DNA of 61,197 bases, the filler included, from Sandaracinaceae bacterium (GTDB lineage: Bacteria > Myxococcota_A > Polyangia > Polyangiales > JADJQN01), in the NCBI GenBank assembly GCA_947483975.1. It is 4 parts of 4 records of this genome, joined end to end, with 100 filler letters (N's around TTAATTAATTAA, not from the genome) between each part and the next. Parts side by side here need not be neighbours in the genome. Positions count along the whole stretch, not along the records: positions 15,417 to 30,646 come from CANKOL010000095.1; 3 more parts are not named here. One strand, given 5' to 3'. The translations under genes and the position numbers were made by a program. The notes under the pieces were generated by a model that saw only the letters and a program-made list of their open reading frames with translations, ran no database searches and was not told the DNA's origin. Shown here one piece after another: positions 1 to 61,197 of this stretch (position 1 is the stretch's first letter; every line of letters starts with the position of its first letter).

Positions 1-1545
1 CTCGCCGAGCCGACGCTCGAAGACGCGCTCGCCCGGGCGGACGCGCTCTACGAGTCCTCGCGCAACGAGCCCGCCGAGCAGGCCTACGCCGCGGTCGCCG
101 TGCGCCTCAGCGCCGCGGGGGACGCCGTGCGCAGCTGCAACGCACGCCTGCAGCAGGCGCGCTCGCTCGAGCGTCGCCGCGCGCGCGCAGAGGCTGCCGC
201 GCTCTTCGTGTCGGTCGCGACGGACTGCGCGGACCTCGACGTGAAGGCGCTCGCCCACTACGGCGCGGGCCGCGCGTACCACAACCTCTCGCAGTACGAC
301 GCCGCCATCGCGCAGTTCGAGGCCGTCGAGCACGACGCGCCGGCGCATCGCTTGGCGGACGACGCGCTCCTGCGCGCTGCGGTCGTCGCGCGCGATCACG
401 CCGACGATCCCGGCTTCGCCGAGCGCCTGACGGTGCTGCCGACGCGCTATCCCCTCGGCGATATGCGCGGCGAGGCGCGCTTTCTCTCCGCGTGGCGGCT
501 GCGCGCGCTCGGCAAGAAGGAGGACGCGCTCGCGGAGCTCGATCGCTCGCTCGCGGAGGGCCCCGCAGAGACGGCCGAGGACGTCCACGGGCGCGCCGCC
601 TACTGGCGCGCGCGCCTCCTCGATGAGCTCGGTCGCAGCGCCGACGCGGTCCACGCGCACGAGGCGCTCTGCCAAGCGGCGCCGCTCGCGTACTACGCAC
701 AGCTCTCGCTCGTCGAGCTCAGCCGCCTCGACGCCGCGCGGGCCAACGCCGTGCGCGCCGCCTGGCTCGGCGAGGCGCGCGAGGTGCCGCTCGTCTTCCC
801 GCGCCGACCCGAGCTCGACGCTCCAGCGTTCGCCCGCGCCCTCGCGCTGCTCCGGACGGGCGACGTGGACCTCGCGCTCCTCGAGCTCAGCTTCGTCGGC
901 ATGACGGGCGAGGGCGCAGACCCCGACGCGCTCTGGCTCGCCGCCGCGCTCCTCGACCGCGCCGGCGCGTACGGACAGTCCTCCGCGCTCATCCGCAAGC
1001 GGCTCGCGAACCGCCTCGACGTCGCGCCGACGGGGCGCGCCCGCGCGCTCTGGCGCCTCGCCTATCCGCACGCCTACGCGCCGCTGATCGAGGACGCCGC
1101 GAGCGCCGAGGGCATCCCGTCGTCCTTCGTGCGCGCCATCGCGCGCGAGGAGAGCGCCTTCGACCCCGAGGCGCGCAGCTCCGTCGGCGCGAGCGGGCTG
1201 ATCCAGCTGATGAGCGGCACCGCGCGCCGCTTCGCCGGGCCGCTCCACCTGCCGAGCGACGCCTCCGCGCTCCGTCGCCCCGAGGTCAACGTGCGCATCG
1301 GCTCGAGCTTCCTCGGCTTTCTGACGCGCCACTACCCTGGTCGCCCGGGGATGGTGCCCGGGGCCTACAACGCCGGCGAGGGCGCGATGGACCGCTGGCA
1401 GCGCGCGCGCGCGACCGAGCCGCTCGACGTCTTCGTCGAGAACATCCCCTACGAAGAGTCCCGCCGCTACACGCGCCGCGTGCTGCAGACGTGGGGCACC
1501 TACGCGCTCCTCGACGAGCGCCGCCTGCCCCGCTTCAGCGAGTAG
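1..1545 (+). CDS. Soluble lytic murein transglycosylase (Slt70-like, TPR-type N-terminus plus SLT domain), 5'-partial
   Basis: Frame open from base 1; C-terminal SLT motifs AIAREESAFDP, GASGLIQLM, AYNAG, ENIPYEESRRY. Confidence 0.9.
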   Translation, partial: LAEPTLEDALARADALYESSRNEPAEQAYAAVAVRLSAAGDAVRSCNARLQQARSLERRRARAEAAALFVSVATDCADLDVKALAHYGAGRAYHNLSQYDAAIAQFEAVEHDAPAHRLADDALLRAAVVARDHADDPGFAERLTVLPTRYPLGDMRGEARFLSAWRLRALGKKEDALAELDRSLAEGPAETAEDVHGRAAYWRARLLDELGRSADAVHAHEALCQAAPLAYYAQLSLVELSRLDAARANAVRAAWLGEAREVPLVFPRRPELDAPAFARALALLRTGDVDLALLELSFVGMTGEGADPDALWLAAALLDRAGAYGQSSALIRKRLANRLDVAPTGRARALWRLAYPHAYAPLIEDAASAEGIPSSFVRAIAREESAFDPEARSSVGASGLIQLMSGTARRFAGPLHLPSDASALRRPEVNVRIGSSFLGFLTRHYPGRPGMVPGAYNAGEGAMDRWQRARATEPLDVFVENIPYEESRRYTRRVLQTWGTYALLDERRLPRFSE

Positions 1546-1554
1546 CCCGCCGGC

Positions 1555-2628
1555 TCAGCTCTTGCCGAGCTCGTCGGCGAGCTCCGCGAGCAGCTTCTTC
1601 GCCTTCGACGAGAGCTTCTTCGGCACGTCGACGTGCACGACGACGATCAGGTCGCCCTTGCCCCGCGCCTGCAGCCGCTGGATGCCCGCGCCCGAGAGCA
1701 CGATCGTGTCGCCGGACTGCGCGCCCGCCGGCACCTTCACCTTCGCCTCGCCGCCCTCGAGCGTCGGGATGCGCAGCTCGGCGCCGAGCGCCGCCTGCGG
1801 GAACGTCACGTGCAGCTCGTGCACGAGGTCCGCGCCGTCGCGCTGAAACTGAGGGTGCGCCTCGACCTGCACCGTGACGTAGAGGTGCCCCGCGGGGCCG
1901 TGCTTTCGGCCGGGCTGCCCCTGATCGCTGACGCGCAGCGTCTGGCCGTCGTCGATGCCGGCGGGGATCGTCACCTTCACGGTGCGCTTGGCCGCGACCT
2001 CGCCGCGCCCCTTACACTTCTTGCACGGGTCCCGCACCATCGAGCCTTCGCCCTGGCACTGCGGGCACGTCGTCGACAGCACGAACGGCCCGCGCGAGTG
2101 CGCGACCTGGCCGCGCCCGCCGCACATCGCGCACGCCTCGCGCCGCGTCCCGCTCGCCGCGCCGCTGCCGAGGCAGTCCTCGCAGGCGTCGGGATACTCG
2201 AGCTCCACATCCGTCTTGCTGCCGAGCGCCGCGTCCTTCAGCGAGAGCCCGACGACCGTGCGCAGGTCCGCCCCGCGCTGCGGTCCGTCGCGCTTCGTGC
2301 GCCGCCCACCGCCTCCGAACAGATCTCCGAAGATGTCGCCGCCGAAGATGTCGCGGAACTGGCTGAAGATGTCCGCCGCGTTCCCGCCGCCGAAGCTCTG
2401 ACTCTCGAGCCCCGCGTGCCCGTAGCGATCGTACGCCCCGCGCTTCTGCTCGTCGGAGAGCACCTGATACGCCTCGGACGCCTCCTTGAAGCTCTCCTCC
2501 GCGGCGGCGTTCCCCGGATTGCGGTCCGGATGAAACTTCAGCGCCGCGCTCCGGTACGCCTTCTTGATGAGGTCCGGAGTCGCGGTGCGCTCCAGCTCGA
2601 GCACTTCGTAATAGTCACGCTTGGACAT
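1555..2628 (-). CDS. dnaJ: Chaperone DnaJ
   Basis: [10 protein letters not shown] start, HPD motif, G/F-rich region, four CxxCxGxG zinc-finger repeats, DnaJ C-terminal domain. Confidence 0.96.
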
Positions 2629-2720
2629 GCGGCGGCGCCAAGGTAAGGGACCCGGCGGGAACGTCAAGAGGCGCGGCGCGTCTCCCTCCGTTCCGCGCCG
2701 CTCCGCGACGGGTCCTCAGC

Positions 2721-4802
2721 TCAGAGCAGCCGGATGCGGTAGGTGGGCGGGCCGCCGCCCTGGTCGCCGAAGTAGAGCCAGCCGTCCTCGTGGACCGAGC
2801 ACGTCGAGTTGCAGCCCTGGTCGACCGGGAGATCGGGAATCCGCGCCCAGACGCCGGTGGCGATCGTGAACTGCCAGAAGGTCGTCCCGCCGCAGCCGAG
2901 GCCGGCGTAGATGTGGCCAGAGTGGTCCGCGCAGGTGGCGTCGCTGAGGAAACCCTCGGGGATCGTCGCGCTCGCGGTCGTGATCGCCGACGTCGCGATG
3001 TCGAAGCGGTAGAAGGCCGAGCCGAACGCGCTCCCGAAGTAGATGCTGTTGTTCGTCGGGTCGTAGACCACGCGCGTCTGGTTCGACGCGGTCGTTCCCG
3101 TCGGGAAGTACGTCAGCGTGTTCGCCGCCGGATCGTAGCGAACCAGGCTGTTCGCGCTGTTGTAGCTCCAGAGGTTCCCGGCGGCGTCGGCGGCGGTCTG
3201 CGCGTCTGTGCCGGTGCCCGCCACGTCGCTCCGCACGGTGCTCCAGGTGCCAGCCGCGACCGAGTAGCGCATGACGTTCGGCGCGGTCACGCCCCAGATG
3301 TCCCCGAGGGACGACGCCGGGGCCGCGAAGCTGCCGAGGGTCCCGGGCGAAGACGCCAGCGTCGCCCACGTCCCGGCGGCGATGTTGAGCCGCTGAAAGG
3401 CGGTGCCGCCGGAGCCGTACATGAACGCGGAGCCCGCGGGCACCCACGACTGAAACCCGCGCGAAGGGGCGACGCCGACGAGCTCCCACGCCGCGCCCGT
3501 CGCGCCGCTGAAGCCCGCGAGCCGCCGACACGTCCCCGCGAGGCACGCCTGACTCGACGTGCAGGTCACGCCGCAGCCGCCGCAGTTGGCGGGGTCGTGC
3601 GCCGTGCTCGTGCACGTCGCGCCGCAGAGCGTCGTGCCGCCGACGCAGCTGAGCACGCAGGCGTTCGTCACGGTGTTGCAGAGCTGCCCGCCGGTGCAGG
3701 TGCTCGTGCCCACATCGCAGCGGTCGGTCGTCTCGTTGCAGGTCTCGGTGCCGTTGCACGTCACCGCGTCGGCGCACACGCGCGCCGCGCCGGCTCCGCA
3801 GACCGCCGCCGCCGAGCAGGTCTCGCCGGTCGTGCAGTAGAGCCCGTCGTCACAGCTCACGCCGGTGTTCGCGGTCCACGCGGTCACCGACGCCGTCGGC
3901 GTGCAGACCTGGCACTGATTGCCCAGGTTCCGCGTCGCAGGCGCGAAGCAGACGCCGCCGATCAGGCAGCCGCTGCACGTCGTCACGCACGAGTCCGTGC
4001 TCGCGTTGCAGAGCTGCCCGATGGCGCAGGTGCTCGCGCCCGGCGCGCAGCTATCGGTGGCCTCGTCGCACGTCTCCGTGCCGTTGCACGCGACGGCGTC
4101 CGCGCAGAAGTTCCGCGCCGCGCTGCCCGCGCAGACGCCGCCCGAGCAGACATCGCCCGTCGTGCAGAACGCGCCGTCGTCGCAGCTCGCGCCCTCGTTC
4201 GGGCTCCACGCGCTGCGCGAGGTGCCGACCGCGCAGACCTCGCACGGGCTCATCGGGTTCACCTGCCCGGCGCCGTAGCAGCTGCCGCCGATCACGCAGC
4301 CGGTGCACGTCGCCACGCAAGCGTCCGTCGCGCTGTCGCAGAGCTGACCGGCGGGGCACGTCGTCACGCCGTGCGCGCACGCGCTCGCCGCCTCGTCGCA
4401 GGTCTCGGTGCCGTCGCACGCGACGCCGTCGTCGCAAGCGCGCGCCGCGCCGCCGCACGCGCGGTCCGCGCACACATCGCCCGTCGTGCAGAACAGCCCG
4501 TCGTCGCAGGCGCTGCCGTCGTTCGCGCTCCAAGCCGTCGGCGCGAGCGCCGCGGTGCAGACCTCACACGGGTTCGCCGGGTTCCGCACTCCGTCGGGGA
4601 AGCACGTCCCCTCGACCAGGCAGCCCGTCGCGCACTCTCCCGGGAGCGGTCCGCCGTCCGGCGCCGGGCCCGAGTCGCGGCCCGCGTCTTCCATCGCCGG
4701 ACCCGAGTCCCCATCGCCGACGATCTTCGCTCCACAGGCGGTGAGCGACAGAGACATCAGCAGCGCAGCGAGCCATCCCAGTCGAGCGTGAGCGAGCTTC
4801 AT
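2721..4802 (-). CDS. Cys-rich repeat lipoprotein with C-terminal beta-propeller-like domain (paralog A, 3 modules)
   Basis: Signal peptide with lipobox LTAC; three ~109-aa 16-Cys modules (CDDGxFCT, NPxNxCxxC); DPANCGGCG repeat; Trp/Tyr-spaced blade-like C-terminus; GGGAG 9 nt before ATG 4802 (alternative start 4811). Confidence 0.8.
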   Translation of the reverse strand: MKLAHARLGWLAALLMSLSLTACGAKIVGDGDSGPAMEDAGRDSGPAPDGGPLPGECATGCLVEGTCFPDGVRNPANPCEVCTAALAPTAWSANDGSACDDGLFCTTGDVCADRACGGAARACDDGVACDGTETCDEAASACAHGVTTCPAGQLCDSATDACVATCTGCVIGGSCYGAGQVNPMSPCEVCAVGTSRSAWSPNEGASCDDGAFCTTGDVCSGGVCAGSAARNFCADAVACNGTETCDEATDSCAPGASTCAIGQLCNASTDSCVTTCSGCLIGGVCFAPATRNLGNQCQVCTPTASVTAWTANTGVSCDDGLYCTTGETCSAAAVCGAGAARVCADAVTCNGTETCNETTDRCDVGTSTCTGGQLCNTVTNACVLSCVGGTTLCGATCTSTAHDPANCGGCGVTCTSSQACLAGTCRRLAGFSGATGAAWELVGVAPSRGFQSWVPAGSAFMYGSGGTAFQRLNIAAGTWATLASSPGTLGSFAAPASSLGDIWGVTAPNVMRYSVAAGTWSTVRSDVAGTGTDAQTAADAAGNLWSYNSANSLVRYDPAANTLTYFPTGTTASNQTRVVYDPTNNSIYFGSAFGSAFYRFDIATSAITTASATIPEGFLSDATCADHSGHIYAGLGCGGTTFWQFTIATGVWARIPDLPVDQGCNSTCSVHEDGWLYFGDQGGGPPTYRIRLL

Positions 4803-4947
4803 GTAGTCCATCTCCCGGCCCTGAGGGCCGTCACGGGAAACGGTGAGTGTAGGGAACGCTGCAGCTTTTGTAAGCCTTGATGCGCGCCGCTCCCTCGGAT
4901 CGCGCCCGCGCCGCGCGTGAGCCGCAGGCGCCCACGCGCGCCCGCGC

Positions 4948-7497
4948 TCAGGGACCGAGCGTGATGCGGTAGACCACGTTGCTCTCGCCGGTCCCGACGT
5001 AGAGCGCGCGGTCGGGGACCGACACCGTGCAACTGCCGTTGTTGCCGTGGCTCAGCGGGAAGTCCGGGATTCGAACCCAGAGGTTGGTCGCGATCGTGTA
5101 CTGCCACATGGTGACGCCAGCGCTGTCGCCCGCCGCGTAGATGTGCCCCGAGCGATCGCTGCAGAAGATGTCGTTCAGCGTCGGCTCCGGGATCGAGGCG
5201 CGGGTCGTGACGGCGTGCGTCGCGAGGTCGAAGCGATAGAGGTTCGGCGCGCCGAAGGCCCCGAAGTAGATCGCGTTGTCGCCCGGGTCATAGCCCATGC
5301 GCGTCTCGGACAAGGACCCGTACGGGGTCGCATACGAGGTGACGACGCCCGTCGCGACGTCGTACGAGATCATCGGCCCCGACCCTGCGTGTCCCCAGAT
5401 ATGCCCTGAGTTATCCGACTCGGTCATGTTGGAGTCGTCCCCGCCGACGTACGTGCCGCGCGTCGCCCAGGTGTTGGTCGCCACCGTGTACGAGTAGATG
5501 GACCCGTTGCGGATCATGTAGAGGTTGCCCGCCCAGGGAGCCATGGTGGCCCAGTAAGAGGCGTAAGGCGCGACGCTCGTGACCGCAGCCCAGGTGTTCG
5601 TCGACGACGTGTACGCCTGCGCGGTCGTCGCGACCGTGTTGTAGAGCCGCGCGATGTCGGCAGGCTGATGGGTCATCAGCGCGGCGGTGGGCTGCCCCCC
5701 CGCTGCGAGCGCCACCCAAGCCGCCCCGACGGTGCCGTTGAACACGCCGCCGACCGCACAGACGCCGGCGGTGCAGGTCCCGCTCGCGCAGACGTTCCCG
5801 CAGGCGCCGCAGTTCGTCGCGCTCGTCAGGATGTTGGTCTCACAGCCTGCCGCCGTCGTGCAGTCGCGGAAGCCCGTGCTGCAGACGAAGCCGCAGGTGC
5901 TCGCCGCGCACGCGGGGCTCGCGTTCGCTGCGGCCGGACAGCTGACGCCGCACGCGCCGCAGTTCACGGGGTCATGCGTCGTGGTCGTGCACGTCGAGCC
6001 GCAGAGCGTCGTGCCACCGACGCACGAGAGCACGCAGGCGTTCGTCGCCGTGTTGCAGAGCTGCCCGCCGGTGCACGTGGTCGTGCCCGCGTCGCAGCGG
6101 TCTGTCGCCTCGTTGCAGGTCTCCGTGCCGTTGCACGTCACCGTGTCCGCGCACGCGCGCGCCGCGCCGGCGCCGCAGACCGCGGCGGCCGAGCACGTCT
6201 CGCCGACGGTGCAATAGAGCCCATCGTCGCAGCTCGCCCCGGTGTTCGGGCTCCACGCGGTCGCCGTGAACGCGGGCGCGCAGACCTGGCACGCGTTCAC
6301 CGGATTGCGCGTCCCGCTCGCGTAGCAGACGCCGCCGACCACGCAGCCCGCGCACGTCGTCACGCACGTGTCGGTCGTCGGGTTGCAGAGCTCCGTCGAC
6401 GCGCACGTCGAGGTCCCCGCGACGCACGCGTTCGTCGTCTCGTTGCACGTCTCCGCGCCGTTGCAGCCGACGCCGTCCGTGCAGCTTCGCGCGCTGCCGC
6501 CGCAGTTGGTGCCCGTGCACACGTCGCCGTCCGTGCAGAACAGCCCGTCGTCGCAGCGGGCGCCGTCGTTCGCGCTCCACGCGCTGCGCGAGGTCGCGAC
6601 CGCGCAGACCTCGCACGCGTTCGCCGGGTTCACCTGCCCGGCGCCGTAGCAGCTGCCGCCGATCACGCAGCCCGTGCACGTCGTCACGCAGGTGTCGGTC
6701 GCGCCGTCGCAGACCTGCGCCGCAGCGCACGTCGTCACTCCGGGCGCGCACGCGTTCGCCGCCTCGTCGCAAGTCTCGGCGCCGTCGCACGCGACGCCGT
6801 CGTCGCAGACTCGCGCCGCGCCGCCGCAGGTGGTGCCCGTGCACACGTCGCCGTCCGTGCAGAACGCCCCGTCGTCGCAGCGCGCGCCCTCGTTCGCGCT
6901 CCACGCGCTGCGCGTCACCGCCACCTTGCAGGTTTGGCAAGGATTCAGCGCGTCGAGCTGCCCGTCGCCGTAGCACGCGCCGTCGATCAGACAGCCCGTG
7001 CACTCGAGCACGCACGCGCCGCTCAGCGCGTCGCAGATCTGCCCGCCCGAGCACGTCGGCGTCCCCGGCTCGCAGGCGCTCGCGCTCTCGTTGCAGGTCG
7101 CGACGCCGTTGCACGCGATGCCGTCGTCGCACGCTCGAGGCGCGCCCGCGCACGCGCCCGCCGCGCACACATCGCCCGTCGTGCAGAACGCGCCGTCGTC
7201 GCAGAGGCCGCCATCGTTCGCGCTCCACGCGGTCGCCGCGAGCGCCGCCGCGCAGACCTCGCACGGGTTCGCCGGGTTGACGACGCCGTCGGGGAAGCAC
7301 GTCCCCTCGACCAGGCAGCCCGCCGCGCACTCCACCGGCGCCGGTCCGCCGTCCGGCGCAGGACCCGAGTCGCTGCCAGCGTCCTCGACCGCCGGCCCAG
7401 CGTCCCCATCGCCGACGAGCTTCGCCCCGCACGCCGTCAGCGTGAGCGACAGCAGCAGGAGAGCGAACGACCCCAGGCGAACGTCAGCGAGCTTCAT
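4948..7497 (-). CDS. Cys-rich repeat lipoprotein with C-terminal beta-propeller-like domain (paralog B, 4 modules)
   Basis: MKLADVRLG...LTAC lipobox matching paralog A; four Cys modules, two NCGACG repeats, propeller-like tip; GAGAGG upstream of 7497. Confidence 0.8.
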   Translation of the reverse strand: MKLADVRLGSFALLLLSLTLTACGAKLVGDGDAGPAVEDAGSDSGPAPDGGPAPVECAAGCLVEGTCFPDGVVNPANPCEVCAAALAATAWSANDGGLCDDGAFCTTGDVCAAGACAGAPRACDDGIACNGVATCNESASACEPGTPTCSGGQICDALSGACVLECTGCLIDGACYGDGQLDALNPCQTCKVAVTRSAWSANEGARCDDGAFCTDGDVCTGTTCGGAARVCDDGVACDGAETCDEAANACAPGVTTCAAAQVCDGATDTCVTTCTGCVIGGSCYGAGQVNPANACEVCAVATSRSAWSANDGARCDDGLFCTDGDVCTGTNCGGSARSCTDGVGCNGAETCNETTNACVAGTSTCASTELCNPTTDTCVTTCAGCVVGGVCYASGTRNPVNACQVCAPAFTATAWSPNTGASCDDGLYCTVGETCSAAAVCGAGAARACADTVTCNGTETCNEATDRCDAGTTTCTGGQLCNTATNACVLSCVGGTTLCGSTCTTTTHDPVNCGACGVSCPAAANASPACAASTCGFVCSTGFRDCTTAAGCETNILTSATNCGACGNVCASGTCTAGVCAVGGVFNGTVGAAWVALAAGGQPTAALMTHQPADIARLYNTVATTAQAYTSSTNTWAAVTSVAPYASYWATMAPWAGNLYMIRNGSIYSYTVATNTWATRGTYVGGDDSNMTESDNSGHIWGHAGSGPMISYDVATGVVTSYATPYGSLSETRMGYDPGDNAIYFGAFGAPNLYRFDLATHAVTTRASIPEPTLNDIFCSDRSGHIYAAGDSAGVTMWQYTIATNLWVRIPDFPLSHGNNGSCTVSVPDRALYVGTGESNVVYRITLGP

Positions 7498-7742
7498 GGA
7501 GACCCTCTCTCGGCCCGAAGGCCCGTGGCGCGAGCGACTGAGCTCCGGAGGCCTCCGACCGCGGGCGACGTCGCTCGCCTCGAGACCCGACCTTCCTGCT
7601 TCAGCGGATCTGCGCAGTCTAAACGGAACCGCTGTTCCCTGAATACAGATTATTTTTGGCAAGACAGAACGGAGAGATGCGTCTTATACAGGGGCTCTCG
7701 ACCGCTCACGACACGCGCGCGGTTCGCAGCCTGAGAGACACG

Positions 7743-9110
7743 ATGAGCACGCTCGCCCCCTCGCTCTGGACCGCCCACGGTGGAAGATCGCTCGCGGTGA
7801 CGCTCTCGTTCGTCTGCGCGCTCGTCGGCGGCGTGGCGGTCGCGCAGGCGGACGCCGGGACGCACGCGCTCCATCTCGAGGGCGGGCTCGCGATGCCGCT
7901 GACCGAGCCGCAGGCGTCGGAGTTCGGCCTCGGCGGCGAGCTTGCGCTCGGCTACGAGCTGCGCCCGATGGCGTGGCTGGGCCTCGAGGCGCGCGTGTCG
8001 GCCCTCTGGCTGCCCTCGAGCACCTCAGCCCCGACGGTCGACGGCTACGGCGGCTACTACGCGCCGGGCGTCGGCGTGCGCCTGCACCCCTTCGCGAAGC
8101 TCGCGGTCGGCGATCTCTGGCTCGCCGGCACCGGCACGGTCGTGTTCACGGGGGAGGTCGTCAAGCCCGGCCTCGAGGTCGGCCTCGGCTTCGACTTCGA
8201 CCTCCTCTGGTGGCTCCGCGTGGGCCCCTTCGTCCGCTATCACCACGTCTTTCAGACTGACGCGGGCGGCGCCGACGCGGGCGTCGTCACGTTCGGCCTC
8301 TCGCTCGCGTTCTTCGGCATCGAGCCGCCGCGCGACGACGACGAGGATGGCATCTTCGAGCCGGTCGATGGCTGCCCGACGCGGGCTGAGGACGTCGACC
8401 ACTTCGAGGACGCGGACGGCTGCCCCGACCCGGACAACGACGCCGACGGCGTGCTCGACGCGAGCGACCGCTGCGCGACCGAGCAAGAGGATCGCGACGC
8501 CTTCCAAGACGGCGACGGCTGCCCCGACCCGGACAACGACGCCGATGGCCTGCTCGACGCGGTCGACCAGTGCCGCGACGCGGCCGAGGACCCGGACCAC
8601 TTCCAGGACGAGGACGGCTGCCCCGATCCCGACAACGACGCCGACGGCGTCCTCGACGCGACGGATCGCTGCCCGCTCGAGGCCGAGACGCCCAACAGTT
8701 TCGAGGACGACGACGGCTGCCCCGACACGGCGCCGCGCTCCGAGGCCGAGCAACACCTCGACCGCCTCGGCCAGCGCATCAACTTCCCGAAGAACCGCGC
8801 CGCCGTCACGCCGGGCAGCCGCGCCGCGCTGCGCGCCGTCATCGCGCTGCTCCATGCGCATCCGGAGTTCATCTCGATCACGGTCGAGGCGCACGCGAGC
8901 CGCGAGGGCAGCCCCGAGCAGAACATGGTCCTGAGCCAGCGGCGCGCGCGGACGGTGATCGACGCCCTCGCGCACGGCGGCATCGCGCGCTCGCGCCTCG
9001 TCGCGCACGCGTTCGGCGACCTGCAGCCCGAGCAGCTTGGCGACAGCGAGGCCGAGCAGGCGTTCAACCGCCGCGCGGTCTTCGTCGTCGAGCGCGCGCC
9101 GGCTCCCTGA
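7743..9110 (+). CDS. OmpA-family outer-membrane protein with thrombospondin type 3 (Ca-binding) repeats
   Basis: Signal peptide (AQA), beta-barrel-like N-terminus, repeated DGCPDPDNDADG units, OmpA C-terminal motifs NMVLSQRRA and NRRAVF. Confidence 0.88.
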   Translation: MSTLAPSLWTAHGGRSLAVTLSFVCALVGGVAVAQADAGTHALHLEGGLAMPLTEPQASEFGLGGELALGYELRPMAWLGLEARVSALWLPSSTSAPTVDGYGGYYAPGVGVRLHPFAKLAVGDLWLAGTGTVVFTGEVVKPGLEVGLGFDFDLLWWLRVGPFVRYHHVFQTDAGGADAGVVTFGLSLAFFGIEPPRDDDEDGIFEPVDGCPTRAEDVDHFEDADGCPDPDNDADGVLDASDRCATEQEDRDAFQDGDGCPDPDNDADGLLDAVDQCRDAAEDPDHFQDEDGCPDPDNDADGVLDATDRCPLEAETPNSFEDDDGCPDTAPRSEAEQHLDRLGQRINFPKNRAAVTPGSRAALRAVIALLHAHPEFISITVEAHASREGSPEQNMVLSQRRARTVIDALAHGGIARSRLVAHAFGDLQPEQLGDSEAEQAFNRRAVFVVERAPAP

Positions 9111-9168
9111 CCGACGCGACCGGGGCGGCGCTGCGCGGCGGCAGCGCCCGTCCCGGCGGCGAGTCCGC

Positions 9169-10854
<1,686 letters not shown>

Positions 10855-11026
10855 CGCGAAACTCCTCGCCGACGCTCTTACGCCGCAAAGCAGGATTACG
10901 CCATTGCTTTATTTAGCCAGGCAAGACGGAACTTGCTCGACATCAGACGTGCGCGCCCGGGGCCGCTTTCGCGGGCACCCGTCCCTGCCCATCCGAGCAC
11001 GAGCGGACCGCCGCGCGACCGGGCAC

Positions 11027-12691
<1,665 letters not shown>

Positions 12692-12864
12692 CCTGCACAG
12701 CCTCCACCGCGACTAGAACACGGAACGCGCGCGAGCCGCCACCGCGCCGTGCTCGCCCCAGAGCGCGCGGCGAGCACCCTCGGGGGGTCATCCTACGCGC
12801 GCTCGCGCAAAGAATTCCCTCGACCATGAGCTTGGCTCTCGCGGCGTTTTTTCTCGTGTTTCGT

Positions 12865-12892
12865 GGAACCTGCGCGCCGGGTCGCTGTCCAT
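12865..12892 (+). promoter_or_regulatory. Putative ECF (RpoE-type) sigma promoter
   Basis: GGAACC-N16-GTCCAT, followed by GGAGG and ATG 12912. Confidence 0.55.
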
Positions 12893-12911
12893 TGCGGCGG
12901 AGGCTACGGAC

Positions 12912-14360
12912 ATGAACGAACGAACGCTGGCGCTCGAGGTCGTGCTGATGTGGGAAGGCGCTCCGCAGCGCGCGGAGCTCTGGGAGACGGCGGCGGTCGT
13001 CACGGTCGGCGACGAGGACGGCGCGTCCTTCGTGCTGCCGCGCGAGGCGGTCACGCGCTCCTTCACGCTGGCGGAGCGCGCGGTCGGCGACGACGCTTGG
13101 CTCGTGCGAATCCCGGCTGGCGCGACCGCGCTGATCGAGCACGAGGAGCCGGCCGGCACGCGCGTCGTCGACCTCGAGACGCTGCCCTGCGACGCCGACG
13201 GCGCGCGGCTGCTGCGCTGCGCGCTCGGTGGGCGCGCCCGCATCACGATGGGCGCGTTCTCGTTCTTCGTCCGCGCGACGACGCCCGCCGAGAAGCCGCA
13301 GGGCGCGCCGCTCTTCCGCCTCGCCGATCACCGCTGGCTCATGGCGTCGGTCGCGGTGCACGCGACGTTCCTGGTCGGGATGTTCTTCATGCCGCCGCAC
13401 TCGAGCGCGCTGACGCTCGACACCAACGAGCAGCAGCTGCGCATGATGCGCTACTCGCTCGAGAGCGACGTCGCGCCGCCCGAGCCCGACCCCATCCTCG
13501 AAGATCAGGGCGAGACCGCCGCGACGAACGAGGGCAAGGCCGCGGCAGGCGAGGCGGGCACCGCAGGCGCTCGCGACGAAGCGCGGCACACCGGCGGCGG
13601 CATGCGCGCTCGCGGCACCTCGGCGGATAACCGCATCCCGCTGACCGCGCAGGAGGCGCGCCAAGCCGGCATCCTCGGCGCGCTCGCGAGCCTGCACATG
13701 AACACGGTCAGCTCGCCCTTCGGCGCGTCGGAGGCGATGGGCTCGTCGCTCGACGAGGCCTACGGGATGCTCACCGGCGACGGCTTCAGCAGCGGCTCGG
13801 GCGGGCTCGCGATGCTCGGCACCGGGCGCGGCGGCGGCTGCACCGGGGCGAACTGCGGCTACGGCACCTACGGCGTCGGCAACCTCGACACCGTGGGCTC
13901 CACCGGCGGCTGCTCGCGTGAAGACTTCGATCGGCTCGTCGCGCAGTACGGCCGGAGCGGCGCGATGGATCGCTGCAGCGGCACCGGGCAGCGCGTCGGC
14001 CCGACCACCCTGAGCCGCGCGAGCCGCGTCCCGCCGCAGCCCCTGCCGACCGTCACCACCACGAGCGGCCTCTCCCGCGAGGCGATCCGCCGCACCGTGC
14101 AGCGCCACCTCGCCGAGGTCCGCCACTGCTACGAGCAGCGCCTGATCGCCCGCCCGGACCTCGAAGGCCGCGTCAGCGTGCAGTTCATCGTCTCGCCCGA
14201 CGGCGCCGTGATGTCCGCGCTCACCGACGCAGCGCGCAGCGACCTCGGCGACGCGGAGACCTCGGGCTGCATCGAGCGCGCCGTGTCCCGCTGGTCCTTC
14301 ACGCCGTCCGAGGGCGTGACCTCGGTGAGCTACCCGTTCGTGTTCGCCCGCTCGGAGTGA
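12912..14360 (+). CDS. AgmX/PglI C-terminal (TonB-C-like) domain membrane protein, gliding-motility GltG-like architecture
   Basis: TM segment with SVAVHATF, Gly-rich linker, C-terminal GLSREAIRRTV..H..EVRHCYE...P.LEGRVSVQFIVSPDGAV...CI...W.F...VSYPFVF. Confidence 0.8.
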   Translation: MNERTLALEVVLMWEGAPQRAELWETAAVVTVGDEDGASFVLPREAVTRSFTLAERAVGDDAWLVRIPAGATALIEHEEPAGTRVVDLETLPCDADGARLLRCALGGRARITMGAFSFFVRATTPAEKPQGAPLFRLADHRWLMASVAVHATFLVGMFFMPPHSSALTLDTNEQQLRMMRYSLESDVAPPEPDPILEDQGETAATNEGKAAAGEAGTAGARDEARHTGGGMRARGTSADNRIPLTAQEARQAGILGALASLHMNTVSSPFGASEAMGSSLDEAYGMLTGDGFSSGSGGLAMLGTGRGGGCTGANCGYGTYGVGNLDTVGSTGGCSREDFDRLVAQYGRSGAMDRCSGTGQRVGPTTLSRASRVPPQPLPTVTTTSGLSREAIRRTVQRHLAEVRHCYEQRLIARPDLEGRVSVQFIVSPDGAVMSALTDAARSDLGDAETSGCIERAVSRWSFTPSEGVTSVSYPFVFARSE

Positions 14361-14413
14361 GCAGCAGAGTGAGCAGCAGAGTGCGCAGCAGAGTGCGCAG
14401 CAGAGTGAGCAGC
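14355..14413. repeat. Intergenic 12-bp tandem repeat, about 5 copies of GAGTG(A/C)GCAGCA
   Basis: Units start at 14355, 14367, 14379, 14391, 14403. Confidence 0.92.
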
Positions 14414-14450
14414 GCGTGCGCTCGCTGCACGCCGAGCGCAAGGTGCGCGC

Positions 14451-15316
14451 GTGCAGCGAGCCTCGGTCTACGTTCACTTCCCGTGGTGCCTGCAGAAGTG
14501 CCCCTACTGTGACTTCGTCTCGCGCCCCACGACGCGCGCCGAGATTCCGCACGAGGCCTACGCAGACGCAGTGTTGAGCGAGCTAGAAGCGCGGCGCGAG
14601 GAGACTCGCAGCCGCGCGCTCGTTTCCGTCTTCTTCGGCGGCGGCACTCCCTCGCTGTGGGAGGCGCGCTCGCTCGGGCGCGTGCTCGAGGGCGTGCGGC
14701 GCGCGTTCGCGACGGAGGAGCCGGACCTCGAGATCACGGCCGAGTGCAACCCCTCCTCGCTCGACCGCGACAAGGCGCAGGGGCTCGCGGCGGTGGGCGT
14801 GAACCGGATGTCCGTCGGCGTGCAGTCGCTCGACACCGCGCGGCTGAAGTTCCTCGGGCGCCTGCACGATGGGGCGGGCGCGCTGACGGCGCTCGAGCAC
14901 GCGCTCGAGGCGGTGCCGCGCGTCAGCGGCGACCTGATCTTCGGTCAGCCAGGGCAGAGCGCGGCCGAGTTCGAGGGCGAGGTCGAGGCGCTGACGAGGC
15001 TCGGGCTGCGGCACGTCTCGGCGTACGCGCTGACGATCGAGCCCGACACGCAGTTCGGCGCGCTCGCGAAGAAGGGCAAGCTGCCGCTCGCCAAGGAGGA
15101 CGACGTCGCCGACGCGTTCCTCGCTACGCGCGCAGCCTTCGCCGCGCGGGGCCTCGGGCACTACGAGATCAGCAACTACGCGGTGCCCGGCGAGGAGTCG
15201 CGCCACAACCTGCACTATTGGCGAGGCGGCGACTACGTCGGCCTCGGCGCGGCGGCCGTCGGCTGCGTGAGCGACGCGACGACGCGGAGCGCGCGGCGCT
15301 GGCGCAACACGCCGAA
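14451..15316 (+). CDS. hemW: Radical SAM heme chaperone HemW (HemN-like), 3'-partial
   Basis: YVHFPWCLQKCPYCDF, FFGGGTPS, YEISNY, HNLHYW motifs; cut by contig end. Confidence 0.88.
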
Positions 15317-15416
15317 NNNNNNNNNNNNNNNNNNNNNNNNNNNNNNNNNNNNNNNNNNNNTTAATTAATTAANNNNNNNNNNNNNNNNNNNNNNNNNNNN
15401 NNNNNNNNNNNNNNNN
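15317..15416. other. Artificial contig linker
   Basis: N44-TTAATTAATTAA-N44 (stops in all frames). Confidence 0.98.
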
Positions 15417-16308
15417 CGTCGAGGTCGGCCGGGCCTTGCACGTTGACCTTCGCCGCGTCCTTGCGGATGCGCGCGAGCAGGCCGCTCAGCACCTTCCCGG
15501 GGCCGATCTCGACGAAGAGCGTCACGCCGTCCGCGAGCATCCGCTCGACGGACTCTTCCCAGCGGACGGGGCGCGAGACCTGGCGCACGAGCGCGTCGCG
15601 CGCGGCGTCCGCTGTCGTGACGGGCGCGGCGTCGACGTTGACGTAGATGGGGAACGACGGCGCGTGCATCGTCGCGGCCGCGAGGTGCGGCGCGAGCCTC
15701 TCCTCGGCGGGCACCATCAGCGCCGAGTGGAAGGGCGCGCTCACCTTGAGCGGGATCGCCTTCGCGCCGAGGGCGCTGATCGTCTTGCTCGCGGCCTCGA
15801 CCGCGGCGGCCTCACCGGCGATGACGATCTGCCCCGGGCAGTTGTAATTCACGGGCGATACGCGCCCCGGAGTCTCCGCGCAGGCTCGCTCGATCGCCTG
15901 CCGATCGCCGCCCATGATCGCCGCCATCGCGCCGACGCCGACCGGCACGGCCTGCTGCATATACGTGCCGCGCACGCGCACGAGGCGCACCGCGTCGGTG
16001 AAGCTCAGCGTGCCCGCCGCGACGTTCGCCGCGTACTCGCCGAGGCTGTGCCCCGCCGTCACATCGGGCACCTCGCCGAGCGCGCGCAGCAGCGCGATCT
16101 CGGTCGTCAGCACCGCAGGCTGCGTGTTCGCGGTCAGCTGCAGGTCGTCCTCTGGCCCCTCGAAACAGAGGCGCGAGAGCGACTCGCCGAGCGCCGCGTC
16201 GGCCTCGACGAAGACCGCGCGCGCCTCGTCGGAAGCGTCACACGCGTCCTTCCCCATACCGATCTTCTGCGCGCCCTGACCTGGAAAGACGAATGCGACT
16301 CTGCCCAT
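15417..16308 (-). CDS. fabD: Malonyl-CoA:ACP transacylase, 3'-partial
   Basis: FVFPGQGAQ, GHSLGEY, VSAPFHS, EIGPGKVL. Confidence 0.95.
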
Positions 16309-16328
16309 GTCTGCGTCCTCCGAGAGAC

Positions 16329-17018
16329 CTAGTGCGACCGTGGGGCCGGGCTGGCGGCGACGCTCGCCGCGCCCTTCGAGGGGGCGACGCCGGGGCGGAA
16401 CTGCCGCCCGCGCTGCTCTTGCTTGGCCTGCTCCGCGCTCGCGTAGTCGAAGCGATTGCTGCGCGAGAGGACGAAGTAGCCCCCGTGCACGCGCACCGGA
16501 CCGAGCGCGAAGAACGCGCGCCCGAGCAACAGATCGGGGTCGTCCGCGTAGACCTGCACGACGTAATCGCGCAGCAAGCCCGAGGGCTCGATGCCGTTGC
16601 GCCCGAGGCCGTAGTCGAGGAGGAGCGCGTTCGGATAGACCGCGTCAGGCGCGCCGGGGACGACCGCGTGCACGCGGTAGAAGCCGTGGCGCTTGGCCGT
16701 CGCATCGTCCGGCGTCGCGACGTGCGGGGTGCCGACGCCGTTCTGCTCGACGACGACGTTGTAGCCCTGAATGAAGGGCTGGGGGCCCTCGGGGACGCGC
16801 GGCGCGCCGCCGTAGAAGCCCTTCTTGAACTTGCGGATACCGAGCAGATCGCTCGCGCCGCCTGTGTTCGTTCCGCCGAATTCCCAGCCGAGGAGCGACT
16901 CGAACGTCGGCGCGGTGCCGCCCCGCATCACGGCGTCGCGCGTCGCGTCGGTCACTTCGCGGACGAGGTCGAGATACGAGTAGCGGGAGCCGTCAGGCTT
17001 GAGGAGGGTGTCGCTCAC
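16329..17018 (-). CDS. Hypothetical protein
   Basis: 229-aa ORF with normal composition, GGAG upstream, co-oriented 20 nt before fabD. Confidence 0.7.
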   Translation of the reverse strand: MSDTLLKPDGSRYSYLDLVREVTDATRDAVMRGGTAPTFESLLGWEFGGTNTGGASDLLGIRKFKKGFYGGAPRVPEGPQPFIQGYNVVVEQNGVGTPHVATPDDATAKRHGFYRVHAVVPGAPDAVYPNALLLDYGLGRNGIEPSGLLRDYVVQVYADDPDLLLGRAFFALGPVRVHGGYFVLSRSNRFDYASAEQAKQEQRGRQFRPGVAPSKGAASVAASPAPRSH

Positions 17019-17133
17019 AGGGTGATCTCCGGGAGGGGCTGCACGGCCCGCTTCGTAGCACAGGCACCGGAGGGCGCGGAGCCGAGCCGACGCCGTACGA
17101 CTGAGTGGCGAGGGGCGGCGTTCCTGGTCTAGG

Positions 17134-18396
17134 ATGCGCGCTGTGGCGGAGCCTACCGATCTCGTGATCGTGGCAGCGGACGGAACGCTGCGCGTGGTCG
17201 GGCGGGGCGCCGAGCGGCGCTTGCGCGATCGCGCGGGCCGCTACCGCCTGATCGTCGACTCGGACGAGCTGCTGGTGCTCCGCGGCGAGGGCCGCGCCGG
17301 GCGGACGGGCGGACCGCGCGTCTTGATGGCGGGCGAGATCGTCACGGGGACGACCGTGCTCGAGGTCATCAACATCATCGCCAACGCGAGCTGGCTCGGC
17401 GATCTGCGCATCTTCTCCGAGACCAACACGCGCTCGCTGACGTTTGATCGCGGCGCGGTCAAGCACGCGCACAGCAATCACCCCGACGACCGCCTCGGCG
17501 AGGTGCTCTATCGCCTCGGGGTGCTCTCCCGCGCGGAGCTCGACGCGCTGTTGCGCGACGTGACGCCCGAGCGACGCTTCGGGCATCTCCTCGTCGAGCG
17601 CGGCATCGTCGATCGCGAGAAGCTCTTTCAATATCTGCAGAAGCAGGTCGAGACGATCTTCCACGCGGCGGTGCTCGTGCGCGAGGGGACGTACGTCTTC
17701 ACGACGCCCGACGAGAGCGGACCGCCGCCCCCGGCGACCGTGCACATCCACGCGCAGAGCCTGCTGATGGAGGGCGTGCAGCGCATCGACGAGATGGCGC
17801 TCTTTCGCGAGCGCATCCCGCACGGGCGCATGGTGCCGCAGGCGCTCGACGGCGCGCCGGAGACGAAGCTCGACGGGGACGCGTCCACGGTGCTCGCGTA
17901 TTGCGACGGCACGCGCACGATCGAGGAGATCGGCCGCGAGACGGGGCTCGGCGAATTCGGCACGACCAAGACGGTCTATCACCTGCTCCAGGCGAGCCAG
18001 GTGATGCTGCACGACGCCTCGAAGACCGGCACCGACGCGGACCAGGTGCGCGCGCTCGTGGCGCAGTTCAACGAGGTGATGCGCGACATCTTCGTCGCCG
18101 TCGCCACCTACGGCGGCGTCGAGCAGACGCGCGAGACGCTGAGCGCCTGGGTGCAGGGGAGCGGCTACGTCCCGTTCTTCGGCGAGCGCGTCGAAGAGGA
18201 CGGAAGCATCGAGCCGGAGCGGGTCGCGACCGCGCTGGCGACCGTGCAGGCGGACCGCCCGCTCGAGGCGCTGCAGCAGGCGCTGCACGAGATGGCCGCC
18301 TTCGCCCTCTTCGCGGCGACGACCTCGATGCCGCGGGCGCAGGAGATCGCCCTCGCGCGCGACGTGAACCGGCGCCTCAAGGCGATCCGGATGTGA
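17134..18396 (+). CDS. DUF4388-type protein
   Basis: DDRLGEVL, RRFGHLLVERG, LLMEGVQRIDE and DGTRTIEEI winged-helix-like segment typical of myxobacterial DUF4388 proteins. Confidence 0.75.
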   Translation: MRAVAEPTDLVIVAADGTLRVVGRGAERRLRDRAGRYRLIVDSDELLVLRGEGRAGRTGGPRVLMAGEIVTGTTVLEVINIIANASWLGDLRIFSETNTRSLTFDRGAVKHAHSNHPDDRLGEVLYRLGVLSRAELDALLRDVTPERRFGHLLVERGIVDREKLFQYLQKQVETIFHAAVLVREGTYVFTTPDESGPPPPATVHIHAQSLLMEGVQRIDEMALFRERIPHGRMVPQALDGAPETKLDGDASTVLAYCDGTRTIEEIGRETGLGEFGTTKTVYHLLQASQVMLHDASKTGTDADQVRALVAQFNEVMRDIFVAVATYGGVEQTRETLSAWVQGSGYVPFFGERVEEDGSIEPERVATALATVQADRPLEALQQALHEMAAFALFAATTSMPRAQEIALARDVNRRLKAIRM

Positions 18397-18427
18397 GCGG
18401 CGCGTTCGGCGTCGACGACCTGCACCG

Positions 18428-18457
18428 TTGACAACGTGGGGCGTGGGCCCCAGCAAT
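18428..18457 (+). promoter_or_regulatory. Possible sigma70 promoter for bolA-grxD
   Basis: Perfect TTGACA at 18428-18433, weak -10 (AGCAAT) 18 nt downstream, just before ATG 18465. Confidence 0.35.
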
Positions 18458-18464
18458 TCGGCCC

Positions 18465-18716
18465 ATGATTGAAACCGCAGCCCTCGAAGAGCGCATCCGC
18501 GCAGGCATCCCAGACGCTACGCACGTGCAGGTCGTCGACCTCCGCGGCGGGGACCATTTTCAAGCGACGGTGGTCGCGCCGAGCTTCGCGGGGATGACCC
18601 GCGTCGCGCAGCATCAGAGCGTCTACCGCGCGCTCGGTGAGCTGATGGGGGGGCCCGTGCACGCGCTCGCGATCGCCACACACACGCCCGAGTCTTGGGC
18701 GCGCGTACTCAAGTAG
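18465..18716 (+). CDS. bolA: BolA/IbaG family protein
   Basis: GDHFQATVV, HQSVY, VHALAI; adjacent to a Grx4 gene. Confidence 0.9.
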   Translation: MIETAALEERIRAGIPDATHVQVVDLRGGDHFQATVVAPSFAGMTRVAQHQSVYRALGELMGGPVHALAIATHTPESWARVLK

Positions 18717-18736
18717 ACAGGACTGAGGAGAACCCG

Positions 18737-19060
18737 ATGGACGAAGCCACGCGCGAGCAAATCCAGACGTTGATCGACACGAATCCGATCGTCGTGTTCA
18801 TGAAGGGGAACAAGAATTTCCCGAAGTGCGGCTTCTCCGCGACCGTGGTCGAGGTGATGAAGCGCGTCGCCGTCGACTACCAAGACGTGAACATCCTCGA
18901 GCACCCCGACCTGCGCGAGGGCTTGAAGGAGTTCTCGAGCTGGCCGACGTTCCCGCAGATCTACATCAGCGGGAAGTTCATCGGCGGCTGCGACATCCTG
19001 CGCGATATGTTCACGAGCGGAGAGCTCGAGCCGCTCGTCCGCGAAGCCGTCGCGAAGTGA
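18737..19060 (+). CDS. grxD: Monothiol glutaredoxin (Grx4 family)
   Basis: FMKG, PKCGFS, WPTFPQ, GGCD; GAGGAG RBS. Confidence 0.95.
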   Translation: MDEATREQIQTLIDTNPIVVFMKGNKNFPKCGFSATVVEVMKRVAVDYQDVNILEHPDLREGLKEFSSWPTFPQIYISGKFIGGCDILRDMFTSGELEPLVREAVAK

Positions 19061-19099
19061 CCGCTCGATTCGCTGCCTGAGCGCGCGAAGGCGACGCGC

Positions 19100-19597
19100 T
19101 CAGAGCGGCGGATCGGGGAAGTCGCACGCCGGCGCGGGGACGGGCGCGCACTCGGCCTTCATGTTGGGACCGCCCTCGAAGAGGCGCATGGTCGCGGGCG
19201 ACGCGGCGCACTGCAGGATGTTGCACGCCGGGATCGTGACGGGGCCTGAGGTCGTCATCACCTCGGTGGGGACGATCGTGGAGAGGGCGGGCGCGCACTC
19301 CGTGAAGTAGTTGCGGATGACAGCCTGGTACTCGGCCGGGAAGGCCTCGACGCCAGTGCAGTTGAAGGTCAGCGTCGTCGCGCCGGGGCAGATCGTCAGG
19401 CTGGCGTTGCGGTACTGGCACGCGAAGCGCGCGCAATCGCTCGCGATGGTGCCGTCCGAGGCGGGGCAGGTGGCGAGCGTGTTGAGGTCGCGCACGGGAC
19501 CGCCATCGGACGCCGAGGCGTCGTCGCCTCCGCACGCGGCGAGCGACGCGAGGGCGAGCACAGCGAGCAGAGCGAGCAGCGTTCGGCTGGACTTCAT
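19100..19597 (-). CDS. Hypothetical Cys-containing lipoprotein
   Basis: Signal peptide with lipobox LAAC; 10 further Cys. Confidence 0.7.
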   Translation of the reverse strand: MKSSRTLLALLAVLALASLAACGGDDASASDGGPVRDLNTLATCPASDGTIASDCARFACQYRNASLTICPGATTLTFNCTGVEAFPAEYQAVIRNYFTECAPALSTIVPTEVMTTSGPVTIPACNILQCAASPATMRLFEGGPNMKAECAPVPAPACDFPDPPL

Positions 19598-19607
19598 GGC
19601 GCGAAGC

Positions 19608-21518
19608 CTACGCGGGCGCGGATGGCGTGGCTAGGGTCGGAGCGGGCCCGACGGCGCTCACGCCGACGAGCCGCTGCAAGGCGGCGATCCCCTTGAGCGC
19701 GGCCTCGAACGGGCGGCGCGGGCGACCCTCGAGCAGCGCGCGCACGCTCGGGTTGGCCGCGAGCTCCTCCGTGACGACGAGCTCGCCCGCCTTCGCCTGC
19801 GCCTGCAAGCGCGCGGCGACGTTCACCGTCGTGCCGAAGAAGTCGAGGCGCTCGTTCGCGCGGACGGCGAGGCACGCGCCCGCGTGCACGCCGAGCTTCA
19901 CGCCGAGGCCGAGCGCGCCGTGCTGCGCGTCGTTCGCCGCGACCATCGCGATCGCCGCGCGGACCGCGTCGGCGGGCGAGGCGAACGTCGCCATCACGGC
20001 GTCGCCCATCGTCTTGACGACCGCGCCGCCGTGCGCGTGCACGGCCTTCTCCATCGCCCGGAAGTGCTCCTCGACGATCGCGAACGCGCGCGCGTCGCCG
20101 ACTCGCTCGTAGAGCGCGGTCGAGCCCGTGAGGTCGCTGAAGAGGACGGCGAGGTTGCTGATCGCGAGGTCGACGCCGGTCGCGGGCGCCTCGGTCGCGA
20201 AGAGGTCGAGGAAGTCCGGGAAGGTCGCGACGACGCTGCCGAGCACCGCGTCGGCCGACCAGCCGGAGCGCTCGACGAGGAGCGTCGCGGGCTCGCTGAG
20301 GCGGTTCTCGACGATGAGCTGCGTGAGGCCATGGGGCGCGGCGTGCCCCTCGGCGCTGACGCGCACGGCGTCGGCGCTGACGACGATGCGCAGCGTCGCG
20401 GGCGGCGCGTCGAGCTCGACGTCGGCGGTCAGCGCGAGCCCGAGCGCGCGCACATGCAGCTCGCCGAGGGGCAGCCCCGCGGGCACGGTCCGCTCGGTGT
20501 TCGCGGGGACGCGCAGCTGCGCGAGCACGTGCGGACGAAACGCCGGGCTCGACGCGCAGTAGACGGAAGTCTGCGTGCGGCGCACGGCGGGATTTGCCTG
20601 AAAGACGGCCTCGACGTAGCGGCCGAAGTCCACTCCGTAGCTGACGTCGCACGCCTCGCAGTGCACCGATTTGCCGACCTCCGCGAGCCCCTCGGCGACG
20701 CTCGCGGAGACGCGACAAACGGGGCAATTCACCTGCCAGCGCAGGTCGACCAGACCCGCGCGCGTCGCGTGCAGGAAGAGCCGCAACACCTCGCGCCTGT
20801 CGGCGCCCCAAGCCCGCGCGAGCTCGAACGGGCGGAGCTGCGCGAGCTCCTCGTCGGGGCGCTCGCGGAGGAGCGCGACGAGCCGCGCGATGAGGGCGTC
20901 CGACACCGCGCCGGCGCGCGAGAGCCTCTGCGCGCGGAGGTGCAGCTCGCCCTCATCCGACGCCGTGCGCACGCCCGACACGATGGCGTCGTAGCCGGCC
21001 ATCAGGGTGCGCCGCGCCCGCACGACGGCGGGCTCAGCGTCTGCGCGCGTCGCGTCGTCGAGCAAGCCCCGCGCGAGCGTCGCCTCGATCGCGTCGAGGT
21101 AGCGGCCGAGCGCGGCCAGATTGCGCCGACGCACGACCGGACCGAGCAGCTTGAGCAGCGCACCGTCGCCCGCGAACCACGAGGTCGCGTCGACGACCGT
21201 CGTGCCGGCGGCCCCGTCCGCGAGCGTCACGGAGAGCCCGCCGCCCTGCGCGGGCCCTTCGAGAAAACGCCGCTCTCCCTCGATGAAGTAGCCCTCGGAC
21301 CACTCGTAGGGCGGCTCGTACCAGACGAGGCTCTGCCCGAGCTCCTTCGCGCGTCCGACGTATTGCCTGCGGCCGTCGACGAGCTTCCACTCGTAGTTCC
21401 CGGCGGCGAGCCCCGACGCGCGATTCCAGCGGTTCGTGTCCGCGACGAGCGCCCACACGAAGTCACGCGGCGCCCGGAGGGTACGGCGCAGCGTCGCGGC
21501 GTAGCGCTTGCCGGTCAT
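19608..21518 (-). CDS. Class III adenylate/guanylate cyclase with N-terminal SRPBCC-like and DUF5939-like domains
   Basis: FSDLTGST, VKTMGDAVMA, DFFGTTVNVAAR; central CPVC...CEAC. Confidence 0.85.
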   Translation of the reverse strand: MTGKRYAATLRRTLRAPRDFVWALVADTNRWNRASGLAAGNYEWKLVDGRRQYVGRAKELGQSLVWYEPPYEWSEGYFIEGERRFLEGPAQGGGLSVTLADGAAGTTVVDATSWFAGDGALLKLLGPVVRRRNLAALGRYLDAIEATLARGLLDDATRADAEPAVVRARRTLMAGYDAIVSGVRTASDEGELHLRAQRLSRAGAVSDALIARLVALLRERPDEELAQLRPFELARAWGADRREVLRLFLHATRAGLVDLRWQVNCPVCRVSASVAEGLAEVGKSVHCEACDVSYGVDFGRYVEAVFQANPAVRRTQTSVYCASSPAFRPHVLAQLRVPANTERTVPAGLPLGELHVRALGLALTADVELDAPPATLRIVVSADAVRVSAEGHAAPHGLTQLIVENRLSEPATLLVERSGWSADAVLGSVVATFPDFLDLFATEAPATGVDLAISNLAVLFSDLTGSTALYERVGDARAFAIVEEHFRAMEKAVHAHGGAVVKTMGDAVMATFASPADAVRAAIAMVAANDAQHGALGLGVKLGVHAGACLAVRANERLDFFGTTVNVAARLQAQAKAGELVVTEELAANPSVRALLEGRPRRPFEAALKGIAALQRLVGVSAVGPAPTLATPSAPA

Positions 21519-21520
21519 GG

Positions 21521-22810
21521 TCAGTTGAGCGCGGCGAGCCGCGCTTGCGCGATCGATGAGCTCGGGTCGCGGGCGAGCGCGTCGCGCCAGGCGGTGCGCG
21601 CGCCGCTGCGATCGCCGGCGCGCTCGTGCAGGAGCGCGAGGTTCATCAGCGGGTGCGGGTCGCTCGTGTCGAGCTCGGCCGCGCGGGCGAGCGCGAGCGC
21701 TGCGCCTTCGCGATCCCCGAGGTGCGAGAGCGCTGCGCCGAGCCCGTTGTGCGCGGCCGCGAGGTTCGGCGCGCGCGTCAGCGACTCGCGAAACGCGTGC
21801 ACAGCCGCCGTCGCGTCGCCGGAGGCGAAGAGCGCGTTGCCGAGCTTGAGCCAGCTCGCGGCGTCGGCGTCCTCACGCGAGAGCGCTTCGCGGTAGAGGC
21901 GCACGGCCTCGCGCGGGTCGCCGAGGTCGGCGGCGATGTCTCCGAGCGCGAGCACCGGCTCAGCGTCGTTCGGCGCAAGCTCCGCCGCGCGGCGGAAGTC
22001 GTCCGCGGCGGTCGACGCCTGCCCCGCAGCGGCGCGCGCGAGGCCGCGACCGAAGACCGCGTCGGAGTCCGCCGGCGCGAGGAGCACGGCGTGCTCGAAG
22101 GCGCTCAGCGAAGCGGCGTGGCGCCCATCGCGGCGGAGCAGCCCGCCGAGGTTGATCAGCGGCACCGGATCGTGTGGATCGGCCGCGACGGCCTGCCGCA
22201 GATCCGCCTCCGCGCCCTCGAGGTCGCCCTGATGTTCACGCACGAGCGCGCGGCGATTCCACAGGCCGCTCGCGCGGGGCGCCGCGGTGATCGCGCGATC
22301 GAGCAGGCGGCGCGCGAGCACCTCGTCGCCCTCGTCGGTCGCGACGTCCGCGGAGAGCACGAGCGCGCGCGCGTGATCAGGCTCGAGCGCGAGCGCGGCG
22401 TCGAGCGCGCGATGGGCCGCCGCGGGCTCTCTGCGGCGCAGGGCGATCGCGGCGCGCAGCACGAGCAGGTTCGCCGTCTCCCCGAGGCGCAGCCGCGCCG
22501 CGTCGAGGGAGCCCTCTGCGAGGACGAGGTCGCCGCGCGTGTAGTCCTCGAGCGCCTCGGCGTACTGCCGCAAGCCGACGGTCTGCGCGTCGGTCGCGTC
22601 GAGCGCCTCCGCGCGCAGGAGCAACGAAGCCGCCGTCGACGCCTGCAGGCGGTCGAGCTCGGGCGCCTCCTCGAGGGGTGCGTCGAGCCGCGCCTTCGCG
22701 AGCGAGACGAGCCGGTCGCGCTCCTGCGTCTGCCAGGAGGCGTACGAGAGGACGGCCACGGCCCCGAGGGACGCCACGGCGAGCACGAGGAGCAGCGGTC
22801 GGCGGTTCAT
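21521..22810 (-). CDS. Tetratricopeptide repeat protein with N-terminal signal/anchor
   Basis: Hydrophobic N-terminus; serial 34-aa TPR-like units. Confidence 0.85.
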   Translation of the reverse strand: MNRRPLLLVLAVASLGAVAVLSYASWQTQERDRLVSLAKARLDAPLEEAPELDRLQASTAASLLLRAEALDATDAQTVGLRQYAEALEDYTRGDLVLAEGSLDAARLRLGETANLLVLRAAIALRRREPAAAHRALDAALALEPDHARALVLSADVATDEGDEVLARRLLDRAITAAPRASGLWNRRALVREHQGDLEGAEADLRQAVAADPHDPVPLINLGGLLRRDGRHAASLSAFEHAVLLAPADSDAVFGRGLARAAAGQASTAADDFRRAAELAPNDAEPVLALGDIAADLGDPREAVRLYREALSREDADAASWLKLGNALFASGDATAAVHAFRESLTRAPNLAAAHNGLGAALSHLGDREGAALALARAAELDTSDPHPLMNLALLHERAGDRSGARTAWRDALARDPSSSIAQARLAALN

Positions 22811-22909
22811 CGAGGGCGACGGTCGAGCGCGCGCGCGGAGGGGTCAAGTTTTCGACAGAAGAAACGGCGATGGTCGACACGGCCCGGCGATCGGGCACGC
22901 TCGGCCCCG

Positions 22910-24055
22910 ATGGCCGACACCGACGACCGACGCGCGTTCTTCGCCACCGCAGCCAAAGGCACCGAGGGCGCGCTGCGCGACGAGCTACGCGAGCTGCGCC
23001 TGCCCGCCGTCAAAGCCGAGCGCGGCGGCGTGCGCTTCGGCGGCACGCTGCGCGACGCCTACCGCGCCTGCCTCGGCAGCCGCATCGCGGTGCGCGTGCT
23101 GCAAGAGGTCGCGCGCTTCCGCTGCACCGATGGCGACACGCTCTACGAGGGCGTGCGCGAGGCGTATCGCTGGGACGAGGTCCTCGACGTGCGACGCACG
23201 CTCGCCGTCACCTGCGCGCTGAAGAACTCACAGCTCACGCACTCGGCGTTCGTCGCGCAGCGCACCAAGGACGGCATCGTCGATCAGCTGCGCGACACGT
23301 TCGGCGCGCGCCCCGACGTCGACAAGTCGGACCCGGACGTCGCGGTCTTCGTGCATCTCGTCAAGGACGAGGCGACCGTCTACCTCGACGTCAGCGGGGA
23401 CTCCCTGCACCGCCGTGGCTGGCGCGCGAAGGGCCGCGACGCGCCGCTCAAGGAGACGCTCGCCGCGTCGATCCTGCGCCTCGCGGGCTGGGACCGCGTA
23501 CGCCCGCTCGCCGATCCGATGTGTGGCTCGGGCACGCTCGCGATCGAGGGCGCGCAGTGGGCGCGCCGCATCGCGCCGGGGCTCGCGCGCGAGTGCTTCG
23601 GCGCCGAGCGCTGGGCGTCGCACGACGCGACGCAGGCGAACGTGATCGACGCGCTGCGCGAGGACTTCCGCGCCTGCATCCTCCCCGCGAGCGAGTCGCC
23701 CGACGTGCTCGCGACGGACCTCGACGCGCGCGCGGTCGCGCAGACGAAGGAGAACGCGCGGCTCGCCGGCGTCCCGGAGATTCAGGTGATGCAGCAGGAC
23801 ATCGCGGAGCTCGGCCCCGCGGAGCCTGCGGGTCACGTCATCGTCAACCCTCCCTACGGCATCCGCCTCGCCGCGGGGGACGCGCTGATCGAGCGCATGG
23901 CCTACGCCTTCCGCACGCTGCCTGGGCACCGCATCAGCGCGATCTGCGCGGACGACGCGCTCGTGCGCGGGCTCAAGCCGCTCAAGCCGTCCCAAGAGCA
24001 CGCGCTCTGGAACGGCGACCTCGAGTGTCGGCTGTTCTCCTGGGACATCGCCTGA
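22910..24055 (+). CDS. THUMP-domain class I RNA methyltransferase (RlmL-like, 23S rRNA G2445)
   Basis: SLHRRGWR, APLKETLAA, DPMCGSGT, NPPYG. Confidence 0.88.
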   Translation: MADTDDRRAFFATAAKGTEGALRDELRELRLPAVKAERGGVRFGGTLRDAYRACLGSRIAVRVLQEVARFRCTDGDTLYEGVREAYRWDEVLDVRRTLAVTCALKNSQLTHSAFVAQRTKDGIVDQLRDTFGARPDVDKSDPDVAVFVHLVKDEATVYLDVSGDSLHRRGWRAKGRDAPLKETLAASILRLAGWDRVRPLADPMCGSGTLAIEGAQWARRIAPGLARECFGAERWASHDATQANVIDALREDFRACILPASESPDVLATDLDARAVAQTKENARLAGVPEIQVMQQDIAELGPAEPAGHVIVNPPYGIRLAAGDALIERMAYAFRTLPGHRISAICADDALVRGLKPLKPSQEHALWNGDLECRLFSWDIA

Positions 24056-24094
24056 GCGGGGCTCAGGCCCCGTAGAAGACTCGACGGGCGGAGC

Positions 24095-25138
24095 TCAGGA
24101 GCCGCAGGCCGGGGCGGGCCTCTGCGGAGGGCGAGGCGCCGCTCCAGGCGACCGACCCGCGCCGACCGGCATCCCCGGGCGCAGCAGCCACGGGGCGATG
24201 TCCACGCGCTCACCGATCACGCCCTCGCGCGCGAAGAAATCGAGCTGCGCCTGCAGCAGCTCCGCGTCGACCTCGTCGGAGGTCAGGTAGCGCGGGCGCC
24301 CGAGGCCGTCGTCCGAGAGCTTGCAGTCCCTCGGGAGATACGCCGCCGCGTCGCGCCGCGCGCCCCGCTCGTCCGCGCGCACCTGCCGCACGGCCTCGTC
24401 GAGCGCAGCGACCACGCGGCGCACGGTGCCCGGCTCATCGGCGACGAAGTGCGAGTCGAACACGAAGCTCCCGAACAGAAACGGGCTGCCGAGCTCCGAC
24501 GGCAGCAGCGGTCGGTCACCAAAGAGATAGGCGACCTCCGCGCGCAGCGCCGCCGTCGCCGCCGGGTCGTTCGTGAAGACCGCGTCGATCTTCCCCGAGC
24601 GCAGCGCCTCGACGGTGTCGGTCGGGAGCACATCGCAGCCGCTGACGAGGCGGTCGAGCGGCACCTCGAGCGACGCGCAGGTGCTCATGCACTGGCAGGT
24701 CTTGTCGAGCACGACCTGGTGATAGCCGAGACCGCGCCGCTTGCAGAGGAGCTTCAGCCACTCGCGGTACGCCTTCGTCGGGAGCGTGCCGACGCGACGC
24801 CCGGCGAGGTCGTCGAGCGTGCGGATCTCGACGCCCTTGCGGACGAGCAGGAACGAGATCGGGTGCTCGAGGTCCTCGACGACGGCGCCCGCGTAGAAGA
24901 ACGGACGCGCGCGCGCGTGCCGGTGGAGCGCGATCGGCAGCGCGATGATGCCGCCGCAGGGGACCGCGGCGCCGTCGATGATCTCGTCGACGACGGGGTG
25001 CGCCGTCGGGTAGCCGCGCATCGTCACGCGCAGCCCCTGGTCAGCGAAGAGCCCGCGGGCGTCGGCGACGAAGAGCGGCAGCGAGATGCCGAGCGCGCTG
25101 TAGCCGATGGTCAGCGTCGAGGTGTCGGAGGTGGACAT
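24095..25138 (-). CDS. SsuA/NMT1-like substrate-binding-fold protein, no evident signal peptide
   Basis: LPLFVADARGLFADQGL, IRTLDDLAGRRVG, ALRSGKIDAVF, VVAALDEAV; Cys-rich insertion. Confidence 0.75.
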   Translation of the reverse strand: MSTSDTSTLTIGYSALGISLPLFVADARGLFADQGLRVTMRGYPTAHPVVDEIIDGAAVPCGGIIALPIALHRHARARPFFYAGAVVEDLEHPISFLLVRKGVEIRTLDDLAGRRVGTLPTKAYREWLKLLCKRRGLGYHQVVLDKTCQCMSTCASLEVPLDRLVSGCDVLPTDTVEALRSGKIDAVFTNDPAATAALRAEVAYLFGDRPLLPSELGSPFLFGSFVFDSHFVADEPGTVRRVVAALDEAVRQVRADERGARRDAAAYLPRDCKLSDDGLGRPRYLTSDEVDAELLQAQLDFFAREGVIGERVDIAPWLLRPGMPVGAGRSPGAAPRPPQRPAPACGS

Positions 25139-25241
25139 CCGCCGATTGTGAAGTTCCACAAGCTCTCTAGGCAAGGTGATTGCGCGAGATCAACTTCCAT
25201 TCCTGGGGGGCCCCTACGGTCGCAGTCGGAGGGCGAGACCA

Positions 25242-27431
25242 ATGCACGTCGCGCTGATCGGGGCTGAGCTCGAGGAGAATCTGGCGGTGCGGTACCTGCG
25301 AGGCGCGCTCGAGGACGCCGGGCACCAGGTCACGCAGATCGTGTTCGACAGCCCCGCGGACCTCGACCGCGCCGCGGCGGAGCTAGCGAGCTCGCGCGCG
25401 CCGCTCGCCGGGATGTCGATGGTGTTCACGCGCCGGGCGCTCGAGTTCGTCGAGCTGAGCCAGCGAGCGCGGGCGCTCGGGTACGCGGGGCACATCACGG
25501 CGGGCGGGCACTTCGCGGCGTTCAACGCGGAGTCGCTCGTGCGCGATGTGCCGACGCTCGACTCCATCGCCATCGGCGAGGGCGAGGCGATCCTGCTGTC
25601 GCTCGCCGCGCACCTCGAGGACCTCGGCGCCGTCGAGGGGCTGGTGTGGCGAGACGCGGACGGCTGCCCGCGCCGCAACGCCGCCGCCTGCAAGCTCGCG
25701 GACCTCGACGCGCTCCCCTGGCCGACGCGCAAGCTGCCGTACTTCCGCTATCTCGGGCTGCCGATCGTCAACATGCTCGGCTCGCGCGGCTGCTCGTATC
25801 ACTGCGACTTCTGCTCGATCACCGCGTGGCACAAGATGAACGGCGGCGCGCGCCTGCGGATGCGGGCGCCCGAGTGCGTCGCCGAGGAGATGGCCGCGCT
25901 CTACGACGACGGCGTGCGCATCTTCAATTTCCACGACGACAATTTCCTGCTGCCGAACCGCCGCCTGACGCTCGAGCGCCTCGACCGGCTCGAGGCTGCG
26001 CTCCTCGCGCGCGGCGTGGGGCGCATCGCCTTCGCCATCAAGGCGCGCCCCGACGAGGTCGACCGCGAGCTCTTCGCGCGGCTGAAGCGGATGGGCCTGT
26101 TCCGCGTGTTCCTCGGCGTCGAGGCGGGCTCGGCGGAGTCGCTGATTCGCCTCGGGCGCGGGCAGCTCCTCGCGGACAACGAGCGCGCGCTCGAGATCGT
26201 CAACGAGCTCGACATTCACGCGTGCTTCAACCTGCTGCTGTGGAACCCGGACTCCACGCTCGAGGACGTCGCGCACAACGTCGCCTTCCTCGGCACGCAC
26301 GCGCGCAATCCGATGAATTTCTGCCGCACGGAGGTGTACGCGGGCACGCCGCTCGAGGCGCGGCTCCGCGAGCGCGGCGCACTGATCGGCAGCTACTGGG
26401 GCTGGGACTACCGGATGACGGATGCGCGCGCGGAGGCGTCGTTCGAGATCGCGCTCGCCGCGTTCGAGCAGCGCAACTACGGCGCTGAGAGCGTGCATCA
26501 CTGGTCGATGCGCCTCGACTACGAGGTGCAGCTGCTCGGGCACTTCTTCACCGCCGACGAGCGCCTGCAGCGGCGGGTGAAGGCGTTCGTCGTGGAGGTG
26601 AACCTCGACACCTGCGCACACCTGACCACGATCGTGCGCGCCATCGACGCGGGGCTCGGCGACCGGGACGCCTTCACGCGGCAGATGATCGAGACGGTGC
26701 ACGCGCGCGACCGGGAGCTCGACGCGCTCGCGCAGGACATCCTCGACGACATCCACGACGCGGTGCAGCGACGACCGCTGCGCGGCGCCTGGGCGCAGCG
26801 CGCTGCGGCGGCGGGGCTCGCGGCGACGCTCTCGCTCGGCACCGCCGGCTGCCCGGCGGACAACCACCCGGCGACCTACCCGACGGAGACGATCCCCGTC
26901 CCGACGCTGCCCATCGTGCCGCCGAAGCCGCAGCCGGTCCCGACGGGCGTCGAGCTGATCCCCATCGCGCCGCAGCCCCCGGGGAGCGCTCCGCTCGGCG
27001 CGCCCGCCGCGCTTCGACCGGCGTTCGACGCGGCGGTCCTCCCGTGGCTCGCCGCCCGCGTGCGCCCTGCGCGTGACGTGACCGTGGCGCTCGAAACCGA
27101 CGCGACGGGCCACGTCGTCACGGCAGACCTGCAATCCGACGGGCTGACGGCAGCGCTCCGCGAGCGCTTGCTGCGGCGCATCCAGGCCGAGACCTTCACC
27201 GGCGCAGACGTCGTCGGGCACCGGTTCACGCTCTTGCTCACGGCCGCCGAGCTGACCGCGGCGCTGCCGCCGACGCATAGGAGCGAGCGCGCGCCGTATC
27301 CGACGCACCCGAGCGAGATGATCGCGCCGCCGCACATGGCCGAGGCCGCGCCGCGCCCGCAGCGTCCGCCCGACAACGGCTACATCTCGGAGATGGCGCC
27401 GATGCCGCCGAAGGGCAGCGGCAAGCGATAG
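25242..27431 (+). CDS. Cobalamin-binding radical SAM protein with long C-terminal extension (internal lipobox, repeated H/YxxE motifs)
   Basis: B12-binding signature GGHF...DSIAIGEGE; SRGCSYHCDFC cluster motif; FHDDNF; LGVEAGS; GTPL; GGAGG RBS at 25228-25232. Confidence 0.9.
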   Translation: MHVALIGAELEENLAVRYLRGALEDAGHQVTQIVFDSPADLDRAAAELASSRAPLAGMSMVFTRRALEFVELSQRARALGYAGHITAGGHFAAFNAESLVRDVPTLDSIAIGEGEAILLSLAAHLEDLGAVEGLVWRDADGCPRRNAAACKLADLDALPWPTRKLPYFRYLGLPIVNMLGSRGCSYHCDFCSITAWHKMNGGARLRMRAPECVAEEMAALYDDGVRIFNFHDDNFLLPNRRLTLERLDRLEAALLARGVGRIAFAIKARPDEVDRELFARLKRMGLFRVFLGVEAGSAESLIRLGRGQLLADNERALEIVNELDIHACFNLLLWNPDSTLEDVAHNVAFLGTHARNPMNFCRTEVYAGTPLEARLRERGALIGSYWGWDYRMTDARAEASFEIALAAFEQRNYGAESVHHWSMRLDYEVQLLGHFFTADERLQRRVKAFVVEVNLDTCAHLTTIVRAIDAGLGDRDAFTRQMIETVHARDRELDALAQDILDDIHDAVQRRPLRGAWAQRAAAAGLAATLSLGTAGCPADNHPATYPTETIPVPTLPIVPPKPQPVPTGVELIPIAPQPPGSAPLGAPAALRPAFDAAVLPWLAARVRPARDVTVALETDATGHVVTADLQSDGLTAALRERLLRRIQAETFTGADVVGHRFTLLLTAAELTAALPPTHRSERAPYPTHPSEMIAPPHMAEAAPRPQRPPDNGYISEMAPMPPKGSGKR

Positions 27432-27533
27432 CCGCCGACGCGCGCTCGTCACGCGCGCTGCCGGACTGTGACCAAGTCGTGGCGGGCAGCCGCGCGCGCG
27501 GAGGACCAAGGTATTGGCGAGTGAGGTGGATGC

Positions 27534-28955
27534 ATGGAGAGCCTGGTTGTTCTCTCAGATGTGCATCTCGGAAGTGACCTCGGGGTCCCGGGCGCGGTCG
27601 CGCCTGCGCGGTCGGTGCAGATCGACGACGACCTCTGCCGCCTGATCGATCACTACCGCTCGACGGAGCCCAACGGCGAGCGCTGGCGCCTCGTCGTCGC
27701 GGGCGATTTCATCGACTTCGTCGGGATGACGCTCCCGACGGACGCGCCCGGCACGGAGACGGCGCCCAACGAGGAGGAGCTGCTCCACGGGCTCGGCAAC
27801 GCCGAGGACCACGCCGTCGCCAAGATGCACGCGGTCGCCGTGCGGCACCGCGAGATCTTCGCCGCGCTCGGGCGCTTCGTCGCCGAGGGGCACGCGATCA
27901 CCTTCATTCGCGGCAATCACGACGTGGAGCTGCACTGGGCGCTCGTGCGGGCTGAGCTGACGCGCACCATCGTCGAGCACGCCCGCGCTTGGTCCGAGGC
28001 CCCCGCGGCGCACGGCGGGCGCGCCCTCCCCTTCGACGCCGCGGCCATCGCCGCGCGCATCGAGGACGCCCCGTGGTTCCTGAACGTGGAGGGCGTCGCC
28101 TACATCGAGCACGGGCACCAATACGACCCGTTCTGCTCCGTCGATCACGTGCTCTCCCCGCGACGCGCGCTCGACCCGCGCCGCATCGCGCGGGGGTTCA
28201 CCGACGTGCTCCTGCGCTTCGTCGTGCGACGCACTCCGGGGGTGCCGGAGTACGGGCACGAGACGATGGGTGTGATCGACTACGTGCGCATGGCCGCGCG
28301 CCTCGGGCCGAGCGGGATGTGGCTGCTCTTCGTGCGCTTCGTCCGCGCGATCCGCGAGCTCTTTCATCTGCGCACGGAGTACGCCTCCGACGCGGCGCGC
28401 CGCCTCGCCGCGGAGCACGACCTGATGCTCGCGAAGTTTGCGGCAGCGCGGCGCATGGGCGCGGAGAAGCTGCGCGCGCTCTGTGCGCTGCAGGTCGCGC
28501 CGATCACGCGCACGGCGGCGGGCATCCTCGCGAGCCTGCTGCTCGATCAGATCGCGGTCGGCACGCTCGGGCTGCTCTTGCTCACCGTGTTCGGCGTGCT
28601 GTCTTATTTCTACCCGAGCTTTCTCTGGGGAGACGGCGTCGTCCTCGCGGCGTGGCTCGGCGCGTTCTTCTGGCTGCGCAGGCTCCGCAAGATCGACCCC
28701 GACATCGAGCTTGGGCTGCGGGCAGGCGCGCTCGCGCGGCTCTTCTCTGCGCCCTTCGTCGTCATGGGGCACACGCACGTCCCGCGTCGGCAGCTCGTCG
28801 CGGGGGGCGCGACGTACGTGAACCTCGGGTCGTGGTCGGAGTCCGTCGGGCAGATCGCGACGCGCACGCACCTCGTGATTCAGGGCGCGCCGGGCGCGGT
28901 GCGCGCGGAGCTGCGCTCGTGGTCGTCGGTGCTCGGTCCGCGCGTGTTCAGCTGA
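27534..28955 (+). CDS. Calcineurin-like metallophosphoesterase with two predicted TM helices
   Basis: SDVHLG, GDFID, GNHD, EHGH, GHTH. Confidence 0.85.
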   Translation: MESLVVLSDVHLGSDLGVPGAVAPARSVQIDDDLCRLIDHYRSTEPNGERWRLVVAGDFIDFVGMTLPTDAPGTETAPNEEELLHGLGNAEDHAVAKMHAVAVRHREIFAALGRFVAEGHAITFIRGNHDVELHWALVRAELTRTIVEHARAWSEAPAAHGGRALPFDAAAIAARIEDAPWFLNVEGVAYIEHGHQYDPFCSVDHVLSPRRALDPRRIARGFTDVLLRFVVRRTPGVPEYGHETMGVIDYVRMAARLGPSGMWLLFVRFVRAIRELFHLRTEYASDAARRLAAEHDLMLAKFAAARRMGAEKLRALCALQVAPITRTAAGILASLLLDQIAVGTLGLLLLTVFGVLSYFYPSFLWGDGVVLAAWLGAFFWLRRLRKIDPDIELGLRAGALARLFSAPFVVMGHTHVPRRQLVAGGATYVNLGSWSESVGQIATRTHLVIQGAPGAVRAELRSWSSVLGPRVFS

Positions 28956-28962
28956 GACGGCG

Positions 28963-29460
28963 TCACGCGCGCGGCGCAGGCCGAAGCAGGCGCCCGAGCA
29001 GCGCGCCCGCGAGCACGAGCGCGAGCGTGAGCACCCAGGCGCGCGGGGCGAACGGCGCGAGCAAGAGGTGGTGCACGACGAGCGCCGGCGCGACGTAGAC
29101 GAGCCGGTGGAGGGGCTTCCAGAGCACGACGCGCGCGCCGCGCACGACGACGGGAAACGACGTCGCGAGCAGCGCAGCGAGGAGCGCCGCGGCGAGCGCG
29201 CCCGAGCGCAGCCAGGGGTTCTCGCGGAGCGCGCTCCAGGGCTCGGGCTGCAGGTAGGTGAACAGCGCGACCGCGCCGTGCGCGAGGGCGAGCGACGCGG
29301 CGACGATCCCGAGCCAGCGGCGGGCTGCGAGCAACCTCGGTCGCGCGGCCCCCCGCGAGGCGCGCAGGCGCACGAGCGGGGTCACGGCGAGCGACGCGGT
29401 GAGCAGGATGGCCGCGAGCCAGCCCGTGCAGCGGAGTCCGAGCGCGACAACCTCGCTCAT
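28963..29460 (-). CDS. Ferric-reductase-like transmembrane protein (MsrQ/YedZ-like)
   Basis: TGWLA..LL..SLAVTP, RRWLG, LAHG, LLATS, WKPLHRLVY...HH; start overlaps upstream stop (ATGA). Confidence 0.8.
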   Translation of the reverse strand: MSEVVALGLRCTGWLAAILLTASLAVTPLVRLRASRGAARPRLLAARRWLGIVAASLALAHGAVALFTYLQPEPWSALRENPWLRSGALAAALLAALLATSFPVVVRGARVVLWKPLHRLVYVAPALVVHHLLLAPFAPRAWVLTLALVLAGALLGRLLRPAPRA

Positions 29461-30646
29461 AGGGACTCCAAGAAGCCGACGAGGTCGTCGAGCGCGGCGC
29501 GGGAGAGGCCGCGCGTGTGGCCGTGTCGGTCGTCGGGATTCTGCTCTTTGAAGATCGCGCGCAGCGAGGTCGCGCGCCCATCTTGGAGCCAGCGCGAGCG
29601 GCGCGACACGGCGCGCAAAGAAGGAGTGTCGAGCGACGCTCCGGGGGCCGAGCGCGCCCGCGGGAACACGGCGCGCGCGAGCTGCGAGCCGAGGTTCGTC
29701 ATCGCCGGCGCCGCGTGACAGGTCGGGCAGCCCGCCCGCACGAACACCGCGAAGCCCCGGCGCTCGCGGGGCAGATCGCGCGGCGCGAGGGAGCGCTGCA
29801 GGGGCAGCGAGGCGATCCACGCGTCGAGCGTCGCGCCTCGATCACCGGCGGGCTCGCGGTAGCCGCGATAGCGAAGCTGCGCGACCTCGAAGAGGTCCCC
29901 CATGCGCGGATAGCTGCCATCGCGCAGGTACGGCGAGGTGCCGCCGATCCCACGCACATCGAGCGTCGGCGCGAGGACTCGCCCGCCGATGTTGTGCGCC
30001 ATCTCGTCGCTGCCAGCGTCCGGGTGACAGCTCTGGCAGCTCACGCCGGAGCGCGTCCCCTCGTAGAACGCGCGCTCACCGAAGCGGCGGCGGAGCGCGT
30101 CCGGGTCGTCGCGCAGCAGCGTCGCGTCGTCGGGCGCGAGGGCGATCGTCGCGCGCAGCGCGCCCGTCGAGGGGTCGAGCACCGCGAGGCGTCCGCTCGA
30201 GGGAGAGGTCGCGACGAGCGCAGGAGTTCCGGTGCGCGGGTCGGTCAGGAGCACGACGGACTGCGGCGCAGAGAGCCCGAGCGCCGCGACGTCGAAGGAC
30301 TGCGGCGCGCCGCCGCGCGGGTCGATGCGGGTGAGCTCGTCGCTGCCCGCGAACGCGACCAGCCACGCGCCGGAGGGCGTCGAGAAGAGGCCGAGCGGGG
30401 AAATTCCGCGGTCCGCGTCGCCCGCGGCGTCCTGCCGGGGGCTCCTCCGCGCGGTGTTGCGCTGCGCGACGAGCGCGAGAGTCTGCGCGTCGAAGGTGAG
30501 GAGTTGGTCCTGCACGTAGTGATTGCCGAGATGCGGGGTGGCGTCCGCGCTCCAGTCCGTCGCGGCGAGCACGACGCGCGCGCCGCCGTCGAGCGCGGTC
30601 AGCGTCAGCGCGGGCGCGAGCAGCGGGCGCTCCTGCGCGAGGCGCA
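29457..30646 (-). CDS. Beta-propeller plus diheme cytochrome c (cytochrome c peroxidase-like) protein, 5'-partial
   Basis: Heme motifs CQSCH and CPTCH; PTLDVRG...PYLRDGS; DTPSLR...WLQDG; HGHT...LVGFLESL. Confidence 0.82.
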
Positions 30647-30746
30647 NNNNNNNNNNNNNNNNNNNNNNNNNNNNNNNNNNNNNNNNNNNNTTAATTAATT
30701 AANNNNNNNNNNNNNNNNNNNNNNNNNNNNNNNNNNNNNNNNNNNN
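30647..30746. other. Artificial contig linker
   Basis: N44-TTAATTAATTAA-N44. Confidence 0.98.
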
Positions 30747-31879
30747 ACGACGCTCCCGCCCGTGCGCGACGCCCAGCTGCGACTCTCGTCCTCGAAGAGA
30801 TGAAACAGCGAGATGTTGTCGCACAGGCCCATCCCCGTGGTCCCAGCGAAGGGCGCGCGCCCCGGCGCCGTGGGCTTGTCGAGCCAGAGTCGCCACACCG
30901 CGAACGGCAGCGTCACCTCGAGCGACTGCACCTGTCGCGCGAAAGCGCGCTCGCGCGCGAGCTGCGGAGAGGCGGCGACGAGCGCCTGCAGCGCGGGCAC
31001 GGTGACCGCCAACACACACGCATCCCCCGCGAACACTCCCGCGCTCGTCTCGACGCGATAACCGCCCTCGTCGGTGCGCGCCACCTGAGCCGCTGAGACC
31101 CCGAGTCGCACGTCCACGCCCAGCTTCGCGAGATGCTCCTCGAAGGGCTTCCAATACGCCGTCGAGAATGGCTCGGTCGCCACGTCGAACACGAGCCCTT
31201 CGGGATTCCCCGTGAAGTAGAAGTGAAACATATGCATCAGCTCGGCTGCGCTGTAGTCGTCCTCTGGATTGAAGAACGAGTGCGCGAACACATCGAAGAG
31301 CATCTGCCGCGCTTCTGGCGGGAAGTTGAGCTTGTCGAGGTACGCCTTCGCGGTCACCCCATCGAGGGAGTCGTAGGTGCGCTGTGCGTCGAAGCGCAGC
31401 ATGGCCAGCGCGGCGAGCGGGTCGATCTGCGGAAAGTCGGCGACGCGCAGCGTCGGGGTCCGCGCGACCAGCGTCAGCAGATTGAGCGGGACGCGCTTCG
31501 GTAGATCGGAGAAGGACTGCGACTTCCCCTCGGGCCCGAGCAACGGATAGTCGTTCAGCGGCCGCAGCTTGCTCAGCCGCGGATCGACCCGCCGCAGCAG
31601 CGCGCGCAGGTTGTAGTACTGCCTGAAGAACGCGTGAAAGCCGCGCTCCATCTCGAACGCCTCGCCGGACTTCAGGTGGTCAGTCCACGCGCCCGCGCGC
31701 CCGCCGAGAAAGCCCTCCTTCTCGACGAGCACGACGCGCACTCCGCGCTCGGCGAGCACGGTCGCCGCGGCGATTCCCGCGATCCCTCCCCCGACGACGA
31801 CGGCGCTCCGCTCGCCGCTGATCCGCCGCTGCGCGCTCGCCCGCCGACTGCCTGCCGCCGACCGGCCCCAGAGGTTCAA
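30747..31879 (-). CDS. crtU: FAD-dependent carotenoid oxidoreductase, isorenieratene synthase (CrtU)-like, 3'-partial
   Basis: GGGIAG FAD motif; RGFHAFFRQYYNLR motif recalled from actinobacterial CrtU; TTG start overlaps upstream stop; in crt operon. Confidence 0.72.
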
Positions 31880-32613
31880 GGCCGCCTCGCGAGAAAGCTG
31901 TGCACGATGCCCCGCTGCCAGCCGTCCATCGGCTCGGTGTGCACGTCGACGAAGCCATGCGCGCGCAAGCGCCGTTCGAACACCCGCACACCGTCGAACT
32001 CGTTGACGCTCTGCCGCAGGTATTTGTAGATGTCGGTCGAGCGCGCGGTGAGCATCCCGCCGGGGATGATCACGGTGCTCGCGACGACGTTCCAGAGCAG
32101 CTGAGTGCGCCTCTGCTCGGCGACCGAGTATTCGTGAAAGCAGAGCGTCCCGCCGGGGCGCAGCAGCGCGAAGAGGTTGTCGATGCAGCGGTCGGGCTCA
32201 GGGACGTTGCGAATCCCATAGGCCATCAGGATCGCGTCGAAGGGGCCAGTGACGCCAGCGGCGACAGGGTCCGTCGCGTCCCCGAGGACGAACTCCACGC
32301 CTGCGAGCGCGGGCTTTCGGCGGGCCTTGGCCAGCATCCCCTCCGACGCGTCGAGCCCGACGACCGTCGCGCGCGGATAGGCGTCGACGACCGCGCGGGT
32401 CGACAGGCCGGTGCCGCAGCAGAGGTCGAGGATCCGTCCCTCGGCCGGTGCCGCGAGGCGCTCCGCGCTCCAGCGCAGATGCTTCGAGTAGCCCGGGTTC
32501 ATCCCGGTCAGGAGGTCGTAGGTGGCAGCAATCCCGTCGAACGCCGACGGGACTCGCGCCTTCTCGGCGCCGCGCGCCCCGCTCACCTTGGTCGTGTGCT
32601 GCTTCATCGTCAT
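31876..32613 (-). CDS. Class I SAM methyltransferase, CrtT-like
   Basis: LDLCCGTG; AFD..A.TYD....NPGY..HLR; position next to crtU as in Streptomyces clusters. Confidence 0.75.
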   Translation of the reverse strand: MTMKQHTTKVSGARGAEKARVPSAFDGIAATYDLLTGMNPGYSKHLRWSAERLAAPAEGRILDLCCGTGLSTRAVVDAYPRATVVGLDASEGMLAKARRKPALAGVEFVLGDATDPVAAGVTGPFDAILMAYGIRNVPEPDRCIDNLFALLRPGGTLCFHEYSVAEQRRTQLLWNVVASTVIIPGGMLTARSTDIYKYLRQSVNEFDGVRVFERRLRAHGFVDVHTEPMDGWQRGIVHSFLARRP

Positions 32614-32629
32614 CGACGTTCCTCGTTCC

Positions 32630-33550
32630 TCAAGAGAAGGCGCGCAGCATCTGCGCGATCCGCTCGACGAGCTCCTCCCGACCGGCGCAGTCGGGGATGC
32701 TCGCCGCCGCGCGCGCCGCGTGCTGTCCGAGCAGCCGCCTCGCGTCCTCGAGCCCAAACGCGCGCACCGCGCTCGGGCGGTCCTTCGCCTCGTCCCGCCC
32801 GAGCGGCTTGCCGAGCCCCGCGGCGCCTACGCGGTCCCGGATGTCGTCGGCCACTTGATAAGCTTCGCCGATCGCCCGACCCAGCTCGCGCCAAGCCTCC
32901 GGGTTTGCACCCGCAGAGAGCGCGCCCGCCATCGTCGCGGCCTCGAACATGCTCGCCGTCTTGGCGCGGTGATAGCGCGCGAGGTCGACGTCGTCTTCGC
33001 TCTCCCACGCTTGGCCGCTGCACATCCCAAAGGGAGAGCCGGCCGCGCGCGCGAGCACGCGAGTCAGGGGCGCCAAGACTCCCGGGGCTGCGTCGGCCCC
33101 GAGCGCGAGCGCCTCGAAGGCCCCGATCAGCAGGGCATCGCCGCTGAGCACCGCCATCGCCTCACCGAAGGCCGCGTGCACCGACGGGCGTCCGCGGCGC
33201 AACGGCGAGTCGTCGAAGGCCGGCAGATCGTCGTGAACGAGCGACGCACAGTGCAGCAGCTCCAGCGCCGCGGCGGCGGCATCGGTCGCCGTCGGATGGA
33301 TATCCCCACAGGCTCGCGCCACGGCGAGACAGAGGGTCGGCCGCAGCCGACTCCCGCCCGGGAACACAGAGTATCTGAGCGCCGCCGCGAGCGTCGGCGG
33401 GCACCCTGTCGCCGTCATGCGTTCGACCGCGTCCGTGAGGGCGCGCTCGACTCGCGAGGTGGCTGGCGCCTGCGCAGGAGTCTGCGTCCTGGCGAGGCTG
33501 AGATGGGCGCGGACGAGGGGACGCGCGCCGCCGTTCGGAGAGGTCTTCAT
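32630..33550 (-). CDS. crtE: Geranylgeranyl diphosphate synthase
   Basis: GGSRLRP, SLVHDDLPAFDD..RRG, YQVADD. Confidence 0.9.
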   Translation of the reverse strand: MKTSPNGGARPLVRAHLSLARTQTPAQAPATSRVERALTDAVERMTATGCPPTLAAALRYSVFPGGSRLRPTLCLAVARACGDIHPTATDAAAAALELLHCASLVHDDLPAFDDSPLRRGRPSVHAAFGEAMAVLSGDALLIGAFEALALGADAAPGVLAPLTRVLARAAGSPFGMCSGQAWESEDDVDLARYHRAKTASMFEAATMAGALSAGANPEAWRELGRAIGEAYQVADDIRDRVGAAGLGKPLGRDEAKDRPSAVRAFGLEDARRLLGQHAARAAASIPDCAGREELVERIAQMLRAFS

Positions 33551-34479
33551 GAGGGTTCCTCCTGGTCTACGGAGTCGATCAAGAAGCGCACCTCGCGCAA
33601 CGGCGGTGCCGAGCGAAAGGGCAGCGTCGGGGTGAGGGCTGCCGGGAGCGCGCGAGTCAGCAAGACGAACTTACGCAGCGTGCTCGTGTGGGCGCGCGTC
33701 GACACGGAGTCCCAGTCGGCCTCGCTGATCTCACGGCCGATATCGGAGTAGACGAGCCGCGCGGCGCGCATCGCGGTCCGCACATCCCGCGGCAGCAGCC
33801 CAATCCCCTGGTCCGCGCCGGCATAGAGATGCTCCGCGCGCGAGAGCAGTCTACGCACCACGCGCCCAATCCGCGGGTCGTACACGGGATTGGCGAGGAA
33901 CTCGTCCGGGTCGACGCCTTCCCGTCGAAGCCACTCGAGCGGGAGATAGAGGCGCCCCTCGCGGGCGTCCTCACCGACGTCGCGCGCGATGTTCGTCAGC
34001 TGCATCGCGACCCCGAGCTCACACGCACGCGCGAGGACGTGCGGCGCCCGCTCGCCCATCAGCAGCGTCATCATCACGCCGACCGTCGCGGCGACGCGCG
34101 CCGAATACGCCACGACTTCCGAGAAGGACTCGTAGCGTCGATTCTCCACGTCCCAGCGAAACCCCTCGATCAGCGCCTCCGGGAGCGCGCGCGGTATCCC
34201 ATACTCTCGGACGGTCGCGCTGAACGCTCGGTCGACCGGGTGCTCCTCTGGAGTCCCGGCATAGGCCAGCTCCAGTCGGCGCGCGAGGCGCTCTACCGCG
34301 GCCGCCTTGCTGCCGGACTCCACCAGGTCCACCGCGTCATCCGCCACTCGACAGAAGGCATAGAGCGCGGCGATCGGCGGGCGCACGCGCCGCGGCAGGA
34401 GCAAGCCCGCCGCGTGAAAGCTCTTCGAGCCTGCCCGCAGCACCTGCTGACAGTGCGCCACGTCGGCCGGGCGCAACAC
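33547..34479 (-). CDS. crtB: Phytoene synthase
   Basis: GSKSF, YAFCRVADDAVD, MQLTNIARDVGED, GRLYLP; GTG start 1 nt after crtI stop. Confidence 0.93.
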   Translation of the reverse strand: MLRPADVAHCQQVLRAGSKSFHAAGLLLPRRVRPPIAALYAFCRVADDAVDLVESGSKAAAVERLARRLELAYAGTPEEHPVDRAFSATVREYGIPRALPEALIEGFRWDVENRRYESFSEVVAYSARVAATVGVMMTLLMGERAPHVLARACELGVAMQLTNIARDVGEDAREGRLYLPLEWLRREGVDPDEFLANPVYDPRIGRVVRRLLSRAEHLYAGADQGIGLLPRDVRTAMRAARLVYSDIGREISEADWDSVSTRAHTSTLRKFVLLTRALPAALTPTLPFRSAPPLREVRFLIDSVDQEEPS

Positions 34480-34480
34480 C

Positions 34481-36082
34481 TCAGCCCCGCGCACGCGCCC
34501 GCACCTCGCTCGGCTCGGGGACGATCGAGTCGAGCACGCGCGCCGACGACAACACGCCAGGCAAGCCGGCTCCGGGGTGCGTGCCTGCGCCGACGAGATA
34601 CAGGCCCTCCACATCCTCACTCTGGTTGTGCGGCCGGAAGAACGCGCTCTGCAGCAGCACGGGCTCGACGCTGAACGCCGCGCCCTTCAGCGAGCGATAG
34701 TCGTCGTGAAACGCCTGCGGCGTCAGGAAGCGCGAGGTGACTAGGTTCTCCTCCACGCCCGGCAGCAGAGTGTCGGAGAGGTACTGGGAGATCTTGCGCC
34801 GATAGCGCTCGCCCTCCACCGCCCAATCAGTGCCACTCTCGAGGTGCGGGACCGGCGAGAGCACGTAGAACGCGTCACAGCCCTCGGGCGCCATCGCGGG
34901 ATCCGTGGCAGTCGGGCGATGCAGGTAGAGCGAGAAGTCCTCCGCGAGGATCTTCTTCTCGAAGATGTCCTCGAGCAGCTCTTCGTAGCGCGGTCCGAGC
35001 AAGATCGTGTGGTGCGCGACCTTCTCGTACTTCTTCTTCGTGCCGAAGTACCACACGAAGAGTCCCATCGAATAGCGCAGGCTCTCGATGCGCTCATCGG
35101 TCCAGCGCTTGCGATGCTCAGGCGCGAGCAGGTGTCGATAGGTCCAACCTGCGTCCGCGTCGGACACGACGAGGTCCGCCTTCACGTGCTCGCCTGACGC
35201 GAGCCGCACTCCGGTCACGCGGCCATTCTCCTCACCGTGAGGCGCCACCGTGATCTCGGCTACCTCGGCGTTGCACCGCACGGTCCCGCCGACTCCCTCG
35301 ATCAGCCCGACCATCCCCTGCACGAGGACGCCCGTCCCACCGATCGGGAAGTGCACTCCCCACTTGCGCTCGAGGAACGCGATCAGCGTGTAGATGCTCG
35401 TCGTCGAGAAGGGATTTCCGCCGACCAGCAGCGGATGAAAGCTCATGATCTGCCGGAGCTTCTCGCTCTTGACGTACTTCGAGACGAGCCCGTAGACCGT
35501 CCGAAACGACTCGAGCTTCATCATCTCCGGGATGATCCGCGCCATATCCCACACATGCGTGAAGGGCGCGTGGGCGAGCTTCTCGAAGCCCACCCGGAAG
35601 ATCTTCTCGCTCTGCACGACGAACTGCTCGTAGCCCTCGACGTCCCCCGGCGAGAGGCGCGATACCTCGTCTCGCATCTGGGTATACGAGCCGGTGTAAT
35701 CGAACACATCGCCATCATCGAAGCGAATCCGATAGAAGGGAGTCACCGGGCGCAGGTCGACGTCGTCCTCGAGGCGTTTGCCACAGAGCTTCCACAGCTC
35801 TTCGAAGAGAAAGGGCGCCGTGACCACGGTGGGCCCTGCGTCGAACGTGAACCCCTGGTCGCGGAACACGCGCGCCCGACCACCCGGTTGCTCGAGGCGC
35901 TCGAGCACGGTGACGCGATAGCCCCGCACACCCAGGCGAATCGCTGCGGCCAACCCGCCGAAACCCGAGCCGATCACCACCGCGTGGGGGGCATCAGCAG
36001 ACAGCGCCTTGGGGGCGCGCTGCTCTAGAAGCCTGATCTTGCTCGCTTGAAGACGCTTGAGGGAGATCCGTGTCATGGCCAA
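34481..36082 (-). CDS. crtI: Phytoene desaturase
   Basis: GSGFGGLA, FDAGPT, HHTILLG, GAGTHPGAGLPGV. Confidence 0.94.
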   Translation of the reverse strand: MAMTRISLKRLQASKIRLLEQRAPKALSADAPHAVVIGSGFGGLAAAIRLGVRGYRVTVLERLEQPGGRARVFRDQGFTFDAGPTVVTAPFLFEELWKLCGKRLEDDVDLRPVTPFYRIRFDDGDVFDYTGSYTQMRDEVSRLSPGDVEGYEQFVVQSEKIFRVGFEKLAHAPFTHVWDMARIIPEMMKLESFRTVYGLVSKYVKSEKLRQIMSFHPLLVGGNPFSTTSIYTLIAFLERKWGVHFPIGGTGVLVQGMVGLIEGVGGTVRCNAEVAEITVAPHGEENGRVTGVRLASGEHVKADLVVSDADAGWTYRHLLAPEHRKRWTDERIESLRYSMGLFVWYFGTKKKYEKVAHHTILLGPRYEELLEDIFEKKILAEDFSLYLHRPTATDPAMAPEGCDAFYVLSPVPHLESGTDWAVEGERYRRKISQYLSDTLLPGVEENLVTSRFLTPQAFHDDYRSLKGAAFSVEPVLLQSAFFRPHNQSEDVEGLYLVGAGTHPGAGLPGVLSSARVLDSIVPEPSEVRARARG

Positions 36083-36145
36083 CCTTCGCGGGAAGGCCAG
36101 TCAGACGCGGAGCCACGCGGCGGTGTTACGAGAAAGCTGCAAGCG

Positions 36146-37303
36146 CTACTCGAGGCGGCCCGCGCGCATCCGGTAGTCGCGCCGGTCGGCGGCGTCGAGC
36201 AGGATGAATTCGGGGTGCGTCGTCGTCAGGAAGACTTGGCCGGTGTGTCGCGCCAAGAGCTCGAAAAGACGACGGTTCTTCCCGCGATCGAGCTCGCTCG
36301 AGACGTCGTCGAGCAAGAGCAACGGCACGCAGCCTGTCCGCGCCTCGAGCACGCGCAGCTCCGCGACCTTGAGCGCGAGCACGATGGCTCGATGTTGACC
36401 CTGCGACGCGTGCCGGCGCGCGAGCGTGTCGTCGAGCAACAGCGCGAGCTCGTCGGCGTGCGGCCCCTCCGCCGTGAACCCACGCGCGAGGTCCTTGTCG
36501 AGGGAGCGCGCGAGGGCAGCGCGCAGGTGCTCGATCCCCGGCTCGACCCGCGGACGGTAGGCGACGGTGAGCGCGAGCGTCCCGCCGTGTAGCTCGGCGA
36601 ACGCCTCCGCGGCGAGGGGCGCGAGGCCGTCGACGAGGCGCGCGCGGGACTCTCCGATCACAGCCCCGGCGGAGGCCAGCAGCTCGTCGAACGCCGTGAT
36701 CGCGCGTCGGTCAGGGCGCTCCGCGCGCAGCAGGCGGTTCCTCGAGCGCAGCGCCTTCAGGTACGCCGCCGCCATCGACGCGTACGTCGGGTCGAGCTGC
36801 GAGAGCACGCGGTCGAGGAGCGCCCGACGTGGCTCAGGCCCGCCAGAGGGCAGCTCGACGTCGCCCGGGTGAAACAACACCACGCGCGCCGAGGCGTGCC
36901 AGGCGGCGATGGAGCGCGGCTTCTTGCCGTCGAGCGAGAGCACCCGCGGACGCCCAGCCTCGAGCGCGACACGAAAGGTCCGAGGCGCGAGGTCCCCGAC
37001 GACGCGCATCCCGAGCGACGCCTGCGCCGACGGCTGCGCGTCGACTCCCTGCTGCAGCAGGTCCTCGGTGCGCGCGCCGCGAAAGCTCTCGAGCCGCGCG
37101 AGGTAGTCGATCGCCTCGAGCAGCGACGACTTCCCCGCGCCGTTGTCCCCGGAGATCACCTGAAAGCGCGCGCCCGGCTCGAGCACGAGGGGCGCGAGGT
37201 TCCGAAACCCGCGCACCTCGAGCGCCGTGATCCGCAGCGCTGAACGCAGCGCACGCGGCGACGCGGGGACGCCAGTCGGCTCAGTCATGCCGCCCGGCTC
37301 CAT
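36146..37303 (-). CDS. recF: DNA replication/repair protein RecF
   Basis: FRNL, GDNGAGKS, SQGQ, LLLDDVSSELD; follows dnaN; exact start uncertain. Confidence 0.93.
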   Translation of the reverse strand: MEPGGMTEPTGVPASPRALRSALRITALEVRGFRNLAPLVLEPGARFQVISGDNGAGKSSLLEAIDYLARLESFRGARTEDLLQQGVDAQPSAQASLGMRVVGDLAPRTFRVALEAGRPRVLSLDGKKPRSIAAWHASARVVLFHPGDVELPSGGPEPRRALLDRVLSQLDPTYASMAAAYLKALRSRNRLLRAERPDRRAITAFDELLASAGAVIGESRARLVDGLAPLAAEAFAELHGGTLALTVAYRPRVEPGIEHLRAALARSLDKDLARGFTAEGPHADELALLLDDTLARRHASQGQHRAIVLALKVAELRVLEARTGCVPLLLLDDVSSELDRGKNRRLFELLARHTGQVFLTTTHPEFILLDAADRRDYRMRAGRLE

Positions 37304-37319
37304 CGCTGATTCCGACCGC

Positions 37320-38450
37320 TCAGATCCGCATCGGCATGATCACGCCGACGAAGCCATCGTGCTGCGCGGGCTTGATGACGCCGGGATCGAGCTCCCCGGA
37401 GAGCTCCAGCGCGACCTCGTCGTCCGGCAGCGCGCCGAGCACGTCGAGCAGGTACTTCGCGTTGAAGCCGACGGTCAGCGGCTTGCCGGCGTAGTCCACG
37501 TCGAGCTCGTCCGAGCCCTCGCCGACGTCCGGGTTCTCGCTCGTGATCTTCAGCTTGCCCGGCTCGACCGCGAGCCGAACGCCGCCCGACTTGTCGCTCG
37601 CGACGAGCGCGATGCGCTTCAGCGCCTCCATCAGCGGCCCGCGCGCGATGATCACGCGCTTCTCCTGCTGCTGGGGGATCACCTTCGCGTAGGGCGGGAA
37701 CTGCTCGTCCGCGAGCTTCACGGAGAGCTGCACGCCCTCGCGCCGGAAGAACGCGTTGCCGCCCGCCTGACCGATGCCGATGACGAGCGGGGTGTCGTCG
37801 CCCTTCGCGCGGTCGAGCTTGGCGTCCTCGATGAGCCGCCGCAGCTCGTCAACGCCCTTCTTAGGCACGAGCATCGTGAAGTTGAGCATGGCCCCGTCCA
37901 GCTTGCGCTCGGCCTTGCTGAGGCGGTGGCCGTCCGTGGTGACCATGCGCGCCATCTTGCCGTCGCCCTCGAAGAGCGTGCCGGCGAGGTGCGGGCGCGT
38001 GTCGTCGGTCGACATCGAGTACTGCGTGCGCGCGATCAGCTCCCCGAGCACCTCGACGTCGAGGTCGATCAGCTTGGTCTCGCCCGGGCTCGGTAGCGCC
38101 GGGAAGTCCTCGCCGGGCATGCCCGGGACCTTGTAGCGGGCCTTGCCGCAGCGGATCTCTGCGGCGTGGTTCGCCCCGACCGTCAGCGTCACCTCGCCCT
38201 CGGGCAGGTTCTTCACGATGTCGAAGAGCGTACGCGCCCCGACCGCGACGGTGCCGCCCTTCGTCACCTTCGCCTCGGCGGTCGCGCTGACCGCGAGATA
38301 GAGATCCGTCGCGGCGAAGCGCAGCGTCCCGGGACCATCCGTCGAGATCAGGATGTTCGACAGGATGGGCATCGAGCTCTTCCTGTCCGCGACGGCGTGA
38401 GTACGCGCCAAGCCGCGCAGGAAGTTCTTCTTGCTGATCGTGAGCTCCAT
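37320..38450 (-). CDS. dnaN: DNA polymerase III beta clamp
   Basis: PILSNIL, ATDL, TTDGHRL, GFNAKYLLD, VIMPMRI. Confidence 0.97.
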   Translation of the reverse strand: MELTISKKNFLRGLARTHAVADRKSSMPILSNILISTDGPGTLRFAATDLYLAVSATAEAKVTKGGTVAVGARTLFDIVKNLPEGEVTLTVGANHAAEIRCGKARYKVPGMPGEDFPALPSPGETKLIDLDVEVLGELIARTQYSMSTDDTRPHLAGTLFEGDGKMARMVTTDGHRLSKAERKLDGAMLNFTMLVPKKGVDELRRLIEDAKLDRAKGDDTPLVIGIGQAGGNAFFRREGVQLSVKLADEQFPPYAKVIPQQQEKRVIIARGPLMEALKRIALVASDKSGGVRLAVEPGKLKITSENPDVGEGSDELDVDYAGKPLTVGFNAKYLLDVLGALPDDEVALELSGELDPGVIKPAQHDGFVGVIMPMRI

Positions 38451-38489
38451 CGTCTTCGTTCCTCGCTCGGGTCGGCTTCGAAAGATATC

Positions 38490-38740
38490 CCCTGCTCACA
38501 GGCAGGAAGGATCGATCTATTAGATCTTTCTCTTTCGTCTTCTTCTTAACGCCTGTGGATTGTGGATAGATCCGGCCATCTTCGCGGGATCATTCGGACA
38601 CTCGTCGCCGCGCCCTGGGGAGCGAGGGGGGGAGCGATTGGGGAGCAGTTCTCCACAAGCGAGTCCCCTCCTAGATCGGACCCTTCATCCACCGTCAGCC
38701 CACAGGGGCCACACCTTATAGAAAAACCGTGCGATCCGCG
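38490..38740. other. Probable chromosomal replication origin (oriC) between dnaA and dnaN
   Basis: DnaA-box-like TGTGGATTG (38554) overlapping TGTGGATAG (38561), TTCTCCACA (38649), TCATCCACC (38685); adjacent AT-rich tract 38510-38550; seven GATC sites. Confidence 0.8.
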
Positions 38741-38881
38741 CAAGTGTTCAGTCCGAGCGCCCCGGATTGGCCGCTGGAACCGCGCCCGCGCGACGACGCG
38801 CCGCTCCGACGCTGCGCTGACGGAACGACGACGGGCGCGCTCTCGCACGCCCGCTGAGTCGCACTGCACCATCGTCCGCTC

Positions 38882-40393
38882 TCAGAGCCCGAGCTTGCGC
38901 TCGATGGCGTCGATCTCGCTGCGGAGCTTCGGGTCCTCGTTCTTCATCAGGCCCCCGATCTTGTTGACGGCGCTGAGCACCGTCGTGTGGTCCTTGCCGC
39001 CGAAGAGCTCCCCGAGCTGCGGATAGCTCGTCCCGAGGCGCTGCCGGCACAGGTACATCGCCACCATGCGCGGATACGAGACCGCGCGATGGCGGCGGTG
39101 CGACTTCAGATCCGCGAGGCGAATCGCGAAGTACTTGCAGGTCGCCGTCTGGATGTCCTCGACGCTGACGGCGTGCTCCGGCGCGGGCAGCACCGCCTTG
39201 AGCGTCTCCCGCGTGAACTCGAGGTCGATGGGGCGCTTGACGAGCTCCGCGCGCACCGCGAGGCGCAGCAGCGTTCCCTCGAGCTCGCGGACGTTGCTCT
39301 TGACGACCTGCGCGAGAAACAGCGCGACGTCGTCGGCGAGCACGATGCACTCCTCTTGCGCCTTGCGCTTGAGGATCGCGATGCGCGTGTCGAGCTCCGG
39401 CGCCTGGATGTCGGCGACGAGACCCCACTGAAAGCGCGAGATCAGGCGCTCCTGCATCTCGGAGATCTGCTGCGGGTAGACGTCGCTCGTGACGACGATC
39501 TGCCGGTCCGCGTGATAGAGCGCGTTGAACGTGTGGAAGAATTCTTCCTGCGTCTGCTCGCGCCCCGCGAGGAACTGGATGTCGTCCATCAGCAGCACAT
39601 CGCAGTTGTTCCGATAGCGCTCGCGGAACTCGTCGATGCGGTGGTTCTGGAGCGCCCAGATGAACTCGTTCGTGAAGCGCTCCGCCGACAGATACAGCAC
39701 GCGGGCGTGCGGCGTGACCTCGAGCACCTTGTGCCCGACGGCGTTGACGAGGTGCGTCTTGCCGAGCCCGACGCCGCCGTAGATGAAGAGCGGGTTGTAG
39801 CGCTTGCCGCGCGTCGACGAGCCCGCGATGGCGGCCGCGTGCGCGAGCTGGTTCGACGGTCCGACGACGAAGTTGTCGAAGCTGTAGCGCGGGTTGAGCC
39901 CGTGCATCGGCCCCGGGGGCGCGCCGGCGCCGAGCGGCGTCGGTCCGGGAGCGGGCGGCGGAGGCGCATGGAGGGCGCCCGTCGGCATGGGCTGCGAGAC
40001 GGGTGAGCCGTAGTGCCCGGCGCTGCTGATGTAGCCGGGCGCCGCGTAGCCCGGGGAGGTCGTGACCTCCGCGGCGGTCATCGGCGGCACGGACTTGCGG
40101 GACGGCGGCGTGCGCTCCTGCAGCGCCTCGCAGACCTCCCAGAGCACCTTCAGCGCTTTCGGGTCGCGGCGCTCCGGCGCGTGCGCGCTCGCGAAGGCCT
40201 CGCGCAGCACGTCGAGGTAGTGCGCGCCCAGCCACTCACCGAAGAAGCGGTTCGGGATCTGCAACGTGAGCGTGTCACCGTCGATCCCGCCAAAACGCAC
40301 CGGCGAGAGCCAGGTCTCGAAATTCTCCGCAGAGAGGCGCCTGCGCAGCTCCTCCAACGTGCGATCCCAGAGCTCGTTGTTCCGAACCATCAT
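38882..40393 (-). CDS. dnaA: Chromosomal replication initiator DnaA
   Basis: YNPLFIYGGVGLGKTHL, DDIQF, QEEFFHTFN, SNVRELEG, GGKDHTTV. Confidence 0.98.
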   Translation of the reverse strand: MMVRNNELWDRTLEELRRRLSAENFETWLSPVRFGGIDGDTLTLQIPNRFFGEWLGAHYLDVLREAFASAHAPERRDPKALKVLWEVCEALQERTPPSRKSVPPMTAAEVTTSPGYAAPGYISSAGHYGSPVSQPMPTGALHAPPPPAPGPTPLGAGAPPGPMHGLNPRYSFDNFVVGPSNQLAHAAAIAGSSTRGKRYNPLFIYGGVGLGKTHLVNAVGHKVLEVTPHARVLYLSAERFTNEFIWALQNHRIDEFRERYRNNCDVLLMDDIQFLAGREQTQEEFFHTFNALYHADRQIVVTSDVYPQQISEMQERLISRFQWGLVADIQAPELDTRIAILKRKAQEECIVLADDVALFLAQVVKSNVRELEGTLLRLAVRAELVKRPIDLEFTRETLKAVLPAPEHAVSVEDIQTATCKYFAIRLADLKSHRRHRAVSYPRMVAMYLCRQRLGTSYPQLGELFGGKDHTTVLSAVNKIGGLMKNEDPKLRSEIDAIERKLGL

Positions 40394-41011
40394 CGACGAA
40401 AACCTCTTCCGGAACGGACTGCAGGGACGCGCAGTCGGAGAGTGCAGTCAGAGGGCGTTGTCGTTCGGGGGCGTGCCGTCACGCCGGCGTAGCGAGTCAC
40501 AGAAGACAGGGCGCAGTCGTGCCTCTGATCGGCAGCCGTTTCAGGGGCTGGATCGGGCCTCGAGGGAGGGCATGGTCGTTCACCGCAGACGGTCGCGGAG
40601 GCGGGTCCGGTGACTTCACCGAAGCGTTGCACCCCCGAAACGGAAGGCGAAGCTAGCAGAGCGTGCGGAGGCCGTCTACGCCGATCCGCAAGACGGCTCG
40701 CAAGTCCCCGGACCGACGGGGAAAAAATCTTTGGAGGATCATCAGCGACACCGAGCCCCCCTGGGGGCGTCTGCCGAAAACTTGCGCAAGCCGCCGAGAT
40801 CATGGAACTTGTACGGTGCTTCGGAGGAGCGCGGGTACCGTCCGTCGACGGATCATCCGTGATCCATCGTGATCTCCGCGCCCCGGAGCCTGATCCTCGA
40901 CGCTTCGTGAAGAAGCGCCCGCGCGTGCGCGACAATTTGGAGCCGATCGGGAACGCTGTTAGGTTCCGGGCCGTTCCCGATGACGTGTCCAGTCTGTTCG
41001 CGGAGGTGACC

Positions 41012-41926
41012 ATGGCCAGCGCAGTGACCCAGAAGCAGTACCGGACAGCGCTCGGCAGCCTGACCTTCGCCCTCGTCCTCCTCGGGCTCCCCGCGCTCTC
41101 GGCGGCGCAGACCTTCGACGCCGCGGACACGACCGAGTCCGCGCGGGGCCTCGCGATGGGCACCGGGGTGCGCTCGTCGGCCGCCGGGACCTCGGCGCTC
41201 GCCTACAACGCCGCGAACCTGTCGCTCGCGCACATCTATCACATCGAGAGCGGCGTCGCGTACGACCCGGGCGCCGGCCGCTTCGGGCTGATCGCCGGCA
41301 TCGTCGACTCGACGACGGACTCCGTCGCCGCGGGCCTCTCCTTCCGCACGCTCGTCGGCGGCGGGACGGGCGGGTACGGCGGCTACGACGGCCGCGTCTC
41401 GCTCGGCATGGCGCTCGGCGAGGCGCTGTCGATCGGCCTCAGCGGCCGCTACGTCGACTTCACCCGCAGCGGGCAGCTGCCGAGCGGCGTCAGCAGCGAC
41501 CGCGTCGCCCGAGGCTTCACGCTCGACGCGTCCCTCCGCGTCTCGCCCGCGCCGGGCTTTCACCTCTCGGCCCTCGGCCTCAACCTGATCGACCTCGAGT
41601 CGGGTGTCGCCCCCGTGCAGGCTGGTGGCAGCGCGTCCTACACCGCCGGCGGCGTCTTCACGATCGGCGGCGACGTCCTCGTCAACCTCTCGCGCGGGAT
41701 CGACGGCGCGCCGCTCCTCGTCGGCGGCGGCCTCGAGTGGCTCACCGGCGGGCGCGTGCCGCTGCGCGCGGGCTACGTCTACGACGAGCTGCGCGCGACG
41801 CATGTCTTCACGGCGGGGCTCGGCTACGTCGATCAGAGCGTCGGCGTCGACCTCGCGCTCCGACAGGATATCGCTGGTCAGAACGACACGCTGATGATGG
41901 CGTCGTTCCGCTACTTCGTGCGTTGA
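41012..41926 (+). CDS. Putative outer-membrane beta-barrel protein
   Basis: GGAGG RBS, signal peptide, ARGLAMG..NAANL N-terminal motif, alternating beta-strand pattern, C-terminal YF. Confidence 0.7.
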   Translation: MASAVTQKQYRTALGSLTFALVLLGLPALSAAQTFDAADTTESARGLAMGTGVRSSAAGTSALAYNAANLSLAHIYHIESGVAYDPGAGRFGLIAGIVDSTTDSVAAGLSFRTLVGGGTGGYGGYDGRVSLGMALGEALSIGLSGRYVDFTRSGQLPSGVSSDRVARGFTLDASLRVSPAPGFHLSALGLNLIDLESGVAPVQAGGSASYTAGGVFTIGGDVLVNLSRGIDGAPLLVGGGLEWLTGGRVPLRAGYVYDELRATHVFTAGLGYVDQSVGVDLALRQDIAGQNDTLMMASFRYFVR

Positions 41927-42022
41927 GGTCGTCGCCTCCGACGCTTCGCATCGCGCGCTCTCCGGCACCGCGGAGCGAGCCAAGGTTTCTCGTCGCCAGC
42001 GTGTTACTGTCGCGCGTGAGCC

Positions 42023-42050
42023 GGAACCGAAGCCCTCGTGCGTTGTCACG
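42023..42050 (+). promoter_or_regulatory. Putative autoregulatory ECF sigma promoter
   Basis: GGAACC-N16-GTCACG directly upstream of the ECF sigma gene. Confidence 0.6.
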
Positions 42051-42124
42051 AGGGAATGCAAGCCGCGGCCGGCATCGATCGATCGGTCGAGCGAGCCGCC
42101 GCTGCGGCAGGCTTTCACGTCCCG

Positions 42125-42727
42125 ATGCCTGACGGGTACGAAGACAAGCTGATCGAGCGACTGCAGCGCCGCGACGAAGCGGCGTTCAACGAGCTCGTGC
42201 GCCTGTACCAGGCGAAGGTCTTTCACCTCGTCTTCCGCATGCTCGGCGACCGCGCTGAAGCCGAAGACCTGGCGCAAGAGGTCTTCATCACCGTCTTCAA
42301 GTCGATCGACGGCTTCCGGGGCGACTCGAAGCTCTCGACCTGGCTCTATCGGGTCGCGACCAACCACTGCAAGAACCGCCTGAAGTACCTCGGGCGCCGC
42401 GCGCGCGGGCAGAAGCAAGCGTTCGACGAGCTCTCCGAGCGCGACGCCGTCGAGAGCGCGACGATGCAGACGAGCGCGCTGATCCCACGCCCCGACGAGG
42501 CGGTCGAGGGCAAGCAGATCGAGCACATCGTGCAGCGCGCGCTCGCGACGCTCGACGAGGAGCACCGAGAGCTGATCGTGCTCCGAGACCTCGAGAACCT
42601 CAGCTACGAGGACATCCAGCGCATCACGGGGCTGCCCGAGGGGACCGTGAAGAGCCGCCTCCATCGCGCGCGCCTCGCGCTCAAGGCGGCGGTAGAAGCG
42701 CTCAGCGGAGAGAAGAAGCCCACATGA
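42125..42727 (+). CDS. ECF RNA polymerase sigma factor (RpoE-like)
   Basis: AEDLAQEVF, STWLYRVATN, LSYEDI, GTVKSRLHRAR; alternative start 42056. Confidence 0.93.
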   Translation: MPDGYEDKLIERLQRRDEAAFNELVRLYQAKVFHLVFRMLGDRAEAEDLAQEVFITVFKSIDGFRGDSKLSTWLYRVATNHCKNRLKYLGRRARGQKQAFDELSERDAVESATMQTSALIPRPDEAVEGKQIEHIVQRALATLDEEHRELIVLRDLENLSYEDIQRITGLPEGTVKSRLHRARLALKAAVEALSGEKKPT

Positions 42728-43146
42728 CCCGCGATGAAGCGCGAGAGAATTTCAGCGCAGCGTTCGATGGCGAGCTAGGCGACGCGCGCGCGGACTTCGA
42801 CGCGCTCCTCCGCGAGGACGCGGAGCTTCGCGAGGAGTACGAGGAGTTCGCGCAGCTGCTCCGCGAGACGCAGTCGCTCGCGCTCGACGAGGACCGACCC
42901 GAGGCGGACGGCGCGCCGACCCCGGACCTGCTCGCCGGCGTGCAGAAGAAGCTGCGCGTGCGCTCGGGCGGGCGCTTCTACCGCGACCGCTTCAGCGAGG
43001 GCGCGGCGCGCGGGCTCTCGGTGCCGATGTTGCTCGCGGCGGTGATGCTGCTCGTGCTCGTCGGGCTCTTCGTCGCGCTCAACTGGACGACCGTGATCGA
43101 CGCGCCCTCCGCGCCCCGCTCGCAGCCTGCTCCCGCCGCCCACTGA
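42724..43146 (+). CDS. Putative membrane-anchored anti-sigma factor
   Basis: ATGA overlap with the sigma gene; SAAFDGEL anti-sigma-like N-terminus; single TM helix. Confidence 0.7.
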   Translation: MTRDEARENFSAAFDGELGDARADFDALLREDAELREEYEEFAQLLRETQSLALDEDRPEADGAPTPDLLAGVQKKLRVRSGGRFYRDRFSEGAARGLSVPMLLAAVMLLVLVGLFVALNWTTVIDAPSAPRSQPAPAAH

Positions 43147-44137
43147 GCGCGCGCCACGAGCCGGGCGCCTCGCCCGTCCAGCGTTTGAACGCCCGGGTGA
43201 ACGTGCTCTGGTCGGCGAAGCCTACGAGCCACGCGATCTCCGCGAGGCCGAGCTCCGCGTCGCGAAGATAGGCGCGCGTGAGCGCGTGCCGTGCGTCGTC
43301 GAGCACCGTGGCGAAGGTCGCCCCTTCCTCGCTCAGGCGCCGCTGCAGCGTGCGCTCGGCGAGGGCGAGGCGCTTCGCCGCGGACGCGATCGTCGGCGCA
43401 CGCTGCGCGCGCAGCTCCTCGAGCAGCGTCGCGTGCACACGCTCGCGCAGGCCGTGGTGCTTGGGGAGCTCCTCGCGCAGTCGCGTCGCGTGCGCCTCGA
43501 GGATCGACAGCAGCGCCGGATCGGCCGCGCGGATCGGCGTCGCGCAGACGCTCGCGGAGAAGCGGAGCCGCGGATTTGGCGCGTCGAAGAGGAGCGGCGC
43601 GGCGAAGAGCCGCTGGTGCTCGCTCGGGTCGCGCGGCGCCTCGTAGGCGAGCTCGACGGACTCGAGCGGGAACGCGCCTGCGATCGCGCGCATACGGGTG
43701 ACGATCGCGGCGAGCGTGAAGTCCTGCGCCGGCGGGGGCAGGGGCGCGCCGCTCGCGGAGCGCATCGTGAGCAGCGTGCCCGCAGAGGTGTGCGTGAGCT
43801 CGAGGACGCCTCGCGCGTCGATCAGATCGAAGTACGAGGCGAGCCGAGAGAGCGCGTCGCCGAGGGTCGCGCTGTGCGCGCCGAGGTAGTCGATGACCTT
43901 GTAGGCGCCGAACGGGAGCGCCTCCGCGGCGTGCAGCGCGAGGAGCGGATCGGAGCTCCGCGCGGCCGCGGCTCGCCAGAGGGCGTCGGCCTTCGCGAAG
44001 GGGATGCGCGCGTCGGGGTCGAGCACCTCTTCGCGGGTCAACGCCGCGGCGCGGAGCAGCGCCTCCGCCTCGAGGCCGAGTCGCTCACACGCGGTCAGGA
44101 CGGCGCGCGTGGCGACGGAGAGGACGGTTCCGGCCAT
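43079..44137 (-). CDS. AraC-family transcriptional regulator
   Basis: ERTLQRRL, EIAWLVGFADQSTFTRAFKRWTG; N-terminal DPDARIP ligand-binding domain. Confidence 0.92.
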   Translation of the reverse strand: MAGTVLSVATRAVLTACERLGLEAEALLRAAALTREEVLDPDARIPFAKADALWRAAAARSSDPLLALHAAEALPFGAYKVIDYLGAHSATLGDALSRLASYFDLIDARGVLELTHTSAGTLLTMRSASGAPLPPPAQDFTLAAIVTRMRAIAGAFPLESVELAYEAPRDPSEHQRLFAAPLLFDAPNPRLRFSASVCATPIRAADPALLSILEAHATRLREELPKHHGLRERVHATLLEELRAQRAPTIASAAKRLALAERTLQRRLSEEGATFATVLDDARHALTRAYLRDAELGLAEIAWLVGFADQSTFTRAFKRWTGEAPGSWRALSGRREQAASGARRARRSRSSS

Positions 44138-45585
44138 CGCCGGCGAGCGTACCAAACTCGCGCGCGGTTCGACGCGAGCCAGCCGAGCAGCCCCGCGAGG
44201 TAGAGCGCGCACGCCACGATGAACGAGTCGCCGATCTGCTCGTAGACCGTGCCGACGCCGTGCACGGGGACGTCCGCGAGCAGCGTGCTCGAGCCGCGCT
44301 CGTCGTCGCTGTGGGAGGCGAGCGTGCGGCCCCAGGGATCGATGACGATCGACCGCCCCATGCGCGTCGCACGCACGACGGAGTGCCCACCCTCGATCGC
44401 CCGCAACAGGGCCATCTGCGCGTGGATCGGGTCGATGCCTCGCCAGTCGGACGCAGGCAGCGCGACGACGTCGACGCCGAGCCGCGCTTGCTCGAGCCCG
44501 AGCCGCGGGAAGTCGTAGTCGTAGCAAATCGCGCCCGAGACGCGCCCGAGCGCCCCGTCCACCGCGACGGGCATCGGGCCGCGCCCCATGACCGAGGGCT
44601 CGCCCGGGACCGGATGGTGCTTCTCGTAGGTGTGCTCGACGCGCCCGCTCGGCGCGATCATCACGTACTTGTTCCGGTAGAGCAGCGGCGCGCGCCTCAG
44701 CGGCACGACGTACGCGGCGACGAGACGGACGCGCTGCGCGCCTGCGAGCGCGCTCGCGCGTGCGAGAAATGCGCGCTCGTCGCCGGGCTCGACCAGCGTC
44801 GCGGCCTCGGGCCAGACGACCATGCGCGCGCCCGCCCGCGCGGCGTCGATGGTGCGCGCGAAGAGCGCCGCGTCGATGGCGTCGAGCGCGCGCCGGTCCG
44901 GCAGAGGGAGCCCGCCGAAGCGCGCGTCCGTGTCGATCGTCGCGACGCGCGCCACCGTCCCGGCCGAGTCGCTCGCGAGCGCGAGGCGAAGCTGGCCCAT
45001 GCACACGACCCCGAGCACGACCGTCGCGGCGGCGAGCGCGTGCCGCCACCGACCGCGGTCCGCGAGGCACGCCTCGAGCGCCCCGGCGAACGCGTACATC
45101 AAGAAGCTCACGCCGTGCAGCCCCGTCACGGACGCTAGCTGCAGCAGCGCGACCTGATCGAGCTGGGTGTTCGCCGCGCTGCCCCAGGTGCCGTACGGCA
45201 GCGCGGCGTGCAGCGCGTACTCCGCGAGCGCCATCGAGGCGGCGAACGCGAGCGTCGCGCGGCCAGCGCCCACGCGCGCTCGAAGCCACGCCCAGCCCAC
45301 GTACGGCGCGCTCAGCACCACGCCGATCGGCAGCCCGAACGCCAGCGCGAGCCCGAGCGGCATCGGCGCCGTCAGGATCTTCGCCGTCGCGAGGACCCAG
45401 GCGAGCACCGTCACCGCCAGGATGGCCGCATGGTCACGCTTGCGCGTCGCGCTCCGCAGAGCGTGCAAGAGAGGCCCTGGCGCGACCCACGCGAGGGCGC
45501 CGAGACCCAGCCGAAAGTGAGCGAGGACGAGCAGCGTCGCGCCGCCGAGGAGCCACAGCCAGCGTCGAGTCGAGACGGTGTTCAT
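44095..45585 (-). CDS. Membrane carbon-nitrogen hydrolase (apolipoprotein N-acyltransferase-like)
   Basis: Multiple TM helices; catalytic triad motifs VWPEA, YEKHHPVP, AICYD; RAIEGG. Confidence 0.85.
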   Translation of the reverse strand: MNTVSTRRWLWLLGGATLLVLAHFRLGLGALAWVAPGPLLHALRSATRKRDHAAILAVTVLAWVLATAKILTAPMPLGLALAFGLPIGVVLSAPYVGWAWLRARVGAGRATLAFAASMALAEYALHAALPYGTWGSAANTQLDQVALLQLASVTGLHGVSFLMYAFAGALEACLADRGRWRHALAAATVVLGVVCMGQLRLALASDSAGTVARVATIDTDARFGGLPLPDRRALDAIDAALFARTIDAARAGARMVVWPEAATLVEPGDERAFLARASALAGAQRVRLVAAYVVPLRRAPLLYRNKYVMIAPSGRVEHTYEKHHPVPGEPSVMGRGPMPVAVDGALGRVSGAICYDYDFPRLGLEQARLGVDVVALPASDWRGIDPIHAQMALLRAIEGGHSVVRATRMGRSIVIDPWGRTLASHSDDERGSSTLLADVPVHGVGTVYEQIGDSFIVACALYLAGLLGWLASNRARVWYARRRWPEPSSPSPRAPS

Positions 45586-45656
45586 GCCGCGAGCCTGCGA
45601 CCGCGCGGTCGTGCGCTCTTGGCACACGGCGCCAAGGCTTGTGCACCACGCGCCGA

Positions 45657-45950
45657 CTACCTCGGCTTGGGCGCCTCCAGCGGCTTGGCCGCCTCAAGCG
45701 GCTTGGCTGGCTCAAGCGGCTTGGCTGGCTCGGGCGCGCCCTCCGCGACGCTCGGCGCAGCGTCGAACAGGTCCTCGGGCACGCCAGGCCCGAAGTGCAC
45801 CCCTTGCCGGTCGCCGTGCAGGCTCTCGTGCGGCATCAGCACGGACCAAGTCTGACCACGGAAGCGCTCGACCAAGCGCGGCGCGAGCAGCCGCGCGACG
45901 TGATGGTGCGGCCTCGCGTAGGCGACCCAGTGCTCGCCGTGCGTGCGCGA
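45657..45950 (-). CDS. DUF4130-like protein C-terminal fragment, 5'-partial
   Basis: Frame open to contig end: GEHWVAYARPHHHVARLLAPRLVERFRGQTWSVLMPHESLHGD...FGPG; ends in PAKPLE repeats. Confidence 0.5.
   Translation of the reverse strand, partial: SRTHGEHWVAYARPHHHVARLLAPRLVERFRGQTWSVLMPHESLHGDRQGVHFGPGVPEDLFDAAPSVAEGAPEPAKPLEPAKPLEAAKPLEAPKPR
45663..45733. repeat. 18-bp tandem repeat (3-4 copies) encoding (P/A)AKPLE
   Basis: Repeated GGCTTGGC...CTC(A/C)AGC units. Confidence 0.8.
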
Positions 45951-46050
45951 NNNNNNNNNNNNNNNNNNNNNNNNNNNNNNNNNNNNNNNNNNNNTTAATT
46001 AATTAANNNNNNNNNNNNNNNNNNNNNNNNNNNNNNNNNNNNNNNNNNNN
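45951..46050. other. Artificial contig linker
   Basis: N44-TTAATTAATTAA-N44. Confidence 0.98.
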
Positions 46051-46051
46051 C

Positions 46052-47839
46052 GATGGACACATCGACGTGCGCGCGTACCCGAACCCGCGCGGCGTGCCGA
46101 CGCTCGACCTCTACACCGAGGCGATCTCGACGCACCTCGATGGCTTCGGGACGAACGGCGCGGCGTACTTCCGCTTCAGCCGGGCGGTCGATCCGCGCAC
46201 GCTCCCGAGCGACCCGCGCGCGTCGGTCGAGGCGGACGCCTCGGCGTTCCTGATCGACGTCGACCCGGAGAGCCCCGAGCGCGGCGCGCGGCAGCCGTCG
46301 GTCGCGCACTATCACGAGGACGCGACGATCTATTGGCGCGCTCATCAGCTCGCGGTGCGCCCCGTCTACGGCCATCCGCTCGCGAGCGGGCGCCTCTACG
46401 CGGCGGTCGTCACGACGTCCGTGCGCGCGGTCGGGACGACGTTCACGCGCGACGCGGATCTCGACGCGCTCCTCGGCACCGCGCTCCTCGGCACCGACGG
46501 TGACGCCGCGGTCGTCGCGGCGCGCCCGCTCTACGCGCCGGCGATCGCGACGCTCGCCGCGCAGGGCCTCCCGCAGGATCGGATCCTCTCGCTCGCCGTG
46601 TTTCGCACGCAGAACGCGACCCGCGAGCTGATCGCCGCGCGCGACTGGATGATGAGCGACTACCCCGCGCCGACGGCGCTCACCGACTCGTGGCGCCGCG
46701 TCGCGCTCCGCGACGAGTACGTCGCGCTCGAGGGACGCTATGGCCCGTCCCCGATCTTTCAGACGGGCGTGTCGCCGTATACCGACGCCGGCGGCGAGCT
46801 CGTCGTCACGGACGGTGTGCCGACGGTGACGTCGGAGTTCAACCCGCGCTTCATGCTGACGATCCCGGCGACGCCGATGCCCGCCGCGGGCTTCCCGGTG
46901 GTGCTCTACGCGCACGGCACGGGCGGCGACTACAGCTCGTTCGAGAGCGACGGCACGGCGCGCGAGCTTGCGTCGGTGGGCTACGCGGTGATGGGCATCG
47001 ATCAGGTGCTGCACGGCGAGCGCAACCCGACGACGAGCGCGCCAGATGGTTTGTTCTTCAACTTTCTCAACCCGCTCGCGGCGCGCGACAACAACCGCCA
47101 AGCGGTGCTCGACGTCGTGCAGCAGGCGCGCTTCGTCGCCAACGCGGCGGTGCCGGTCGCGCTCGTCGCGGCGAGCGGGCGCCCGGTGCGCCTCGACCCG
47201 ACGCGCATCTACGTCTTCGGGCACTCGCAGGGCGGGCTCAACATGCCGATCTTCCTCGCGATCGACGATCAGACGCGAGGCGGCGTGCTGAGCGGCGCGG
47301 CGGCGACGCTGCTGATCGCCATCGTCGAGAAGACGGAGCCCGTCGACATCCCGCAGCTCGTGCAATTTCTGCTGCGCGTCCCGAGCGGCGCCGACGCCGC
47401 GGCGCGCGAGGACCTCGGCTTCGAGCACCCGATCCTCACGCTCCTGCAGACGTGGGTCGAGAGCTCGGATGCGTCGAACTACGGCGACCTGATCTTCGCC
47501 GCGCCGCGCGCAGGCTTCGCGCCGAAGAGCGTGCTGCAGACGGAGGGGATGCTCGATCCGTACGCGACGCCGAACGGCATCGAGGCGCTCGCCGGGGCGC
47601 TTCAGGTGCCGCTGCTCGAGCCAGTGTCGCGCCCCGTGCTCGCGATCGAGCTGAACGGCTACACGCCGCAGACGCCGCCCGTCGAGGGCAACGTCGCGGG
47701 CGGGCGCGCGACCGCCGGGCTGCTGCAGTTCCCCGCGGATGGGCACTTCGCGGTGTTCGAGAACGCCACGGCGAAGGCGCAGATCCGCGGCTTCTTCTCG
47801 TCGTTCGACGACGGAATCCCGAGCATCCCGGCGCCCTAG
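46052..47839 (+). CDS. Alpha/beta hydrolase (lipase-like) with N-terminal Ig-like region, 5'-partial
   Basis: YAHGTGG, LHGER, nucleophile GHSQGG, C-terminal GHF. Confidence 0.8.
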   Translation, partial: DGHIDVRAYPNPRGVPTLDLYTEAISTHLDGFGTNGAAYFRFSRAVDPRTLPSDPRASVEADASAFLIDVDPESPERGARQPSVAHYHEDATIYWRAHQLAVRPVYGHPLASGRLYAAVVTTSVRAVGTTFTRDADLDALLGTALLGTDGDAAVVAARPLYAPAIATLAAQGLPQDRILSLAVFRTQNATRELIAARDWMMSDYPAPTALTDSWRRVALRDEYVALEGRYGPSPIFQTGVSPYTDAGGELVVTDGVPTVTSEFNPRFMLTIPATPMPAAGFPVVLYAHGTGGDYSSFESDGTARELASVGYAVMGIDQVLHGERNPTTSAPDGLFFNFLNPLAARDNNRQAVLDVVQQARFVANAAVPVALVAASGRPVRLDPTRIYVFGHSQGGLNMPIFLAIDDQTRGGVLSGAAATLLIAIVEKTEPVDIPQLVQFLLRVPSGADAAAREDLGFEHPILTLLQTWVESSDASNYGDLIFAAPRAGFAPKSVLQTEGMLDPYATPNGIEALAGALQVPLLEPVSRPVLAIELNGYTPQTPPVEGNVAGGRATAGLLQFPADGHFAVFENATAKAQIRGFFSSFDDGIPSIPAP

Positions 47840-47852
47840 GCTGCGTCGCGAC

Positions 47853-48896
47853 TCACGGCGCGAGCCACTGCGCGAGCTCGCCGACGAGGAACTTCGGCGC
47901 CGCGCGGAGCGCCGCGAGATCCTTCGCGCCGACGAGCACCATCACCGCGCGCAGCGTCTGCTCGACGCCGTCGAGGTACTGCTCGGCGCCCTCGGGGCCG
48001 CCCGCCATCAGCGCCTGCAGACACGGCCGCGCGAAGCCGCCCGCCGACGCGCCGAGCGCCAGCGCCTTCGCGAGATCGAGCCCCGTCTTGAGCCCGCCCG
48101 TCGCGATCACGCGGTGCCCCTCGCGCGCGACGAGCCCGACGGACGCGGCCGTCGGGATACCCCAGTCCCAGAGCGCCTCGCCGACCGCCTTCGCGGCCCC
48201 GCCCGCCCGCAGCGTCTCGACGCCGACCCACGAGGTGCCGCCCGCGCCGCTGACGTCCACGTGCCGCACGCCGCGCGCGTGGAGCAGCCGCGCGAGCTCC
48301 GCGCTGACCCCGTTGCCCGTCTCCTTCGCGATGACGGGCACGGGGAGCTCCCGCACGAGCCGCGCGAAGGTGTCGAGGCACCCGCGGAAGTCCCGGTCCC
48401 CGCCCGGCTGCACGAGCTCCTGCGCGGGGTTCATGTGCAGGCAGAGCGCGTCTGCGCCGATGTCGGCGAGCATCTGCGCGAGCTGCGCGCTCGACCAGTC
48501 GCGGGCCTGCACGACGCCGACGTTGCCGAAGACGAGCGCCGTCGGCGCGACCTCGCGGAGCTGGTACGTCCACGCGGTGTCCGGTGAGCGCACCATCGCG
48601 CGCTGGCTCCCGAGCCCGATGCCATAGCCGCGCGCCTCGGCGATCGCCGCGAGCTGCCGGTTGAGCTGCGCGGCGCGCTCGGTGCCGCCGGTCATCGAGG
48701 CGATGATGATGGGCGCGCGCAGGCGCTTACCGAGCAGGTCCAGCGAGGTGTCGACCTCGTCGGCGTGCAGCTCCGGCAGTGACTGATGGACGAGCCGCAC
48801 GCCCTCGAAGAGCGTGGTGCGCTCGCGGAAGGCGACGGCGTCCGTGGCGCAGAGGTCGAGGTGGTCTTCCTTGCGCCGCTGGAGGTCGGTGCTCAT
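47853..48896 (-). CDS. fni: Type 2 isopentenyl-diphosphate delta-isomerase
   Basis: RKEDHL, SMTGG, GSQR, HMNPAQE, KETGNG, GAGGTSW. Confidence 0.95.
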   Translation of the reverse strand: MSTDLQRRKEDHLDLCATDAVAFRERTTLFEGVRLVHQSLPELHADEVDTSLDLLGKRLRAPIIIASMTGGTERAAQLNRQLAAIAEARGYGIGLGSQRAMVRSPDTAWTYQLREVAPTALVFGNVGVVQARDWSSAQLAQMLADIGADALCLHMNPAQELVQPGGDRDFRGCLDTFARLVRELPVPVIAKETGNGVSAELARLLHARGVRHVDVSGAGGTSWVGVETLRAGGAAKAVGEALWDWGIPTAASVGLVAREGHRVIATGGLKTGLDLAKALALGASAGGFARPCLQALMAGGPEGAEQYLDGVEQTLRAVMVLVGAKDLAALRAAPKFLVGELAQWLAP

Positions 48897-48966
48897 GATT
48901 GCGGCCGATCTGTAGGTCCGCGCAGCCGTCGCGGCAAACGGCACGACCAACGAAGCCAAAGGGAGC

Positions 48967-50004
48967 GTGGCGCGCATGGACTGGATGGCGGAGGTGCGGC
49001 AGCGCGTCGACGCGCGCCTCGGGAGCTTTCTCGCGGAGAAGCGCGCGCGCGCAGCGGGGCTGAGCGGAGAGTCGGCGGAGTTCGTGGACGCCATCACCGC
49101 GCTGACGATGCGCGGCGGAAAGCGCCTCCGCCCGGCGGTGCTCTTCGCGGCGTTCTGCGCGGTGCGCTCGGACGCGGACGACGACGACGTCGCCCCGACG
49201 GTGGACGCGTCGGCGGCGCTCGAGCTGCTGCAGAGCTACCTGCTGATCCACGACGACTGGATGGACGGCGACGCCGAGCGACGCGGCGGTCCCGCCGTGC
49301 ACGCCGCCCTCGCCGCGCGCTACGGCGACGCGCACCTCGGCGCCGCGCTCGCCGTGCTCGCCGGGGACCTCGCCTCCGCGTACGCGCTCGAATTGCTCTG
49401 CGCGGCGCGCTTCCCCGACGGGCGCCTGCCCGAGGCGCTCCGCGCGTTTCACGTCATGCACGAGGAGGTCGTCCTCGGGCAGCACCTCGATCTGACGGCC
49501 GCGGGCGACGTATCAATAATGCAACAACTCAAGACGGGCAGCTACACCGTCCGGGGTCCGCTGACGCTGGGCGCGCTGCTCGGCGACGGCAGCGCCGCGC
49601 AGATATCACAATTGATGCGCTTTGGTGGGCCGGTGGGCGTCGCGTTTCAGCTGCGCGACGACCTGCTCGGCACGTTCGGCGACCCGAAGCTCACCGGCAA
49701 GCCGAGCGGGAACGATCTGCGCACCGGCAAGCGCACGGCGCTGACGGCGGCGGCCGAGCGGCTGCTCTCGACGGCCGCGCGAGCGCCGCTCGACGCGCTG
49801 CGCGGGCGAGCGGACGCGTCGGACGCGGAGGTCGAGGGCGTCAAGGCGCTGCTCCTCTCGTCGGGGGCGCGCGCCGAGGTCGAGCGCGCGCTGGGAGCGC
49901 ACGTCGCGGAGGCGCGGGCTGCCCTCGAGGGCGGCGAGTTCTCGAGGCGCGGGCAGGCGCGGCTGAGCGCGCTCCTCAGCCTGCTCACCGAGCGCGATCG
50001 CTGA
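48967..50004 (+). CDS. Polyprenyl (GGPP-type) synthase
   Basis: GGKRLRP, LIHDDWMD...RRG, KTGSYT, FQLRDDLLG. Confidence 0.92.
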   Translation: MARMDWMAEVRQRVDARLGSFLAEKRARAAGLSGESAEFVDAITALTMRGGKRLRPAVLFAAFCAVRSDADDDDVAPTVDASAALELLQSYLLIHDDWMDGDAERRGGPAVHAALAARYGDAHLGAALAVLAGDLASAYALELLCAARFPDGRLPEALRAFHVMHEEVVLGQHLDLTAAGDVSIMQQLKTGSYTVRGPLTLGALLGDGSAAQISQLMRFGGPVGVAFQLRDDLLGTFGDPKLTGKPSGNDLRTGKRTALTAAAERLLSTAARAPLDALRGRADASDAEVEGVKALLLSSGARAEVERALGAHVAEARAALEGGEFSRRGQARLSALLSLLTERDR

Positions 50005-50008
50005 CGCC

Positions 50009-50941
50009 ATGGTGCGCGCCTTCGGCAAAGTGATCCTGCTCGGCGAGCACGCGGTGGTCTACGGCTATCCCGCGATCGCGGCGGCGCTCGACCGGGGCGT
50101 GACGGCGCAAGGGCACGCCTCGCACGCGGCGGGCGCGGTCGACGAGCTCGTCATCGCGCCCTGGGGCGTGCGCACGGAGCCCGAGAGCGCGCCCGACGGC
50201 GGGCCTTCGCTCGGGCGCGCGTTCGCGGAGGTGCTCGCGACCTATCCGGGCGATCGCCCGCGCGTGCGCGTCGAGGCGGAGGTCGCGATCCCGGGCGGCG
50301 GCGGGCTCGGCTGCTCGGCGGCGCTCGGCGTCGCGGTCGTGCGCGCGATCGACGAGGCGCTCGGCGAGACGCACTCGCTCGACGAGGACATCGCGCGCTC
50401 GCTCCTCTGGGAGCGCGTGTTTCACGGCAGCCCATCGGGCGTCGACAACACGATGGCCGCGGCGGGCGGGCTCGCGCTCTTCACGAAGGGCGCGCCGCTC
50501 GAGCGCCTGCGCGCGCGGCGGACGCTCCGCCTCGTCGTCGGCGACACAGGCGAGGCGAGCGCGACGCGCGCGATGGTCGACAGCGTCGCGCGACAGCACA
50601 CGCAGGTCCCCGCGAAGACGGCGCGCACCTTCGAGGCGATCGACGCGCTCGTCCGCAACGGCAAGCTCGCCATCGAGGGCGGCGATCTGCGCGGGCTCGG
50701 GCAGCTGATGGAGCTGAACCAATTTTTGCTCGCGGGGCTGCTGCTCTCGACGCCGAAGCTCGAGGTCATGTGCGCCGCCGCGCGGGCGGCCGGCGCGCTC
50801 GGCGCGAAGCTGACCGGCGGGGGCGGAGGCGGCTGCATGATCGCGCTTTGCGCCGACGACGCAGCGGCAGAGCGCGTGCGCGAGGCGGTGGCGGCGGTCG
50901 GCCGAGACGCGTTCATCGTGCACGCCGGAGGCAACCCATGA
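50009..50941 (+). CDS. mvk: Mevalonate kinase
   Basis: GKVILLGEHAVVYG, GLGCSAA, HGSPSGVD, KLTGGGGGG. Confidence 0.93.
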   Translation: MVRAFGKVILLGEHAVVYGYPAIAAALDRGVTAQGHASHAAGAVDELVIAPWGVRTEPESAPDGGPSLGRAFAEVLATYPGDRPRVRVEAEVAIPGGGGLGCSAALGVAVVRAIDEALGETHSLDEDIARSLLWERVFHGSPSGVDNTMAAAGGLALFTKGAPLERLRARRTLRLVVGDTGEASATRAMVDSVARQHTQVPAKTARTFEAIDALVRNGKLAIEGGDLRGLGQLMELNQFLLAGLLLSTPKLEVMCAAARAAGALGAKLTGGGGGGCMIALCADDAAAERVREAVAAVGRDAFIVHAGGNP

Positions 50942-51939
50942 GCTCAGCGAAGGCCGTGGCGCGCGCGAACATCGCGCTCGCGAAGTACTGGGGAAAGTGC
51001 GACGTCGCGCTCAACCTGCCCGCGGTCCCGAGCATCTCGCTGACGCTCGAGCCGCTGACGACGGAGACGACGGTCACGCTCGACGCCGCGCTGACGGCGG
51101 ACTTGCTCCTGCTCGGCGGCAAGCTCGCTGGCGCGAGCGAGACGAGGCGCGCGGCGAAGCTGCTCGCGGGGCTGCGAGAGCGCTCGGGGGAGCGTCGCTT
51201 TGCGCGGATCGAGAGCGTCAATCACTTCCCGACGGCGAGCGGCCTCGCGTCGAGCGCGTCGGGCTTCGCGGCCCTCGCCGGGGCGGCGCAGGCGGCGATG
51301 GGCATGGCGCTACGGCCGTCGGAGCTCAGCGCGATCGCGCGGCAGGCGAGCGCGTCGGCCGCGCGCAGCGTCTACGGCGGCTTCGTCGAGCTTCCCGCGG
51401 GCGTGCCTGGGGACCCGGATCTCGCCGCGTCGCCGCTCTATCCGCCAGCGTACTGGGACGTGTGCATCGTGGTCGCCGTCGCGGACGAGGGGCCCAAGGA
51501 GACGGGCTCGACCGACGGCATGGAGCACACGCGCAACACCTCGCCGTACTACGACGCCTGGGTGAACGCGGCGCCCGCCCTCGCGAACGATGTGAAACGC
51601 GGGCTCGACTCGCGCGACCTAAGCCGCGTGGGTGAAGCGATGGAGCAGAGCACGCTAGCCTTTCATGCCTGCGCGATGGCCGCCGCGCCTGGGCTGGTCT
51701 ACCTGCAGCCGGTGACCCTCGCCGCGCTCGCGACGGTCAAGCGCCTGCGCAAGGAAGGCGTGCCGGTGTACGCGACGATGGACGCCGGACCGCACGTCAA
51801 GGCGCTCTGCGCCGCCGAGGACGCCGCGCGTGTCGCAAAAGCGCTCGAGGCGACGCCGGGCGTGCTCCGCACGATCCGCGCGACGCCTGGCGCCGGGTTG
51901 ACGGTAGACGGGGTGCCCGTAGGTCGGGCTCACGGGTGA
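50938..51939 (+). CDS. mvaD: Diphosphomevalonate decarboxylase
   Basis: NIALAKYWGK, PTASGLASSASG, TMDAGPHVK. Confidence 0.95.
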   Translation: MSSAKAVARANIALAKYWGKCDVALNLPAVPSISLTLEPLTTETTVTLDAALTADLLLLGGKLAGASETRRAAKLLAGLRERSGERRFARIESVNHFPTASGLASSASGFAALAGAAQAAMGMALRPSELSAIARQASASAARSVYGGFVELPAGVPGDPDLAASPLYPPAYWDVCIVVAVADEGPKETGSTDGMEHTRNTSPYYDAWVNAAPALANDVKRGLDSRDLSRVGEAMEQSTLAFHACAMAAAPGLVYLQPVTLAALATVKRLRKEGVPVYATMDAGPHVKALCAAEDAARVAKALEATPGVLRTIRATPGAGLTVDGVPVGRAHG

Positions 51940-51945
51940 TACGAG

Positions 51946-52962
51946 GTGCCTGAGCCCCGCGCGCTCTTGGTGGGCGCGAGCGCCCCTGGAAAGCTCATGA
52001 TCTCGGGCGAATATGTCGTCCTCGACGGCGCCGTGGCGCTCATCGCGGCGGTCGACGCGCGGGCGGTCGTCCGCTGGGTCTGGAATGACGACGGCTCGCC
52101 CCCCGCTCGGCACGGCTCGCCGGGATCCTCGACGCTGCCTCCAGAGGTGCTGCTAACCAAGAGCCTTGCGGAAGCCTTCACGCGGATGACCTCCACCACC
52201 GACAGCCTCGCGCTCGATGTGTCCGCCCTGCGGCGGGGCGCGCGCAAGCTCGGCCTCGGCTCCTCCGCGGCGGCGGCGGCGGCGACGGCGGGCGCGGTGT
52301 TCGCGCGGGCGGGGCGGGACCTCGGGGCCGCGAGCGAGCGGCGCGCGATGCTCGACCTCGCGCTCGAGGGGCATCGCAGCGTCGCGCCAGAGGGCAGCGG
52401 CGCGGACGTCGCCGCGTCGGTGCTCGGCGGACTCGTGCGGTTTCAGCGCGACGCGGAGTCGGGTGCCGTGCTCGAGGCGACGCCGGTCGCGTTCCCGGCG
52501 GGGACGGAAGTGCGCGTCGTCTGGACGGGGCATGAGGCGCGGACGAGCGACCTCGTGCGCCTCGTGCGTGGGCTCGCGGAGACGGATCGTGCGGCCTACG
52601 AGCGGGCGATGGGCGCGCTCCGCGACGCCGCGGCGCTGCTCTGTGAGGCGGTCGCCGCGAACGACGCGGCGGCGCTGGTGCGCGCGACGAGCGTGCACCA
52701 CGACGCGATGGCGAGGCTCGGCGAGGCCTCGGGCGCGCCGATCGTGGAGGCCGGGCTCGCTCAAGCGGCCACGCTCGCGCGCAAGCACGGCGGCGCGGCG
52801 AAACCTTCGGGCGCGGGCGGCGGCGACGTCGCGCTCGCGTTCTTTGCAGACGCAGACTCAGCGAACGCCTTTGCAGGCGAGTGCCCCGCGCACGGGCTCG
52901 ACCTCGTGACGGTGACGCTCGGCGCCGAGGGCGTCCGCGAGCACCGAGAGATCTCTCTATGA
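51946..52962 (+). CDS. Phosphomevalonate kinase (GHMP family)
   Basis: APGKLMISGEYVVL, KLGLGSSAA, GSGADVAAS, KPSGAGGGD; operon context. Confidence 0.85.
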   Translation: MPEPRALLVGASAPGKLMISGEYVVLDGAVALIAAVDARAVVRWVWNDDGSPPARHGSPGSSTLPPEVLLTKSLAEAFTRMTSTTDSLALDVSALRRGARKLGLGSSAAAAAATAGAVFARAGRDLGAASERRAMLDLALEGHRSVAPEGSGADVAASVLGGLVRFQRDAESGAVLEATPVAFPAGTEVRVVWTGHEARTSDLVRLVRGLAETDRAAYERAMGALRDAAALLCEAVAANDAAALVRATSVHHDAMARLGEASGAPIVEAGLAQAATLARKHGGAAKPSGAGGGDVALAFFADADSANAFAGECPAHGLDLVTVTLGAEGVREHREISL

Positions 52963-54263
52963 CCAACTCCAGATTGCCCGGTTTCTACAAGCTCTCCGTG
53001 GATGAGCGCCGCCGCGTCGCAGCCGAGGCGCTCGGCGTCGACGTCGAGGACCTCACGCGCGCGCTCAGCACGGGCGGGATGGACTGCGCGACGGCGGACA
53101 AGTCCGTCGAGAACGTGATCGGGATGTACGCGCTGCCGTTCGCGCTCGGGCTGAACGTGCAGCTCAACGGGCGCGACTACCTCGCGCCGATGGTCGTCGA
53201 GGAGCCATCCGTCGTCGCCGCGGCGTCGAACGCGGCGCGCATCGTGCGCGCGGGCGGGGGCTTCTTCGCCGAGACCGACGAGCCGATCATGATCGCGCAG
53301 GTGCAGCTCGACGAGGTGCGCGATGCCGCCGCCGCGACGGCCGCGATCGTCGCGGAGACGAGCACGATCCTCGCCGAGGCGAACGCGTCCGTGCCCGGGC
53401 TGGTGTCGCGCGGAGGCGGGGCGCGCGCGCTCGAGGTGCGCGATCTCGGCGACGGGATGCTCGTCGTGCACGTGCTCGTCGACTGCCGCGACGCGATGGG
53501 CGCGAACCTGGTCAACACCGTCGCAGAGGAGGTCGCGCCGCGCCTCGCGCACCTCGCCGGCGGACGCGTCGGGCTGCGCATCCTCTCGAACCTCGCCGAC
53601 CGGCGCTGCGTGCGCGTGAAGGCGTGCATCCCGGTGGAGGCGCTCGCGTTCGAGGGGCGCACCGGCGAGAGCGTCCGCGACGGCGTCGTGCGCGCGTCTC
53701 GCTTCGCCGAGAAGGACCCGTACCGCGCGGCGACGCACAACAAGGGCGTGATGAACGGCATCGACGCCGTCGTCATCGCGACTGGCAACGACTGGCGCGC
53801 GGTGGAAGCCGGCGCGCACGCCTACGCGGCGCGCACGGGCAAGTACGAGCCGCTCTGCACCTGGCGCATCGGCGACGACGGCTCGCTCGTGGGTGAGCTG
53901 GCGATGCCGCTCGCGCTCGGCATCGTCGGCGGCTCGATCCGCATCCACGGCTGCGCGCGCCTCGGGCTCGAGATGACCGGCGTGCAGAGCGCCGCGGAGC
54001 TCGCGATGCTGATCGGCTGCGTGGGCATGGCGTCGAACCTCGCGGCGCTGCGCGCCCTCGCCACCGACGGCATTCAGCGCGGGCATATGCTGCTGCACGC
54101 TCGCACGGTGGCCATCGCCGTCGGCGCGCGCGGGCAGCAGGTCGAGGAGGTCGCCGCGGAGATCCACGCGCGCGGCGAGGTGACGGTCGAGGCGGCGCGG
54201 CGCGCCCTGCTCCGGCTCGTCGCAGCGGGCGGGGACGCGGGGCTGGCGGTCGGGGGCGAGTAG
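52959..54263 (+). CDS. mvaA: HMG-CoA reductase, class II
   Basis: ENVIG, EEPSVVAA, DAMGAN, ATHNKG, GIQRGHM. Confidence 0.94.
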   Translation: MTNSRLPGFYKLSVDERRRVAAEALGVDVEDLTRALSTGGMDCATADKSVENVIGMYALPFALGLNVQLNGRDYLAPMVVEEPSVVAAASNAARIVRAGGGFFAETDEPIMIAQVQLDEVRDAAAATAAIVAETSTILAEANASVPGLVSRGGGARALEVRDLGDGMLVVHVLVDCRDAMGANLVNTVAEEVAPRLAHLAGGRVGLRILSNLADRRCVRVKACIPVEALAFEGRTGESVRDGVVRASRFAEKDPYRAATHNKGVMNGIDAVVIATGNDWRAVEAGAHAYAARTGKYEPLCTWRIGDDGSLVGELAMPLALGIVGGSIRIHGCARLGLEMTGVQSAAELAMLIGCVGMASNLAALRALATDGIQRGHMLLHARTVAIAVGARGQQVEEVAAEIHARGEVTVEAARRALLRLVAAGGDAGLAVGGE

Positions 54264-54278
54264 AGGGAAGACGCAGCG

Positions 54279-54887
54279 ATGGCGCCCACGCGACCTCCTC
54301 CGCCTCACCTCGTCGGGCATGGCGCGCTGGTGGTCCCACGCGCGGGCTTCCAGCTCGAGCGCGTGGAAGGCGCGGCCGACTCGACCGTGCGCGTGACCTA
54401 CGGCGACGAGAGCGCGCTGCTCGATGTGCGCGCGCCGGACGCGAGCGCGAGCCCGCTGGCCGAGGTGCTGCCGGGCCCGCAGACGCGCGCCTGGCGCATC
54501 GAGACGGCGTCGTTCGTCTGCGCGTGGCCGCTCGGCTTCGTGCTCGCCGACGATCCCGATGGGTTCTCGCCGTTCGTCCTCGCGGGGCCGGAGGGCGCGC
54601 TCGTGTGGGTCAGCGGGCCGATGCCGCGGGACCGCGCGCTGCCTGTCGAGAACCTGATCGACGAGGGACAGTCCGTGCGCGGCGTCGCGGACGCCGGAGA
54701 CAACGTGCGGGTCGACCTCGACTACGTCTTCGAGGGCGAGCCGTGGTGGCAGCGGCGCTACATCCTCGCGTGGGGCAAGGACGACGTCCTCGTGCTGAGC
54801 GCCCAAGCGCGGGCGCTCGATGAAGACGCGGTGCGCGCCGCGATCGACGGCCTCGTCGAGACGATCGCGCCCTCTCAGCTGAACTGA
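54279..54887 (+). CDS. Hypothetical protein
   Basis: 202-aa ORF co-oriented 15 nt after mvaA. Confidence 0.65.
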   Translation: MAPTRPPPPHLVGHGALVVPRAGFQLERVEGAADSTVRVTYGDESALLDVRAPDASASPLAEVLPGPQTRAWRIETASFVCAWPLGFVLADDPDGFSPFVLAGPEGALVWVSGPMPRDRALPVENLIDEGQSVRGVADAGDNVRVDLDYVFEGEPWWQRRYILAWGKDDVLVLSAQARALDEDAVRAAIDGLVETIAPSQLN

Positions 54888-54939
54888 GCGCGGCGCCCGC
54901 TTTCCGCAGAGTTGCGCGAGGCGCTCGCAGACAGACCGC

Positions 54940-55380
54940 TCACTCGACCGGAAAGACCAGCCCCGTGCGGTCGCGGACAGCGCCCTGTCGGTCGAGAGGG
55001 TCGTCCGCGGCGCTCGGCGCCGGCAGCGCGGGCTCACTCTGGCGCACGTAGACGACGGGCGTCGCAGAGAGGAGCAGCGCGGTGATCGGCGCGTTCCCCT
55101 CGGCGACCTCGAGCGGGGTGTGGGCGGCCCCATCGCCCCAGCTTCCGCGGCTGCGGTCCGCGCCGCGCGCGAGCAGCACGCGCACGCCGTCGACGCGCTG
55201 CTGCCGCACGCACTCGACGAGCAGCCCCCAGTGATCGCCCCAGCCGTCGGTGTAGAGGGCGTCGTCGTCGATCGCGGCGCGGTCGAGCTCGAGGAGCCGA
55301 TCGAGCAGGTCCCAGCTCGCAGCGTCGCACGCGTCCTTCAGGTGCCGGCGGGTGACGACGAAGCCGTTCGGAGTGGCCAT
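54940..55380 (-). CDS. Hypothetical protein with ankyrin-like segment
   Basis: VRVLLARGAD...TPLEVA. Confidence 0.6.
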   Translation of the reverse strand: MATPNGFVVTRRHLKDACDAASWDLLDRLLELDRAAIDDDALYTDGWGDHWGLLVECVRQQRVDGVRVLLARGADRSRGSWGDGAAHTPLEVAEGNAPITALLLSATPVVYVRQSEPALPAPSAADDPLDRQGAVRDRTGLVFPVE

Positions 55381-55491
55381 CTCGAGAGCCTAGAGCGCCC
55401 GCGGCCGAAGTGACAGCGTCCCGCCGACGAGGCCGTGATCGACGGGGCGCGAGCCGAGGTCCGAGGAGCGGCGAGCGGACGACGTCCGCGG

Positions 55492-57144
55492 CTACCTCGC
55501 GGCGGCGACGGTGTCCCAGAAGTCGCACTCGGCGTGCAGGTGGGCCTCGCCCGCGGCGGGCGGCGTGACGAGGCTCAGGTGCCGGTCCGTCGCGGTCTCG
55601 TACGCGGGCCACGTCGGCGCGGTGCCGCCGCTCGGGTCCCCCGCCGCGGCGAAGCGCGTCCAATAGCCCTGCATGGTGCCGACGAGCGCGCGATCGGCCG
55701 CGGCTGGACGGCCAAGCTGCGGGTCGTCGAGGTCGAAGAGGAAGAGCAGCTCCGCCGCGTGATACGAGCCGAGGTGCAGCGCCGAGACGAACGCGCCGCT
55801 CGGCACCGCCTCGAAGGAGTAGAGCCAGGTGGGCGCGCCGGCGTCGCTGGTCGCGCGGGCGAAGCGGCGCGTCGCGCAGCTGAAGAAGTCGCTCGTCGCC
55901 GCCGTCAGCGCAGCGTTGGCGTTCGCGTACGACGCGACCGGGTACTGCGCGACGATGACGTCAGCGGAGCCGGGGCGCGCGCGCCCGACGGCGGCGCGGT
56001 ATTCGACCTCGTTCGCGACGGGCGTCGACAGCAAGCTCGCGTGGAACAGCGTTCCCTCGTCGGCGTTGCTCCCGACGAGGAACGGGACGTGCGTGAAACG
56101 CCCCGCGGCGTACGCGGCGGCGGGGCTCTCCGGGATGGTCGTCCCGTCGACGACCGGCGTGGGCACCGGGAAGCCGCCTTGATAGAAGAGCCCACCCGGC
56201 AGGGCGAAGACGTCGCCTGCGCCCACGAGCTCCGCGACGCTCTTGGCGCGCAGGCACGCGAGCATCGTGGCGGCGTCCGTGCAGCCGACGCGCGACGCGG
56301 TCGCGGCTCCGCGCGCCTCCGCGGCGGCGAGCGTCGGCGGCTCGAGGACGTCGGCGGGACCGCTCTCGACGATGGCGCGGTGGAAGAGCCCGGCGCTCCC
56401 CGGAGACACGCCGTGGAGCACGACCGAGATCCCACCAGCGCTCTCACCGGCGATGGTCACGTTGCCCGCGTCGCCGCCGAACGCCGCGATGTTGTCTCGG
56501 ACCCACTCGAGCGCAGCGCGCTGGTCGAGCAGCCCATAGTTGCCGCTGCGGCCGCCGCCCTCGGCGGTCAGCGCGGAGTGCGCCATGAAGCCGAGCTCAT
56601 CGAGGCGGTAGTTGACCGTGACGACGACCGTGGACGAGACCTCCGCGAGCCGACCCGGGCTGACGCCGCCCGAGCCGAGGACGAACGCGCCGCCGTGAAA
56701 CCAGACGAGGACCGGGAGCGGCGCCGCGGGCGCTAGCTCGGGGGTGAACACGTTGACGAAGAGGCAGTCCTCATCGCCCTCGAGCGTGTCGGCGCCGATC
56801 AGCACGTTGACCTGTGGGCACATCGCGCCGAGCGCGCTCGCGTCGCGCCGCGTCGTCCAAGGCTCGACCGGCGCCGGCGCCTTCCAGCGCAGCTCCCCGA
56901 CGGGCGGCGCCGCGTACGGGACCCCGAGGAACGTGTGCACGCCGCGCAGCGTGCGGCCGACGACCGTCCCGTCGCCGAAGCTCACCTCGACCTCGGGTGG
57001 AGCGCCCGCGTCCAGGCTGCCGGCGTCCGGCGGACCCGCGTCCGAGCCGGCGTCACTCAGCCCTGAGTCGCCGACAGGAGTCGCGTCAGCGCCGCAACCG
57101 ACGCCGAACGCGAGAATCAGGAGAATCGGGAGGCGCGAGAACAT
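55492..57144 (-). CDS. Carboxylesterase type B family lipoprotein
   Basis: FLGVPYAAPP, EDCL, HGGAF, GESAGG, YHAAEL; N-terminal VGC lipobox. Confidence 0.93.
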   Translation of the reverse strand: MFSRLPILLILAFGVGCGADATPVGDSGLSDAGSDAGPPDAGSLDAGAPPEVEVSFGDGTVVGRTLRGVHTFLGVPYAAPPVGELRWKAPAPVEPWTTRRDASALGAMCPQVNVLIGADTLEGDEDCLFVNVFTPELAPAAPLPVLVWFHGGAFVLGSGGVSPGRLAEVSSTVVVTVNYRLDELGFMAHSALTAEGGGRSGNYGLLDQRAALEWVRDNIAAFGGDAGNVTIAGESAGGISVVLHGVSPGSAGLFHRAIVESGPADVLEPPTLAAAEARGAATASRVGCTDAATMLACLRAKSVAELVGAGDVFALPGGLFYQGGFPVPTPVVDGTTIPESPAAAYAAGRFTHVPFLVGSNADEGTLFHASLLSTPVANEVEYRAAVGRARPGSADVIVAQYPVASYANANAALTAATSDFFSCATRRFARATSDAGAPTWLYSFEAVPSGAFVSALHLGSYHAAELLFLFDLDDPQLGRPAAADRALVGTMQGYWTRFAAAGDPSGGTAPTWPAYETATDRHLSLVTPPAAGEAHLHAECDFWDTVAAAR

Positions 57145-57216
57145 CGCGCGAGGATATGGGGCGCGCTTCGGGGGCGCAACGGGGTGGCCGGCGGCGGTCA
57201 GTCGAAGAGCCGCGCA

Positions 57217-58338
57217 TCACCCGCGCGGGGCGCGCGTCGCCTTCGACACCGGCGCGCCACAGTGCGGGCAGGCGAGGAGCTCCATCGGGAACGGCCCGCT
57301 GCAGTGCGCGCAGAAGACGCGGCCCGCGATGGCCTTCTCGTCGAGCTTCTCGAGCTCAGGGTAGTGCTGCTCGAGCTCCGCCGTGCTCATGCGGTCGTCC
57401 TCAGCGGCGGGCGACCAGACCACCTCGAGCGCAGCGAGCGCGCCCGACGCGGCGACGGCGCGCAGGTCCTCGAGCAGCACATCGAGGAACTCGACGCCCG
57501 CGCTGGCCAGAGTGTCGACGATCGGTCGCTTGGCGGCGACGATCAGCGTGACGACGACGACGCCGGCGCCCTCGTTGGGGTGGGCCTTCAGCGAGGGCGT
57601 GTCACCGGCGCTGAGGGCGCCGTCCGCGTTGCGGATCAGCTCGTGGCGGAACTCTGCGCGGGCCCGTGCGCCGAGGTCGCGGAACGCGCGCTCGGCCTCC
57701 GCGGGGCTCATCGGCTGGTGGTTCGACACATGGGCGTAGAGCCAGGAGAGCCTCGACGCCTGCAGCAACAGGACGGTCTCTCGCAGCAACTCCGCGAGCT
57801 GCGCCGGGGTGTCGGTCTTTCCCGCGCGGGCGAGCTCGCTCAGCCGCGCTTGCACCGCCTGACGCGCGCGCCAGTCGATCCCGAGGCGGATGGCGGAGAC
57901 GTCGAGCTTGCCGGCCACAGCGGGCGCGGCAAGCCCGGGGGCGAAGCCGCGCTTCTTCGGCGGGTTGACCACCAGATAGAACGCGAAGAGCAGGGCGAAC
58001 GCGACCGCGAACCCAGGCGAGACCCCGCAGCCGCCACCACTCGCGGTCGCGCTGTCGTCGCCGTAGCCGGTGCTGCTCGTGGTCTCACCGCCGCCGATGC
58101 TGCTGCCGGAGGTGTCGGCGCCGCTCGCGCTGGAGGTGTCGCTGCCACCGTAGCTGCCGCCGCCACCGTAGCTGCCTCCGCTGCTCGGGCCGCTCGAGCT
58201 GCTGCCGAAGCTGTCGCTGGAGCCGCCGAAGCTGCCGCCCCCGAAGCTGCCGCCGGTCGACTGCGCCAGCGCGGAGGCGGGCGCCAGGAGCGCGACCGCC
58301 GCCAGCGCGACGGCCGCCCGCAGTGCCACCGCGCGCAC
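57217..58338 (-). CDS. DUF1517-like protein with C-terminal zinc ribbon
   Basis: AQSTGGSFGGGSF, Gly/Ser tract, TM helix, VVVVTLIVA, ALEVVWSP...D.MS..EL...YPEL, CAHC...CPHC. Confidence 0.75.
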   Translation of the reverse strand: MRAVALRAAVALAAVALLAPASALAQSTGGSFGGGSFGGSSDSFGSSSSGPSSGGSYGGGGSYGGSDTSSASGADTSGSSIGGGETTSSTGYGDDSATASGGGCGVSPGFAVAFALLFAFYLVVNPPKKRGFAPGLAAPAVAGKLDVSAIRLGIDWRARQAVQARLSELARAGKTDTPAQLAELLRETVLLLQASRLSWLYAHVSNHQPMSPAEAERAFRDLGARARAEFRHELIRNADGALSAGDTPSLKAHPNEGAGVVVVTLIVAAKRPIVDTLASAGVEFLDVLLEDLRAVAASGALAALEVVWSPAAEDDRMSTAELEQHYPELEKLDEKAIAGRVFCAHCSGPFPMELLACPHCGAPVSKATRAPRG

Positions 58339-58349
58339 CGTCGGCGTGC

Positions 58350-58880
58350 TCAGGCCTTGCTGGGGCGCAGGACCATCTGCGCCTTCTCACCGATGAACGC
58401 GCCGAAGAGCGAGATCATCGCACCGAGGATGCCGCCGACGATGTACGCGAGGAGCGTCGGCTGAAAGCCCTCGGGCGTGATGAACATCAGGTAGCCGATC
58501 GTCGGCACGACCGCGATCAGCGCGCCGACCGCGGGCTCGACGAACGTCTTCCCGGGCGAGATGAAGCCGACGAGGATGCCCCCGAAGAACCAGACGACGA
58601 CGGAGATGCCGAGCCCCGCGAGCCCTTGCGGGTCGTACGACGGGATGATGTGCGGCAAGACCCCGATGAACAGCACCTGCAGGAGCACGTAGACGACGAC
58701 GGCCATGATGGCCCACTTCCACTCGAAGCCCTCTTGCTGATGGCGGCGGGCCGCGAGCTCTTCTTCCGTGTAGTCAGCACCGCCGTGCGCGTCGAGCTTC
58801 GCGCCGCACGAGACGCAGCGCGCCACGTTGCCCGCGTTCTTGAAGCCGCACATCGCGCAGACGATTTCCTTGGCCGCCAT
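58350..58880 (-). CDS. Zinc-ribbon membrane protein
   Basis: CAMC...CVSC followed by four hydrophobic helices. Confidence 0.75.
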   Translation of the reverse strand: MAAKEIVCAMCGFKNAGNVARCVSCGAKLDAHGGADYTEEELAARRHQQEGFEWKWAIMAVVVYVLLQVLFIGVLPHIIPSYDPQGLAGLGISVVVWFFGGILVGFISPGKTFVEPAVGALIAVVPTIGYLMFITPEGFQPTLLAYIVGGILGAMISLFGAFIGEKAQMVLRPSKA

Positions 58881-59058
58881 GATCTCTTCGGGCTCCTCTC
58901 CGCAACGGGCACGCTCCCCGCGCCGCCTCACGGTCGGGGGCGATTCTCGCTACAAACGGGGCCACGCGCAAGTATTCCCAAGCGCGACCGCGAGAAACGT
59001 CGGGGGAACTCGGGGCGCGAAGGGCGCGCGCCGGAAGCCGAGCTCGGCGCGCAGCGCC

Positions 59059-61197
59059 TCAGTGCTCGGCGAGCGCCCGGTCGATGGCCGCCTGAAACAC
59101 GGCGAGCGGCTGCGCGCCTTGCACGGAGCGACCGTTGACGAAGCTGGTCGGGGTGCCGATCGAGAGGCCGGTCGCGTCGGCGGCGGCGACATCGGCGCGG
59201 ATCACGTCGGCGTGCACGTGCGTGTCGAGGGCGCGGCGGAAGCGCGCCATGTCGAGGTGCAGGCGCGCGGCGTAGCGCTCGAGGTCGGACCGCTCGAGCG
59301 CCCGCTGGTTCTCGAAGAGCATCGCGTGCATCTGCCAGAACTTCGCGTCACCGCCCTGCGCCTGCGCCTCCATCGCGGCCTCTGCGGCGAGCTGCGCGTT
59401 CGTGTGGAAGGAGAGCGGGTAGTTGCGCCACACGAGGCGGATCTTGCCGGGATTGTTGGCCATCAGCGTCTCGAGGGTCGGCGTCAGGCGGTTGCAGAAC
59501 GGACACTGGAAGTCACTGAACAGCGTGAGGACGACGGGCGCGCGCTCCGGACCCTTGCTCGGCGCGCCGACGCGCTCCTGCACGCGGTAGACGGTGTCTG
59601 TGTTCGGATCGGGCGCCGGCGCGACGACCTCGTTCGGGTTCGGCGCGGCGGGGGCCTCCGCGTTGAGCCCGTTGGAGGTGAGCTGCGCGTAGACCTCGGA
59701 GGGGAGCGTCCCCGTGATGGTCAGCGCGCGCGCGTAGCGGAGCTCCTCGTCGATGAGCGCGGTGAACGCGCTGAGGGGCTGCGCGCCGACGAGCACGCGC
59801 CCGTTGATGAAGAACGTCGGCGTGCCCGCTGCGCCGATGCGGTTGCCGAGCGCGCTGCTCGCCTGAAGCTTCGGGAGCTGCGCGCGGGTGTCGAGGGCGC
59901 GGCGCACGCCGACGAGGTCGAGGCTCTGCTCGCGGGCATAGCGGAGGAGCGCGTCGCGCGAGAGCTGCTGCTGGTTGGCGTAGAGCGTGTCGTGCATACG
60001 CCAGAAGCCAGCGTCGCCCTGCTGCGCGTAGGCCTCCCGCGCGACGAGCGCCGCGGGCTCGGCGTCCGTGTGGAACGGCAGCGGCTGGTCGCGCCAGACG
60101 ACGCGCACATCCGTCGGGTAGGCGCGCTCGATCTCGGCGAGCGTCGCCGTCGCGCGGCCGCAGAATGGGCACTGGAAGTCGCTGAATTCGACGATCGTGA
60201 CGAGCGCGTCCCGCGGCCCGCGCTGCGGATCGTCGGCCTCGACGGGCACGTTGTAGCGCTGCACCACGGGCGCGGAGGGGTCGACGGGCGGGTCTGCGGA
60301 GTCGGGGGTCGGCTCGGTGCCGATGCCGTCGAGGGGCGGGTCGTAGGGCTCGACGGGCGGCGCCGTGCTCGCGTCGCGGGCGGCCATCACCGCGCCGAAG
60401 ACGACGAGGGCGACGGGGGCCATCAGGCACATCCCGACGAGCGCGAGCAGGCCGATCACCCAGGGCCACACGCTGCCGCCCTTGCGCGCAGGCTGCTGCA
60501 ACGGCGGGCTCGCGAAGGGCGCGGACGCGCCGTAGGGCGACTGCGGCGGCGCACCATACGGTGACTGCGGCGGTGCGCCGTAAGGCGACTGCGGCGGGGC
60601 GCCGTAGGGTGAGATCGGCGCCACGGGGCGCGTCAGCGGCGCGGCGCCGTATTGGGCGGCGTAGGCGCCGGCGACGACGGGCGCGGGCGGAGCGACGGGC
60701 TTCGGCGGGGCGAGGAGGCGCTGGATCTCGTCGCGCATCACGCGGGCGTTGGCGGGACGCGCGCCGGGGTCGACGGAGAGCGCGCGCTCGACGAGGAGCA
60801 CGATGCCGCCCGGCGTCTGCGGGGCGACCTCGGCGAGCGACGGGCGCGGCGGGTGCGGCGGCGCGTGGCCGGCGATCAGCTCGTAGAAGATCGCGCCGAC
60901 GGAGTAGGTGTCCGCGGCGGGCGTCACCCAGCCGGAGCTGCGCGCCTGCTCGGGCGAGACGTAGGTCGAGTCGGCGGTCGCCGCGAGCTGCCGCGGGAAG
61001 CCGAAGTCGAGCAGCCGCACGCCCTCGCTGCCGTCCGGGTTGCGCGTGAGGACGACGTCGTCGGGCTCGAGCCCGCGGTGCGCCTTGCCCGCGTCGTGCG
61101 CCGGGGCGAGCGCGTCGAGCACGCGCCCGACGATCGCGACGGACTCGCGCGGAGACAGCCCGCCGCGCGCGATGCGCGAGCGCAGGCTCTCGCCCTC
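59059..61197 (-). CDS. Ser/Thr kinase-like domain - Pro-rich linker - TM - two DsbA-like thioredoxin domains, 5'-partial
   Basis: HRGLEP, LLDFG, YVSPEQ, ADTYSVG; TM helix; two FSDFQCPFC...GTPT.F.NG domains. Confidence 0.88.
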   Translation of the reverse strand, partial: EGESLRSRIARGGLSPRESVAIVGRVLDALAPAHDAGKAHRGLEPDDVVLTRNPDGSEGVRLLDFGFPRQLAATADSTYVSPEQARSSGWVTPAADTYSVGAIFYELIAGHAPPHPPRPSLAEVAPQTPGGIVLLVERALSVDPGARPANARVMRDEIQRLLAPPKPVAPPAPVVAGAYAAQYGAAPLTRPVAPISPYGAPPQSPYGAPPQSPYGAPPQSPYGASAPFASPPLQQPARKGGSVWPWVIGLLALVGMCLMAPVALVVFGAVMAARDASTAPPVEPYDPPLDGIGTEPTPDSADPPVDPSAPVVQRYNVPVEADDPQRGPRDALVTIVEFSDFQCPFCGRATATLAEIERAYPTDVRVVWRDQPLPFHTDAEPAALVAREAYAQQGDAGFWRMHDTLYANQQQLSRDALLRYAREQSLDLVGVRRALDTRAQLPKLQASSALGNRIGAAGTPTFFINGRVLVGAQPLSAFTALIDEELRYARALTITGTLPSEVYAQLTSNGLNAEAPAAPNPNEVVAPAPDPNTDTVYRVQERVGAPSKGPERAPVVLTLFSDFQCPFCNRLTPTLETLMANNPGKIRLVWRNYPLSFHTNAQLAAEAAMEAQAQGGDAKFWQMHAMLFENQRALERSDLERYAARLHLDMARFRRALDTHVHADVIRADVAAADATGLSIGTPTSFVNGRSVQGAQPLAVFQAAIDRALAEH
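60526..60612 (-). repeat. Intragenic 24-bp tandem repeat encoding SPYGAPPQ x3.6
   Basis: Read directly; synonymous differences between units. Confidence 0.9.

Follow-up and report, generated by a model that had tools for sequence, protein, structure and literature searches.

A cobalamin-type radical SAM enzyme joined in one frame to a predicted internal lipoprotein-type signal and a divergent TonB-like tail

Layout and integrity of the fused gene

Within the window, the 61,197-nucleotide stretch of DNA that we analysed, one plus-strand open reading frame (ORF) runs from 25176 to 27431 as a single continuous frame with zero internal stops. From its domain content, we read this frame as a cobalamin-type radical SAM enzyme, a helical domain, an internal lipoprotein-type signal and a TonB-like tail, in that order (Table 1). 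Residues are counted from GTG 25176 unless stated to be numbered from M23. The probable true start is M23, encoded by ATG 25242; the matching residue begins 25 of 25 aligned homologs. The gene has a third-position GC content (GC3) of 0.93.

Table 1 Features of the fused gene, with positions along the window and residues counted from GTG 25176
Feature	Position	Strand	Remark
Whole gene	25242..27431	+	729 codons from ATG 25242, plus stop
Open frame from its upstream limit, GTG 25176	25176..27431	+	751 codons
Cobalamin (B12)-binding domain, residues 34-141	25275..25598	+	Pfam PF02310, 44.3 bits against a cut-off of 32.1
Radical SAM core, residues 203-367	25782..26276	+	Pfam PF04055, 52.4 bits against a cut-off of 29.5
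Cluster motif C206-x3-C210-x2-C213 (CxxxCxxC)	25791-25814	+	Inside the radical SAM core
C-terminal helical domain of the enzyme, residues about 417-532	26424..26771	+	AF2 model
Internal signal-peptide-like segment V530-G558	26763..26849	+	n-region QRRPLRGAWAQR, then 16 uncharged residues A543-G558
Lipobox cysteine C559, box T-A-G-C	26850..26852	+	Predicted Lgt lipidation site
Proline-rich linker, residues 560-606	26853..26993	+	pLDDT <50 in the full-length AF2 model
First, degenerate motif copy YPTETIP	26877-26897	+	Within the proline-rich linker
Folded alpha/beta domain, residues 607-695	26994..27260	+	Putative divergent TonB C-terminal domain
C-terminal motif cluster	27273..27410	+	Four motif copies
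Motif copy THRSERAP	27273-27296	+	
Motif copy THPSEMIAP	27303-27329	+	
Motif copy PHMAEAAP	27330-27353	+	
Motif copy YISEMAP	27381-27401	+	

The enzyme part combines the features that define class B radical SAM proteins, namely CxxxCxxC, a PF04055 core and an N-terminal B12-binding domain, and C206, C210 and C213 are invariant in an alignment of 26 sequences. Its helical domain is modelled by AF2 with pLDDT >90 (helices 395-510, numbered from M23). By Foldseek, the best structural match was OxsB (5ul4, E 2.8e-21), followed by MgmA, CysS, AprD4, TsrM and TokK. Similar to the query, MgmA (PDB 9ccb), TsrM, CysS, TokK and OxsB pair a B12-binding Rossmann domain with a CxxxCxxC barrel (E 2.8e-21 to 1.8e-14); to our knowledge, none of these five carries a signal peptide or a fused substrate. 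No curated NCBIfam family reached its cut-off: BchE scored 88.2 bits against 481 as the best match, and further scores were 84.3 against 650 and 75.7 against 750, with HpnR (84 bits) and HpnJ (65 bits) among the families matched. With scores so far under the cut-offs, the query does not qualify as a named equivalog (BchE, HpnR, ApyD, HpnJ and others). The family 'CUAEP/CCAEP-tail radical SAM (seleno)protein' (NF040546) is also a B12-binding radical SAM family with a conserved C-terminal tail motif, the tail being thought to be the enzyme's own substrate, and the query matches it weakly and is not a member (48.6 bits against a cut-off of 500). The NF040546 tail is short and is not known to have a signal peptide or a folded domain. 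Neighbouring genes in the window encode a DUF4388 protein, an NMT1-like binding protein, a metallophosphoesterase and a ferric-reductase-like protein, and these are not conserved next to homologs.

Contigs from other samples, produced by a study distinct from the likely source, cross the region with the frame kept. One from run X5 spans 26300-27145 with 3 substitutions and 0 gaps, and one from run X8 spans 26300-27450 with 7 substitutions and 0 gaps; neither an indel nor a stop was seen in runs X2, X5 and X8, and X10 had no coverage of 26729-27079. That a lost stop or a frameshift in assembly or annotation joined two genes has a negligible chance of being right: the draft genome is fragmented (524 contigs, 81% complete), which would allow it, but the contigs from other samples show no gap and more than 100 fused homologs come from unrelated assemblies.

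The best 120 of 808 relatives are 499-880 residues long, mostly 640-860 residues with 89-97% query coverage, and records that carry the fused architecture are labelled Myxococcota, Planctomycetota, Verrucomicrobiota/Lentisphaerota, among other names. The same genome (contigs C79 and C413) and relatives also encode paralogs that keep the internal lipobox and carry other repeats, VDP[PLV]PxDAG; these paralog clades are 38-39% identical and their tails are unrelated. Clade-specific repeats of this kind would be expected were every enzyme clade to have a substrate motif of its own. Sequence comparison thus presents the fusion as real and old, and the suggestion in the initial annotation of two recently fused genes found no support because the fused form spans several phyla labels and paralog clades this divergent bear other tails. 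In an enzyme tree rooted on a distant paralog and read for topology alone, lipobox-bearing clades flank a tail-less clade on both sides, and we drew no order of fusion and fission from it.

The internal signal and its lipobox

The segment VQRRPLRGAWAQRAAAAGLAATLSLGTAGC covers residues 530-559 of the 751-codon ORF (26763-26852) and consists of a basic n-region, 16 uncharged residues and TAGC. It begins at residue 508 counted from M23, and its cysteine is residue 559, or 537 from M23. The initial annotation had described this segment from the same DNA, and its account held: a basic n-region with RR (the arginines are R532, R533, R536 and R542), a hydrophobic stretch, TAGC with its Cys codon at 26850-26852, a position about 510 residues in, and no stop ahead of it. 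The query's AATLSL-GT-A-G-C conforms to the lipobox pattern that we used, an uncharged run followed by [LIVMFWSTAG]2-[LIVMFYSTAGCQ]-[AGS]-C, in the style of PROSITE PS51257.

Both the cysteine and the h-region, whose conservation the initial annotation had named as a check on its reading, are conserved among homologs in the alignment. Counts were made on 200 relatives (121 database proteins and 79 loci), two overlapping sets of related sequences. A hydrophobic segment lies ~340 residues after CxxxCxxC in 180 of the 200; it ends in Cys in 145 of these 180 and lacks the Cys in the other 35. Position -1 is Gly, Ala or Ser in 142 of the 145 (A 67, G 58, S 17), the uncharged stretch that leads up to the Cys is 11-23 residues long (median 16), and the n-region has a net charge of at least +1 in 173/180. 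The lipobox pattern matched 345-364 residues past the cluster motif in 116 of 184 proteins, and elsewhere it matched only 5 times among the 2125 Cys of the same proteins. These counts argue that the lipobox at this place is more than chance. The genome also encodes the machinery, with two LspA homologs (PF01252) and eight Lgt homologs (PF01790) above cut-off, and LspA cleavage is predicted between G558 and C559 after lipidation of C559 by Lgt.

Other properties of the segment are less typical. The Cys of prolipoproteins lies within about the first 35 residues; here it is residue 559. The maximum 11-residue Kyte-Doolittle value of the h-region is 1.68, compared with a median of 2.39 for N-terminal lipoprotein candidates of the same genome, a crude set of 465 with many false calls. 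AF2 models the segment as a low-confidence helix followed by disorder.

The Tat motif is S/T-R-R-x-F-L-K. Export by Tat found no support: RR is present in 57 of 116, but the longer Tat-like word RRx[FLIVMW][LIVMFA] in no more than 9 of 116. The residue at +2 after the Cys is Lys or Arg in 65 of 145 relatives and Pro in the query, and Lys at +2 is an inner-membrane lipoprotein mark in Myxococcus xanthus (PMC3222651). Together with the TonB-like tail, these +2 residues leave the more specific earlier proposal of a surface lipoprotein unsupported.

An internal start near GTG 26763 would place the signal at the N terminus of an ordinary lipoprotein, so that one frame would yield two products. We consider this highly improbable. 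A GTG does stand at 26763, and 8 of 49 loci offer a start-like codon 14-35 codons ahead of the Cys together with a Shine-Dalgarno-like word, a combination seen in 1 of 49 for each of two control windows. However, the other 41 loci have no such site, leaving no conserved internal start; the 20 bases before the GTG (TCGACGACATCCACGACGCG) contain no Shine-Dalgarno-like word, bearing out the earlier remark that no clear ribosome-binding site precedes it; the 85% identical homolog P0003 has Ala at this position; and the whole family keeps the frame open, as an overlap alone would not require.

The TonB-like tail, its motif and the split relatives

The folded domain of the tail is modelled by AF2 with a pLDDT of about 97. 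A profile of 18 tails, compared with PDB sequences, matched Escherichia coli TonB (1xx3_A) at E 1.4e-5 and another four TonB entries with E values no higher than 2.2e-4. Foldseek matched the domain to the C-terminal domains of HasB, TolA, FusB and TonB (E 0.011-0.1; VIA Z of 4.4-5.1 for the fold matches), and TonB clusters of the ESM Atlas matched it at 0.92 and 0.91. Pfam TonB_C was found in 0 of 18 tails in single-sequence scans, even at E up to 10. Profile and fold comparisons point to a divergent TonB C-terminal domain.

TonB (PDB 1xx3, 2gsk, 1u07) and TolA domain III show the same order of parts, from membrane anchor through a Pro-rich spacer to an alpha/beta C-terminal domain. The anchor of TonB is an N-terminal helix that carries an S-x3-H motif, whereas the query would be anchored by the internal lipobox segment, which has no His; unlike TonB, the query also has an extra motif-bearing Pro-rich stretch after the domain. 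ExbB/ExbD genes were found neither among the five neighbouring ORFs scanned in the window nor among the conserved neighbours of homologs. The tail appears to be of a periplasmic kind because the TonB profile, the fold and the language-model features agree on it and a Pro-rich linker precedes it as in TonB.

Across the family, the repeated tail motif is [TS]-H-x-x-E-M-A-P-x-P. EMAP is the commonest 4-mer of 159 distinct tails, present in 107, and at least one copy of E[MRAYTV][AVIML][APHE] occurs in 151 of the 159, the modal copy number being 4. P718, E723 and P728 are nearly invariant in the homolog alignment. A YxxE motif noted earlier is present, with its Tyr 9 residues past the Cys in YPTETIP, but [TS]-H-x-x-E-M-A-P describes it better: at the corresponding place in the linker, homologs read SHPTEMAP, and by alignment the Tyr of the first copy is a variant of His. 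No other ORF with 3 motif copies was found in the genome.

A word-based search that took the 222-residue tail as query (122-389 aa window) yielded 2 matches, both on short contigs of 961 and 1587 bp, and the tail profile gave 382 matches at E up to 0.001 among 1.84 billion representatives. Among 17 of the 150 short matches listed, none was a convincing stand-alone tail lipoprotein. Most of these 17 begin within the enzyme or the n-region, which marks them as truncated gene calls. Pfam and NCBIfam searches of the tail and of the split partners described below gave nothing useful.

Models support docking of the tail onto the enzyme. Co-folding of the two gave ipSAE values of 0.68, 0.73 and 0.68, with 0.00 for the best of 3 controls, on an input of two halves of one alignment with paired rows, a design that cannot show binding. 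The alignment used was our own, so the calibration is only approximate: of 157 solved complexes 116 came up to this mark, as did 2 of 215 mismatched pairs. At least 31% of contacts agree between runs and the partner pLDDT is at least 62. Modelled contacts fall on residues 10-11, 25, 27 and 63 of the B12 domain and on 154-167, 209-225 and 256-258 of the barrel (numbered from M23).

Gene context ties a repeat protein to the enzyme in relatives without a tail as well. In one clade, 8 of 8 tail-less enzymes have a same-strand gene 11-112 bp downstream; at a ninth locus (L091), where the enzyme match is incomplete, the distance is 388 bp. FRPPPEPAH-type repeats occur in eight of the nine downstream partners. 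In the remaining partner (L090), the tail profile finds two domains (E 8.8e-7 and 3.4e-4 per domain, among 11 sequences), and this protein has 4 copies of GGPATE[IVM][IV]AYPSRP and no signal. At a further locus (L040), two tandem genes follow the enzyme after AAGGAG-N8-ATG; their products start with N-terminal signal peptides, have a GEM[AV]A motif directly behind the signal, and gave zero blastp matches to the fused tails at 1e-3. For Geomonas-type partners, we claim no homology to the tails (hhalign probability 9%; local hmmsearch E 4e-4 at best); a split-partner profile matched PDB sequences only as noise at E 0.2, and the ESM Atlas held no usable match for a Geomonas partner. The fused clade has no conserved operon partner, the largest neighbour cluster being that of the tail-less clade.

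As most split partners lack a signal peptide, their TonB-like or repeat protein would remain in the cytoplasm. This bears on a reading that we regard as improbable, in which nothing is exported: the Ala-rich segment would be a flexible or membrane-grazing linker, the Cys would have another role, and the tail would be a cytoplasmic substrate or a pseudo-substrate regulatory module. The co-fold of the tail domain on the enzyme, the signal-less partners of the Geomonas type and L090, the moderate hydrophobicity of the h-region and the low-confidence helix are consistent with it. It does not account for a family-wide uncharged run of about 11-23 residues behind a positive n-region and a lipobox-type -1 residue, for an internal lipobox retained in 38-39% identical paralog clades with unrelated tails, or for the classical N-terminal signal peptides of the L040 partners, and envelope proteins are where a TonB C-terminal fold and Pro-rich spacers are typically found.

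Proposed fate of the precursor

Our preferred reading, to which we give a little less than an even chance, is that the enzyme modifies its own tail in the cytoplasm and that the tail is then exported, lipidated and cleaved off. The tail is probably the substrate of its own enzyme; modification, export and cleavage are steps that we infer. The gene product would be one 729-residue precursor made of a cytoplasmic cobalamin-dependent radical SAM enzyme, an internal type-II signal peptide and a tail, the tail comprising a Pro-rich linker, a domain like the TonB C terminus and four to five motif copies. The TonB-like domain would dock on the enzyme and present the flanking motifs, which the enzyme would modify in the cytoplasm, the invariant Glu or its neighbours being candidates. 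By analogy with most class B enzymes, the chemistry would most likely be C-methylation; MgmA, the methyl-coenzyme M reductase glutamine C-methyltransferase, is a precedent for methylating a residue within a protein. The weakly hydrophobic, Ala-rich signal would then insert post-translationally in an N-in/C-out orientation and the tail would be translocated. Lipidation of C559 by Lgt and a cut just before it by LspA would free a 193-residue modified, lipid-anchored TonB-like protein into the envelope, and the enzyme would remain inside with the signal peptide left at its C terminus.

The initial annotation had likewise proposed that the tail is modified inside and then exported and lipidated while the enzyme stays behind. 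That proposal is now better grounded, by the co-fold, the split partners and the precedent of DAG-RiPPs, and its modification, export and cleavage remain inferences. DAG-RiPPs are hybrids of RiPPs and lipoproteins, in which a cytoplasmic enzyme modifies a precursor whose type-II signal and lipobox Cys are then handled by Lgt, LspA and Lnt; the targets are repeated or conserved short motifs and substrates can exceed 30 kDa (PMC13056109). In that account, the enzyme is an MNIO enzyme and a separate protein, and the signal is N-terminal (PMC13056109). The query instead has a cobalamin radical SAM enzyme, fused upstream so that the signal is internal, and a TonB-like cargo. Neither 'radical SAM' nor 'fused' occurs in the text of that paper (PMC13056109). 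The query shares DAG-RiPP logic and not membership, its enzyme being a fused radical SAM protein.

Several points weigh against our preferred reading. An internal signal is not something that the lipoprotein pathway is known to handle, and the literature searched yielded no precedent for an internal lipoprotein signal and no description of a fused cobalamin radical SAM enzyme, signal and tail. The h-region is less hydrophobic than those of the N-terminal lipoprotein candidates, and the Cys is absent from 35/180 relatives. To leave by Sec, a tail domain this well folded, if docked on a cytoplasmic enzyme, would first need to unfold. The signal-less split partners, the weak likeness of Geomonas-type partners to the tail and the failure of single-sequence scans to call Pfam TonB_C also count against it. 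Spending one enzyme molecule per substrate molecule would also be costly.

The relatives that have a hydrophobic segment without a Cys would suit the main rival, an uncleaved bitopic protein, which we judge unlikely, though not markedly so. Its signal-anchor would hold the cytoplasmic enzyme at the inner membrane with the TonB-like domain in the periplasm, much as in those members of the TonB family whose N-terminal parts are cytoplasmic; the enzyme would act on another target (a lipid or a cofactor), the tail would sense or bridge the envelope, and the Cys would either carry lipid with no cut being made or persist for some other reason. Bacteria commonly have N-in/C-out anchors that follow a large cytoplasmic domain, the TonB-like domain with its Pro-rich linker would fit such an anchor, and lipid and tetrapyrrole enzymes are among the best NCBIfam matches, none of which comes near its cut-off (BchE 88, HpnR 84 and HpnJ 65 bits). 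Yet the uncharged run, Ala-rich and with a median length of 16, is on the short side for a stable membrane helix, and Gly, Ala or Ser at -1 in 142/145, like the pattern count (116/184), fits the needs of Lgt and LspA and not a helix end. An uncleaved anchor would also leave unexplained the repeated motif and its clade-specific replacement in paralogs, the repeat-bearing partners of tail-less relatives and the co-fold of tail and enzyme, and no ExbB/ExbD or receptor gene is conserved nearby.

Returning to self-modification followed by release, we extend it tentatively, and with real doubt, to a whole superfamily of cobalamin radical SAM enzymes. Its members would be 'enzyme - internal lipoprotein signal - substrate' precursors whose clade-specific repeats (EMAP here, VDPxPxDAG in the paralogs) are self-modified, after which Sec, Lgt and LspA would split the polyprotein. 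If this holds, it would be the first internal type-II signal peptide in bacteria. It would come with an envelope protein, TonB-like and lipid-anchored, that radical SAM chemistry has modified, and with an enzyme used only once, whose TonB-fold domain also serves as a docking handle. Lgt and LspA would act on a signal behind 500 folded residues and would in effect be the processing protease of a bacterial polyprotein. Cobalamin radical SAM chemistry would join the newly described lipid-anchored, enzyme-modified envelope proteins, and a modified TonB-like protein would be present in the envelopes of uncultured freshwater Myxococcota and other phyla. Such a gene would be an unusually clean system for a new radical SAM reaction, with no partner hunt, because enzyme and substrate share one gene with four to five target motifs. 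The split forms would serve as natural controls, and one of them sits in cultured Geomonas oryzae.

The query gene and its internal signal-like segment

Runs of N at 15317-15416, 30647-30746 and 45951-46050 make the window a chain of separate contigs, so genes flanking these runs are not genomic neighbours; the query gene sits on the piece at 15417-30646 (contig C95 of the genome, G000). Because 25 of 25 aligned homologs begin at the equivalent of M23, ATG 25242 is its likely start. No curated NCBIfam family came near its cut-off for the query, the best being BchE (88 bits versus 481) and HpnR (84 versus 650). An AlphaFold2 model built on 74 sequences (mean pLDDT 84.8) best matched the cobalamin radical SAM enzymes OxsB (E 2.8e-21), MgmA, CysS, AprD4, TsrM and TokK in the PDB. 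The gene directly 3' encodes a metallophosphoesterase-like protein whose C-terminal half is hydrophobic; also 3' of the query lies a gene for a ferric-reductase-like membrane protein. Neither gene is kept beside homologs of the query gene.

Features of the query gene, its surroundings and related loci (residues are numbered from 25176; C79, C413 and C343 are other contigs of G000; L083, L090 and L040 are loci of relatives in other genomes)
Feature	Position	Strand	Remarks
Query ORF	25176..27431	+	751 open codons
B12-binding domain	residues 34-141	+	Pfam 44.3 bits, above threshold
Radical SAM core	residues 203-367	+	Pfam 52.4 bits, above threshold
Signal-like segment	V530-C559		Cys codon 26850
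Tail, Pro-rich linker	residues 560-606
Tail, folded domain	residues 607-695		pLDDT ~97 in both models
Tail, Pro-rich end			motif copies THRSERAP, THPSEMIAP, PHMAEAAP, YISEMAP
Metallophosphoesterase-like gene	27534-28955	+
Ferric-reductase-like gene	28963-29820	-
Paralog	G000:C79:5545-7872		38-39% identical enzyme domains in both paralogs
Paralog	G000:C413:1080-3605		as above
Tandem LspA genes	G000:C343:3458-5512		two genes, adjoining an Lgt-like gene
Geomonas oryzae partner gene	L083:7839-8558
L090 partner gene	L090:7583-8842		419 residues, 11 bp past tail-less enzyme; bin labelled Omnitrophota
L040 partner genes	L040:4261-4980 and 5291-6016		tandem paralogs past tail-less enzyme; bin labelled Planctomycetota

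The initial annotation had placed a lipoprotein signal peptide inside this cytoplasmic enzyme, and both the segment (VQRRPLRGAWAQRAAAAGLAATLSLGTAGC) and the motif YPTETIP, beginning 9 residues past C559, lie where it put them. In a census of 200 sequences (121 database proteins and 79 genome loci, two sets that overlap and hold related sequences, so the counts are not independent), 180 carried a hydrophobic segment ~340 residues past the cluster motif, and in 145 of these 180 it ended in Cys. The residue before that Cys was A (67), G (58) or S (17) in 142 of 145; the uncharged run had a median of 16 residues (range 11-23), and the n-region bore a net charge of at least +1 in 173 of 180. A 26-sequence alignment conserves the segment as WAxxAAAAGLAAxLxL, with L552 in at least 90% and Cys closing it in most. 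A PROSITE-style lipobox pattern matched 116 of 184 proteins at 345-364 residues past the cluster motif, versus only 5 places elsewhere among their 2125 cysteines.

The main rival to processing at C559 is that the segment serves as an uncleaved signal-anchor, tethering the enzyme and displaying the TonB-like domain of the tail. About one fifth of relatives (35/180) lack the Cys and still have the short hydrophobic run. In one such branch (L058, L061 and L062, from bins labelled Holophagaceae and Solibacteraceae), which may represent signal-anchor or signal-peptidase-I variants, a TonB-like stretch occurs in L058 and L061 at least, with few or no EMAP-type motifs. Internal initiation before the signal, a weaker rival, draws on a Shine-Dalgarno-like word plus start found there in 8 of 49 loci, compared with 1 of 49 in control windows; the query, however, has no such start, its GTG at 26763 being without a preceding Shine-Dalgarno-like word, as first reported.

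A word-indexed search returned 808 relatives, the best 120 of which span 499-880 residues, most of them 640-860 and covering 89-97% of the query. Records with the fused architecture carry the labels Myxococcota/Polyangia, Planctomycetota, Verrucomicrobiota/Lentisphaerota, Chitinispirillaceae and others, although not all metagenome-bin labels are reliable. Contigs from sequencing runs of other samples cross the junction gap-free, with substitutions only (X5 over 26300-27145, X8 over 26300-27450), and assembly artefact is excluded. A recent fusion, offered earlier as the alternative, is not borne out: the fused form is found under several phylum labels and in 38-39% identical paralog clades with other tails. 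The census, pattern counts, gap-free contigs and multi-phylum spread together rule out chance, artefact and recent fusion.

A TonB-like domain framed by repeated motifs

The folded domain of the tail is probably a TonB C-terminal domain of divergent type. The profile made from 18 tails matched TonB of E. coli (1xx3_A; E 1.4e-5) and a further four TonB entries (E <=2.2e-4), the alignment spanning the characteristic strand-turn-strand-helix stretch. Foldseek gave HasB, TolA-III, FusB and TonB C-terminal domains as best PDB matches (E 0.011-0.1, probability <=0.97), and the ESM Atlas gave TonB clusters at 0.92 and 0.91; VIA-align returned middling Z values of 4.4-5.1 for TolA and TonB and 5.4 for a DUF5043 protein. 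Single-sequence scans called Pfam TonB_C on 0 of 18 tails, and we therefore term the domain TonB-like and do not class the protein as TonB.

Counted without a prior motif, EMAP was the commonest 4-mer in 159 distinct tails, present in 107. Alignment on its Glu yields the consensus [TS]-H-x-x-E-M-A-P-x-P-P, at least one copy of which is present in 151 of 159 tails (mode four). Most relatives have a copy immediately past the Cys (for example, C-K-E-K-S-H-P-T-E-M), and in multi-domain tails such as that of L095 motifs alternate with domains. A six-frame scan of the genome found no other ORF with three EMAP-type motifs.

Co-folding of enzyme (1-508) and tail (537-729, both from M23), run on paired halves of one alignment, supports binding of the tail to the enzyme in the predicted models. 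The ipSAE values were 0.68, 0.73 and 0.68, against 0.00 for the best of three controls; among solved complexes 116 of 157 score that high, among mismatched pairs 2 of 215, a calibration that holds only roughly here because the alignment was our own. At least 31% of contacts agreed between runs, with partner pLDDT at least 62. Predicted contacts join the B12 domain and barrel helices to the tail at its ARVRPA loop, at the TonB-like domain's second helix and at residues beside the C-terminal motifs.

Split forms and paralogs

Across the fused clade no neighbouring gene is conserved, but one is in a tail-less clade belonging to the same enzyme family. In Geomonas oryzae (L083), L071, L072, L075, L077, L078, L092 and L091 (where the enzyme match is incomplete), a same-strand gene lies 14-112 bp 3' of the tail-less enzyme (388 bp in L091). 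Its product of 239-377 residues lacks a signal peptide and has a small domain surrounded by FRPPPEPAH or WxEPAH repeats, 3-5 per protein. These partners had no Pfam, NCBIfam or PDB match and resemble the tail weakly (hhalign probability 9%; local hmmsearch E 4e-4 at best), and we treat them as analogous to it in design.

L090 offers a clearer bridge between split and fused forms than the Geomonas-type partners. Its partner has two TonB-C-like domains; within a set of just 11 sequences, both matched the tail profile, at domain E values of 8.8e-7 and 3.4e-4. After them come four repeats of GGPATE[IVM][IV]AYPSRP, closely similar to PTEM[VI]AxP, and a Tyr/Pro-rich end; the gene leaves no room for a signal peptide. 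In L040, the enzyme ends ...ARVWERAAAG, and 33 bp on AAGGAG-N8-ATG opens a 239-residue gene whose product has a classical N-terminal signal peptide followed directly by GEMAARYGVP. Both L040 partners share the signal peptide, an immediately following GEM[AV]A[RK]YGV, a helical centre and a terminal YG[IV]R.

Two paralogs in the query's own genome keep the internal hydrophobic segment and lipobox (ANVQGC, WASAC) with quite different tails, which hold 7-8 VDP[PLV]PxDAG or DP[VL]P repeats and a conserved beta-rich end domain (L.L[IV]DQWRD ... LRVAVR..GGVAV); relatives L003, L005 and L007 follow the same design. Each enzyme clade thus pairs with a repeat motif of its own, either fused to it or encoded by the gene that follows, as expected of an enzyme and its substrate, and the tail is probably the substrate of its enzyme.

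Proposed processing and relation to known systems

On the best of the competing readings, the enzyme would modify its own tail in the cytoplasm before export and lipoprotein processing, with modification, export and cleavage all putative readings of the sequence. The TonB-fold domain would dock on the enzyme, and the flanking motifs would be modified in the cytoplasm. Methylation is our default guess, since C-methylation is the usual reaction of class B radical SAM enzymes and MgmA carries it out inside a protein. Low signal hydrophobicity favours late post-translational insertion, and this signal is less hydrophobic than the genome's typical candidates (1.68 versus a median of 2.39 in a crude comparison set); being Ala-rich and weakly hydrophobic, it might insert late and post-translationally. 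The tail would then cross the membrane, Lgt would lipidate C559 and LspA would cut before it, yielding a modified, lipid-anchored TonB-like protein.

Against export, the tightly folded tail domain would first have to be unfolded for Sec; a Tat-like word occurs in only 9 of 116 relatives, and the literature searches gave no precedent for an internal type-II signal. A fully cytoplasmic reading, with nothing exported, is a weaker rival; since most split partners have no signal, the module is evidently able to exist in the cytoplasm.

The logic of cytoplasmic modification followed by export is like that of DAG-RiPPs, MNIO-modified precursors with type-II signals, a modified precursor being routed via a lipoprotein signal (PMC13056109). 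In DAG-RiPPs, enzyme and substrate are separate and the signal N-terminal, whereas in the query they are fused and the signal is internal (PMC13056109). The separate elements are already known (class B radical SAM enzymes, lipobox signals, the TonB C-terminal fold and modified precursors that take the lipoprotein route); what seems new is one polypeptide running from cytoplasmic radical SAM enzyme through internal lipoprotein signal to probable substrate. This arrangement, described nowhere in the literature searched, is conserved across phyla, also in paralog clades whose repeats differ. Should the internal signal truly be processed, there is a substantial chance that it is more than a variation on a known design.

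LspA has two homologs in the genome and Lgt several. PF01790 (Lgt) gives eight matches above cut-off, spread over six contigs (C343 and five others), an unusual multiplicity of lipoprotein-pathway enzymes. At position +2 after the Cys, the query has Pro, and 45 of 145 relatives have Lys and 20 Arg; in Myxococcus xanthus, one study gives +2 Lys for 8 of 12 inner-membrane lipoproteins (PMC3222651).
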